From: Orbicella franksi
Taxonomy: Eukaryota
Direction: 5' to 3'
Length of the DNA: 64,000 nucleotides
Assembly: GCA_964199315.1 (NCBI GenBank)
Contig: OZ116699.1
Span: forward strand, 5,766,001-5,830,000
Position 1 is the stretch's first letter. Each line of letters opens with the position of its first letter. The notes beneath the pieces are model-generated. The model did not search any database. It was not told the DNA's origin and saw only the letters and a list, made by a program, of their open reading frames with translations. Made by a program: the position numbers and the translations under genes. Below are positions 1 to 64,000 of the stretch, in pieces.

Positions 1-2699
1 TATTTCAGAGTCCTTTAGAGCGGAGTAAATGAAACCATCCGTCAAGAAGGGATGTACAGTTAGGAGAGCTAGAAAGTAAAACAAAAAGCTTTTGTTGCCA
101 ATGCAATAACCAAACGAGGCCTTGCATTGAGACGATGTATCAACTGGCCCGCCATTTTGGACATAGTAGAGAGTGGGGACTGGAGCGAGTTCCAATTATT
201 CTTCGGTTTCGCGGGTATGTTTTGTCAGGTGTAAGAAATTCGAGGGTAATTTCACGATGGCACTTTGTTCCTTTGGAGGGGTAAGTGATCAGTGCGGTGC
301 CACATCATGGGCTGCGCACGAAACAGGAATGGTTCCTTTGTTGTCCTGCGAGATAGACATGACTGAATGATTGAAGGAAAAGAACAAGGGGTCAGGTGCG
401 TCCGGGTCAAGAGGAAGACCTGGTTATACCAACCCTACAGGTGATTCAAAATATCAGTTAGGGATCATACACGCGCACAAATGGCTCTTATCGCGATCCA
501 GTGGACTCTTTTTATTGAACAGAGACCACGATGTTTTACGATTTTGTCGTCTTAAATTGTTTGTTTGTGACGAAGATTTCCCGCGGTAATTTACTTGGTT
601 CTTGCGAAGAGAAACTAACATTCAACAAATTGTTCATAGAAAGGGCAAAAGGGTTGATTAAAATCCTAACTTTGAAAGGTAAAAGTGCAGTTATTTTATC
701 GCAGCAATCTCGTGAACCAAAAACAGCGATAAGAATAACTTGAAGGTTGTTTTTCGTCTGCTCGCTCTGTTTGTTTACATTCAGCTTTACCTGTGCAGAC
801 GCTTATCACGCAATCATAATTCGAGCTTGAAACTCTAACGTTTTCCTATATTTGCTGGTTTCGTCGAAGAAAAATCTTTGCAAACATGCTGCATCGAAAC
901 TTTTCGATTAAGTTGACATTTTAAGCGAGAAATTGCCTTGTTTCACGGGTAAAATTCTTGGTTACAAAAATTATTTGGATACATTTTTTAATTACTTAAA
1001 ATTAGTTATATAGTATGTAAATGGCGGTGGCATAATTTTAGGAATCTTTTACCCAGTTTGAAACCTATCTCAGATTTATCGTTGTATTCTGAAGCTCGAT
1101 GAATTGATTAACCATTTTTTGTTTTCTACAAAAATAGATGAATCGCGATAAAAAATACATTCGATTTTGAGACGGTATTACGACTTCATAATGACACTAT
1201 GGTAGAGAATGTTTTCCAGCATTTGACTCTCTGCTTCGCATCGTTATGAAGTCCTAATATTGTCTCAAAATCTACCGAATAAGTTTGTGTTATCGGATTT
1301 GCTTGGAAGATTTAAACTAATTAGACTGCGTGCTAACACATAGGCACTGAATCCACGTGTGTCCTTGAATGGGAACTGATCCTCAGTCGTTCCGGAAAAG
1401 CAATTGACCAGGTGGATGTTGTAAGGATGACCGTGTGCCCAAAGCATAGTAGGTTTCAACTTACTACGCTTTATAAAGCAAAGGTAATAGATAGAGATTT
1501 TTTAATGGATGATCGATGCACGAGTCTTATCTGGCATTATAACATACCACAAACACCCACCTTTTTATTAAAGCCCTCTGAAGGTTCAGTTCATTGAAAA
1601 ACAGCTCACAACCCCAGGTTACAACACTGTTATTTTCCGAGCAGAGCTGATTGTTCTTTCTCGAGCAAAATACGTTTGGTTGTTGTTGATTTTTTTTTAC
1701 TTGCGGGCGCTCAATGAATTTCATCTCTTCCCTAGTGATGCTAGTACATTACTCACCTAACACTTTCTTTACTCAAACTTTTCCCTAGAAAGTAGATTTC
1801 TGGTTTTCTACGTGTGTGTGACAGGGGGGGGGGGGTAGTGGGTGGGGAGGGAGCACCTGCTAGTGAACTTGTTACACCCCTCAATCCTGAATTACTTACG
1901 TTAGACACGGTATGTTGTTAACTTGCGCATTTTGTTGTAGGATAAATGTTGGTCTTTTAAGAGCAATTGTAAGGGAAGAATCACAGTATTTCTGAACAAT
2001 GAACCTGATGTGGCTTTAATAATTCATTGTCACTCACCAAATACAGAATAAGGGTGTCATGTCAGCAATTTGGTTTGTTTATGGCATGAATTATGCTCAA
2101 AATTCCATTTTAAATGGCCTTAGAGGGGCATGGAGTGTTTGTGACAAAAATTCAACAAACTTTGATAAGCCAAATTTTTCTCAACTGATTTTGATAACTG
2201 GGTCACTAAAGTAAATAATGGTATAGGTACAGAAGTTATGCAAGAAGGCAGGTAGATACACTGAGTTTTTGAAAAATGGCAATTTTGGGTTGTAATTTTG
2301 ACATCAATTTTTGCCAAACTCTAGCCCAAGGCTCCTCTCTGTCCAATACCTCGAGGACAAAGTTACATATATGAAATGAAAGCTCTATTATAGTAGAGTT
2401 CATGGTCAAATTCATTTGGAAGCACAGTTTACCAATTGGATTTTATGGCACTACCAAAATGTCCTCTGGAAGGCTGGGTTTTTGGTGCTCAAAGGGCAAA
2501 AAGTGAGACCCCCTCCCCCCCTGAAACTCCAAAACTAAAAGTCAGAGAAGTGAGCCAAATTGGCTTTTGAAATATCTCATTCTGCAACCAACTTCTGTGC
2601 CAAGTTTCAGCCAAATCGGTTGACCACAACTTTTGGCCCCTGGAACACTTTCTCAGACAATGACACTTAAAAAATTGTTTAAGTTAATGTTATGACGAC

Positions 2700-5600
2700 A
2701 CACACTATCACACTAAGAGACAGGTTCGACAGATAGTTCCTCTTGGCGAATTATCAGTCCTCTGACTTATATTGGGACGCAAAGGAACACATTAAAAGCA
2801 CTTGTCCAAGTCCACCCCCACAGATTATGCGTTTCTAGTACACAAAACTACCAAGAAAACATCCAATGGTTTTCCTGTCCTCAGACATGTTAATTTCTTC
2901 AGCTCTAAGATTTTCCTCTTGTTTTCCCTTTTTCACCAGAATTGATCTGTTCTTAAGGCATGTAAGAAATTTCACCGTTCTTATTCGTTTATTTGTGAGA
3001 AAAAATATACTATTCAGAAGTGTAGAATGCCTTGGAAGGATAATCATGAATGGCACTTTAAAGTGTACAAAGAATGAAAGAGAGAACACGTCACACGAGA
3101 AGTGGGCATTCTTTCGCAAGTCTACAAACCTCTCGGCGATTTTGATCCGAAACGGTGGTTTCTTTGAAAAGCACTGAACCCGACCAACCACCCACTGATA
3201 GCTGCCCGTGAGATCAGCTAATTACCTTGCAAACTGTCGCTAAGTTCTTTCTATTGTTAGGATTTAACACAACACGCCACTAAATCTTCGTCCAATAATA
3301 GTCGCAGATCACAATATTACTGACACAGTGCTTCAGTGAATATGCAGATACTTTTTGATATATTAGCATGCAAGCAGTCTGCTCTCAAACTCTGAGAGTC
3401 CGATAGTGTCCTATTACCACAGGTAAGTTTCATTTTCATTCTACTAAGGTGTGGTTTTATAGCTCATCTGGTCTTTTTACTGATATAGCATAATACGTGC
3501 GATGCGGCTAACGAAGTTTCGAATATATTAGTATTCCATGAGTTTTAGAATAAGCTCCGGATTTCCAGGAGTTTACCTGTAGTCTTCAGAGCTTCTGGTG
3601 TTAGGGGGACTATTTAAGTATTCGAGATCCTCTTGACGAATTACCAGTCTACGTACTGGAACGCAAAGGAACACACTAAAAGTCTGCCCCAACAGATTTG
3701 AGTCTCTAGTACACAAAATAAAACCAATAAAACTCCCAACTGTTTTCATTTGTTTTGACATGTTAATTTCCTCGACTGTAAGATTTTCCTCTTTTTTTCT
3801 CTTTTTCATAATAATTGATCGTCCTTAAGGCATTATTCGTTTATTTGTGAGATTAAATGTTCCTTTTATAAGTGTAGAGTGCCTTCGGCGGATAATCAGG
3901 AATTGGCGCTTGAAAGTCTACAAAACATAAAAGAGAGAACACGTCACTCGAGAAGTGGGCGTTCTTAAGCTTTCGGAAGTCTACAAACCTCTCAGCGATT
4001 TTTGATCCAAAACGGTGGTTTCTTTGAAAATCACTGAACCTAACCAACCAACCACTGATAACTGCCCGTGAGATCAGCTAATTACCTTGCAAACTGTCCC
4101 TCTGCGTGTTGACAGCTCTAGCAGAGTTGCGTTGCTAATGTTCAAGCATGGTCCTGAAGTACTACTGAGAAGCGATCAAAGTGCCCTTGTCGTAAATATT
4201 ACCCAATCTTTCTTCGGTTATCGAGAATCGGCTAACTGATTTTAAACGTGAATTTTCGCAGCTAAATATTTTCTTGATAGGGCAGATTATTTTGCTTATC
4301 TTCTTAACAAAACAGCATAGAAAATTCGTGCACAAGAAAATGTAGCTTTCATAACTATGTTAAATCTAAACTACACTTATTTATTTATCCCAAACATATT
4401 AAATCATTCCTGTTAATTTACAGTATCGCACGCACGTAATAATCTTTTACTACTGCTTACGGGTAAACTATCACCCAGACATAAAACTAATACACACAAT
4501 CAATTAAATGTTATAAAGCCTGGGAGTCCTGAGACAGCAAACGTTTACGCTCGAGCTTTGGCTTGTGAAACGACAACACAAAATTCAAATTCTAGATCTT
4601 ATTCCTTTATGTCGAGTTGTTTTGCTAGTTAGTGAACAATGCCTTCGAGGGATTATCATGAATTGGCCTTTTAAAGTTACAAAACATAAAAGAGAGAACA
4701 CGTCACTCGAGAAGTGGGCTTTCTTTGGCAAGTATAGAAACCTTTCGGCGATTTCTGATCCGAAACGGTGGATTCTTTGAAAATCACTGAACCCAACAAA
4801 CTAACCACTGATAACTGCCCGTGAGGTCAGCTAATTACCTTGCAAACTCGGGTCGCTAAGTTCTGTCTGTTATTAGTGTTTATCACAACACTAAATCTTC
4901 GCCCAATATATATCGGGTTGTAGATCACATTATTACCGACCCACTGCTTCAGTGAATATGCAGATACTTTTAGATATATCAGTAGCACGCAAGCAGTCTG
5001 CTCCCAGACTCTGAGAGTCCGACATTGCCCTATTACAAAAGTTAAGTTTCATTATAATTCTACTCGGGTGTGGTTTTGTAGCTCATCTGGTCTTTTCACT
5101 GATATAGCATAATATGGGCGATACAGTTAACGACGTCAGTTTAGCATACATGTATGTATATTTGTATTCTGTGCGTTTTGGAATAAGCTTTGCATTTCCA
5201 GGAGGTCATCTAACGTTCGAGCATGGTCCTGAAGTACAAGAAGCGATCAGAGCTACCTTTGTGAAGTTATTGTCTAATCTTATTCCGGTTATCGAGAATC
5301 AGCTAACTGACTTAAAACGTAAATTCTTGTAGAAACCTTTTCTTGATATCGCAGACTATTTGACTAGAGAATCGAAGGTACTGTAATAATCGTTTATTAC
5401 TGCTAACGGCTATCAACCACATTGAGAAGTAGTCATCATAGAGCTCATATAAACAATTACAAGTTTTAAAACCAGAAATAGCAAAGGCTCGAGCTTTGGC
5501 TTGTAAAATGTTTACTGTGGAAACAATTTAATTTTACTGGAGTTTTCAAAGCAACTACACATGATTCAATCCGTATCCATACATATATGTTAAGGTTCAA

Positions 5601-8600
5601 ATTTTTATGCTTTTATGTCGAGTTGTTTTGCTAGTCTGTGAAGTCCTGAGTGGATAACTCAACCAAACAACCCATTCGCCGACTCCTCAAGCGGTTCATT
5701 ACGAGTCTCCTGTGGTGTTGAAACCGGATTACTAGTCTTCTGCCTTATACTGATACGCAAAGGTAGGCACTAAAAGCACTTGCCTAAGTCCGGCCCAAGG
5801 GATTATGCGTCTCTTGTACACAAAACTACCAATAAGACTTTCAACTGTCTTCATGTCTTTAGACCAGTTAATTTCTTCAACTGTAAGACTTTCCTCTTTT
5901 TTTTTTGCTCTTTTCCACCAGAATTGATCTGTTCTAAAGGCATGTAAGAAATTTTCACCGGCTTTGTTCGTTAATTTGTGAGAACAAATATACCTTTCAG
6001 AAGTGTAGAATGCCTTCGAGGGATAATCATCAATGGCACTTTAAAGTCTGCAAAACATAAAAGAGAGAATACGTCATTCGAGAAGTTAGCGTTCTTAAGC
6101 TTTCGCAAGTCTACAAACCTCCCAGCGATTTTTTTGATCCGAAACGGTGGTTTCTTTGAAAATCACTGAACCCAACCAACCAACCAATGATCAGCTAATT
6201 ACCTTGCAAAATGTCGCTAAGCTCTGTCCGTTATTAGTGCTTATCACAGCTCTAAATCTCTATCCAAAAGTAGTCGCAGATCACCATATTATCGACACAC
6301 TGCTTCAGTGAATATGCACATATTTTTAGATGTATTGGCACCCAAACTGTCTGCTCCCAAGCTCTGAGTGTCCGATATAGCCCTATTACCAAAAGTAAGT
6401 TTCCTTTTTTATTCTACTGGTGTGGTTGTTGCCCATCTGGCCTTTTGTATCTAAAATAACAAAGTACATATGTGCGATACGAAGTTTAGCACATATTGGT
6501 ATTTTAAGACTTTTCGGGGTATGCCTGCCTCGTTTTTCACGAAGATTATCTGTAGTTTCCTGAGCGCTTTCGATGTTATTTATTTAGTAACAGTTTACAA
6601 TCTCAGCGTGTTACCAGCTCTGGTAGAGTTTGCTTTGCTAATATTCGAGCATGGTCCTGAAGTACAAAAGGCGATCAAGGTGACTTTATCGGAGTTGTTG
6701 TGTAATATTTCTTCGGTTGACTGACTTTAAACGTGAATTCTCGCATATAAACCTCTCATTGATAAAGCACACTATTACTTGTCTCCTTAGCTACAAAACA
6801 AGAAAGTATCGTCCACAAAAATCGTAGCTTTCATAACTATATCGAATCTTAACTACACTTAACTTATTTATTTATCCCAAACATATTCAATCACTCATTG
6901 CATGATTCATTCCGTATCCAGGGTAAGGTTCAAATTATCTCAAATTGACAGGAAACACTTCGCTAAGACACGCACAGGCAAAGCAAAAAAAAAAAAAAAA
7001 AAAAAAGTAAAATAAATTAAAATGAAATAAAATAAAATAAAATAGAATAACATAATTAATAACTCCCTATATATACCGTAAAAAAATTCTCCCGAGCGAT
7101 TAATATCTTGATCATATTTCCATCGCATGCCAATTAAACTTTATCGACAAAGGTTTGTTTACGTTAAGCACCTACGCGCTTGCAAATGTAAATTACAGCT
7201 TTGAACCGAACCGAAACAACCAACCAACCACTGATAACTAACCCGTGAAATCAGCTAATTACCTTGCAAACTGTCGCTAAGTTCTTTCTATTATTACTGT
7301 TTAACACAACTCTAAATCTTCGCCCAACAATAATTGCAGGTCACATTATTACCGGCACAGTGCGTCAGTGGATATGCAAATATTTTTAGCCAAAATAGCT
7401 CACAAACAGTCTCCTCGCAAACTCTCATTTCCGACACGGCTATTAACCGCATTTATAAGGAGTCATTAAACTCATACAAACAATAAGAAGTTCATGAAGT
7501 AAAACCAGAAATAGCAGCCGCTTGAGCTTTGGTTTGTGAAATGCCCAAGGTAAAATGCTAACTGTGGAAACAGTTAAATTTCAATCGACTGATTTTCCAT
7601 GTAATTGACTACATGTAATTGACTATTATAATAATTCAATCCGTATTCACGTTAAGGTTCCCTTTCTTATTCCCTTATGTCGAGTTGTTTTGCTAGTCCG
7701 AAAGTCATTCGCCAACTCCTCAAGTGGTTCATTATGCCTCTCCTTTGTTGTAAAGACGACACATACTACCAAACTAAGATATTTAGTCTACAGATAGTTC
7801 CTCTTGATGAATTTCAAGTCTTCTGCCTTTCACTGGGACGCAAGGAAAGACACTAAAAGCACTTGTCCAAGTCCGCTCCAATGGATTATACGTCTCTAAT
7901 ACATAAAACTACCAAGAAAACTTCCAATTCTTTTCATGTCTTTAGATATGTTAATTTCTTCAGCTGTAGCATTTTCCTCTTGTTTTTTCTTTTTCACCAG
8001 AATTGATCTGTTCTTAAGGCGTGTAAGGAATTTTCAACGGTTTTATTCGTTTATTTATGAGAACAAATATGCCTTTCAGAATTGTAGAATGCCTTTAAGG
8101 GATAATCATGACTTGGCGCTTTAAAGTCTGCAAAACATAAAACAGAGAATACGTCACTAAAAAAGAGAGCTTTGTTTCGCAAATCTATATACAAACCTCC
8201 CAGCGAGTTTTGATCCAAAACAGTGGTTTCTTTGAAAATCACTGAACCCAACTAAGCTGCTACTGATAACTATCCCGTGAGATCATCTAATTACCTTGCA
8301 AACTGTCGCTGAGTTCGTTCTATTGTTAGTATTCAACACAACAAGCGTCAAAACCTTCGCCCAAAAATAGTCGCAGATCACCGTATGCTTCATTGAATAT
8401 GCAGATACTTTTAGATATATTAGTGCAAAAGCAGTCTGTTCCCAAACTGTGAGAGTCCGACATTGCCCTATTACCAAAGGTAAGTTTTATTTTCATTCTA
8501 TTCGGGTGTGGTTTTAAAGCTCGTTTGGTCTTTTCACTGATGTAGCATAATATGTGCGATGCAGTTAGCGAAGTTTAGCATATATTGATCGTATTCCATG

Positions 8601-11600
8601 CGTTTTGAAATAAGCGCCGCATTTCCGGGAGGTTATCTGTATAGTCCCCTGAGCTTTCGGTGTTAGGACTATTTAAGTATTTGTGTAGTAAAAGATCACT
8701 GTCTCTCTATCATGCATGTTACCAGCTCTGGCAGAGTTTGCTTTGCTAATGTCCGAACATAGTTCTGAAGTACAAAAAGCGATCAAAGCGGCCTTTTCGT
8801 AGTTATTGTCTAAATCTTTCTTTGGAATCATCTAACTGACTTAAAACGTAAACGGTTGCAGGAACCTTTTCTTGATATCGCAGACTATTTGACTAGAGAA
8901 TCGAAGGCACTGTAATAATTGCTTATTACTGCTAACGGCTGTCAACGACATTGAGAAGTAGTCATCATAAAGCTCATACAAACAATTACAAGTTTTAAAA
9001 CCAGAAATAGCAAAGGCTCGAGCTTCGGCTTGTGAAATGTTTACTGCGGAGACAATTTAATTTTGCTCTGGATTTTTTAAAACGACTTCACATGAGTCAA
9101 TCCGTATCCATATGTTGAAGTTTAAATTCTCATTTTTTTTATGTGGAATTGTTTTGCTAGTCTGTGAATTCCTCAATGGATAACTCAACCAAACAACCCA
9201 CTCTTCAACTCCTCGAGCGGTTCACTATGCGTGTCCTGTGGTGTGAAAACCGGACACATACTATTCTTACACTAAGATTTCAGTTTGACAGATAGTTCCC
9301 CTTCACGAATTACCAGTTTTCTGCCCTATATTGAGACGCAAGTAAAGAAACTAAAAGCACATGTCCAAGTCTGCCCCAGCGGATTATGCGTCTCTAGTAC
9401 ACAAAACTACCAATAAAACTTTAAACTGTTTTCATGTGTTTAAACAAGTTAATTTCTTTAACTGTATGATTTTCCTCTTGTTTTCTCTTTTCGTCCAGAA
9501 TTGATCTGTTCTTAAGGCATGTTAAAAATTTTAACCGGCTTTATTCGTTTATTTGTGAGAACAAATATACCTTTCAGAGGTGTAGAATGCCTTCGAGGTA
9601 TAATCAGGAATGGCACTTTAAGGTCTGCAAAACATAAAAGAGTGAAAACGTCATTCAAAAAGTGGGCGTTCTTAAGCTTTCGCAAGTCTATAATCCTCTC
9701 AGCGATTTTTTGATCCGAAACGGTGGTTTCTTTGAAGATCACTGAACCCAACCAACCAACCACTGATAACTAACCCGTGAAATCAGCTAATTACCTTGCA
9801 AAATGTCGCTAAGTTCTTTCTATTTTTACTGTTTAACACAACTCTAAATCTTCGCCCAGTAATAATTGCAGATCACATTATTATCGCCAGTGCGTCAGTG
9901 GATATGCAAATATTTTTAGACATAAGAGCCCACAAACAGTCTCCTCGCAAACTCTCAGAGTCCGACACGGCTATCAACCGCATTGAGAAGCAGTCATTAA
10001 ACTCATACAAGCAATAAGAAATTCATGAAGTAAAACCAGAAATAGCAGCCGCTTGAGCTTCGGTTTGCGAAATGTCCGAGGTAAAAGGCTGACTGTGGAA
10101 ACGGTTAAATTTCACTCGCCTGATTTTACATGTAATTGACTACATGTAAGTGACTATTAATAATTCAATCCGTATTCACGTTTAGGTTCCCTTTCTTATT
10201 CCCTTATGTCGAGTTGTTTTGCTAGTCCGAAAGTCATTCGCCAACTCCTCAAGCGGTTCATTATGCGTCTACTTTGTTGTAAAGAGGACACATATTACAA
10301 CACTAAGATATCTGTCCGACAGATTGTTCCCCTTGACGAATTACCAGTCTTCTGCCTAATACTGGGACGCAAAGGAAGGCACTAAAAGGCACCTGTCCGA
10401 GTCCGCTCCAACGGATTATGCGTCTCTAGTACATAAAACTACCAAGAAAACTTGCAAGTGTTTTTATCTCTTTAGACATGCTAATCTCTTCAGCTGTAAG
10501 ATTTTCCCCTTGTTTTCTCTTTTTCACTAGATTTGATCTGTTGTTAAGGCATGTAAGAAATTTTCAACGGGTTTACTCGTTTATTTATGAGAACAAATAT
10601 GCCTTTCAGAAGTGTAGAATGCCTTTGAGGGATAATCATGACTTGGCACTTAAATTTAAAGTCTACAAAACATAAAAACAGAATACGTCACTAAAAAAGA
10701 GGGCTTTGTTTCTACAAACCTCAGCGATTTTTGATCCAAAACAGTGGTTTCTTTGAAAATCACTGAACCCAACTAACCTGCTACGGATAACTATCCCGTG
10801 AGATCAGCTAATTACCTTGCAAACTGTCGCTGAGTTCGTTCTATTGTTAGTATTCAACACAAACACGCGTCAAAACCTTCGCCCAAAAATAGTCGCAGAT
10901 CACCGTATGCTTCATTGAATATGCAGAGACTTTTAGATATATTAGCGCGCAAGCAGTCTGCTCTCAAACTGTGAGAGTCCGACATTGCCCTATTACCAAA
11001 GGTAAGTTTCATTTTCATTCTACTCGGGTGTGGTTTTAAAGCTCACCTGGTCTTTTCACTGATATAGCATAATATGTACGATGCTGTTAGCGAAGTTGAG
11101 CATATATTGATCGTGTTCCATGCGTTTTGGAATAAGCTCCGCATTTCCGGGAGGTTATCTGTATAGTCCCCTAAGCTTTCGGTATTAGGACTATTTAAGT
11201 ATTCGTGTAGTAAAAGTTCACTCTCTCAGTGTCATGCGTGTTACCAGCTCTGGCAGAGTTTGCTTTGTTAATGTTTGAGCATGGTCCCTAAGTACTAGAA
11301 GCGATCAAAGCGGCCTTTTCACAGTTACTGTCTAATCTTTCTCCGGTTATCGAGAATCAGCTAACTGACTTAAAACGTGAATTGTTGCAGGACCTTTTCT
11401 TGATATCGCAGACTATTTGACTAGAGCATCAAAAGCACTGTAGTAATTGTATATTACTGCTAACGGCTATCAACCACATTGAGAAGTAGTCATCATAAAG
11501 CTCATATAAACAATTACAAGTTTTAAAACCAGAAATAGCAAAGGCTCGAGCCTCGGTCTTCGAAATGTTTACTGTGCAAACAATTTAATTTTGCTCGGGA

Positions 11601-13325
11601 TGTTTTAAAACGACTACACATGATTCAATCCGTATCCATATGTTAAGATTTAAATTCTCATTTTTTTTTTTTTTTTTTTTTTTTTTTTGATGTGGAGTTA
11701 TTTTGCTATTCTGTGACGTCCTGAGAGGATTACTCAACCAAACAACCCATTCGCCAACTCCTCGCGCGCCTCACTATGCGTGTCCTGTGGTGTTAAAACA
11801 GGACACATACTATTCGTGGACTACGATTTCAGTTCGGCACATAATTCCTCTTGACGAATTACCAGTCTTCTGCCGTATATCGGGACGCAAAGGAAGGCGC
11901 TAAAATTGCTCTTGTCGAAGTCCGCCCCAACGGATTATGCGTCTCTAGTACTCAAAACTATCAAAAAAATTCAAACTGTTTTCATGTGTTTAGACGAGTT
12001 AATTTCTTCAACTGTATGATTTCCCTTTTTTTTCCCCTCCTTTTCACCAGGATTGATCTGTTCTTAAGGCATGTAAGAAATTTTCACCGGCTTTATTCGT
12101 TTATTTGTAAGAACAAATATACCTTTCAGAAGTGTAGAATGCCTTCGAGGGATAATCATCGAGGCACTTTAAAGTCTGCAAAACTTAAAAGAGAGAACAC
12201 GTCACTCGAAAAGTGACCTTAATTTAGCTTTCGCGAGTCTACAAACCTCCCAGTGATTTTTTGATCCGAAACGGTGGTTTCTTTGAAAATCACTGAACCC
12301 AACCAACCAACCAATGATAAATACTCCGTGAGATCAGCTAATTACCTTGCAAACTGTCGCCAAGTTCTGTCTGTTAGTAGTGCTTATCACAGCACTAAAT
12401 CTTCACCCAAAAATAGTCGCAGATCACAATATTACCGACATATACATATACCGACATATACAGGCATTTTTAGATGTGTTAGCCCGCAAACTGTTTGCTC
12501 CCAAACTCTGAGTTTCCGACATAGCCCTTTTACCAAAAGAAAGTTTCTTTTTGATTCTGCTGGTGTGGTTGTTGCCCATGTGGTCTTTTATATCTAAAAT
12601 AACAAAGTATATGTGTGATACGAAGTTTAGCATATATTGGTGTTCTATGCCTTTTCGGGGTATGCCTGCATCGTTTTTCCCGAAGACTATCTGTAGTTTC
12701 CTGAGCACTTTCGATGTTATTTATTTAGTAACAGTTTACAATCTCAGCGTGTTACCAGCTCTGGTTGAGTTTACTTTGCTAATATTCGAGCATGGTCCTG
12801 AAGTACAAGCAGCGATCAAGGTGACTTTATCGGAGTTGTTGTTTAATATTTCTTCGGTTGACTGACTTTAAACGTGAGTTCTCGCAAATAAACCTCTCAT
12901 TGATAGAGCACACTATTACTTGTCTCCTTAGCCACAAAACCAGAAAGTATCGTCCACAAAAATCGTAGCTTTCAAAACTATATCGAATCTTAACTACACT
13001 TAACTTATTTATTTATCCCAAACATATTCAATCATTCATTGACTATATTTGCTTTTGTCATAATTGATTCCGTATCCAGGCTAAGGTTCGAATTATCTGA
13101 TATCGATAGGAAACAGTTCGCTATGACACTCACAGACCAAAAAAATAAAATAAAATAACATAACATAACATACAACAACACAACTCCCTATATATACCGT
13201 AAAAAATTCTCCCAAGCGATAAATACCTTGATCATTTCTGTCATATGCCAATTAAACTTCTTCATCGACAAAGTTTTGTTTATGTTAAGCGCCTACGCGC
13301 TTGCAAATGTAGGTTACAGCTTTGA
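2700..13325. repeat. Mosaic tandem array of ~0.75-1.5 kb modules, 9 copies, with higher-order duplications; origin unknown
   Basis: Anchor CTAATTACCTTGCAAA occurs at ~3218, 4078, 4831, 6195, 7255, 8287, 9787, 10808 and 12338. Shared blocks include TTGATCTGTTCTTAAGGCATGTAAGA and GATCCGAAACGGTGGTTTCTTTGAAAATCACTGAACC. 7.2-9.76 kb is similar to 9.76-12.3 kb, and 5.4-7.2 kb is similar to 11.5-13.3 kb. Confidence 0.92.
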
Positions 13326-13559
13326 ATATCCTATTGAAAAAAAAACAAAAAAACAAAAAAAAAAACATGTTCTTTTGAAATTAACTTTTTGGTTATAGGG
13401 AGGACTGATACTTGTCTTGTGAACAGAAAAACAACGAAATTAAATATCATCAAAAGAAAATTGTCGCCCTTTATCATTATATTTATACATTAAACTATAC
13501 TTATTCATCTACCCAAACATTGTATTTAATGTCGGCAGATGATATCATCCCAGTCAACT

Positions 13560-14122
13560 GGAATCGCTGAACATATTGAAATAATCTTTTATCACTGCTA
13601 CAGTAGTTTGTGAAGAATAGCTAGTGCATAACCATTTAGGAAAAGCAGTCACAGGCATAAAAACGGTTGCGGGCTTAACAACTAGACGTAATATAAAGAG
13701 CTGGAAATGTTTATTTATTCTATCAATTGTCTTCAGTCGAATAGCGTATTGCTTTTTTTTCTCCTCAGCTAGAACAAGCGCAAGGTGTTTAAGCTCTGTT
13801 TCCGTCCACACACGTGCTTTCTTGAACTTTTTTGACTTTTCCGAACAACCAGCTGACTTTTCCGCCATCTTGAAATTTCTAGCTTATCGAAAATAATCGC
13901 TGGCTCCTTGTAACGGGGTGTAAGTTTCGTGGATATTTTACACACACACGTCGGATCATCCACGAAAGTTCGTGGGTCAAGTCGAACTATCACGACAATT
14001 TCTCTCGGCGGATGATCCGTCTGTTTGCCCGTATTTACTCACAGACGAATTATCGGACGAACTATCGTTTTTTGCCCAAGTTCATCCCAGACAGATGATC
14101 CGTCTCTAGCATAAATCCGGCC
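13560..14122 (-). mobile_element. Probable PIF/Harbinger remnant with a truncated Myb/SANT-like ORF
   Basis: ORF from 13868: MAEKSAGCSEKSKKFKKARVWTETELKHLALVL, which has the trihelix/Myb-like 'WT.xE' start and then degenerates. Upstream are repeated GGATGATCCG/CGGATCATC motifs ending in a GGCC terminus at ~14122. No TSD confirmed. Confidence 0.45.
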
Positions 14123-14300
14123 AATTTCGTTAGGCCTGAACAGACACGTCTCATAAAGAACTGGCAGATACCACTCTCAAAAGCTTCTATCGCACTCCCA
14201 CCACAAAAAAAAAAAAAAAACTAGGCAATCAGTTCGTGGTAAAATTACAACTCAGGATCAATTAGGAAGCTCAAAAGCCAATATTTTGATATTGCATCAT

Positions 14301-14381
14301 CACGTGATTTTCGCCACCGGAAGTGCCCGAAAGACGACGACAAAAGTAGACATTTTTCATTTTAACGACTAGGCCGGAAGT
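14301..14381 (+). promoter_or_regulatory. Candidate promoter motifs upstream of the FN2 gene (E-box and two ETS sites)
   Basis: CACGTG at 14301-14306; CCGGAAGT at 14317-14324 and 14374-14381; about 0.4 kb upstream of the first coding exon. Confidence 0.35.
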
Positions 14382-14791
14382 CAAAACTTACGGTCCAGTT
14401 AAAAATATAATAATTAAAAAGTAAAGCAAAACAAGACAATTAAATACTTTTTGTCAATAGTTTTAAAATATAATGTTAGCATGACCATGCACCTTCCGCT
14501 ACTGCTCAACAACAAAAAGACGGGAAAAACGAGAAAAAAAAGACAAAAGGCAAAAGAAGAAACAAATAAACAGTTACATGTAATAAAAAGAAGAAACACA
14601 AAAACAAAATGACTGACGAGCGTACAATATAAAGCCTGAACTAATTGGTTTGTGCTTCGGAGAGTTCTGAATCAGGCTCGACCGGGCAGCGTGCTAACCA
14701 CACTAAGCCATAATGTGTCATGCATGAATGATTGAGTTAATTTTTCAATTTTTTCTTTTTTTTTTTGTCAGCTGACAACCAAACACGCGTG

Positions 14792-14873
14792 ATGATTGCT
14801 TTGAGTTTCTTTCTTTTTGCGTTTATGTACCTCGCACATAACCATGGTTACTATGTTCGTGGAAACCATAGAG
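14792..14873 (+). CDS. FN2 gene, signal-peptide exon
   Basis: MIALSFFLFAFMYLAHNHGYYVRGNHR followed by G|GTAAGT (phase 1). A polypyrimidine acceptor ...TTTTGTCAG ends at 14771, implying an upstream 5'UTR exon. Confidence 0.7.
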
Positions 14874-17800
14874 GTAAGTCTTTTGAGAAACTATGGGTAC
14901 TTTCATTGTGCCAAAAATTCCGGAAATTTCGGTCTGAAGTCCATTGGAAAGGTCCGTTTCTGTTTGGTCCGACCGGAATATTCAGGACCAGCTATGGAGG
15001 TGGTCCACTTTGACCGGTCAGACCGAAATTTGCCGTTCCACTTTGAGAAACCGGTTCATTGCCCTACGTTTTTCTACAGTAGATTTCATTTATTTAGGGA
15101 ATTCGGGAAAGGAAAAAGAAATGATAAGGGTCATTCCTCTTGGTTGGCCCGGTTTGATCGGTAAATGTCGTTTCATTCTTCCTCGAGTATTCCCACTGGT
15201 CTCTGACCGGTCGGTCTGGCATGATGGAAACACCCTATATTTTACGGGAAATTCAGGCAGGATGGCAGCTGGAAGAACTTGGGACCTTTGATTGTAAAAT
15301 GACAAGGAAATTGAAAAATGGCAAAAAAGGATTTGTAATTGTTTCGCGTAAATCGCCTGCTCAAATCAGATTGTGAACAAAATTACCTGTGGCGACGGCG
15401 TAAAATACAACGAGAAAACGGGCCAGTGTGATTGTCCACAGAATGTATAATGCAGCCCAATAGAGTATGCTAAACCTCTTTCTTTTCAGAGATCTTTTAA
15501 GACATGTGGGTCCAGTTGTTCAAAGGGTGATTAACAATATCCACTGGACAAATGGATATCCAGTGGATAAGTGTTGCAATTAACAAAAAAAAATTTCTCT
15601 ATCCTGTATATTTAACAAATATATATTTCATATCGCCGTGCGGCTGTTGAATAATGGATCACAGATACATGACTTCAAAATGTCAGATGACGTCAAAATA
15701 TACATGGTAAGAACAAAAGAGTGCCACAGCAGCAATTAGGCGGGTGTTTCACTGATTTAAGTAACAAATAGTCTTCTTTTAAGCTAGTCTGATGACAAAG
15801 AAACTGACCCGTTTTATCTTAGACGTAAATGTGAACCGCGTCCATGACAAAAAAACAAAACAAAACAACAAAAAAAGGTAGAATAAAACAGAAGTCCGTC
15901 AATACAGCCTACATTTCATATTTTTAGGTGGGACCGGTCTAATCACTTTAAACAGGCCACATTCTTTCGGCGATTTACCAAAATTTGCCATTTACTACAA
16001 GAAATTTGCATCTCGGAATTATCGAAGGGATAATGCAATAGCTAATGACATTATGACGAAACAGTTTCTTTCGAAAATCGAAGATTGTTAAATTTAAGTT
16101 GTATATTTGATGTTCCGTTTATCTTTTTATTTACAACGTTCTCAACAGAAGCTGAATGTGTGGCAAAAACAAGGTGTGGTTTATGCTGCAGTATACCTTT
16201 CACTTACAAAGGAGTAACATACCATTCCTGTACCAAAGCTGATCACCACAAGTTTTGGTGTTCCCTGGACGCTGTCTACAAGGAAAAGTGGGCAAATTGT
16301 GGTAAGCATTGCAGTGATGTTGTGATTAACTAAACACTTAAGAATAAATGTCTGCAAGAATCAAACACAATCAGCAAATACCGGCAAAAATGTGAAATAT
16401 CCAACGTGCTCAAATTCCATTTTTTGTTGTTGTTGTTGTCCAGATAGAGGTATTGAGGGATGTGTTATTCATTTTTTCGAAACAAAATATTTGATGTTTC
16501 ACTTCAAAATGAGGACAATCATTTTCAGGGTCAGGTACGAGACAATGTAGCATGAAAATTAGCCGTTTTGATGCGGAATGTTTGCCTGGAGTAAACAGCA
16601 AAATCTTATTACTACAACTTTTCAAGAAATTATTTTAAGATTTCCAAGAGAATATAAAAATAAAGTAAACAAAAAATAAACAAAGAGATGGAGAGACCAG
16701 AGGGGAATTGCCTGCTACCGCGTTTAAATTTAAGATTTAATTTAAAAAGATTACCCTACTACCTTAATCAGAAATTACATGAAATTTAGAAATTTAGAAA
16801 CTGTAAAGTGTAACTGATTAAGAAATAAAAAGATTAATTAATTGATTGAAAAAAAAAAACAGGCGGGCATGAACATTTGACAGTTATTAAAAGGGATCGT
16901 ATTTACATTTAGATAATATCAAACTTAATTACGTTGGCGCTAACAATCCACACACACCCAAAGTTTGTAAACACATTTTCTTCACCTAGGCCGTGTTTTA
17001 AAATTGAGATCATACAATTTGAAGTCTTACACATATGAAAAATTTAGAGATGCCATCAGCTACCTATTAAGACAGTAAAAGCTTGTGCAATAAGATCAAA
17101 AATAAGCCAAGCTCAAAAGTATATATCACCATTTAGAAGTTCGATATTTAAGGAGTTAACAGAATTGCAAGAGATCAGGGCCTCATTCAGGCCAAGATCG
17201 GAGGTCATCAGGTCTTGAAAATCATTTAATTCATGCCAAGCTATTGCAGCGGTCGCTAACCGTAAAATAATTTGGTCTTGCTTTGCAGCCGCCATTGATA
17301 ATATATTGCGTGCGCAGTAGAATTACCAACCAAAAATTACGCAAAGGTCCTTAAACATGGCACCTTCTTAGTGCGAATTACCACTTCCTTAATAGTTTAT
17401 GGCAAAAGCAATTGGCACCTCGGCATTTTTAAACGGGATAAAGTAATAGCTAAAGATATTATGGCGAGACCGTTTCTTTCGAAACTAGTAGACTGCTAAG
17501 TTCACCTTAAATTTTTGTTGTTCCTTTCATGTTTGTCTTTGAAACGTCCTCAACAAAAGCCGATCAATGTGTGCAAAAGACAACGGATGGCCAATGCTGC
17601 AGTATACCTTTTACTTATGGAGGAGTAACATACCATTCCTGTACCAAAACTCATCACAACAAGTTGTGGTGTTCGCTGGACGCTGTCTACAAGGGAAAGT
17701 GGGGAAATTGTGGTAAGCATTGAAATAACGTTGGGATGAACTTAACGTTTCAAAATATACATCTGTGAGAATCAAAAGAAACCCGGAAATAGCAGGAAAA

Positions 17801-20800
17801 ATGTGACATCTCCAACTTGCATAAACTCCGTTTCTTTGTTGTCCAGATAGAGGTATTGATGGCTGTGTCATTCATTTTTTTTTAAAGAAAATATTTGATA
17901 TATTGCCCAAAAATGAGGACAATCATTTTCAGGGTCAGGTACGATACAATATAGCTTCAAAATTAGCCGTTTTGAAGCGAAATGCTTGCCTGAAGTGTAC
18001 AGCAAAATGACATGAATTGGTTATCATCTTATTCCTACAACCTTTCCAGAAATTATTTTAACATTTCCAAGCATATGTAAAAAAATAATAAATTAAACTA
18101 AAAAAAAATGAAATAGAGAGATAGAGAGATAGAGAGACCAGAATGGAATTGCCTGCTACTACGTTTGAATTACAAATTTGATTAAAAAAGATTACCCTAC
18201 TAACTTAATCAGAAATTAAATGAAATTTAAAAATAAAACCAGCCAGGCATGAACAGTTCACAGTTATATTATTTAAAGGGGTTGTATTTACATGTAGGCA
18301 ATATCAAGCGTAACAAAATTGGCGCTAAAATTCCACACAAACCCACTTTATGAAAAAACATTCTCTTCAGTTAGACAATGTTTTCAAATTTAGTTGATAC
18401 AATTTGAAGTCTTGCACAACTGAATAACTTAGAGATGCCATCAGCTACCTATTAAGAAAGTAAAAGCTAATGCAATGGGCTCAAAAATAAACCATGCTCA
18501 AAAGTATGTATTACCCTTTAAAAGTTCAATATTAAAGGAGTTAACAGAATTGCAAAAGATAATTGCCTCTTTCAGGCCAAGATCGGAGGTCATCGGGTCT
18601 TGAAAATCATTTAATCCATGCCGAGCTATTGCAGCAGTCTCTAATCTTCAAATCATTTAGTCTTGCTTTGCAGCCACCCTTGATACATCACACAGGAAAA
18701 TATATTGCGCGTGCAGTACGGTTACGCTCCAAAAGTTGAACAAAGGTCCTTAAACGTGGCATCTTCTTAGTGTGATTTACCACTAACTTAATAGTTCATG
18801 GTAAAAGCAATTGGCATGTCGGCATTTTCAAAGGTATAAAATAATAGCTAATGATATTATGGCGAGACCGTTTCATTCCAAACTAGTAGACTGATAAGTT
18901 CACCTTAAATTTTTGTTGTTCCTTTCATGTTTGTCTTTGAAACGTCCTCAACAAAAGCTGAATGTGTCCAAAAGACAACGGATGGCCAATGCTGCAGCAT
19001 ACCTTTCACTTACGGAGGAGTAACATACCATTCCTGTACCAAAACTAATCACAACAAGTTGTGGTGTTCGCTAGACGCTGCCTACAAGGGAAAGTGGGGA
19101 AATTGTGGTAAGCATTGAAGTAATGTTGGGACTAAGTAAACGCTTAAGAATAAATATTTGCAAGAATCAAAAGAAATGCGCAAATAGCAGCAAAAATGTG
19201 AAATCTCCAACTTGCTCAAACTCCGTTTATTTGTTGTCCAGATAGAGGTATTGATTCACTTTTTTAAAGAAAAAAAGCGATGTTTTGCCCAAAAATGAGG
19301 ACAATCATTTTCAGGGTCATGTACGAGACAATGTAGCTTGAAAATTAGCCATTTTGAAGCGGAATGTTTGCCTGGAGTATATAGCTAAATCACATGAATT
19401 TGTTATCAACTTATTCCTACAACTTTTTCAGAAATTATTTTAAGATTTCTAAGAGAATATAAAAATAAACTTAAAAAAGAAATGAAACAAAGAGATAGAG
19501 AGACCAGAGGGGAATTGCCTGCTACTGCGTTTGAATTTAAAATTTCGTTTAAAACGATTACCCTACCACCTTAATCAGAAATTACATGAAATTTAGAAAT
19601 TTAGAAACTGTAAAGTGTAACTGATTAAGAAATAAAAAGATTGATTAATTGATTGAAAAAAAAAAAAAAACAGGCGGGCATGAACATTTGGCAGTTATTA
19701 AAAGAGGTCGTATTTAGGTTTACGTAATATCAAGCTTTAATTAAGTTGGCGCTAACAATCCACACACACCCACATTTTGTAAAAACATTTCCTTCACTTA
19801 GGCAGTGTTTTAAAATTGAGATCATACAATTTGAAGTCTCGCACATATGAAAAATTTAGAGATGCCATCAGCTACTTATTAAGACAGTAAAAGCTAGTGC
19901 AATAAGATCAAAAATAAGCCAAGCTCAAAAGTATATATCACCATTTAAAAGTTCGATATTGAAGGAGTTAACAGAATTGCAAGAGATCAGGGCCTCATTT
20001 AGCCCAAGATCAGAAATCATCAGGTCTTGAAAATCATTTAATTCATGCCAAGCTACTGCAGCGGTCGCTAACCGTAAAATAATTTGGTCTTGCTTTGCAG
20101 CCGCCATTGATAATGTATTGCGTGCGCAGTAGAATTACCAACCAAAAGTTACGCAAAGGTCCTTAAACATGGCACCTTCTTAGTGCGAATTACCACTTGC
20201 TTAATAGTTCATGGTAAAAGCAATTGACATCTCGGCGTTTTTAAACGGGATAAAATAATAGCTAAAGATATTATGGCGAGACTGTTTCTTTCGAAACTAG
20301 TAGACTGCTAAGTTCACCTTAAATTTTTGTTGTTCCTTTCATCTTTGTTTTTAAAGCGTCCTCAACAGAAGCTCAGTGTGTCCAAAAGACAACAGCTGGC
20401 CAATGCTGCAGTATACCTTTCACTTACAAAGGAGTAACATACCATTCCTGTACCAAAACTGATTACCACAGGTTTTGGTGTTCGCTGGACGCTGTCTACA
20501 AGGGAAAGTGGGGAAATTGTGGTAAGCATTGGAATAATTTTGGGATTAATTTGGTCTTGCTTTGCAACCGCCATTGATAATATATTGCGCGCGCAGTAGA
20601 ATTACCAACCAAAACTTACGCAAAGGACCTTAAACATGGAATTACCACTTGTTTAATAGCTCATGGTAAGAGCAATTGACATCTCGGCATTTTTAAACGG
20701 GATAAAATAATAGCTAAAGATATTATGGCGAGACCTTGTCTTTCGAAACCGGTAGACTGTTAAGTTCACCTTAAATTTTTGTTGTTCCTTTCATCTTTGT

Positions 20801-22941
20801 TTTTAAAGCGTCCTCAACAGAAGCTCAATGTGTCGAAAAGACAACAGCTGGCCAATGCTGCAGTATACCTTTCACTTACAAAGGAGTAACATACCATTCC
20901 TGCACCAAAACTGATTACCACAGGTTTTGGTGTTCGCTGGACGCTGTCTACAAGGGAAAGTGGGGAAATTGTGGTAAGCAGTGGAATAATGTTGGGATTA
21001 ATTCGGTCTTGCTTTGCAGCCGCCATTGATAATACATCGCGTGCGTAGTAGAATTACCAACCAAACGTTTCGCAAAGGTCCTTAAACATGGCACCTTCTT
21101 AGTGCGAAATACCACTTGCTTAATAGTTCATGGTAAAAGCAATTGACATCTCGGCATTTTTAAACGGGATGAAATAGTAGCTAATGATATTATGGCGAGA
21201 CCGTTTCTTTCGAAACTAGTAGACTGCTAAGTTCACCTTAAACGTTTGTTGTTCCTTTCATCTTTGTTTTTAAAGCGTCCTCAACAGAAGCTCAGTGTGT
21301 CCAAAAGACAACAGCTGGCCAATGCTGCAGTATACCTTTCACTTACAAAGGAGTAACATACCATTCCTGTACCAAAACTGATTACCACATGTATTGGTGT
21401 TCGCTGGACGCTGCCTACAAGGGAAAGTGGGGAATTTGTGGTAAGCATTGGAATGATGTTGGGATTAACTAAACACTTAAAAATATATATCTGTGAGAAT
21501 CAAAAAAAATGTGCAAATAGCAGCAAAAATGTGAAATCTCGAACTTGCTCAAACTCTGTTAATTTGTTGTCCAGATAGAGGTATTGATGGCTGTGTCATT
21601 CATCTTTTTAAAAGAAAATATTTGATATATCGCCCAAAAATGAGGACAATCATTTTCAGGGTCAGGTGCGATACAATGTAGCTTGAAAATTAGCCGTTTT
21701 GAAGCGAAATGTTTACCTGGAGTGTACAGCCAAATGACATGAACTGGTTATTCCTACAACCTTTCCAGAAATTATTTTAACATTTCCAAGAAAATGTAAA
21801 AAAATGAATTAAACTAAAAAAGATGAAATAGAGAGATAGAGAGATAGAGAGACCAGAATGGAATTGCCCGCTACTGCGTTTTAATTTCAAATTTGATTAA
21901 GAAAGATTACCCTACTACCTTAATCAGAAATTAAATGAAATTTAGAAATAAAACCAGCCGGGCATGAACAGCTGACAGCTATTCCACGGGGGCGTATTTG
22001 GATCTGGGTAATATCAAGCGTAACAAAGTTGGCGCTAAAAATTCACACAAACCCACTTTATGAAAAAGACATTTTCTTCAGTTAGACAATGTTTTCAAAT
22101 TTAGATTACACAATTTGAAGTCTTGCACAACTGAATAATTTAGAGATGCCATCAGCTACCTATTAAGATGGTAAAAGTTAATGCAAAGGGATCAAAAATA
22201 AGCCATGCTCAAAAGTATATATTACCCTTTGAAAGTTCAATATTAAAGGGGTTAACAGAATTGCAAGAGATAATTGACTCTTTCAGGCCAAGATCGGAGG
22301 TCGTCCGGTCTTGAAAATCATTTAATCCATGCCAAGCTATTGCAGCAGTCAGTAACCTTTATATCATTTAGTCTTGCTTTGCAGCCGCCTTTGATACATC
22401 ACATAGGAAAATATTTTGTTTATTAGGTTTTTTAATTTCGAGACAAAGAAATGGTTTCTTACCTTGAAATAATTTCAAGACCAATTTTGTGTTTGGTCTA
22501 ATCTCGGTCGACTGCCCACTGAGACTGCTTGAGTATTTTTTCTGGGTCATTTTCTAAAAGGAATAGGCTCTTTCTTTCTTCTTCTTTCTTCTCGTACCTG
22601 TTCAATGCCTCGACAAGACCTTTTTGTATCTTATCTTTCCCCCAGTCACGTAAAATATTGTCTAAATTCGCAAAACTTTCCGCCATTTTAAAACACAGAG
22701 GGAAAAATCTTTGTGATGATGAAGTAAATCATACGTCTGTCCTCTAATATATTATAGGCGAGAACCAATCAAAATGCAAGTATAATTTGGTTTATTATAT
22801 AAAACTCGATAGAAACACAAAACATGTACACGTAATGATGGCGCGAGTAAAGAGAATTAACATTTTGATGATTAAAGTAGACAATTTCTTTTTCTTTTTT
22901 TCGTCGGGGTATTTTCTAAAAGAAATAGAAAACATGTTCTC

Positions 22942-22975
<34 letters not shown>

Positions 22976-24517
22976 AGTTATGGAGAACTCGAAAAAGGTG
23001 TGGAAACACTCTGCTCGGGTTCCCACAGCATTTCCCGTTCTCCCAAACTTTCATTCCTGTTTCTAAAACTCGATAGAAACACGGTACATGTTTCCATATA
23101 CATATTTCCTAATTTTCATTCAAAATAAGAAGAAACATTTTCAGGGCCAGATCCGATAAAATGTAACTTGAAAATTAGCCATTTTGAAATGATATGTTTG
23201 CCTTGAGTATACAGCCAAATGACATTAATTGGTTATCAACTTATACAATTTAACTTTTCCAGAATTTATTTCAATATTGACAAGAAAATGTAACAATAAA
23301 AAAAAATGAGGAGATAGAGAGACCAAAAGGGAATTGCCCGCTTCTGTGTTTAAATTTCAAGTCATCTCTTTCTCCGTGAAGTGGGGGTATAGGTATAGCT
23401 GGGCCCTATTGAGTAACAGTTAAGGAGCAGTATCGCCGTCACCAAAAAAAAGTGGGAAATGAAAAGTGGGCGGGTCAGTTCCTAGACAATTTGTATAGGG
23501 ATTCTGTGAAACGATTAGCGATTATATTACATGTAATTGTACGCGTGAACAGATCAGACGCTTTTAGTAATTTCCACGACTGGCTGCCGTAGCCACGAGT
23601 CGGATCTGTTTACAAGTTCAATTAAAAAGCAAAACCGACTTCAATCATTTGCAAGAGCTGAACGAAATTCTGCGGTATTCTAATTGGAACTTCAATTTAT
23701 CTCAACAACAGGTTATCAGGCTAGAAATACTGGTTTAGAATAGTACGAGATTTCGATAGAGAACATGGCTTATACACAAATGTTTAATGACCACCTTCAG
23801 GCGATGAACCCCTAAAAGCTCATTCTCTTCGATGAATGCGATTTGAAACTGCCTTTCCAATTTCGCGCGCTTTGCTACTAATGACGTCAGAGGCCAAGGG
23901 GTTGCATTAGACAAGGTGTCAATTCCTCGTGATAACACGATTCTGGTTACAAAACTTCCGTCGCGCCTTGCAAAATTGATAATCGCAGTATCTACACTGC
24001 CAGTCAACCTCGTTTTCAGGTTCTCTCTCCTCTGCCTCCCTTTGTCGTTAGGAGAAGACTCTTGCTGCGGCTGGTCAAGTGACTACCTGTGACACAAACT
24101 TTTCCACCGGGGTAGAGTCAACGAATAATTTTAGTCGATCTCAACTGAAGCGAAAGAAAGGTGGTTGTTGGTCATCGCTATATTAACCGCACACGAGCAA
24201 ATACGCCTTTGAAATTCTCCAGTCCTACTGAGAACGAGGTTGACTGCTAGTCTCTTTTCCAGTGTCCCTGCGTCCCAGAGTACCCTTGTTTTTCTGTCCC
24301 ACTGTCCGCTGTCCGCTGTCATGTGCAGTCCCTCTGTCCGTCTGTCATTGCTTGTCACTTAGGTTTTGGTCTGTTTACTCCAGATATCAACGGAAAACGT
24401 CACTATCGGCGCAGACCATTGACTGGCCTCAGTCAAGAAGCTAAAGTCAAGCCGGTTGAAGTCAAGAAGAGCAGGGAGTCAGAGAAACATCTTGATACCA
24501 ACGTGATTGAGCCGTGA
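14792..24517 (+). CDS. Secreted protein with six tandem FN2 domains (8 coding exons, ~380 aa)
   Basis: Exons 14792-14873, 16149-16301, 17560-17712, 18958-19107, 20369-20521, 20821-20973, 21288-21440 and 24363-24517. All introns are phase 1 and GT-AG, with no in-frame stops. FN2 motif C..PF.Y.G..Y..CT......WCS....Y...W..C is present in each internal exon. Confidence 0.8.
14895..15235. mobile_element. MITE, probably PIF/Harbinger type
   Basis: Imperfect TIRs GGGTACTTTCATTGTGCCA and GGGTGTTTCCATCATGCCA, flanked by TAT on both sides; lies in intron 1 of the FN2 gene. Confidence 0.7.
16149..16301 (+). CDS. FN2 exon 1
   Basis: CAG|..EAECVAKTRCGLCCSIPFTYKGVTYHSCTKADHHKFWCSLDAVYKEKWANC..G|GTAAGC; 153 nt. 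Confidence 0.88.
17560..17712 (+). CDS. FN2 exon 2
   Basis: AAG|..ADQCVQKTTDGQCCSIPFTYGGVTYHSCTKTHHNKLWCSLDAVYKGKWGNC|GTAAGC; 153 nt. Confidence 0.85.
18958..19107 (+). CDS. FN2 exon 3
   Basis: AAG|..AECVQKTTDGQCCSIPFTYGGVTYHSCTKTNHNKLWCSLDAAYKGKWGNC|GTAAGC; 150 nt. Confidence 0.85.
20369..20521 (+). CDS. FN2 exon 4
   Basis: CAG|..EAQCVQKTTAGQCCSIPFTYKGVTYHSCTKTDYHRFWCSLDAVYKGKWGNC|GTAAGC; absent from the ORF track. Confidence 0.88.
20821..20973 (+). CDS. FN2 exon 5
   Basis: CAG|..EAQCVEKTTAGQCCSIPFTYKGVTYHSCTKTDYHRFWCSLDAVYKGKWGNC|GTAAGC. Confidence 0.88.
21288..21440 (+). CDS. FN2 exon 6
   Basis: CAG|..EAQCVQKTTAGQCCSIPFTYKGVTYHSCTKTDYHMYWCSLDAAYKGKWGIC|GTAAGC. Confidence 0.88.
22415..22790 (-). 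other. Insertion interrupting the FN2 repeat unit, with a short unrecognised ORF fragment
   Basis: Homology to the intron unit stops at ~22410; ORF 22498-22686 MAESFANLDNILRDWGKDKIQKGL...; family unknown. Confidence 0.3.
22931..23093. repeat. Palindromic (hairpin) interspersed repeat
   Basis: Arm ACATGTTCTCCGTGTTTCTATCGAGTTATAGAAAC...GTGGAAAC matches the reverse complement of the right arm over ~70 bp. Confidence 0.75.
24005..24242. mobile_element. MITE, CAACCTCGTT TIR family, 9-bp TSD
   Basis: TIRs CAACCTCGTTTTCAG and CTGAGAACGAGGTTG; flanks ACTGCCAGT and ACTGCTAGT. Confidence 0.8.
24363..24517 (+). CDS. FN2 gene, probable terminal exon
   Basis: CACTTAG| phase 1, GFGLFTPDINGKRHYRRRPLTGLSQEAKVKPVEVKKSRESEKHLDTNVIEP*. 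The phase fits the FN2 exons; the linkage itself is inferred. Confidence 0.6.
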
Positions 24518-25105
24518 AATCTACCAAGTGCAGTTAAATAGGTCTTTTGAACAGTTGTTCACGTGACGTGCATTTCAAGAACACACTGATTTAGTCATTG
24601 GTAATGAATGGTGTTATCAGAAATGGAAGAACATTTACAAATAAGCTTACATGCAAATTTCAGGTTAATATTTTTTTTAAGAGGGAATTTGTATAGAGGT
24701 TACAAATTAGAAGGATTTGTATGAGGAAAATATGCATTGCCCTCCAGTCACGCTCCAGTGGTGCAATTTTTCAGGTTTTCAAGCTGACATAAAATCGATC
24801 TTTGCCTTTTGGTTAAAGAACCTAGAATTTTTCAGTCTTCCTAATATTTCATCCCTCTTTCTATCTCTAACAGTTATATGGCAGCAGTTTCCTTTTGTAG
24901 TGGTTTTTTAAATAACGGAGAAGGTTTCTGGAGGGCAAAGCTCCTAGCTTTTATACTAAACCTTATTTTTTGGCAATATTCAAATCGTCATTAATTCTTC
25001 ATCGTGTATGCGGCATTGGTCTGAAAAGTATTAGTGTTCTGGCTATTTAAAACATGCCCTTTCCAGTTCTGAAATCGTAGTTTTAGATGCACATTGATAG
25101 CTTAA

Positions 25106-25709
25106 AGGAGAAGGTCACTCCAAAAAAACTCTTGCCTATAGCAAGTACACATTCAGCATCTCCACTCACCCAAGTTTAAGGCTCTGAAGTGCCCGCTATC
25201 CTGCAGAAGTTCGTCTCGAAAGAAGCGACTTCGGAAGCTGCCATTGTGAAACTGTCTTGGCAGGCAGTGTTTATGTGACGCCATTCCGTCCGACTCTAAA
25301 ATGGCGGGAAGGAGACAAACCTGCAACTGACTTTGCATCCTTCACAAGGTCAGCAAATTCTATTTTTTCCAAGCGATTATCCACTTCACTATCTTCAATG
25401 CTATCATTTTGGAGTTTGGAGCATGTTTGGCTCAAAATAATATGGCTCAAGAGAAGCCATAACCCATAAGCCCTTAAGAGTGGTAGTTAAAAGGCTTGTT
25501 GGAAACCATTTGGACAAAATGACGTCACGAAAACGCGGCTACTGTTCAAAATGACGGTAACGATGTCGAATTTTGGGCTTCTTTGGAGATGAATTTCATA
25601 AAGAAAACCTGCACTTTAGAGGCTGAAACTTCGGTGAGTGGCTAAACTTAGTGCAAGGTTTTTATTCGCGTTGCCAAAAAAAATACGTTTCTTGGAGTGG
25701 CCTTCTCCT
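25106..25709 (-). mobile_element. Non-autonomous Kolobok-like DNA transposon
   Basis: 18-bp TIR AGGAGAAGGTCACTCCAA (1 mismatch) with TTAA on both sides; decayed minus-strand ORF starting MASLEPYYFEP. Confidence 0.75.
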
Positions 25710-26441
25710 TTAAAGTTTACAAATTATCGGTTACGTGACTAACTGTTTCAAAAGGCCTATTCTAACAACTTCCGTTTGCTGCTGTAATGATTCTACTCTC
25801 TCAAGAAGTCGTCGTTTGACTTGCCCTAACACTTAGCCATTCCACGCCCAGTAGCTTTACTTCAACAAAAAAATATTAAACCTTGGACGAACTAGTACTG
25901 CAACCACACTACGGGTGTGTGCGTGTATTTAGTCAAGAACATAAGCAAATTTTGCATAGTCTGGCAAGTAACTGACAGTATTTTAGAATACAGTGTTGAA
26001 ATATCTCCCTAGTTCACGTTTACGGTTGCCGTCGTGCCTTTTAGCCTAGCCTATGACTATAAGCAAAACTAAAAACAATGGGACACTTAAGTAAGCTAAC
26101 ATTACCTCGTTACTAACGCGAACTTGAAAAAGTTTTATTAAAACAGAGAATATCACTGGGTCTGGAAAACAAAACACTGTAGTGTTGTCAGTAGAACGAC
26201 TGAAAATTAGAACATGCAGCCCTTTTGAAAACGTGAGAACCCCTTTGGTGGATTGCCATAACTAAACGGTTGTGAAAGAATATGGGGGAGGGGGGAACTC
26301 GGAATAGTTCCTGTTGTTCATCTGAGGGTTATGAGAACTCAATGATATGAAACACACGTGCCAAGTCTGTAACAAACGTCGCTATAACTTGCGAACTAAG
26401 CAGTCTTCTTAACACTCTTTTCACTGTTTTCTACCTGAACC

Positions 26442-26569
26442 TGGCCTGCGTAAAACAGCCGTCTTTCTTCGCTCCCTACCCCTAGTAGCGCTTCGCGAGA
26501 AGGACGTCAAAAAATTGCTAATCGCGATCGGGGTGAGGAGCGAAAAGGGACGGCTGTTTTAGCAGGCTA
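26442..26569. mobile_element. MITE, T(A/G)GCCTGC TIR family
   Basis: TGGCCTGCGTAAAACAGCCGTC and GACGGCTGTTTTAGCAGGCTA; flanks ACCTGAACC and ACTTTAACC (degraded 9-bp TSD). Confidence 0.7.
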
Positions 26570-27001
26570 ACTTTAACCTTAGGAAATCGTTAATAGTGTC
26601 TAGAACAAGCTAGGGATAAAGAATATAACTGATTGAGACTAACGGGCAAACGGGGAAGGCGGATGTCTTGCTTCTGTAGTGTTTGTAGGTGGGTTTAGAA
26701 TTAGCAAGCTGTAGTTGAAAAGTTGACTTGTTACTTTTAGAAGCCGCTGCTATTGATAATTGACAACTAGAATCCAGTTGCAGCAGAATATTTTGGTATG
26801 GTGAAGTTTATATATCTGCGCTCAGTCAAGAACCGGATGACATGAAAGAAGTAATATAAGACAACAAAGGAAAACCTTAACGTGGATTGAATACACATGA
26901 TTAGCCGACCAAAAAAAGCAACCCCTGCCTTTTGATGATCTTCCAATGCATATGAGAAAGGAATGAGGCGACTTGAAGTATTTCTCCTCCCCCTCTGGAC
27001 G

Positions 27002-27198
27002 GGATTCTAGTCCATCGATGGGTTACCCCCCCCGACATTAAGTTCACCGGTACCCATTATGCATCTGGGTGAAGAGAGGCACTGCGAAAGTGAAGTGTCT
27101 TGCCAAAGAACACAAAACAATATCCCCGGCCAGGGCATGAACTCAGACCGCTCGATCAGGAGACGAGCCGGCACTAACCATGAGGCCACCGCGCCTCT
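27002..27198 (-). mobile_element. tRNA-derived SINE
   Basis: A-box-like TGGCCTCATGGTTAG, B-box-like GAGTTCATGCCC and body GGCAAGACACTT...CAGTGCCTCTCTTCACCCAG; four other copies in the window. Confidence 0.8.
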
Positions 27199-27905
27199 CA
27201 CGCTCTTACATTACACGCTATTTTAACTGAATTACAAAGTAAATTGAGGAGCTCTCTGCATGCGCTTTACAACATTCCAACAGAATACATCAGAATATTA
27301 ACCTTTTCTTTGAATCGCGGTATATTGCGGTTAACCACATAATTTTAATGTGCGCAGTAATAAGCTGGAATCACCGAGTTCGTTTAGGAGAAAACAAACA
27401 TTAACTTTGCTGTCGAGCTTGGCTTAAAGTCATTCCACTAAAATAGAACCCGCACTTAGAATTCTGCCAAAATTTGCCTATTGATTGTTTACATAATACA
27501 TTGTCGGAACTTAAATTTTGAAATAGAAACGAAGGGTCCCAGGGTTCGTTTAGGAGCAACAGCACCTTGTTTATACCCAAAAGTCCTTACAATAGCACCA
27601 TGATTTTAGTCACGATTGCTCGCTAAATTCACGTTTCCGACGACTGTTTCTTGTTCTACACTGAGAATTGGTCCATAATTATTTTACACAGAGAAATAAA
27701 TTACTCAATTCAAAACAACAGAAAAAAAAGTGATAGGTCACCTTGCGAGTTTTCGAGAAAAGGACGATTTACCTCTTGGCGAGGTCCAGCCGTAAAGAAA
27801 AAGCCGCCATTTTTTTAATGCGCGCGCGCTAATCACGCGTGAAATTATGCGCAGTAGGGATGCGCAATTCAATAGTAAAGGAAATCTCTTAACGTTGTAG
27901 GTGTC

Positions 27906-28517
27906 ATGCATCAATCAGCGGCCTCGCCCTGTGGGCCACTCCCGGGGACTCTGGGGGATTTGTCCAAATGCCCTTTCAAACCTCATCACATCCCCCAGGG
28001 TATAGAGCAGAGGAATTCTGACAAATACCCTGCCCCTCTGGTTACAACAATAAGGACCAGTGTTCCCGTTAACGCACAAATGTACGAATTTTAGGCACAA
28101 AAACCAGCTATTTGCTCTGCTTAGACCCTCATTTAAAGTTTGTTGTATTTCAGTGCAGTTGGCTTTACTTCTAAAGAATTCACCAGAACAGCTTTCTTCT
28201 TATTTCTGAGCTCCAAGCGTTGTAAACAGGCAAGTCGACGAAACTTGGTTAATTCAAGTCCTAAATCTCGTGCGACGGCTCGTGCGACAAGGACGCGAAG
28301 TGACCACCTCGAACAACATCCGGGAATCTTCGATAGGGTATACCGCTGACCAGCAAATCCCCAGAGTCTGCCACCTGGGACTCAATCTCTGTGAACAAAA
28401 GTGATGTTTCCCCCCACACCCTCGGGCAACAAATATCTGACAATCTCGACAAATGCCGTTAGGTTCCCGTGGCTGCCTTGGGGGTGGCCCCCAAGGGGAA
28501 GCCGCTGATTGATTCAT
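27906..28517. mobile_element. MITE with ATG(C/A)ATCAATCAGCGGC TIRs
   Basis: ATGCATCAATCAGCGGCCTCGCCC at the left matches the reverse complement of GGGGAAGCCGCTGATTGATTCAT at the right; TSD not resolved. Confidence 0.6.
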
Positions 28518-29301
28518 TAGCTGCACGCACTCGTGCGCATGCGTTCAGTAATGGAAAATCGCGCACAGGATGCGTAATGCAGTTCAGAGGAATTACCTTA
28601 TATCTGGAATATAATTTACCATTAGGCAGAAAACGTTATTTTTATTAAGTTATATGAAATTGCAATACATATCAACACTTATCCTCCGCATTTGCAATGC
28701 GGGCAAAAGCTAAAACTAAAAACTTGTGAAGTTTGTTTACAAGCTAAGCATTTAACTGAACACTCTGCTAACGAGAACATATGGCAGACTTGTTTAGTGC
28801 AATAAATAACTTCCTTTGTACAAAAGTTCACTTTAAAACTTGCCAGCTTTAAAGTATTCAGTTCACCAGTTTGCTCTCTGTCAAAATAAAATGATTATTT
28901 ACACTCCGGTCCATTTTTGAAACAATAAAATACAACAATACATAAATAGCACAAAGCGATATTCTAATATCCCGTTCAAAGCCTGAAAATGTTTTCAGGT
29001 CTTTTTTCTGGTAGTGTTATGGCTGCATTCGCATCTATCATCATGTCTACAATATTCTAAATGTACATCTTCAGACTGAATTTCAATAACCACACGAAGT
29101 TTAAACGGTTTAAATTAACTTAAGATAAATTCTTGTAAGAGTGCAGATTTACATCCTTTAAATATTTTTCTTTACTAAAATAAAATTATACGAAAGGAGG
29201 TTATACGTTACTGTATTTAAATAGAATATAAAATATGTTTGCATCGATGATCTCGCAGCGAAGCATACGGCGCTTCCTTCGTCTGTCGTGGGAAAATCTA
29301 A

Positions 29302-29644
29302 GGGCTTGTTTACAAGGAGGGAGGGTTACCCTAGCAAGCGGGTTAACCCTAGCTGGAGGGCAAAAGATAGCCCGGGTTTACAAGCAAAATTTCACAGGTA
29401 GGGTAACCCTACAACCCGGAACAACTTAATGCGCGGTTACACTCAAAGAGTCTGGAAACAAAGAAAGTTAACCCGGATAGGCGGGTTAACCCTGCCTGGA
29501 GTGTTTGCAAGGGAAAAAGTTAACCCGCCTACCAGGGTAACCCTAGAACGCAGAAAAAAAGAGGAAATGTGTGCGTACTAGGGTAACCCGTTTGCTAGGG
29601 TAACCCGTTTGCTGGGGTAACCCTCTCTCCTTGTAAACAGGCCC
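29302..29644. mobile_element. PIF/Harbinger MITE
   Basis: TIR GGGC(T/C)TGTTTACAAGGAG(G/A)GAGGGTTACCC, TAA TSD on both sides, and repeated subterminal GGGTAACCC motifs. Confidence 0.88.
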
Positions 29645-30587
29645 TAACTCAATAAAGCGAAATGGATAATGGAAGAAGAGAATGCGGTTTTTATATCTCA
29701 TATTCTCGAGGGAAAATCCCTCATAATTGAAAATTGACTCTATTTTTGTTATTAAATGAAATCATGCAACATTCAAATCGAAATAGCTGGGCCATTAACA
29801 ATCACGGCCAACTTTGTTGATTTTTCTTCTCTCTTTTTTTAAAGAAAAGAGAAATCACAGGAATTACTAGGATTAAGATAATATTGATGTGAATTGTATA
29901 AAGAGATGATGGAGAAACTGAAGTATATCCAAAGGTAAGTGACGTGCAGGATTAAATTGGGGCTCCCGGCTAAGCAGCTGATTTTCCTAAAATAGACAGC
30001 GCACTGTGGAACGGGCGGTCTCTCTTAAGCCCGATCATGGCTTCAAGAAAAATGTACCTTTCAGCCTTTCGTTCAGACATGTTACACTGGGTATTGACTT
30101 GCACAGAAGTTGCACCCTTGCGAGGAATCGATACAGTGTTAAGTTGCCGCAATCATTTCGAAATATTCGAAAACGCTTGTTGGGGCTAAAACATCGCTGG
30201 ACAAGCACATTTGAGGAAGTGTTTGCATTAGGCAATTTCTCATGCGATCTATGTTGCAACAAAACTGCAAGATCAGATGCACGAAATATTGCCTGTGTAA
30301 ATGTACCTTTAAGGTGGCATTTGGAATGCCGACATAGAAACGTTTCGATCAAGAAGACCACACTGCGATATTCACACTTAATAAGTAAAATTTGCGCAAA
30401 TGGTCATGTCCAGCCATCCAGATTAAATTGCGGTTTAAAACCGAACTTTGGCCGTTTGAATCGCGCATCTCGCATCCCGCATCCCGCATGCCTAACTTGA
30501 AGAGACTGAATATTTAAGTCCTGAATATTCGCTCACTGGACGTGAACAGTTTCAAACGGTTGGAAGTTCAACGGTGCGTATTTTTCC

Positions 30588-30691
30588 AGGGAGGAGGGAG
30601 TGGAGGGAAGGGAGGAGGGGGGAGGGAGGAGGGGGAAGGGGGGAGGGGGGAGGGGGGAGGGGGGAAGGGGAAAGGGAGAAAGGGGAGAGAG
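30588..30691 (+). repeat. ~100-nt G-rich polypurine tract
   Basis: Almost pure G/A with many GGG+ runs, ~300 bp downstream of the minus-strand gene's stop codon. Confidence 0.85.
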
Positions 30692-30996
30692 TTCAGTGGT
30701 AAACATGTATAAAAAGTGCCACGGAAGTGCGAAAAATTCCATACTCCGTCAAAACGGCGATTTTGTTATTTTGGATTTTGAATCTTTTGCCAATATGAAA
30801 GTCACCTTTGTAAGGTAACCCTTGTGGATGTACATTATAAGAGAAACATTCTTCTGTGTATCCCAGAGAAGCGTTACACCAACCTGCAACCCACCCCCGC
30901 GGCTACGGACACCATTTGTGTCCCCCCCTCCTGTTAAAGGAATTGGTGGTTCACTGTACATGCATTTTTTCCCGACAGGAACTACATTACAAATTC

Positions 30997-31357
30997 TCAA
31001 GCAACCGGTTCCTCGTCGTCTTCCCTCGGTCGTCTCCTTCTTTGCCTCTTGCTTGATTTCTTTCGGCTCTTCTCCGGCGAGTCGCCAAACATCTCGTCCA
31101 CCAGTTCTTGGTTGTGTTCTTCAGTAAGAGGTTGGTAAGCTCCCCTCTTTTGAGTAACACTCGGTAAATCTCGTTCGTCGTCGGCTACTCTCGGTAAAGT
31201 TGGGGCGGTATTCTGCTCCTCGTCTGTGAGTGAGCGATAACCACGCAAAGATTCATTCAAGTTAAATCCTTTTTTACTACTTTTAAAGTTTATTGGTGGA
31301 AGGTCGTTATTTTCTTGTTCTTTTTTCTTTGATTTTTTCTTCTTTTTGCTTTGTGTT
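30997..31357 (-). CDS. EVC2-like terminal exon
   Basis: TTTTCAATTGCAG|A TQSKKKKKSKKKEQENNDLPPINFK...RQRRRRPREDDEEPVA*. Confidence 0.75.
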
Positions 31358-34300
31358 CTGCAATTGAAAAGAAAATCCTATTTTTCTCTGATGAGTGCAA
31401 TAGAAGTGGTGAGTGTAGTAAAAAAGGAAAGAAAGCGAGGAAAAACGTTAAAACTGGGTATTATTGACAAACAAATGAGGCAAGATGCAATTTTAGGTTG
31501 TCTCATGTTTAAAACAGGCTAAAAGACAATTGATGCAATAGAACACGGACGTCTAAAATAAAGAGTGCAAAAAGGTTTTACCGGTTGGAAACATCAAGTT
31601 GGAAGTCTGATTTAAAACTCTCAAAACACGACAGAAGATAAAACTAAGCTGCGTTTGTTCGTGAGCTGACCACTCACGTTGGAAGAGTGCAATCGACAAG
31701 CGTGGGAAAAGAAAAAAAAAATGTCATTGCAAGAAAGAATTTTCTGTGTTCAAACACAACAATAAAATGACTTTGCACCCTGAAATTAGTTTGGAATCTC
31801 AAAATCTGAAAATCCCCCGTTACGTTCTGTCTCTTTCTCGGATTGGTTAATGAGCTGAAGAGGCTCGGGTTTAACTCTTTGCAACGAAATAATCTAGAGA
31901 TGGCAATAAGGAGTTTGTTAAGGTGTAGGTCAAAGGTCAGAAAAGGGCGAAAACAGCATGAACAGGGGAGCAGGGTGAACTAAAGTTATGAGACAGGACA
32001 ATACAAGAGAACAGAGTACATCAGAACAAATAGTGGTATGGATAATGAGTTGCACGTAGACAAGACAAAGCGGATATAATAACAGCTATAGAAGGAGAAG
32101 ATGTAGTAAATCATAAAATTTATCTTACAGCAGAGACGTTACAGGTCAGTTCTAAGTGCAGCATTTAGAATACAGCAGTTAGGCTTTTGCGTCTGTTAAT
32201 CCGTTAGCCTTTTTCTTGGGCCAAAAAAATGGTGCCTTATTACGTCAAATCAATCGTGCTAGTTTCAAAAATGGTGATTAAGAGTGAAACTAAATTCAGT
32301 GCGCGTGACAATTTTGCGTAATTTTTGCTCATTGTGGAGGTCACACACTAACCTGTACGTCAAGGTGCAAGTGCAAATATTCAAATAACGAATAAACTCA
32401 CAATCAAAATCTGCTTGTGTGGCTTGTGCATTGTTAAGGTCACACAAAACGGTAGATAGCGATGATACAGGTGCTTTGTTAGAAAACGATTTAAACGAAA
32501 AAAGTCATTGCGTGACAAAGTTGCGTGATTTGTTCGCAATGTCGACGTCACACACTAACTGACCTGTGCATGTCACGTCCGTGCCTTAAGCTGTCTTCTT
32601 ATTGGTTGTGATTCGGATCAGGAACCTCACTGAAAGCAGTGAGATTACAATTCATTTGTACACGTAACTCAATCAATCAAGTAACCATAGAAACAATTAC
32701 CAGTTGCTGTTGTTGAGGTGGTTGTTGCAGCCTCGTTCCCAGGGTCTCTCATCTTCCCGTGAGGGTGGCAAGATGAGAGACCCTGGGAAAGAGTTTGAGT
32801 TGAGTTTGTAATAACTTTCTTAATCGTCAATATTATTCATTTGAATATATGTTTGCTTCTTGCTTCACAATTTTAAAATCAGCAAAAAGTTATTGAAAAC
32901 AAAACCATAACGTCAGATATCACGATAAACTTTCTTCGCCGATATGAGCAAGTTTCATCAAGCAAGGTTAACATAGCTCTTAATATGATGCTAAGCTTCC
33001 GCTGCAGTTCTTACTTATTGACCTCGCGTATCGATTATTTAACGCCTGTACTTCATTTTCAGTCAGATTACAAGCTTGCGGCATCAACAAGTCAGGCATT
33101 TTAACTGCTTACAGCATAGAATTTCATTTTTACCTAAGCAATAAAAAGAGCGTACCACAAATAAAGAGAAAGATGGAGAATACAGAACCCCAAAAAGAAA
33201 AAGTAGCTGTGACAATGTTCTAACAGACGAAAGGATGATTGCCTTTTGTGTGAATTTTTGTCTGAAATTTCAAAGGAACTTTAAAGGTAGCTGGCTACAC
33301 ATACCGTATTGGAGGCGGAGTTGTTATAGGGGCTGCACTTGCCCTACGGATCCTGGCCTCCAATGCACTTGGTCTTCTGCATAGCAAATAAAAAGCGAGA
33401 GATATAAGCCTAGATATCAACCCTTCTAAATCGCTAGTTATTAACTGGTTTTTACGTTCTTGGACATCTAGACAATCATTGTAATTCTCATTCTGACTAG
33501 AGAAATTATTCACAGATCTCAGTTCGTTTCAAACGTTACGTTACTTTCCCTCGAAATCTCTCTGTCACATTTCCAATTCCCCTTCCTTTTCTCTTCTCTT
33601 TTCGTCTTTTTTTCCCCTGGCGTTTACCTGTTAACTCAATATTGGTCAAAGGAAGGCAAGCTTGTGAACACCAGGACAATCACAATCATTATACTGCCCA
33701 ACGTCGCCAGTCTCAAATTCAGTGCGGACATATCACGATCTCAGTAAAGCAAAACTTCGTTTTAAACTTATATCGCGACAACACAATCACTATATACAAT
33801 ACGTCTGCCTTTTAGAAGTTCACCTTGGATCAAGAGAGGTCTGTTTGCTCTCCTTCGTGTGGCCTGGGCCGTATATCTTAGATAGGAGTTCGTCAATTTC
33901 GTTCGATGACCTGGAAAGAAACCGTCATGGTTGTTGAAACTCATCTAAAATTTTCAACCACTAGTAATTAAAAGATGGCAATGAAACTAGTGTTTGGATA
34001 TTGGAAGTTGTTCAGCATCGATTTCAGCCATTTAACACTTCCATACCAAACGCAACCTCGTTCCCAGGGTCTTCTCCTGGAAGAGGACAGAGGACCTCGG
34101 GAACGAGGTTGTACCAAACACCGTTTGGGAATCGAACCGTGCCACGAATAAATGATCAGAGCAGAAAATTCATGTACATGTGTCCAGTATTGCTTAGTGC
34201 CAGGACTAGATCAACGAGTCCTTCAACATAGAAGAAATTTCTCAATGCACCAAGGATGAGCAAAGATTAACAAGAGTGAGTTGCGATATGAACTTACTTT

Positions 34301-35930
34301 GCGGGGAACAGAAACTTGAGCACTGATTCCAGTTCTTCCTCTTGAAGTTTGCCTTGTTGGACTAAAATCGAAATCAACTTTATGTTCTGAAAAAGAAAAA
34401 AAAGCAGTTGGTGTCTCTAGCTCCATTTTGCAGCTACTTTTCAAAACTATTTTAATACATATTAACAAACGGAACCGTCACAAGTCCTAAGATTCCTAAG
34501 AAAATATAAAACCATGCCTCGTCTAATGTCAATATTCTTGCCCCCCCCCCCCCTTGATGTAAAAACCTACAAAACCCACACTAGTTTTATTTTTTTCATT
34601 CACAGAACAACTATTTAACACTCCAAAAAGATCCTCAGCTAAAAACGCCTCAATGCCACTGAAAAACAAACAGCACATCGCTAAAAGATTGTTCAATAGC
34701 TTTTATCTGAATGGTCACACACTAAAACATTGTCCACAGACGTAATTAATACACCCACCGTGTAAGAAACAGTACCCCATGAAAGTACTACACAGAGGCT
34801 TTAATAGACCAATTTCGATAAATTCTAAAATTCTTGGGGTATCAATCTTCGATGTCATTTCTTCTACTTTACCACCCCCCCCCCTCCCCCCACCCTCTAA
34901 ACTAAATCGAAATTGGCCTATTTGAATGGTAGCACACAAGTATCAGTCATGTACAGATCTTTTCATGTCAGGGTTTTGCAATTTTCTACCGACAGTTTTC
35001 CGTTTGTGCTGTACAAAATGCTTCTAACGTTGGACGTTTAAATAAATTCAGAAAATCAAGTTACCTGTTCCTCTACTGCCTGCATTCTTTTGATGTCAGA
35101 CGCCATCTTTAACTCGTTAATTGATTGGTCAATCTCCTTCTGCATCCGGGTTCTAAGATCGTTTAGTTCTTTCTGATGCCTTGCCTTCATAGCTGCTTTC
35201 CTTAACTTCATGGCCATGTTGTTCACATTGAGATTGCTCATATATTGAGACAACTCGTCCTTAGTAGAAGAGAACCAATGAATTAAAAATGTGGTGCGAT
35301 TAAACAATCCTGGTTTTTACTCTTTATACGCAGCTGGTGAGATAGTCGAAGTTAACTGAATTTGCAGTTTAACTTGCTGTGTGGAAAAGAAATCTCTGCT
35401 ACAGTCGTTTTGCATTCTCTTGAATGCGACACATTGCCAACCCTCGTTCTACATAACTGCGAACACATCGCTTTCTCTTTCATTCAGTCACCAAGCAGTT
35501 AACATACGGCTGTAGACGCCTTTCCAAACGCTGATTAAAACTCACTTCACATACAAACTACACTGAACACTGCAGCTGTAAAAGTCTAGCGATAAACAAC
35601 TTTTCTTTCTTAGACGCTCTGATTTTTGTTTGTTTCTTTGTCTGTTTTCTTGTTATGGGCATACATTGTGGACGTTGTAAAACACACGACCTTGGCCAAT
35701 TAATATGAAGATATATGATAATCACCTGAGCTTTCAATTAGAAAAACAATTACATTTCATAATCATTTAATTTAGAGCTACCTCCATTTTACAATTATAT
35801 AACCTATTTACCTTTTGCTTCAGTACAAGAGTTTCCTCGCGTTGTTTCATTCGTTGTTGAAGCCGCTCTCTCAACACCTATATGAAAACACGGTCAACCA
35901 GTTTACAAACAACACATGTTTGACTAGCCA

Positions 35931-35967
<37 letters not shown>

Positions 35968-38900
35968 GAACTACTAATGTTAAGCCAATTTATACCAAAA
36001 TATAAATTATAGTTCATGTCTAACCATACACCCCAGGAGAGAGAAAAAATCAGGTCACTTCTGGTCACGGATCACTTCCCACATATGAGTTACTCAAGTC
36101 GGATGATCCCGCTCAGCCAATCAGCATCTACCATGCACGTGAAATCTTGCACTGTATAATCACATGCTCAGCCGTGCACAACACAGTTCTTGCACTTTCC
36201 CATTCGCAGAACCAAAATTTCCCTCCCACCCTTCCCTGTTTTATCCCTCTCTCTATGAAATGAGACAAGTAGATATGTGTTCCTTGAAATACAAGTAGCT
36301 CTGGTACATGTATTAGAATACAAAGGTATTGCAGTGAGAACTAAGGTTTAGACAGTAACCCCAAATAATGACTTTATAAAGTTTGACAATGAAATTATTC
36401 CTTAACCCGGGGGATGCGACCTCTAGAGAGGATTATCAACTCCCCATACCCTTGGGGATTATTACCCCCTAGAGAGGATTATCACCTCTCTCTGAGTATC
36501 CTAGGGGATTATCACCCCCTAGAGAGCATGATCACCTCTCACTCAGTACCCTTGGGGGATTATCACCCCCTCTTGAGGATTACCACCTCGTGCTGAGTAC
36601 CCTGGGGGATTATCACCCCCAGGGCGATCCTTACATCCCTAGGAAAAAGTGACCTAGAATTCTTTATTGGAGTGCTTCATCCCTTATCCCTTTTCCCCAC
36701 AAATGTTCTGGTTGTGTTGTTTGTTTGTATATAATTATAGTAAGGGTTATGGGTTAGGAACATTAACACAAATATCCATCAAAGATTTTAAATATATTAT
36801 ATACATCGCTTCCTCGGAATGTCTTATTTCACTTCAGTTTGGATCACAAAATGTCGCTAACCTGCTCTTGTTTTTCTTTCTGTAGTTTCAAGTTTTCTTC
36901 CAGGTTTTTGGTGTCCTAAAAACAATAAAATGTTAAAAATCGGGGTATATAAAGTGTAATATACAGCCCTGCTGAAACATTTGGAGACATAGAGCTCCCC
37001 TCTTCATCTCTCCCAACTCCGTTCCCTCCCCTTACCCACAGACAACCAAAGCCCGATATTCAAATGTTGCTCTGGGTGATGGGCTTGTAAAAATGACTAA
37101 TGCCTTCACATTTTGATATAAAATTATCACTTGTCGGGGATTTGTTTAGAATCCCAAAGACTTTTTGCAGAGATTTTAGTCCTTTTTTCTTTGAAATATT
37201 TAGCTATCGTTAATTCTGTAACCTATTTGATTTCGCTTCGGTGACCATTGTCCATTTTTAATCAATAAGTACCCCCACTACTTAGGGGAAGGTTGTTCGA
37301 AAAAAATAAAGAAAACTTCTGGCTAAGCGATCAACTTATCCAACCGTATTAAAAACAGAAAACAAGAAAAGGAATGGTGATCAACCCAGTACCATTTCTC
37401 CTTACACTAACATACATTATCAAGAAGACAGACCATGAGAATACAGAAAACTATCAATTAAGGAACACTGTGAAAAGTAAGACACACCTTTTGGTATTTT
37501 TCCATGATTTTCTGTGTCTCGGGGTCCTTGAAAGTTCCTTTGGATTCCAATTCATCAACAAGCCCGGCTTGAAGCTGACCCAACGCCTGTTGCTGCATAG
37601 CAATCTTCGAGATCTGTTTAGAAGAGGACGGGAAATTTAGCGTCGTGATTCTACAAGTCGGTGCAACGTAACAAACGTTGAATAGGTATCTAAAGGCGTT
37701 GGCGAGGGAAAGGGGGGTCAGGTTGGCCTAACATAACCAAGCCCCTCAAATGGTGCTAAGTATCTCACGTGCAATGATTCACTTAATATAAGGTTTGAAA
37801 GTTGTTTAGCAGTTATTTTAAACACCAATAATGGAAAACGTCCCTAAAATTTCCGAAAATTGCGCGACCTAGCCCTTTTGACACTGACGGCATTGGTATA
37901 AACTCTCTCTTTTAACCATTTTTCATACCATAATAGAACTCTGCCGCTTTCACAATAAAATATCGAGACATGAACAAAAGACGAAGAAACACAGTTGGAA
38001 ACTTTTAATAAATATCAGTCGTATTGACATCTAGTCTGAACTTCTAGTCTGCTATGAGCTTCTCGGCTAACATTTCATATTACTACTTGAAACTGAACAC
38101 ATCCGAAGCATATTCGATCTGCAGAGCCAAGGTTTTATACAGACATACTGCACAGATCTCGATAACTGCAAAAATCAGAAGCTTAATGGTAACCTATGTT
38201 ATAAGGTTCGTCTAATCAAGCTTAAGTTATTACCGCTTAATTACTGGTTAGAATATCTTGACTTAGTTTTCTTTTTTAAGTGCCTTCATGGGCATATAGA
38301 TTTCACTCGTGAATTTAGTTATTATTTTTCTTTTCTAAAGGGCAACACGCGCCGTGCTTCACCAGGGCTGCATTTAAAGACTAACGCTTGTCGTACGTCT
38401 TCCTTCCGAGACTTTTACTTCAACAGAATAACTTTGATATGGAACAGTTTAGCTGAAAATATCAAGGATTCAGACACTATAAGCTCTTTTAAAAGTAAAC
38501 TTAAGTCATTTTATTTTACTAGACTTTTAAATGTTTTTGATGGTGACAATTTTCGTTCTTTTAAATTAATTTGTCCTAAGTGTCGCCGTGTTAATATTTT
38601 CTTTGTCTGTACTTGTTAAGTTGATTAGTATATTTTAGATTGTATTTGTGTTATTTAGATTATATGATTTGTAGTTTAGTCGGGTCAGGGAAGGGTTTTT
38701 TCGTGATATTTTTTAGGGGGTTGGGTGTGGGTGTATTAAACAAAGTAGGGGACTTATGTCCTATTGTTGAGCACCTGTACTTGTACGAATCCATAAATAA
38801 TAATAGAATAATACCCATTTTTTAATAGGTATCGTCCCCGCCTTTGCCGGCGTATGTGCGTTAAGGTTCCAAATGTTACGAACTGAGCGACGTGTTTACT

Positions 38901-39759
38901 AACAAAGAGGTGAAAAGCAAACCAACAATAACTTCAGGTAACCATCACATCGAATACGTACCTGTTTTGCCTTTTCGATCTGTAGTTTTGCTATTATAGC
39001 ACCCAGTTTCTCGTGGTGTTCCTCGAGTCTTTTGGATCTCTCAGCGAGCATTTCTTCGCGAACCTGGAACCAACAGAACAAATGTAGTCTCGAAATATGT
39101 GGAGCAAAAATAGGCACGCAATACGAGCGAAATAAAAGTGTTCCTAATGACACAAAGTCCCAAGCAATAAAGATAGTTTCGTTGTCTTCTTGACTTGTTG
39201 TTTAGCCAATCAAAGTCAAAAAAAGTCTGGGAAACAAAGAGTTTAACAGCCGACAAACTGATACGTACATGGCGCAAAGGTAAAGGACAGAGAGAGCGAA
39301 CAAGCGACAGAAAGACTTGCTCAAAGCTACCTAGCACTTCGAGTGGCTAGAAGCTTGAACAACCAACAGCGACCTGCACTGCTTACAATGTTCTTTATAA
39401 CTCGCCAAACGAAGCGATAGGTAAACAACACAAAGAGTTCCCCTAGCCCTACGAAAAAAAGAGGTGCGGATTAACAAGAACGAATCAAAATAAAGGTGTT
39501 AAAAAGGTGCAGGTCAAACTAAACGACAAAGTAGACACGTAAAAACCCATACCGCCTCCATTTCATCCTCGATTTGAAGTTCGTCTTCCTTCATGGCAGC
39601 CATCTTTTCTTGTTCGTGTTTCTTGATCATCTCGATATCTTCACCTTCAACCAGAATCTTGTCACCGTAATCGCGGTCCTTAAAGATAATGTCACGAATT
39701 AGTACTTAATCAAATGAATCTGATTTTCTTACGTCAAAAGAAACAACGAAAATAATTAA

Positions 39760-39794
<35 letters not shown>

Positions 39795-42700
39795 AGGAAA
39801 AAGAAAGAAAAAAATTTGTTGCCAACATTTTGAAGGGGCACACAACACACATACGAGTCTTTGGTATAAAATAAACTCATTCTACAATGAGGAAAATTGG
39901 ACCTACGATCCTGACGCTGTTTAAACCTCCACTGTTGCTGATTTCGTATAATCGATGGTGATGGCTGCAATTTCTTTAATGGGTACTTCGCGTAAAGAAA
40001 AAAAGCCGTACAAAATAGCGGTATTTTCGGGGAAATCCCTGAGTTTAAGTCGGGGGAACGCGTCACATGACCTATTTTGACCAATCGTGTGCGAATTATA
40101 AATGTCATAAGCCAGCTACGAAGTCAACGCTCCAAGCGTATCGGCCAATACCTTCGTTTCGTTCATTTGCTTCTGTTCTAACTGCTGCATTCTTCTTTTC
40201 CTTCGCTCTGCCAGTTTGTCTTCCAGCATCTGCCGTTGGCGTAGCTTGTTCAAAGTGAGACTAGTTTGAAAAAGAACAAAAAGAATCAGGGCTCACTTCT
40301 TGAAAATTACCCTATTTTCGGATCGAGAAATTGAAGTCCACGATAAGTAATAGTAACTGGATGGAGTGGAGTACAGTTTAGGGGGCAACCCCCAAGTAAT
40401 TTCAAAATCGGGCAAGCACGCAGCCCGAGGCCGATTTGAGATTTCGAATGGGATAGTATCAAATTACAAAAAAAGTTGTACTTAGATACCTGTAATAGGA
40501 CACCTACGTGATCGAGTGCCAACTACGGGACAAAAAAGCGCGCGGAAAACAATTCAATCGATATCTTTTTGCAGAAAAAAAATAAAGACAAATTAAAGGT
40601 GGGAATTCCGAAAAATTAACGTATTATAATGAGCCAAAGAGGAACAGGAATGGTTAGGGTGGAATACAGATAAAGAGGGATTAGGAAACCTAAACTTGAA
40701 AACTTCAACCTTTGAAGGAAAGACGGAGTAAACACAAGTGATTGCAAAGAAACAGTACCTGCTTTCTAGTTCAGCAAGGTTTCTCTCGTGCTCCTGGATG
40801 ATTCTGTCTCTTTCTTCTTCCGACATGGCCACTTGGTTGACTATCAAATCTCTGTCAAGTTAAAAAAAAAAAAAAAAGAAACGAAAAAAAACTCCAAAGA
40901 TTTGACAAAGTTTGCCAATGAGCAAATACACCTATATCATCAGTTTTCCATACCGACCCTTTAAGAATATCAGCTTTTAAAACAGACTTTATTGTGGTTA
41001 AAAAAAATTGAAGCCTAACCCCACTATCTTGTCCTCCTGTTTTCTGACTTCAGCTTGCTCAGCTTGTTCCTCTTTCATTTTCTTTTCCAAGGCGGCGCGT
41101 TGTTTTTCCAATCTTTTCTAAAAAGCCAGACCAATCAAATTGTTAACAAGAATAAAAGGAACTGAGAACGGAGAGTTGACAGTTTATGAGTTGAACAAAT
41201 TAAAGGCAGTTTACGAACGACACACCTCAGAAAACGACCACTGTTCTAAAAAGAAGAGTGGTCGTTAGTTAAGTCAGGAAGAGTCTCCTTAGTTTCAGTT
41301 TCGATTGAGAATATATATCAAACAGCCAAAACCGCGTCTGACCACATTTTCAAACACCTCGAAGCTCGTCAAAAATACTTCAATGCGCATTCTATTTCCA
41401 ACTCTCTTCTCGGTGTTTGGATATGTAGTCAAGCACGGTCTTTCCTAATATATCTGTTTGATATATTACTTCAAAACTCTCGCAGTTCTGTGTTAAAATT
41501 GTCTTTCTATTGGTTGTGAATACAGTACTAGCTGTTACAAATCGTCAAATCAGAATTTAATAGCGCAGAAATTCAGCCTAAGTCACTACTTAGACCGAGC
41601 GTGGAAAAACAAATCGAGGCCGTTTCTGGGTGGTAATATAAAAACTGAATTACTTGTTCGCTGTATTATTTAACCAACTAACTTCAAGCATTTCTCTCTG
41701 CCGCCTTCGTTCCTGTTCTCTAGCGTCTTGCTGCATAGCAACATCTGCCATATGTCGCTCCAAAATGGCTTCCTTCTCAGACTCGGATAAACCTATAACC
41801 ATCGAAATAAAACAACTTCAGTCGAACCCGTATGTAACGGCCCAGTATTAACCGGCCACCCACTATTATACGGCCAATTTCTTAAGTGTCGAGGGTGCCC
41901 GTTATAATACAGGTCAGACTGTATATATCAGCGCGTCTACATTTGAAACAGCGTTTAACAACAAGCGAGTTCAGCTAAAGAAATAACGCTACAATAATGC
42001 CCTTTCGACTGTTAGATCTACAGTCTTCGACGGGTAAAATCTTTACCCGTCGAAGACTGTAGATCTAACAGTCGAAGCTCGTATATCTATAAACATTTTT
42101 AGCCAGAGATCGTTTTTAAAATTTGTATTAAAAACCATTATGGTTACCTTTGTTCACTAGCTCTTGATACATTTTCTGGACATTGTTTTTAATCATCTGG
42201 TTCCCCTCGCGCAACTGTTGATCTCTGAGAGTTTCAACTTCCTCGGCAGCCTACGGGAGAATTGAATTATTTTATTTTGTTCACATCTACTAATAAGAGT
42301 GCGACTTCCAACAATCAGAGTCAGACAATAACTTGTCCTCATTATTAGTTATAAGCGCCTACAATCCAAGGAATTCGTAATTTACTTCGAATTTGTTCAG
42401 TGAATGCTGATGGTGAAAAACCAAAAGACATTTCGAGGTTAAATTTATGATTCTTGTCTGTTGTTTCATTCTTGTACTGTTTTTCATTATCCGTTCTTCT
42501 CTAAAAAGCAATCTAATTTTTCTCCTTCATTTCAAAGTCTCTTCCTGAGCTTTCAGAGTTGCATACATTTATCGTGACTAAATAAGAAACACATTCTGGT
42601 CCTTGCCCTATATTCGTCTGTGACATCTCCGGGGCAGAAACGATACGCAAACGTTACTGATCAAAGCTCACCTCTCTGTCTGAATTCCTTTCTATTTCTT

Positions 42701-45700
42701 CGATTTCTTGCCGCTGTTTTTGCAACATTTTCTGCTTTTCACTTATCGCGGCCACAGTGTCTAAAGGGAAACAGAGTATCTGACAGGTCTCAAACAACAC
42801 ATTACATTTATAAGAACAAACTTATATTCAGTTATGTTTCGTTATTCATTTATTTATTCTCATTCTGCGACAAGAGAAACTAAGAGTAGTAGAGTAACTA
42901 AGTCGTTGCTATCGAGAGACCGTACCTTTCTCGTTGTGAAATTGCTTCAAAATTCAGTGATGATCAAGTTTTGGTGGCGAAGATTTTATAATACTATCGT
43001 TTACGCAAGAGATGATAATTAAAAGGTCGGTAGGCTCTCATAAGTAAAAGGTTCTCCCTTGCAAGAGTTCCGTAACATGGTAAACGACTTGATGCGTTAC
43101 TATCCGAATTCTGATGATCATGTTAAGAAAACATTATTCAGCATTCACATAGAGCGATTTGAAATTGATTGTCGAAAGTAATCAGGCAATTACTTTGGTT
43201 TTGGTTTTGGTTTTGGTTTTACTACGGTTTGAGAATTGCGCAAGTAGTCTGATATTGGTAAGCTGCCCCTACGTCTCCGAGGATGGGAAGTAACTGGTTT
43301 GGTTTTGATTTTACGACACTCAGTTGAAAACCGCTCTAAAAACAAAACAAACACACAAACAAACGATGAAAGCAAGGGAAGGAAAAAGTGGAAGTTGTGG
43401 AAAACAAACGGTAATGGTGACAGACTGAGAATGTAGATGTACCTCCAACGAGAAGTTCCTGCTTACCGATTTCTACTTGTTCAAATTTCTCATCTTGTTG
43501 ATCTTCAAACTCCTTCATCTGCCGTTGATGCTCGCGCGCCTGAAAACCAGTTAAACTAGTTTAGCGAGATAACAGGAGAAGCTATGAACACAACTTAAGA
43601 AAATCTTGCTTTGGCAGAAAAAAGATGGTTAGCAAAATTAGTCAGACCAAAGTAAGTTTTGAGCACTCTTCGACCTTGGAAAAAATCCCGCCGTTTTACA
43701 CCTTAAAATTGGGAATTGTTAATTCTTGTGCGAATGTAAGATATAGTACCTTTTCCTCGATTCTCTTTTGCTTCAGTGCCGTCAGTTTCTGGTGTAATTT
43801 CTGTTCCTGTCGCTTTCTGTCCTTTGCAAGCTTATTATCCACCACTTCCACTTCTTTCCTGAAGCGTTCAAGGTAGACGGCGGCATCTTCGGAGTTAAGA
43901 TTGGATGATCTAAAGATGCACAGTGATAAAACAGAATTTTACGACTCAAAAGATGTACATGTAACAGGAAATAGCTGTGGCATTAACCAACCACAAAAAA
44001 AGCTATTTACATTAAGAGCATTCTCAGCTTCTACTGCGCCTGCGCTTAGAAACCGTGAACACTCAAACAGAAGGAACAGCATTACAAGAGGAGCACAACA
44101 TTACCGAACAAGATTCTCTAGTGCTTCAGCCTGGTTTTCTTCAAGCTTTCCCAAATCTTTCTTCTTGCGTTCTTCTTCCTCTTGCTATTAAAGAAGTACC
44201 ACAAGAAACAACAAATTAACGATTACTAAATAAATTAATAAATTAATTATTTATATGACTGAGATAATTACTCCATTTTTACCCCATTTCTACTCCTGGG
44301 TGGAGAAGGGCACTGCGAGAGTTAAATGTCTTGCCCAAGAACACAACACAATGTTCCCGAGAAGGGCTCGAACCCGGACCGCTCGATTCGGAGGCGAGCG
44401 CACTAACCATGAGGCCACCGTGCCACCACAACAATGCAATGAGACAATCATAATTAAAAGCGGATTCATATAGCGGCAACTCACTTTCTGTCTCGCCAAA
44501 GCCCGTCTCTCCGCTAGTCTCATCTCTAGCGCCATAACACGTCTAGTTCGTTCCTCGTCCGTCGCCTTGTCAATGGCGGCCATGTTGGATAGGTGATTCT
44601 TCATGATGGCGCTCGCTTGTTCCTCATTCAATTTGGAGTCCTTGATCAAGTCCTGTATCAGTTTGTTCTGAGACTCTTTCAAAGCAAAACGCTTGCTGAT
44701 TGATACTTCCTATAACGAGAAAGAAAATTAAGCAAACGTCAGAATCAATGGCATAATATAATGTAACCCTTTTTCCTTCTCACTCAAGTACTGTAGCTGT
44801 AACTTTCAAGGCTGTACAAGGTGGTTCTAACTTTTACGTCTGCAGATGAAACCCTACTGTGTGACCATTCAAATGAAAGCTATCCAGCTGTACTTGCACG
44901 TGGTACTGTAGATGAAACACTAGTGCGTGACCATTCCAATAAAAGCTATTGACAAACACTTTTGTGATGTTTGTTATGTTGTGCAAGGTACTTCCATGTT
45001 CTAACTGTTAGAGACATTGTAGTTTGCGACCAGTGTGTGAGACAAGTGACCATTTAAATGCAAGGTACTGAGCAGTACTTTCATGTGGTACTGTTTTTTA
45101 TGCGGTACAAGGTGGTTTTAACTTTTAAGTTTGTAGATAAAAACGGACTGTGTGACCATTCAAATGAGAGCTATTGGACAGTACTTTTATGTGTTACTGT
45201 TTATTATACTGCATAAGGGCCAAGGTGGTTCTAACTTTCAAATCTGTGGATAAAACCCTAATGTGTGACCATTCAAATGAGAGGTTATATTGAGTATTAT
45301 TTTCATGTGGTACTATTGTACTGTCCAAGGTGAATCTAAATTTCCAATTTCTGGATGAAACCCTAGTGTAACCATTCCAATAAAAGCGATTAAGCAGTAC
45401 TTTCATGTGGTACTGTTAATTATACTGCACAAGGTGGTTCTAGCTTTTGCGTCTGTAGATGAAAGCGTAGTGTGTGACCATTCAAATGAAAGCTACTGAG
45501 CAGTACTTTCATGTGGTGCTGTTTATTGTACTGCACAAGGTGGTTCTAACGTTTTAGTCTGTAGATGAATCCCTGGTGTGTGACCATTCAAATGAAAGCT
45601 ATTGAGCAGTAGTTGTGGTGCTGTTTATTGTACTCTTCAAGGTGGTTCTAACTTTTGAGAATGTACATGAAAGCATAGCATGTGACCATTCAATTGAAAG

Positions 45701-48700
45701 CTACTGAGCAGTACTTTCATCTAGTACTGTTTAGTGCATTGTTCAGGTGTTTAACCACTCGAATGAAAGTCATTGCACAGCACTTTCACATGGCGCTGTT
45801 CACTTTTCTTCGTTATTGTTCCTTTCTTGTCTCTCTTTGGTTTCTTTTACCTTTCTAAGCTTTTCCATCTCCACATGTTGTTCCAGTTTTAAATTCTGTT
45901 TCAGTTCCTGTTCTTGAGCGTCTTGCCTCCTCTTCAGGAGCTCTAGAATGTTTTTCTTCTCCCGCTGAAATTAAAGTAATCCACTCTTAGACCTGAGAAT
46001 CCCATTCAAATGTGTTAGGCTTTTTTATTTCTTTCCAATCTCTTTACTTGTTGTCATACTTTTCGTGCAATATTGCTTATGAGAACTTCGTCGTGCATCA
46101 AGGAAATATACTCTTGCCTCGCATCGACAAAAGAGACATGTTATCTTATACACAACATGTATTAAAAAGAAACTCTAAATAATTGTTACAGTCGTTGATG
46201 CAAACGAGGCTGAATGTTCTTTAGTTCTTTAGTTTATTCTGTTTTTGTATCGTCTTTTGCTCCTTCCATTCCTTTTCTTTGTTCGTCCCAGCTTTCCTTC
46301 GTTTGGCAAACAGACACTCTAATAAAGCAATTTATTCGCCTTTAGCGTTCTTCCTGGTTCATTCGCTCCGTCATTTATCCTTTCAACCTTTGCTTCCACC
46401 CTTTTTTTTTATTATTATTTGCTCTTTTTGTGAACTGACAGTCGAGAAAAGTGATTCCCTTGATAATCTTCCTTCCCTTCTTTCTTTCCTTCGTTCTTTG
46501 GTTCCATTCGTTCATTCGTTCGTTTATTTGTTCCCTTGTTTCTTTCTTCATTAACTGTAGGGCATTTTGATAGGGGTAGGGGCAAGGCAAAAGAGAGGTT
46601 AGCCCGTATCTCAATCCAAGGAAAAATTTGTTCAAAACTTGTGTAAAGGCTTACAAAACAGTAACTACAGACAACATATAATTTCACCTCATTTACAAGC
46701 CCTTTAATTTTGTTTTCTGTTTCCTCTCTCTCTTTTCTTTGTTCTCTATGCAAGGCATCCAAACGACTCTACAAAAATAACCACAAACTGCAGTGAGGAA
46801 CTAACAGGAGGCACGCTGATCAAAGTATCAAAGTAGTCATGACAAAAGTAACGCTCCGTCACTCGCTACCTACCTTTCCTTCCTTTTGCAATCTGTTCCT
46901 CAGTTCAGCGGATTTCCGTTTATATTCCGCCGCCATCTTAAACGCCACAGCGCCGATTGCTTGCTTGATTTCCAAGCCAAACTGGAGAAAAATTGAATCT
47001 CAGGAACACTGAGTGAGTTCTTAGCTGTTTTGAAGTGAAGATTGTTTTCACTCAAGCGTAAAAGTGAGGGGTTTTGCTTCCCATTTTTCTCATGGAACAT
47101 TTTCAAGAGCACGTTGACATGTCTCGCTATCCTTCTACCGTAAAACCTCGTTTTTATTTGTGTGCTTTTAATAAAGTGTGCTTATCCTGAATACGTTTCT
47201 CATCTGGTACGGTGTTAACACTTCAAAACACAGGCTCTACTGAGCGAATGTAGTATGGGCACACGTCGTTCTCTTTTTTCTACACGCACGCGCATGTCGC
47301 ACTGGCTTTGCTACACACGCGCGCATGTTGCACTGTCTTTACTACGTGCGCGCGCATGTTGCACTGTCTTTGCTACACGCGCGTGCATATTGCACTGTCT
47401 TTGCTACACGCGCGCGCATGTTGCACTGTCTTTACTACACGCGCGCGCAGGTTGCACTGTCCTCTCTACACGCGGGCGCATGTTGGACTGTCTTTGCTAC
47501 ACGCGCACGCATGTTGCACTACCTTTGCTACACGAGCGCGCATATTGCACTGTCCTCACTACACGCATGTGCATGTTGTTCTTTCAAGCTAAATCCCGCG
47601 CTGTGACTTCTAGATGTCTTTCACTAATTTGCGACTTTAAAAACTCCCACGTTAGTCACCTTCCCATTTTTCTGCGCTGGGTATAAGCCAAAAAAGTAAA
47701 AATGCTTGCATTATTCATGCCTAAATATCCTATCCCTTGGTGTACGAACTTACTTTGTTTTCTTGTTCAGAGGATATTTCCCTCTTTACACGCAGTTTCC
47801 TAGCCAACAATTTGAGTGCTTTGATGAACATGTTCTGTCTCTGAGTTTCTAAGTCAACATCCAGGGCGACAGTGGATTGCACATCAAGGCTGCGGACGAA
47901 AATACCAAAACAACAATGCCTCAACAACTGAACACATTTCTTCAATTATCCTCTTAGCCCTTTTGTATTTGGTACATCAGGAGAATTACATTTTTAATGA
48001 CTCTTAAGGTGGCTCTCCATAGTGTTACGATCGATCTTGCGCTGAGGACGAAAGCTTAAAATAAGTAATCTGCGTGCTCAAAGAAAAACGTCAGTGTTTT
48101 TCTTTCACCTGCACAAACCCTTCCTTTTTCGGTGTTTAAAATTCGTATCCTACCGGATTCGACATCATGTGACAAAATTGGGAACATTTCACCGAACAAA
48201 ATTCAAGATCAGAAATAACGCCTGATAAACGGTACAAAAACGCACGCTTGGGTACTTATAATTCAATACTAAAAGCCAAGATTTTAACAGAGATGATAGG
48301 AAAACACTATTTTATCACTACCTGTTGCATTCAATAAGTTTAAGAGGACTGGGTGTAAAAACAAAGGCAACAACAGTATTCAAAACATGACGTTTGCGCG
48401 CGCAACGCCATAAATGATTACTCTATGGAGCCACCTTAAAAAAGACAATTCACGGAATTCTGTATCATAAAAAAAGGAAAAAAACTACACAGCTATTTAT
48501 CACTTCGAAGCTGCTAAAGGTAAATTTATAACCGCCATAGTACGTTTGCGTTCCTGAAGTTTCTAGTGTTAGCCTTCCGTAGTACCAGTGTAAACCTCTA
48601 TATCATGCGATAAAAAGATGGCAAAAATTTTCTTCTCAAGAAGAAAATTTTAAGCGGGCGTATACTGGACTAAAGAAACATGAAAAAGGCGTCAAATGGG

Positions 48701-51700
48701 AGAGTTGTGAAGCATCAAAACGAGCTGGGAGTCTCGACTTAATTGTCCATTGCACACAAATTTGTTTTCAAGAGGTGGCAAGTCAGTGACAGTATAAATC
48801 GTTTTGTGTTTGTGACAACCACCGTCTTAAAGGATAACCGTAGATAAATGAAATCATCTCCATCTCTTTCCAGTTTTCTCATTCTTTGGTACTGAAACAG
48901 GTTTTACTGACAACAGCCGGTCATGCATACAAGTGAACAACGCGTTGCGATTCATTACCTATTTAACTCTTTCTCTGTTTGAGAGGCGTTGTCCAGTGAC
49001 AGAATAGGAACAATGCTTTCGTCTGTTTGAACAATGCTGTAAAAAAAAAAAAAAGATTTGAATCATCTCTTGAAATCTATAGAATCGTCGTGTACAAAGT
49101 TGCACAGTTAAAGCAGTTATGTCTTCAAGATTTTTTGTTTCTCGCACGTGAAAATTCAAACCTAACCAACAATTGTTCTCGAGACATAACACGGATTTCT
49201 GCAGAGTTAAGCTGTAACCATAGCATTTTTCGATCCAATCTCAAACATCTCTGGAACAAAGGATAAACTCAGGTCAAAAAGAAAGAGGACTGTTTTCTTA
49301 GGTCTTGTCCACACTACTCCGGATAAAATTGTAAACGGTGTTTTCACTCTGAAAACGCATCAGATGTTTTCCGTCCACACTAAGCCGGAGAAATTTGAAA
49401 ACGCAAAGATGTGGAGATGAGCTTGAGAAAAACTCTGGCAGAGAAATCGTATAATTATCATAATGTCATCGATTTCGAAAAGCTTCGTTTTCAAAATGTT
49501 TTCTGTCCACACTAGAACACAAAGGCGGCGCTTTCAAATTCCTCCGGTTTTAAGAGCGTTTTCGGAAAGCTCCGATTTCGGTCTGGGTTAGTGTGGACGC
49601 TAGGCCTAACCGTAGAAATAGAGCTGCGTTTTCAAATTCCTCCGGCATAGTGTGGACGGGTCCTAGAGTTATCATGTTCCTTAAACTCTCCAAAGCTTAC
49701 GTAGTCTCTTTGTGAGTTTCTACAGGTTTGCTGTCGGGCAGCTCGTCTCCGTGGTAAATGTACTGTGACCCTCCAGTCAGGACTGTCATGGTAGTGGTGT
49801 TAGTGAAGCGCTAAAAGAAGAGGAACAGAGAACATGAAGCACGGACCTTATGTCTCTTGGAAAGTGTCTCGCCCTAGCCTGCAGCGAAAATTACCCTTAA
49901 ACAGTTTTGTTGTTGTTGTTTGTTTAGGTTTTTGTAACGTATGTTTCTTTGTTTGTTCGTTTTTTTTTTTTGTTTTTTGTTTTGTTTTTTCTTGGCTTCC
50001 GCATCTAGATCAGTACAAGAGCGCATCTTGAAAAAGATCTCTATTGTTTAAAGATTGTCGTTCGCAATCTATGTCAATCTTACGGAGCCGTAATTATCCT
50101 TGTTTAGAGTACCAGTTGGTATAACTAAACAAGTTTAGTTTGTGTTGAGCGGGATACTTAAATAATCACATCGTAAAACAAGAGAGAGGCATTCCAGCTT
50201 AAGTGCAGAGCACAACAGCTCGTTAGCTCCTCGTTCTGCCATGTGACTGGTTGTCATTGTGTAAGTAGTCCCTAGTCCCAGGCCTTACCGTGTAGTAGGG
50301 AGCCACCTTGCCTTTGTCGCAACACTTAAGGACTAGTAACACCAAGATGGCGGCGATCACGGCACCGACCAGCAAGCCAAGAAGAACACCAAGAGCAAAG
50401 AAACCAAACACTTTACGGCGCTGGAAGAAAAAAGGAAACGTTGGCGCTCGTTTAACGTAAATACCGAAAAGAGATTCGAATTAGCGCCCTCCCTGCAATA
50501 AGTGCCCCCTTTCTATAAGAGGAAGAGGTGCGGTAGCCTCATAGTTAGTGCGCTCGTCTCCCGATCGAGCGGTCCGGGTTCGAGCCCTGACCGGGGACAT
50601 TGTGTTGTGCTCTTGGGCAAGACACTTTACTCTCACAGTGCCTCTCTTCAACCAGGTGTATAAATGGGTACCGGCGAACTTAATGCTGGGGGTAACTCTG
50701 CGATAGACTAGCATCCCATCCAGGGGGGAATAAAAATATTTCTAGTCGCTTCATGCTACAGAAAGCATAAGCGCCCCCTCCAAAAAAGCGCTCCTACAAG
50801 GAACAGGACCTTGACATAGAATATATACTGGTTGCACGAATGAACTATGAAGTCTGCTTTGTCAACTGATTGTAATATTGAGCACCCTGACTATCAGAGC
50901 CCCTATTCTTACAGTTCTTGAATAAAGGTACCTATTGCTTTTTTTTCTTTTTTCTTTTTTTTCTTTTTAATTGAAATACTGTACCACTTTCAGATGTTTA
51001 TGTCCAAAAAGAAATACACGCTCTGTCCCTAATACCCCCCCCCCCCTCCCCCTCCCCCGACCTCCCCTCTCCAATAGACGTCCTCCCTGGGCTATCAAAA
51101 GTAAATCAGCACCCCGGGCGCTCAATGGAATCATTACGGTATTTATTAAATGGGTAAATAATAAAACAATTCTGGATTCACGTTTTGATACCCAGAATAG
51201 TCAAGCCCGAGGTCGTAACACGACTGTAACGCAAAAACAGAATCTATCAACTATTTAACTACAACATTGCTGTAAATAAGGTACGAGGGTAACTTACATT
51301 CAGTTGTGAGTGAAATCAGTATCTCTTTTTATGGTCAGCTTTTCCCGTTTGCATTACAATCTAATTCAATGTGGATGCGAGGAAATTTTTGGACAGTTTT
51401 GTAGTCTTGTCCAAAATTGCCTCGCATCAATGTTGGATTATACTGTAATGCTGATGAGAAAAGTTAACCAGGAAAAGGCTATTAAGTCTGAAGACTGAGG
51501 TCCCGTACACACTACGCCGAAAGAATTTGAAAACGCAGTTTTATTTCTACGGTTAGGCCTACCGTCCACACTAACCCCTCAAGCAAACGGAGCTTTTCGA
51601 AAATGCTCTTCAAACCGGAGCAATCTGAAAACGCCGGCATTTTGTTTCCGTGTGGACAGAAAACATTTTGAAAACGGAGCTTTTAGTAAACGGTGTAGTC

Positions 51701-53091
51701 ACGATAATCACGTGATTTCCCTGACCGAGTTTTCCTCAAACACAAATCCAAAATGACCGGTGATTGTTGCGTTTTTGAATTCCTCCGACGAAGTGTGAAC
51801 AGGGCCTGAGTGACGACTTTTTTCTTTGTTAAACCTTTCCTCGTTCACTTAGTTGATCGTTTTCGCCCTTACCTCTGGTTCATTTACATCATTTCTTTGG
51901 AGGCAACCAGTGCTGGTATCACTTGACAATCTGTATGTTAGGCTGTTTAGCTGTCAAATAAAAAGCAATTTATTACACGACTGCGACGTGATAAACGCAG
52001 ACAGATGCTTACCTTTCGCGCACGCACGCGTTTTCCAAGAATAATTCACGGAGACGCAACAGTTTATCAACAGATTAAAAAGAACCATTATGATAAATAC
52101 TTTACTGAACTAGCTTGTTCGGTCCGTATTGGAGAATATTTTTTGTAAGTTTATGGACCTAGCCTGCGGCTTGGCCCATAAACCTGCCAAAAAAAAAAGA
52201 ACTCTACCAATACTTCACGAATTTGGACCTTTCTTTAGTTCAATAACATAGATGTAAACAATTATTACAGCACTGAGCAGTTTTTCATTCGTGCCAAACG
52301 TTGTGTGATCTAGAACACGATTGAGAAAATCTGGCGGACTTATATGTTATTCACATAAAACTATCACATCGATTTTCTCTCTTTATTTCAGTCGCTTGTT
52401 TGCGTCCTTTTGTTTCTTTTCTTGTTTGTTTGTTGTTGTTGTTGTTGTTATTTTGCAACAGCTGTGTTAAAATTGTTACTAATGCCTTGAAAAAACCAAG
52501 ATGAAGTTGTTAGGTAGATTTGGAAGGGATAGCGGCTTTTAGTTATTAGTTCTAAGTGCTTTATTCCTAAGACACAACGACAGAATTTGTATATGTTTGC
52601 CACGTATTTTCAGTTTGAGATCAAACTCGTGACTCGCTTGCACATGTTTTCCCGCGCGTTGCGTCACCTACATGTATTTGCTTCTAGTTTTGAATGGTTT
52701 ACTGGATTTTCTGCGCCTTTTGTGATTAGTCAGAGAGAGTATTTGGAATTTGGTTCCATGACACTCAGTTGAAAGTCACTCTATCTGGAGTGTTTTACCT
52801 GCACGCTCTTCCACGAAACTTCAGCAGGAACGCGCAACGTTGCTGGCTCCTGGAAGAAAAAATATATTATTATATAAATTTTACGCGTGCCTCCATTTTA
52901 CAAGGCATACAAAAATGTAACTGGCGAACCCAAATGACCTACAAGTGAAGAGTTCTTGATTTACACCTAACTGATTAAACATTATTACGAAAATATTTCG
53001 TAATAGAATTAGCTAAGCCACAAGTTTTCTTCTATATGTTCTTTTTGTTCCTATCTTTGGCCATTTTAGTTTGCTTGTCTATCTGCCTGCC

Positions 53092-53136
<45 letters not shown>

Positions 53137-56100
53137 GGGTAGTTGGCTGGCTAAGTGGCTGTCTACTTTGGCTATGTCTCTGCCTGTTTGAATGTCCGTC
53201 TATATCGCTAGCTGGCTATCTTGTCTATCTATCTGTCTGGACCAGACTTGTAACACCAACGACTGACAAACACTATTCACTTGGCTGTGAACATGACTTC
53301 CGCTCAGGTCGTCACAACGTCAGTCACCAACAACAGCTCTTTTCAGATCTACCCTCATCCGAACGATTGCACCATACGAACTTTGGTATAAAGACAGAAA
53401 TAAACAGGCAAGGATCAGGAACTAACCTTTTCATCGACTTTGAATCGGGCCACGTAGATAAAAGATCTCGCCTCGCCAACTATAAGAAGACAAGATAGTT
53501 CAATGAACATCTTTGTAACACTGTTAAGTTACTCTGTATAACAACGAGTCGTTGTGTGAGGGTTTTCGTGACGTCCAGAATAATCAAGGATGAGGTAAGT
53601 GTTACCAGTCGAAGCTGAAGGCATAGGCTGCCACGCCTAAACCCCCAGAGCGGGTTCTCGCGATGTCAATGATGGAGATAATCGAACGAGAGCAAAAATC
53701 AAAACCCCCCAAAAACTCCATAACCCTTATAATCAGTAACCCTCTAGAAATAACAAGGGTCCACACAGAGACCATTCCAACTTACCAAGCAGACTTGTCA
53801 ACATAAACCGGACTCCAAACGTGTTCTTTTTCGGGGAAGTGACAAAGACGTCTTTAGTTGAAACATCGGAATCGTAAAAATCCATCCCTTGGGTTGAGTC
53901 GGTGACAGTCAAGTTACGAGCGTCATACAGAGAATCGTTTGCGTGGCTCACCGTCACGTTGAACAGTATAAGCGGAGAGTCCATATTTCCTTGCAATATC
54001 TACAAAACACAAAATGTGAACTTGAAAAAGGGGGACCATGTCACACTCATTTGCCAAGAGTATACAAATTAAATGTTGTCATTCAGGTATCGATACTTGA
54101 ATAACAATAATTTAAGGTTCCTTGAAGGTCGGCAAACACTAGGGCACATGTTGTGGGGACATGAAATGGGGACAAGTTGAGCAACACTGTTATATCGTGT
54201 GACGTGCCATATTCCGCGCCATTTTCTAAACTACTCATTGGATAGACAGTTTAGAATTCCCAAGAGAAACGACGCTAATGCCCCCGGGGGGGGGGGGGGG
54301 GCATACCCATATGAAAGGTCAAGGATGTTCGTTGTCTCGCTTAATTTAAAGAGTGTAAATCAAGGAGTTTGGTGTCTCTTTAAGGGCAACCAGGACGAAA
54401 CACAACTATTTTTTCATGTCAAAGTATCTTTTAGGGTGCACTGGAAAAAAATAATAATAAAAGAAAACGTCGTCATTTCTGTTTTAAGTGGTATCTAGAG
54501 CTAAGACAAAGCTCGAGCCACGATTAGTCTCCCTTAGAAGTTATATTCAAATTTTCTGACGAGCATTCCCCCCCCCCCCCCACCCCTCCCCCTCCTGCCT
54601 CCGGGAACTAATGGCTCTTGATATTCAAGACTTGTTTAGCAACAAAAAACAAGACTCGTCATTCCCTAGAAACAAGACAAGAGATGTACGCCGCTGTGAC
54701 TTGTTGCCTTTCAAGCCTGAGTTAAATAAATATCTTACCTCCACAGTTTTCACAATCGACAGAAGTGGTTTCAGCAGCGGTCCGATAATAACAAATTTTT
54801 TAACAGAAGAATCTGATCCAGCATCAAACTTCAACGTGGCAAGCAAACTGAGGGGCCGTCCGCTCAACACCAGCGGCCTGTTTGCAGTCCGAAACTTCAG
54901 GAAAACCTCAATGGTGTCATTGGGTCCAGAACCAGGCAGATTCAATACAGAACCAAACGCCACATTCAGAGCTTCATTCCCATTCACTGGTGTTATAGTC
55001 GGGAGCTGGGATAATGTTAAGCCGTCTCCGTGCTTCACATAGCTTTCATTCAGAACAGGAGAAAGGGCATACACCACACCGGCATTGCGTTTGACGCGCG
55101 ACCTACATGTACAAAAGATCAAATAAAGAACATTAGGGCATTAGTTGCTGGAGCAGTTTTCAAATGCGTGTCGTAAAACCAAAGTAAATAATCACTCGGC
55201 CAATCACAATTACACAGGCAATCCAGAGAACCAATCAAAACTCAAAACAAAAGCCGACGAAAAGCGCGGGAAAACGTGTGCGAGCGAGCTACACTCTACG
55301 ATTGGTTTTGGTTTTACTTCTGACAAGATGACAGTGTGGCGCAAGTTTTTGAAGGCCAATCTCGTAGCGTGATACATCTACCGAATGCAAACAAATGAAC
55401 GCGAATTTTACTTTTAACACTCAAGAGAAAACTCTATATTGAATTACATAGTCTTTAACACGTAGAGACTAAAGGAGCAAAAGAATAAAAATATTTAAAT
55501 GGCCTAAAACAGCAAAGTGCGCGCGTGTAGTCAAATTCAAAAGAAAAGACCAACTTTGCATGTCTCACCTCGGTCTAACCACTTCACTGCCACTCCTCAT
55601 TCTTGTTACATCTCTCCTTTTACGAGAGAGATCAATGACATTGGCAGGAACCGCCGGCAGATCAACAACCACACTTAAATTGGTTTCACACTCCGGCAGT
55701 TGTAGATGAAGAGTAAAATTAACAGGATCCCCTGCCTGTAACTTCTCCGCGTTCTGACTAGCTAATATTGTGGAATTGATAGACTTCGTGGTGAGATTGG
55801 CAAGCTTTTTCTCCTTGTAACTGGCAAAATTGTCAGGTCTATTGCCGACATCCGAGCTATAGTACTCGACAGTCACCATTTGAGATATCAACTGCTTGGG
55901 ACTGAGGCGACCTAGAAGAACTGATACATAACTGCATTGGATGTTTTGCGATGGTGCGAGCGATGAAATAGAAAGTATCGACTCTTGTGTAGTGACATTA
56001 AATGTCGGTGTTCCTCGGCTGCATGTTACGCTCAGCCTACTGGTATCAAGTGCTTCAAAGGTTACCACAATGGACAAGGAATGGGCTGTTGTTGTTGGAT

Positions 56101-59100
56101 CAATGTTTTCCAGCGTGAGGTCATATTCCACTCTGTCGCCACCATCAAAAGATCCAGTAGGGGGGGTAAAGCTGACTGTCACAAAGGGATCAGGACGGAA
56201 TGTCAAGAATGTACCCTACAGGGGAAAATAAGCCAGTTAACAAAATCATTGCACAATACCACAGTCCCCTCAAAATATATAGGGCTACAGGTAAACTGTA
56301 TATAGCTTACTGGTCACATTGAATGCCAAAAATGCTAAATGATTCCCTGATATCACAAATTCACAAAACGTGCGGAGGCCTAAAGCTACACGTTCCATCC
56401 AATGGCTCAAAGCTAGCGGATTTTTCTGCTAGGCCAGTGGATATGATCTATTCCATGCCCAAAGGACAGTTTGGGACTTTTTTTAGCAAGCAAAAAGTAC
56501 TGTCTTAAGCCATGCAGAAAGGTCTATGCTCCAAATTGCCAAAAGTTTCTTTTGACCGCGCCCAGTACCACACTTCTCTGGAGCATCTTTAAGATCACTC
56601 TATTCCTATTGTCTTCTTCCCAAAGTTATACCCAAGAGTAAACATTGTATTGCCTTAAAAATTAAATTTCACTGTGAAGCTGACAAGCGGCTAGAATATT
56701 GTCTTGAGGTGCCCCGATAACATAAACTCTCGGGAAAGATAAAAACGGACAAAACCGAGACCCTGCGACTCATCACAAAGGACTCTGAGATTTCAAGACC
56801 AGATTGAACGTGTTCAAAGACCCGCAATTTTGTAGCCTTTTGCAGCATTTGCAACATCTTTGGCGTAAAGGTTTGACGATCTGCAAGGAGAATTCATAGT
56901 CACAGCTCGATCCTGAAGGCCTCAAAACCCTACAAGGACTCACACAAGTCTCTTGATGTTGTTGTTGTTGTTATTGTTGGTTTTGTTGTAGCTGTTGTTG
57001 TCTGAAGTTCCTTCTTTTCAAACCGAGCAGAACCAAACCTCACAATGTATTTATTTCACATTGCCACACAGTTACATGCAGCTTCCACTATTTAAATACT
57101 CCACACTTGCAGCTTCTCTATAACAATCCCCTTCAATGAAGTTATGAACTCCAGATTACACAAGGATGCAGCCTGAGACAACTATTTCACACAAAAATCA
57201 AGTGCAGATAATCTAATTCTTTTAGTATAAATCTACTAGTCATTCAAATAAATTATCTAAAGCCTCTTCACAGACAATTCAAAACGCAAAGGGTAGGCTG
57301 CCACTTTGTCTCGTCAGCCACGCACTGCTTAAGGCTGCTCACTACCTCAAACAGAATAGATAGTGCAAGTAGCGTAACCAATAAGACAACAGCATTGGTG
57401 ATAGAACACTAGTACATTTAAGCTAATTAAACTTATCCTTGTCTCTGTGGCACAAGAAGGTACTATGACTTCCCATGTAACATCAGACTGCTGTTGTTCA
57501 GTACTCATTTGCAAACATCGCACAATACCTGATCAGAGTTCTCCTCATACTTCCTTCCTTCTCGAGGGGCCAGACTGGGCGGTAATGTTACATAGGAGAG
57601 GTACACTGGAGATGATACAAAAATACTCGGCAAGAGGCTGCTTACAGTTGTAGCCTTGTATTGGAAAGACACACTCTGTCCAAGGGGTAGATCATTGGAT
57701 ATTTCATAGACAAGGACGTTGTTGTCAACATTATTGTACCTAAAAGACAAAGTAAATAATTTAATTAGTACCTCAAGAGCTACTCAGCTTGTTATCAAGT
57801 CAATCAATCAATCATCAATCATTTTTTTTTTTTAATTTCTTAGTTTGCATTTCTCAGTTGGACTGGCCTGCGCATAGCCAGTGCTAGTCTAGGCTGGCCA
57901 GTCTAATAAATATTATCAAGATAATAGTTACAAGTGTCTTTAATATCAATCAATAGAAAAATAGAAAGCTTGCAAAAAGTAAATAAAATAAAAATAAAAC
58001 AGTGGGAGAAGAATGAGAAAAGAGGTGAGGGGTTATCAGATAATATTATTTTTAAATTGTTTTTTACTACTACTGATATTTTAATTTAGAAATAATTTTG
58101 TGTACCTCAATGAAGGAATCTTCGTCTTCGAGAACACTTTGCAGTATATTTTTAATACTGAGTTTGAATGATTGTTTTGGTAGTTCTCTCAGAGAGCTTG
58201 GTATCTCATTCCATAGTTTAGCACCAATTCTTAAAAAGGTATTTTTTTTTTTTATTTTTTTTTTTTTTTATGCTAAGGTTTAATTTGTTTGATGTTAGCC
58301 AAACATACAATTTATGTAGTTCAGCATTCACAGCATATTCTAATGACTTAAGGTTTAATAAGATGTATAAGGCATATACTGGTAAGATATTAGTGTCATC
58401 AGCAAAGAGATAAAAGTTGAGTTTTTTGGAAGCGGTATAAATATCACTGTTATACCTCCCAACTCAAATACGTTTTCCTATTGGACAAGAACATGTCACG
58501 TGTCATGGGTCAAAACTCACTAGGGCGAACAAAACTCACTAACTCCCTGAGAATGAACAACTTGAACTTTCGACTTGCGTGTGATCAGGTTGTGCTTCTT
58601 GAAACCACAGCAAATTTGTGAGCCAGCTGGCATCAAGCAAACGATTTCTTCACAGTGTTTTTTCTTCTTTTTTTTTTTTTTTTCTTTCTTTTTTTGAGTT
58701 AGGAGGTATAACAAAACACTTAATGACTGGTCCTGCAGAAAACAGTGAGTTTTGTATCCCCTCGACTTCAATGTTCCCCTCGGCTTTGCCTCAGGGAACA
58801 TTGAGGGTCTCGGGAAATTACAAAACTCTCTTTTTCCCTTGGGGCCAGTCATTAACTGCATACTGATACACAATAAAAACATTAGCTTTTGCAGTCTTCC
58901 TCTCTAACCCAAAATTGTATGTAACAGCAACAAAAAATTCCACTAAATGGGCTTCTCAAGTTATAACACTCCACTTTTTAGCATTTGCACCCTCCCAATC
59001 AGATAGAAGTCTTGTCTTCACATGCTTGTACATCAAAGTTTAAGAACCAACTCTACAGGGTTTAAATCTTTAAAGAACTGCATGATATGGTAGAGACCTA

Positions 59101-62100
59101 CTGTGCAGTACATGGACATGTACATTAAGTAGCTTAAACGAAACTTTTTCATTCAGACTTAACATCAAAATTTCATTAAGAGCCGGGCAGTGGGCAAATT
59201 AACCAATTGTGAGGATGGTTTTGCCTGCCTGGTTTGACCATCTAGAGGAAAGGTTTTCTTTTAAGGAGTTCATTTCAGAAAGTTTTGCCCTCCTGCAAGA
59301 AACTGCTTCCTGCTGAAGACGTTTATGAAACCCCAGCATTCATGGGCCATGAAAAAATTTTCATGGCATTTTCGAGAGTAAATCATGGAATTAATTTTTC
59401 ATAAAAGAGTGTCTTCTATGTACAAAAGTATTACCTTAGGTTTCCACTAGGGGCCTGGTCTCCAGCTTTCACTGACAGATCACCTCTGCTTGGAGTACCA
59501 GATTTTCGGACATTCTTGAAGTACTCTTTAGGTGCAGCAATTTCTAGAAGCACCCCAAAAGCAGGTGAAGTTGACCGTTTGGAATGATGCAGTTGTACAG
59601 TAAAGGTGAGGTCATGATCCAGCTGTACTTCAGAGGTCTGATCCACACTCACAGTGACAGAAAGGTCAGGTTCAATTATCTTTAATGAAATTGAGACAAA
59701 GAGAACTTACATGTCAGTTAGAAATCACAAGAGTATGTTATTATTTGTTGTGTTTTATTTTTATTTTTCTTTAAATTTATTTTAATTATTTATATTTCTA
59801 TTAAACTTTGCCTATTTTCTTTGTTTTCTTTTTTTCACTTTATCGGGTAAATTTGGTTTTTTGGTTTTATTCATATTATTTTTTCGAAAGTGTGTACAGC
59901 TCATATGTTTCAGTTAATCCATGAGTGTGAGATTTTAACATTTATGGTTTGTTTGTACAAGCGGTCCAAAATAACAGGCCAGCACTTACATTGTATCTTC
60001 GGTTTCTGTGGCATGAAGAGACTTGGAGTATTTCTACTCCCCCCTGGATGGGTTGCTAGTCCATCACAGGGTTACCCCCAGCATTTGATTTGCCGGTCCC
60101 TATTTATACTCCTGGGTGGAGAGAAGCTCTGTGAGTGTTAAGTGTCTTGCTCAAGAACACAACACAATGTCCCCAGCCAGGGCTCGAACCCAGACCACTC
60201 AATCCCAAGTGAAGTAAGCATGAGATCAAAGTTCTTTAGCCCACTGTTGCAAGACCCGTACTGTACCTAAGCCATAAAAGTGGCAAGTACAGTGTATATC
60301 GGTACTGTATAGCAGTCAAATAACTTGCACGCTGCAGTCTAGAGCAAGAGGTCTGGGTAAAACAGGGTACGCATAATAATTTCAGAGCGGAAAAACGTAC
60401 TGCACAGTTTGCTGCATAGCCCTTTTTTGCGGGCTCAGGCAATGCAGGCTGCAGTAGTGGAGAAAATGGCAGACTGTAATAAGGAATGCAAACATGTCAC
60501 TCAGTTAATTTATTTACACTTTTATGGATGCAGTATGTAAAGAGGGTTAGTGAATACTGTGTCTATGATCTACACACCAAAATTTCTAATGCAAAGAAAT
60601 AATTAAGGGTTTGGAAACCTTCTAATTGAACAAATGTTATTTTTGTCCGAAAAACTTGATTCACCCCGAAAAAACAACACACCAGCTTTCCATTAGCGAC
60701 AAGAATATGTTGCTACTTTCCGTGAAAATTAGGAAAGCGTACATGTATTAAGTTAGTAACATGATCAACGAAATACCTGCAAATTATTTAAACTTAGAAC
60801 CTGGAGAGTGCCCAAAACATGCGCATACCTTTTACGTTTTTCTGCTCTCAATGTACAATTAATAAAGTACATGTAACAACATACAGTGCAAATTAAAGAC
60901 TAATGATTAGGTGATTAGGCTACTGACAATACAAGCACTTGCTCACACCTTCAACAGCAATGAAGAAGACGGTTGACCAAATCCATTGACACTTGTACTC
61001 GAAACAACAGCATGTGTTCTTCCATTTGTATTCTGCAGAACATCTACAGCTCTCATGGTTGCTTGATATTCAATTACATTGTCACCAGATGACTGGGAAA
61101 AGTTTCCAACATTGACGACAGTGCCAAGATTCCCACCTACATTTGCTCCAGTGGCAGTAAGATCTAAATAAATATTAAATAATAAAGAAAAGTTAAGTTT
61201 ACTCTTAAAAAAAAATAATTCTATCCAAATAAATCCTATTTAAGTTATTTCATTAGTAATCCATTCCAAAAATAATTGTACAGCATCATGTGCATGAAGT
61301 ATATACATTTACATGTGTGTAATTAATATATGTCACTGGGTTTGACTACAGGTGTACATGTAGCTACTTTACATTGCAAGGCTGTAAGTATGTAAAGTAA
61401 TAAATTATCTCTTTTATGACCCTGACACTACCAGGGTTTTCATAAATTAAGGGTCGTGCATTGGGCAAAATAACCGGCTATGGGGATGATTTTGCCCACC
61501 TGGTTTGGAATTTTTTTCTTATAAAGAAGATTCGTTCAAAACATTTTGCCCGCCTGGGAGAACCAGTTTCCCTCCCGCTGGAAATGATAATGGACCCCTG
61601 AACTACATTGTACATGTATTTCTTGATGACTTGAATTTGACAAGCCATAAAAATAAGAATCTGATTAAGTAGGTACAAAAGGACTGCCTTGCTGAGACTA
61701 ATGAAACATCTTGATATACTGCTGTTGAGAGTTTTTAAAATTACATGTACCAGCTGGTATATAGCCTGCGAACGCAGACGTATTTCCAGCTGTCACTTGG
61801 TTTCGCCAAAAAATAACGTCTGCAAACTCGAGCCAGAAAACGATTTCTGTGACGTAGTAATTCTAGACGAATCACAGCTTAGCTCAAATAACCACAGAAC
61901 TACTGCGCGAGGTATTCTCTGCGAGGAGCGCTCGAGTTTCATTCTATCATGGATTCTGATTGGCCAAGGAGAAACAAAAGTCATTACATCACAGAAATCG
62001 TTTCCTGGCTCGGGTTCGCAGACGTTATTTTTCGGCAGAACCAAGTGACAGCCGGAAATACGTCTGCGTTCGCAGGCTAGCTGGTATACTACTTAAAATT

Positions 62101-62763
62101 AAGGTTTGATTGGTCGCATTAACATAAAATTGTCATCTATTAGAAAATACACTGTGAGAAACAATTGTGCAAGCAACTAAGCTGTACTTTTGCAATTCAA
62201 TAGAAATACAGAACTACAATGTGTCATGAGTACTCTGTTAACACGATAAACTTGAAAATTTGGGAGTACTCACACAAACTGAGGAAACTCGCCCAGGTAA
62301 GGCTCAAGTTCCCTCAATAGAGATATGGAAAATGGTTCCTAATCCTCTCAATAATTAATTGCACTTACTTGTTCCTCTAATCTGCCCGTGAAGTGATTTT
62401 ATATTTCTTCCAACTTGAATCACATGCCCAGCTATTCCTTCAAAACCTGTTCCATTAATATTCAATGTGAAGTTGGCATTTGTGGACACTGGAATGAGCA
62501 CAGCAGCATGCAAAACTACATCCTCTCCAATGGTGACAACCATCAAGTCTTGTGTTGGATGGGGCACATTGCTACTAACAACTGAGAGAGCAGATGGAAT
62601 CACCTGCTTAATCTCAATTATCCGTGTATCAACACATTCTAATGGCAACCATCCTTTGCGAGTGTATTCCAGGGTTAAGTAGTTGTCATGGTAGCTACCT
62701 GCAGTCACAGAGGGTTTGATTTGATTGGACAGGTGTCCGTACACCCAAGAAGATGAATTGAAC
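30997..62763 (-). CDS. EVC2: EVC2/limbin-like single-pass membrane protein with a very large beta-sandwich ectodomain (37 exons in window, 5'-incomplete, at least ~1,880 aa)
   Basis: All 36 junctions are GT-AG and phase-consistent, with no internal stops. TM segment VFGFFALGVLLGLLVGAVIAAILVLLVL. Cytoplasmic LDVQSTVALDVDLETQRQNMFIKALKLLARKL..ISSEQENK and LNSEDAAVYLERFRKEVEVVDNKLAKDRKRQEQKLHQKL align with my recollection of human EVC2 (LEIATLNRADADLEACR..LSPQVERK; LDEDQMEMLLERAQTEV..KL..D.K..KKKLHQKL). EVC versus EVC2 is not tested. Confidence 0.65.
32728..32797. mobile_element. Tiny hairpin MITE (CCTCGTTCCCAGGGTCTCTC family)
   Basis: CCCAGGGTCTCTCATCTT and AAGATGAGAGACCCTGGG inverted arms; TSD not resolved. 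Confidence 0.65.
33305..33376 (-). CDS. EVC2-like exon
   Basis: RPSALEARIRRASAAPITTPPPI; phase 2 to 2. Confidence 0.72.
33824..33910 (-). CDS. EVC2-like exon
   Basis: SSNEIDELLSKIYGPGHTKESKQTSLDP; phase 2 to 2. Confidence 0.75.
34053..34111. mobile_element. 59-bp MITE, CAACCTCGTTCCC TIR, 9-bp TSD
   Basis: CAACCTCGTTCCCAGG and CGGGAACGAGGTTG; flanks TACCAAACG and TACCAAACA. Confidence 0.78.
34298..34386 (-). CDS. EVC2-like exon
   Basis: NIKLISILVQQGKLQEEELESVLKFLFPA; phase 0 to 2. Confidence 0.78.
35065..35259 (-). CDS. EVC2-like exon
   Basis: DELSQYMSNLNVNNMAMKLRKAAMKARHQKELNDLRTRMQKE...AVEEQ; phase 0 to 0. Confidence 0.85.
35812..35877 (-). CDS. EVC2-like exon
   Basis: VLRERLQQRMKQREETLVLKQK; phase 0 to 0. 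Confidence 0.78.
36409..36622. repeat. Minisatellite built on a GGGGATTATCACCCC core (~20/40-bp period)
   Basis: Repeated GG(G)ATTATCACCCC(C)T and GAGTATCC/TACCCTTGGG units. Confidence 0.75.
36862..36915 (-). CDS. EVC2-like exon
   Basis: DTKNLEENLKLQKEKQEQ; phase 0 to 0. Confidence 0.75.
37488..37613 (-). CDS. EVC2-like exon
   Basis: ISKIAMQQQALGQLQAGLVDELESKGTFKDPETQKIMEKYQK; phase 0 to 0. Confidence 0.82.
38195..38810 (+). mobile_element. 5'-truncated CR1/L2-type LINE (3' end of ORF2, UTR and A-rich tail)
   Basis: Open frame 38200-38619 YKVRLIKLKLLPLNYWLEYLDLVFFFKC...FRDFYFNRITLIWNSLAENIKDSDTISSFKSKLK...CPKC...CTC*, followed by an AATAAT tail near 38790-38810. Confidence 0.85.
38962..39063 (-). 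CDS. EVC2-like exon
   Basis: VREEMLAERSKRLEEHHEKLGAIIAKLQIEKAKQ; phase 0 to 0. Confidence 0.85.
39553..39678 (-). CDS. EVC2-like exon
   Basis: DRDYGDKILVEGEDIEMIKKHEQEKMAAMKEDELQIEDEMEA; phase 0 to 0. Confidence 0.8.
40152..40260 (-). CDS. EVC2-like exon
   Basis: LTLNKLRQRQMLEDKLAERRKRRMQQLEQKQMNETK; phase 2 to 0. Confidence 0.85.
40759..40851 (-). CDS. EVC2-like exon
   Basis: DLIVNQVAMSEEERDRIIQEHERNLAELES; phase 2 to 2. Confidence 0.82.
41020..41117 (-). CDS. EVC2-like exon
   Basis: KRLEKQRAALEKKMKEEQAEQAEVRKQEDKIV; phase 0 to 2. Confidence 0.78.
41310..41468. repeat. Palindromic interspersed repeat
   Basis: AATATA(TA)TCAAACAG and CTGTTTGATATATT ends, plus inner CAAACACC..GAAG and CTTC..GGTGTTTG arms. 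Confidence 0.6.
41683..41792 (-). CDS. EVC2-like exon
   Basis: LSESEKEAILERHMADVAMQQDAREQERRRQREMLE; phase 1 to 0. Confidence 0.82.
42004..42076. repeat. Perfect 35-bp inverted repeat with 3-nt loop
   Basis: TTCGACTGTTAGATCTACAGTCTTCGACGGGTAAA-ATC-TTTACCCGTCGAAGACTGTAGATCTAACAGTCGAA. Confidence 0.95.
42148..42250 (-). CDS. EVC2-like exon
   Basis: AAEEVETLRDQQLREGNQMIKNNVQKMYQELVNK; phase 0 to 1. Confidence 0.82.
42672..42760 (-). CDS. EVC2-like exon
   Basis: TVAAISEKQKMLQKQRQEIEEIERNSDRE; phase 1 to 0. Confidence 0.82.
43150..43338. mobile_element. MITE, TAGAGCG(A/G)TTT..AA.TGA.TGTCG.AAA TIR family
   Basis: Inverted termini; related sequence at ~52560-52785 and ~55147-55438. Confidence 0.6.
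43467..43539 (-). CDS. EVC2-like exon
   Basis: AREHQRQMKEFEDQQDEKFEQVEI; phase 0 to 1. Confidence 0.82.
43750..43909 (-). CDS. EVC2-like exon
   Basis: SSNLNSEDAAVYLERFRKEVEVVDNKLAKDRKRQEQKLHQKLTALKQKRIEEK; phase 2 to 0. Confidence 0.88.
44105..44184 (-). CDS. EVC2-like exon
   Basis: QEEEERKKKDLGKLEENQAEALENLV; phase 0 to 2. Confidence 0.82.
44278..44427 (-). mobile_element. tRNA-derived SINE (3'-truncated)
   Basis: TGGCCTCATGGTTAG...GGGTTCGAGCCC...GGGCAAGACA. Confidence 0.8.
44485..44709 (-). CDS. EVC2-like exon
   Basis: EVSISKRFALKESQNKLIQDLIKDSKLNEEQASAIMKNH...MALEMRLAERRALARQK; phase 0 to 0. Confidence 0.88.
44805..45800. repeat. ~103-106-bp satellite, ~9 units, intronic
   Basis: GTGTGACCATTCAAATGAAAGCTA(T/C)TGAGCAGTACTTTCATGTGGT.CTGTTT..CAAGGTGGTTCTAAC recurs (for example 44859, 45150, 45263, 45472, 45578, 45681); an isolated fragment lies at ~34660-34720. 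Confidence 0.9.
45851..45964 (-). CDS. EVC2-like exon
   Basis: REKKNILELLKRRQDAQEQELKQNLKLEQHVEMEKLRK; phase 0 to 0. Confidence 0.82.
46688..46768 (-). CDS. EVC2-like exon
   Basis: SRLDALHREQRKEREETENKIKGLVNE; phase 0 to 0. Confidence 0.78.
46874..46981 (-). CDS. EVC2-like exon
   Basis: FGLEIKQAIGAVAFKMAAEYKRKSAELRNRLQKEGK; phase 0 to 0. Confidence 0.8.
47281..47580. repeat. ~31-bp CpG-rich minisatellite, ~10 copies
   Basis: Unit TGCTACACGCGCGCGCATGTTGCACTGTCTT. Confidence 0.9.
47754..47889 (-). CDS. EVC2-like exon (EVC2_like core)
   Basis: LDVQSTVALDVDLETQRQNMFIKALKLLARKLRVKREISSEQENK; phase 2 to 0. Confidence 0.85.
48008..48435. mobile_element. Kolobok-like MITE
   Basis: TTAA|GGTGGCTCTCCATAG and CTATGGAGCCACC|TTAA. 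Confidence 0.72.
48959..49036 (-). CDS. EVC2-like exon
   Basis: IVQTDESIVPILSLDNASQTEKELN; phase 2 to 2. Confidence 0.8.
   Translation of the reverse strand, partial: HCSNRRKHCSYSVTGQRLSNRERVK
49301..49663. mobile_element. PIF/Harbinger MITE (GG...GTCCACACTA family)
   Basis: GGTCTTGTCCACACTA and TAGTGTGGACGGGTCC; repeated TTTGAAAACG motifs; TSD imperfect. Confidence 0.75.
49701..49810 (-). CDS. EVC2-like exon
   Basis: RFTNTTTMTVLTGGSQYIYHGDELPDSKPVETHKET; phase 0 to 2. Confidence 0.75.
50289..50420 (-). CDS. EVC2-like exon (transmembrane)
   Basis: RRKVFGFFALGVLLGLLVGAVIAAILVLLVLKCCDKGKVAPYYT|GTAAGG. Confidence 0.88.
50523..50775 (+). mobile_element. tRNA-derived SINE
   Basis: TAGCCTCATAGTTAG, GGGTTCGAGCCC, body and CTAGTCGCTTCATGCTACAGAAA tail. 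Confidence 0.82.
51499..51806. mobile_element. PIF/Harbinger MITE (same family as 49301)
   Basis: TGA|GGTCCCGTACACAC and GTGTGAACAGGGCC|TGA; 3-bp TSD. Confidence 0.8.
51873..51950 (-). CDS. EVC2-like exon (juxtamembrane)
   Basis: TTTTTATTTGACAG|LNSLTYRLSSDTSTGCLQRNDVNEPE|GTAAGG; phase 0 to 0. Confidence 0.6.
52095..52250. repeat. Palindromic interspersed repeat with GCCTGCGGC apex
   Basis: TTACTGAACTAG and CTTTAGTTCAATAA ends; TTATGGACCTAGCCTGCGGCTTGGCCCATAA centre. Confidence 0.6.
52799..52849 (-). CDS. EVC2-like exon (ectodomain)
   Basis: EPATLRVPAEVSWKSVQ; phase 0 to 0. Confidence 0.7.
53091..53240. repeat. (CTGT)n/(CTAT)n microsatellite
   Basis: About 11 uninterrupted CTGT units followed by degenerate units. 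Confidence 0.85.
53427..53479 (-). CDS. EVC2-like exon (ectodomain)
   Basis: GEARSFIYVARFKVDEK; phase 1 to 0. Confidence 0.7.
53786..53999 (-). CDS. EVC2-like exon (ectodomain)
   Basis: ILQGNMDSPLILFNVTVSHANDSLYDARNLTVTDS...; phase 0 to 1. Confidence 0.85.
54739..55102 (-). CDS. EVC2-like exon (ectodomain, contains RVKR)
   Basis: SRVKRNAGVVYAL...PLLSIVKTVE; phase 2 to 0. Confidence 0.88.
55569..56215 (-). CDS. EVC2-like exon (ectodomain, contains RKRR)
   Basis: GTFLTFRPDPFVTVSF...GDRVEYDLTLEN...GDPVNFTLHLQLP...SRKRRDVTR; phase 0 to 2. Confidence 0.9.
57529..57739 (-). CDS. EVC2-like exon (ectodomain)
   Basis: YNNVDNNVLVYEISNDLPLGQSVSFQYKAT...GRKYEENSDQ; phase 2 to 0. Confidence 0.85.
58075..58452 (-). 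mobile_element. Internally deleted L2-type LINE fragment
   Basis: NSDIYTASKKLNFYLFADDTNI (RT catalytic FADD motif) joined to a C-terminal RIGAKLWNEIPSSLRELPKQSFK...EDSFIEVHKII. Confidence 0.75.
58450..58858. repeat. Inverted-repeat element plus ~140-bp hairpin with GGCTTTGCC apex
   Basis: TTATACCTCCCAACTCAAA and TTTGAGTTAGGAGGTATAA; then CACTTAATGACTGG...AATGTTCCC-TCGGCTTTGCCTCA-GGGAACATTG...CCAGTCATTAACTG. Confidence 0.65.
59435..59679 (-). CDS. EVC2-like exon (ectodomain)
   Basis: IIEPDLSVTVSVDQTSEVQLDHDLTFTVQLHHSKRSTSPAF...; phase 0 to 2. Confidence 0.85.
60011..60208 (-). mobile_element. tRNA-derived SINE (5'-truncated)
   Basis: GGGTTCGAGCCCTGGC..GACATTGTGTTGTGTTCTTGAGCAAGACACTT body on the minus strand. 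Confidence 0.78.
60949..61163 (-). CDS. EVC2-like exon (ectodomain)
   Basis: NLTATGANVGGNLGTVVNVGNFSQSSGDNVIEYQATMRAVD...LLLK; phase 1 to 0. Confidence 0.85.
61762..62079. mobile_element. Young 318-bp MITE, long TAGCCTGCGAACGCAGACG TIRs, perfect 9-bp TSD
   Basis: TIR TAGCCTGCGAACGCAGACGTATTTCC, with imperfect symmetry extending ~100 bp; GCTGGTATA at 61753-61761 and 62080-62088. Confidence 0.92.
62369..62763 (-). CDS. EVC2-like exon (ectodomain; first in window)
   Basis: TTTAG|G..FNSSSWVYGHLSNQ...GQIRGT A|GTAAGT; phase 2 to 1. Confidence 0.85.
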
Positions 62764-63194
62764 CTAAAGATAAACAATTAAGAATCATTTTAGGCTAATC
62801 AACATAACCACGGCATGGATAACGACTTATAATCTGTAGGCCTCTACTGTCCTGCATCCTCAATGTTACATGGTCATTGGGAAGAAACAAGTAAAGGAAC
62901 CCACACCCTTAATTATGTGCATCTAGTTAACTGATGTCTGGTTACCGCCTGGGTTGACCATTTCTTTAGGAGTCATCATTATTAGGCAATCTCTACATGT
63001 ATATGTGGAGCTGTCTGTTTGCACATTAACAACTGGGGCACTCATCTGTTATAATTCTCGAGGAAAAAGGTGGCGTCAGATTCATGCCGAGGGTTTGAAG
63101 CCACTTACATGTACATAACTATGTAATCAGAAGTCCCATGTACAGTAACTGTTGTACTTACAATATATCACAAACATGTACAGTACATAATGTA

Positions 63195-63470
63195 GAAGGC
63201 GTGGTGGCCTCGTGGTTATTGCATTCATCTCTGGATTGAGCGGTCTAGGTTCATGTCCTGGCCAGGGACATTGCATTGTGTTCTTAGGCAAGACACTTTA
63301 CTCTCACATCGCCTCTCCCCACCCAGGTGTATAAATGGGTAACCGCAAACTTAATGCTGGGGGTAACCCTGTGATGAACTAGCATCCCATCCAGGGAGGA
63401 GAAGAAATACTCCTTTAGAGTCGCTTCAATTGCTACAGAAACCAGGATAAGCTCTGGCCTGATGGGCCAC
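63195..63470 (+). mobile_element. tRNA-derived SINE (near full length)
   Basis: GGCGTGGTGGCCTCGTGGTTA...AGGTTCATGTCC...AGTCGCTTC..TGCTACAGAAACCAGGATAAGCTCTGGCCTGATGGGCCACT. Confidence 0.82.
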
Positions 63471-63496
63471 TTCCCCTGCGAAATAAATTCCCAGTA

Positions 63497-63770
63497 GTCT
63501 GGGAATTCCTAGGAATTCCTAGGAATTCCTAGGAATTCCAAGTTATTCCAAGACATGCAAATTATGCTTTATCCAAGACCTTGGAATTTCTGGGAATATT
63601 TGGGAATAGTGGAAGTATGACTGGGAATTATTGGGAATTCCTAGGAATTCCAAGTTATTCCAAGCCATGCAAATTATGCTTAATCCAAGACCTTGGAATT
63701 TCTGGGAATATTTGGGAATAGTGAAAAGTATGACTGGAAATTATTGGGAATTCCTAGGAACTCCTATTAT
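63497..63770. repeat. GGAATTCCTA microrepeat with a ~110-bp duplication
   Basis: (GGAATTCCTA)n; 63530-63640 is similar to 63640-63750. Confidence 0.8.
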
Positions 63771-64000
63771 TTCCCAGACTGTTTTAAAAAATGTGTTTGA
63801 AATATCTAGGAATTTTTGGGAATAGCTAAAAAAAACTTTAAATATTGTTGGAAATTTCTATAAATTTCCCAAAATGTCAAAATTAAAGATGAACTCAGTG
63901 CATGAATCAGTTTCTGTGAATTAGTAAAAATCAACACGATCATTTCTCTGGCGTTCCATATCTTTTTATTGTTGTCAAGCTCCAAGATAATTATTTCCAA

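Follow-up and report, generated by a model that had tools for sequence, protein, structure and literature searches.

The 64,000-nucleotide window of Orbicella franksi analysed here (contig OZ116699.1, positions 5,766,001 to 5,830,000) carries on its minus strand a gene that, taken as a whole, is very probably a single-copy coral orthologue of EVC2/limbin, a ciliary protein of Hedgehog signalling; its predicted product has an N-terminal part of about eight DUF11-type domains, one transmembrane (TM) helix and a coiled-coil tail. The composite protein has 2214 aa, with 1284 aa in the N-terminal part and 911 aa in the tail, and is encoded by 37 or more coding exons, which together extend across no less than 37 kb. 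A reading of the window from sequence alone had proposed an ectodomain far larger than that of vertebrate EVC2, and this is borne out: the N-terminal part has 1284 aa here, while the TM segment of the mouse protein is at residues 209-231 (PMC3052239).

Gene structure

The exons were rebuilt independently of the sequence-only reading, from tblastx collinearity with the orthologous locus (L001/L002) and from the consistency of splice sites and phases. The ten spliced exons that it had placed upstream of the TM segment were recovered on the minus strand from 62763 to 51873, with canonical GT-AG introns and 825 open codons uninterrupted by a stop, and its end coordinates were exact, 62763 being the first base of exon E2 and 51873 the last base of E11. 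E2-E11 correspond to residues 449-1273 (825 aa) and continue in frame into the TM exon E12 (50420-50289). The gene is indeed 5'-incomplete within the window, as an exon of 448 codons, E1, lies 4.8 kb beyond it (G000:C2:5834781-5836126; L004:4781-6126).

The following exons are all on the minus strand. E2 (62369..62763, residues 449-580) completes domain 3, opens domain 4 and matches L001 5780-6165 with GT-AG sites and consistent phase; E3 (60949..61163, residues 581-652) is placed by collinearity, splice sites and phase. Domain 5 starts in E4 (59435..59679, residues 653-733), where the motif EPDLSVTVSV is found, and ends in E5 (57529..57739, residues 734-804). E6 (55569..56215, residues 805-1019), for which 16 homologous exon fragments were recovered, encodes domain 6 and begins domain 7. 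E7 (54739..55102, residues 1020-1141) encodes the sequence RVKR, the rest of domain 7 and the first strand of domain 8, in which the previously noted motif LSIVKT is present at residues 1134-1139 (54762-54745). The core of domain 8 is in E8 (53786..53999, residues 1142-1212); E9 (53427..53479) and E10 (52799..52849) follow, and the last strands of the domain (QLNSLTY) together with a stalk are in E11 (51873..51950). E8, E10 and E11 are present in transcript L012, which also confirms the junctions of E9. In E12 (50289..50420) the TM helix occupies about 50405-50331 (residues ~1279-1303), has a Kyte-Doolittle value of 3.24 over residues 1285-1303, falls within the Pfam EVC2_like match and is followed by KCCDKGK. 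There are 13 orthologous fragments of this exon, and a search among its homologues for spliced ORF fragments gave genomic exon fragments only.

The tail is encoded by 25 exons on the same strand within 33295..49810, to which L012 maps at 96-100% identity and which are collinear in L002 and L006; their boundaries are accurate to ~2 nt. They are 49810-49701, 49036-48959, 47889-47754, 46981-46874, 46770-46688, 45964-45851, 44709-44485, 44184-44107, 43913-43750, 43541-43467, 42761-42672, 42252-42146, 41794-41683, 41117-41020, 40851-40759, 40262-40152, 39681-39551, 39063-38962, 37617-37488, 36915-36862, 35877-35812, 35259-35065, 34389-34298, 33910-33824 and 33378-33295, the stop codon being at 33297-33295. 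The tail is rich in coiled coil and in E, K, R and Q (E 14.8%, K 11.6%).

Splicing at the corresponding positions and in the same phases yields, in a second species, a stop-free ORF of 1300 aa, against 1317 aa here, with 38.7% identity. Existing annotations split or truncate the gene, as in the 675-aa 'limbin-like' Orbicella protein and in the Oculina and Acropora models, which are 'hypothetical' tail fragments; the exon model presented here can mend them. A head-to-head EVC neighbour was not seen. Upstream there is a conserved element that resembles a V-set/fn3 gene.

Probable identity as EVC2/limbin

The identification as an EVC2/limbin-like protein holds for the spliced sequence. PF12297 matches the ORF of L012:668-3886 with E 5.8e-16 and 58.8 bits (cut-off 25), from position 8 to 428 of a 429-position profile, and the match spans residues 80-517 of this 1073-aa ORF. 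The same family is found in the Porites protein P0089 and the amphioxus protein P0094. The spliced ORF is 93% identical to P0090, named 'limbin-like [Orbicella faveolata]', and 32% identical to P0094 over 98% of its length. Searches below the level of the spliced ORF gave little: a Pfam scan of 24 pieces, each from one exon, showed neither EVC2_like nor DUF11 at E up to 10, and six-frame genome searches with PF12297 and PF01345 returned nothing, this gene included, so exon-level negatives carry no weight. An ESM Atlas search with one cytoplasmic exon gave nothing above 0.77, and PDB sequence searches with three exons gave nothing useful.

Cnidarian EVC2 orthologues have been documented (PMC3052239), but further paralogues of the EVC family, lost in humans, also exist, and two of them, EVC3.1 and EVC3.2, occur in the ciliomes of an anemone, an urchin and a choanoflagellate (bioRxiv 10.1101/153437). 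There is a small chance that the coral gene is one of these, with a function independent of Hedgehog. The end-to-end match to PF12297, the NCBI name of the Orbicella protein, the extent of the amphioxus match, the agreement of all three Swiss-Prot limbins with the ectodomain fold and the lack of a second copy in exon searches of the genome all argue for EVC2 instead.

Transcript evidence and continuity of the gene

The JGI metatranscriptome contig Ga0099804_1072020 (L012) contains the E11|E12 junction verbatim and can be placed on the window, one exon after another, between 53999 and 33279, so that E8-E11, the TM exon and the 25 cytoplasmic exons form the single 1073-aa ORF. From E8 onwards, ectodomain, TM and cytoplasmic exons are thus on one RNA, and all junctions from E8|E9 to the last exon are confirmed. 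Exonic words are also present in RNA runs from ~15 studies. The join from E1 through to E8 is drawn from comparative reading frames and from one predicted gene model, that of Porites evermanni (P0089), which aligns in a single HSP with composite residues 238-2064, across ectodomain, TM and tail.

L012, the sole transcript contig, starts at 54677, within intron 7, and read-through past E7 would meet a stop after 38 codons, at 54625. Both facts would suit a locus with two products, namely a separate secreted protein from E1-E7 (or an isoform ending in a retained intron 7) and a short EVC2 starting within intron 7. Such an arrangement is hard to reconcile with the division of domain 8 between E7, which supplies its first strand with LSIVKT, and E8-E11, with the amphioxus and Porites proteins, which are uninterrupted at the E7/E8 point, and with the agreement of intron phases in two species. 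Moreover, a transcript starting in intron 7 would have only an internal Met and no signal peptide. We regard two products as very improbable and treat the locus as one gene.

Predicted topology and processing

The N-terminal part contains 39 N-x-S/T sequons, compared with 16.9 +/- 3.6 in shuffled sequences, while the tail has 3 against 2.9. Of the 24 sequons in E1, 10 are each retained by 23 or more of 26 species, and every one of its seven Cys by 24 or more. With one TM helix, a long tail and sequon enrichment only N-terminal to the helix, we infer from sequence that the N-terminal part is extracellular and N-glycosylated. No signal peptide was found, residues 2-17 of E1 being already strands of domain 1, and M1 of E1 looks like the start codon. 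An ORF 830 nt upstream (MVSGYTTLLSFMLILG) was considered as a signal-peptide exon and rejected, as it has no usable donor; three more candidate signal-peptide-like ORFs lie 3.3-4.6 kb upstream. The shares of RNA words upstream of M1 are ambiguous because the assemblies contain unspliced RNA.

Two furin-type sites are present, RKRR in E6 (55613..55624, minus strand, residues 1002-1005) and RVKR in E7 (55098-55087, minus strand). The first is kept as RKRR or RRRR in most fragments of alignment A1 and in Porites, and amphioxus has a similarly placed site. No other R-x-[KR]-R motifs occur in the coral, Porites and amphioxus ectodomains, where these sites lie 249-283 residues before the TM helix.

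Fold of the ectodomain and its relation to DUF11

Two alternating kinds of beta-rich module, A and B, had been proposed for the ectodomain. Both motif types are present, but not as two domain kinds, since each sandwich of ~130-170 aa in two AlphaFold models holds both. The A and B modules look like parts of one domain type, with about eight domains in all; self-BLAST of the ectodomain detects no internal repeats. The AF2 models show tandem sandwiches of 130-170 aa, with pLDDT 83.9 for E6, which forms one beta sandwich of ~135 aa, and 82.3 for E1. As modelled, domains 1-3 and 6 are shown to be tandem CnaA-like Greek-key beta sandwiches of the DUF11/CLIPPER type, with seven to nine strands. In afdb_clusters, 15 of the 30 best matches are named DUF11. 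Searching the ESM Atlas by shape gave DUF11 families for E6 (TMq 0.54-0.61, rmsd 2.7-4 A) and tandem DUF11 arrays for E1. In VIA, the experimental structure of a CLIPPER domain, 9ifr, aligned at 119 of 123 residues with Z 11.7 and rmsd 2.6 A, and BcpA, EbpB, FnBPA and SdrD reached Z 10-12; the matches form a plateau from Z 12 to 10 over 50 entries that includes eukaryotic AP-mu, A2M/C3 and integrin domains. Among 550,129 Swiss-Prot models, the limbin ectodomains of human, cow and mouse come 11th, 20th and 26th, and the human one has the highest TMq (0.50) among the matches listed. Comparison of models shows, then, that limbin from these three mammals has the same fold in its short ectodomain.

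The modelled modules do not have FN3, cadherin or I-set Ig as their nearest folds: Pfam matches to FN3, cadherin and Ig are lacking, and the top structures are DUF11 domains, pilins, MSCRAMMs and cohesins. The proposed resemblance to DUF11 and bacterial adhesins is therefore upheld for the fold (DUF11/CLIPPER, pilin, MSCRAMM), but not at the level of the DUF11 profile, to which the best match is below the cut-off. This match, of PF01345 to Porites domain 8 (10.3 bits, E 0.92; cut-off 24.6), starts exactly at LSINKTV and is the sole Pfam family reported. Similarly, TIGR01451 is the sole NCBIfam match to E6, in domain 6 (14.5 bits, E 0.026; cut-off 24). Hhalign of domain 8 against bacterial DUF11 repeats gave a probability of 84.8%, while phmmer of eight modules against five bacterial proteins gave nothing informative. 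The ties to DUF11 in sequence are weak but specific.

All the DUF11-type sequence matches being under curated cut-offs, the 24 exon pieces giving no Pfam match and identity within the fold alignments being only 10-23%, the likeness might also be a recurring topology of an old eukaryotic E-set beta sandwich with no specific shared ancestry; eukaryotic sandwiches (AP-mu, TRAP-beta, C3/A2M, integrin calf, PIGT) also reach Z ~10. This explanation carries some weight but is unlikely. DUF11-type models were the only ones reported from 24,736 Pfam and 18,950 NCBIfam models, in two different modules, and three independent structure libraries as well as a language-model search all place DUF11 first; the near-complete coverage of the 9ifr match and the hhalign result point the same way.

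An intramolecular Lys-Asn isopeptide bond with a catalytic Asp is not universal in the DUF11/CLIPPER family. Isopeptide-forming fimbrial repeats, for which a check had been proposed, were not found: TIGR04226 did not match five ectodomain pieces at E up to 10, and alignments A1 (domain 6) and A2 (domains 1-3) have no Lys position with conservation of 85% or higher, which excludes, at the level of alignment, Lys-Asn/Asp triads and hence the bond in the modules with deep alignments. The one domain that stays a candidate is domain 8, in which K1138, D1175 and N1249 are present in three corals; in amphioxus K and N of this putative triad are both Q. An ancestral EVC2 with a furin-processed CLIPPER/DUF11 stalk, of which vertebrates kept only the stub and whose membrane-proximal domain in corals still forms an autocatalytic Lys1138-Asn1249 isopeptide, is improbable as a complete scenario. 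If true, it would be the first CLIPPER/DUF11-type family firmly placed in animals and the first intramolecular isopeptide cross-link of an animal protein, and it would imply that the EvC complex has a lost or overlooked extracellular function in ligand binding or adhesion.

Evolutionary origin

The sequence-only reading offered two origins for the array, ancestral or acquired from bacteria and then intronised. A wholly ancestral array was dropped, because coral E1 and the N-terminal ectodomain of amphioxus matched with a probability of only 0.1% in hhalign. Horizontal transfer of the ectodomain array from bacteria, with introns gained later, might be suggested by the prokaryotic surface proteins that provide the nearest folds and the sole sequence matches, and by the description of DUF11 as a bacterial and archaeal family (bioRxiv 10.1101/2025.04.25.650565). 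However, the bacterial similarity is marginal, the best E value for the whole exon being 4.7e-4 and 2e-7 being reached only where short stretches match repeatedly, and a recent transfer is excluded because there is no close donor. The domains are interrupted by ten phase-conserved introns, the membrane-proximal part aligns with amphioxus EVC2, the fold is common to vertebrate limbin, and the region has eukaryotic N-glycosylation and furin signatures. Acquisition from bacteria is thus extremely improbable. Most simply, the DUF11-like domain is an old component of EVC2 that was cut to one copy in vertebrates; for the N-terminal domains, an expansion in cnidarians is equally possible.

Proposed architecture and role

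Together the ~8 domains would make a rigid stalk, heavily N-glycosylated and reaching some tens of nanometres out from the ciliary membrane. At RKRR/RVKR, within domain 7, the chain may be cut by a proprotein convertase, leaving a membrane stub of ~260 aa (part of domain 7 and domain 8), which would be near the ~180-290 aa of the vertebrate ectodomain, while the N-terminal fragment of ~1000 aa would be shed or held non-covalently. By analogy with vertebrates, the tail may partner EVC at the base of the cilium, acting downstream of Smoothened. The most likely role of the stalk, although this is speculation, is extracellular binding, adhesion or sensing of the ciliary environment.

Work on EVC2 has treated it as a cytoplasmic scaffold in Smoothened signalling, and we know of no fold or function assigned to its small vertebrate ectodomain. 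Coral EVC2 may act outside the membrane in a way that has so far gone unstudied. The DUF11/CLIPPER-type fold, the ~8 coral domains with a convertase site shared with amphioxus and the intermediate chordate size of ~540 aa make an extracellular role of the EvC complex testable, and Nematostella, corals and amphioxus are suitable organisms. The assignment would also extend to animals a domain type that the survey cited above treated as bacterial and archaeal only (bioRxiv 10.1101/2025.04.25.650565).

Comparison with known systems

The coral protein shares with vertebrate EVC2 (human Q86UK5, mouse Q8K1G2, cow Q8MI28) the Pfam family PF12297, a single TM helix, a coiled-coil tail of ~900-1000 aa and a beta-sandwich ectodomain of the same fold directly before the helix. 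It differs in having 1284 aa in ~8 domains rather than ~180-290 aa in apparently one domain, in its internal furin-type sites and in lacking an identifiable signal peptide. Amphioxus EVC2 (P0094, Branchiostoma belcheri, 1545 aa) belongs to the same Pfam family, has RRRR 249 residues before the TM helix and is 32% identical to the coral protein over the last ~190 ectodomain residues, the TM helix and the whole tail. However, its ectodomain has only ~540 aa, it has a clear signal peptide, and its first 350 aa gave no alignment with the domains of the coral protein. EVC3.1 and EVC3.2 are likewise ciliary members of the EVC protein family that cnidarians possess; judging by naming and best matches, the coral protein is probably EVC2 rather than one of these.

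With the DUF11/CLIPPER domain 9ifr, the coral domains share a nine-strand CnaA-like sandwich, an arrangement in tandem arrays that make up a surface-protein stalk, as predicted for the coral, and the motifs (E/K)PxLSxxK/V..., GDxVxF/Y and LxxGE. The coral protein, in contrast, is eukaryotic, intron-split and predicted to be N-glycosylated, falls under the family cut-offs and lacks the isopeptide Lys in the domains with deep alignments. The pilins and MSCRAMMs (BcpA 3kpt, EbpB 9lj6, FnBPA 4b5z, SdrD 4jdz) have the same fold class (Z 10.5-12.1), but the coral protein has neither sortase/LPXTG signals nor a conserved Lys-Asn/Asp-Glu triad, and in it a TM helix links the domains to a coiled coil in the cytoplasm.

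Gene structure and transcript

The window is from a stony coral, and its EVC2/limbin-like gene lies on the minus strand. Two contigs of a second coral-like genome (L001 and L002, 30-78% amino-acid identity) match the open frames from 62.8 to 50.2 kb collinearly, with order and reading frame kept; the collinearity extends across some 25 small coiled-coil exons to 33.3 kb. Splice sites were picked jointly in the two species: introns had to be GT-AG with phases that agree, and the spliced peptides had to align as well as possible. The ten exons of the sequence-only reading, rebuilt in this way as E2-E11 (minus strand, 825 residues), end exactly where that reading put its limits, 62763 and 51873, and run in frame into the transmembrane (TM) exon E12 (50420-50289, minus strand). 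Within the window the gene is 5'-incomplete, as that reading had held, and exon E1 (448 codons) was found 4.8 kb past the window end (L004:4781-6126, in the adjoining DNA). Joined, E1-E12 comprise 1317 stop-free codons; the orthologue has 1300, with 38.7% identity and identical intron positions and phases. Of the 2214 aa of the composite protein, residues 1285-1303 form the TM segment and the last 911 the tail; exon searches show the gene to be single-copy.

The predicted 28-nt E11|E12 junction, used as a query against JGI metagenome contigs, is present verbatim in the metatranscriptome contig Ga0099804_1072020 (L012, 3905 nt), which is 96-100% identical to the window. This contig starts at 54677 inside intron 7 and is unspliced into E8; its further junctions, which link E8-E11, the TM exon and 25 cytoplasmic exons up to the stop at 33297-33295, are exactly those predicted. 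Because it carries a single ORF of 1073 aa, one message joins the ectodomain exons (E8 onward at least) with those of the TM and tail, which do not belong to separate genes, an alternative the sequence-only reading had raised. The evidence linking E1-E7 to E8 is indirect and of four kinds: both species keep the phases, domain 8 begins in E7 with its first strand and continues in E8-E11, a partial Porites evermanni model (P0089, 1779 aa) aligns to composite residues 238-2064 in a single HSP, and amphioxus EVC2 is continuous over the E7/E8 point. At least 678 nt of intron 7 (54000-54677) are retained in L012:1-678; this is either immature RNA or a shortened isoform that is secreted, and an E7 left unspliced would be extended by 38 codons to a stop at 54625.

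Several other elements lie in or near the gene. Copies of an interspersed repeat (50484-50741, minus; 44255-44473, plus; 63287-63508, minus; 60107-60270) occur in the introns in both orientations, translate as ...RVKCLAQEHNTMSPVRARTRTARSGDERTNxEATAP... and yield misleading ORFs beside real exons; the repeat resembles a piece of a transposable element, such as a SINE. Intron 9 contains a tetranucleotide microsatellite (53035-53215, translated TDRQTDRQ... or SVCLSVCL...). An 87-codon ORF with an acidic-basic tail (…KRQRRRRPREDDEEPVA) at 30997-31260 (minus), 2 kb past the EVC2 stop, is excluded from the coding sequence by L012 and may belong to a neighbouring gene. Some 13.7 kb ahead of E1, a conserved element (83691-83897 in window numbering continued past the end; G000:C2 about 5849700-5849900) corresponds to a V-set/fn3-like gene call on the orthologous contig (L011:5492-5984), and there is therefore no head-to-head EVC neighbour; its absence in the sea anemone was reported previously (PMC3052239).

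Probable identity as EVC2

Searched one by one, 24 exon pieces gave no match to Pfam EVC2_like, and neither did a six-frame search of the genome with PF12297. The spliced ORF matches PF12297 at 58.8 bits (cut-off 25 bits, E 5.8e-16) over profile positions 8-428 of 429. One of its database relatives, of 675 aa and covering the tail only, is named limbin-like [Orbicella faveolata] (93% identity); others are Oculina and Acropora proteins, a Porites model with PF12297 and a Branchiostoma belcheri PF12297 protein with 32% identity across 98% of the ORF. The EVC2/limbin identity first proposed is supported by these matches, and it is improbable that the gene is instead an EVC3 paralogue (bioRxiv 10.1101/153437). 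The public models from Orbicella, Oculina and Acropora (P0090, P0092 and P0093) are tail-only fragments of 628-725 aa that lack the ectodomain and TM exons, and two are named hypothetical protein.

The protein family is already known, EVC2 orthologues having been reported in cnidarians in 2011 (PMC3052239), and partial annotations exist. The size of the EVC2 ectodomain, its fold assignment, its putative processing site and the cross-phylum size gradient appear to be undescribed, and a literature search found no paper that connects either DUF11 or a beta-sandwich fold with EVC2. Overall, the initial observation is confirmed and its interpretation was largely right on identity and fold.

Fold and origin of the ectodomain

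By motif periodicity and two AlphaFold2 models the ectodomain is estimated to hold some eight domains, with starts close to residues 1, 175, 348, 503, 655, 810, 950 and 1128. The E6 model (17 homologous exon fragments, pLDDT 83.9) is one sandwich of ~135 aa with the beginning of the following one, and the E1 model (26 sequences, pLDDT 82.3) has three all-beta domains in succession. The type A and type B motifs, described earlier as alternating modules, are not so arranged, because both are found together inside single sandwiches.

The nearest structures are of DUF11 type. In the AlphaFold DB clusters 15 of the 30 best matches are named DUF11 (E down to 1.9e-9), and a language-model search ranked DUF11 first. 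Among the ESM Atlas matches listed by shape, all named rows are DUF11, CARDB or DUF7507 (TMq 0.54-0.61 and rmsd 2.7-4 A for E6), those of E1 being tandem DUF11 arrays. Solved chains match at Z 10-12, Gram-positive pilins, MSCRAMMs and antigen I/II among them, and the solved CLIPPER (DUF11) domain 9ifr at Z 11.7 (rmsd 2.6 A, 119/123 residues). FN3, cadherin and I-set Ig, the ordinary metazoan folds, are absent among the structural matches listed; the list is a plateau that also includes the eukaryotic sandwiches of AP-mu, C3/A2M, integrin calf and TRAP-beta.

Sequence comparison gives a link that is specific though weak. In the Porites ectodomain the Pfam scan reported PF01345 alone (10.3 bits, from LSINKTV of domain 8 onward), the NCBIfam scan of E6 reported TIGR01451 alone (14.5 bits), and domain 8 aligns with bacterial DUF11 repeats at 84.8% hhalign probability. 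Since all these matches are under curated thresholds, the modules are not assigned to PF01345; they behave like that family, and common ancestry with it is probable. The first description of adhesin-like DUF11 repeats holds as to fold, while it overstated pilin-like and isopeptide features. The ectodomain pieces searched do not match TIGR04226, the isopeptide-forming D2 model, and domains 1-3 and 6 have no conserved Lys. Domain 8 alone retains K1138 (LSIVKT), D1175 (LTVTDS) and N1249 (QLNSLTY), in the same K/D/N order as the CLIPPER triad K715/D748/N806 (bioRxiv 10.1101/2025.04.25.650565), but with a longer K-to-N spacing (+111 vs +91). These residues are conserved in three corals, K and N both being Q in amphioxus, and a real isopeptide bond in domain 8 seems unlikely. 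The suggested acquisition from bacteria also went too far: the homologue search found no close donor, and the region has ten conserved introns and eukaryotic processing signatures, so that the sequences lend bacterial transfer no support.

Secretory signatures and possible processing

The N-terminal part has 39 N-x-S/T sequons against 16.9 +/- 3.6 after shuffling, and the tail 3 against 2.9, a contrast also found in Porites and weaker in amphioxus. Of the 24 sequons in E1, 10 are each kept by 23 or more of 26 species, and each of the 7 cysteines is kept by 24 or more. A search ahead of E1 (L004:6127-6300 and continued window positions 70127-78000) gave no signal peptide. M1 of E1 is invariant, with good Kozak context in four species; in the contig L010 an in-frame stop precedes it with no AG between, and residues 2-17 already form strands of domain 1 in the model. 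The missing signal peptide is at odds with so strong a secretory signature; there must be a 5' exon that has escaped recognition, or else targeting by an unusual route. At 3.3-4.6 kb upstream of E1 are three candidate ATG ORFs that resemble signal peptides and have GT donors (continued positions 74757, 73700 and 73411).

Within the ectodomain, R-x-[KR]-R occurs only as RKRR (1002) and RVKR (1022), both in domain 7 where E6 meets E7. Porites has RRRR/RVKR at the equivalent place, L001 has RRRRR/RFRR, most exon fragments have RKRR and amphioxus has RRRR(KR); every one of these sites is 249-283 residues ahead of the TM segment. A proprotein convertase may cut here, which would leave a membrane stub of ~260 aa, near the size of the vertebrate ectodomain.

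Comparison with vertebrate and amphioxus EVC2

The 30 best of 550,129 models in the Swiss-Prot AlphaFold library include all three limbin entries, each matched through its ectodomain (human 137-298, cow 66-185, mouse 54-194), and human limbin has the highest TMq of the listed matches (0.50). Mouse EVC2 has its TM segment at residues 209-231 (PMC3052239). From these models and the TM position, vertebrates seem to have a short ectodomain made of a single domain of the coral kind. The amphioxus protein carries a signal peptide, an ectodomain of ~540 aa and a TM segment at 571-589; the last ~190 ectodomain residues align with coral domains 7-8, whereas the N-terminal 350 show no alignment to coral E1 (hhalign probability 0.1%). 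The full set of eight domains may be ancestral or may have arisen by expansion in corals; the multi-domain ectodomain of amphioxus indicates that such an EVC2 is no cnidarian oddity.
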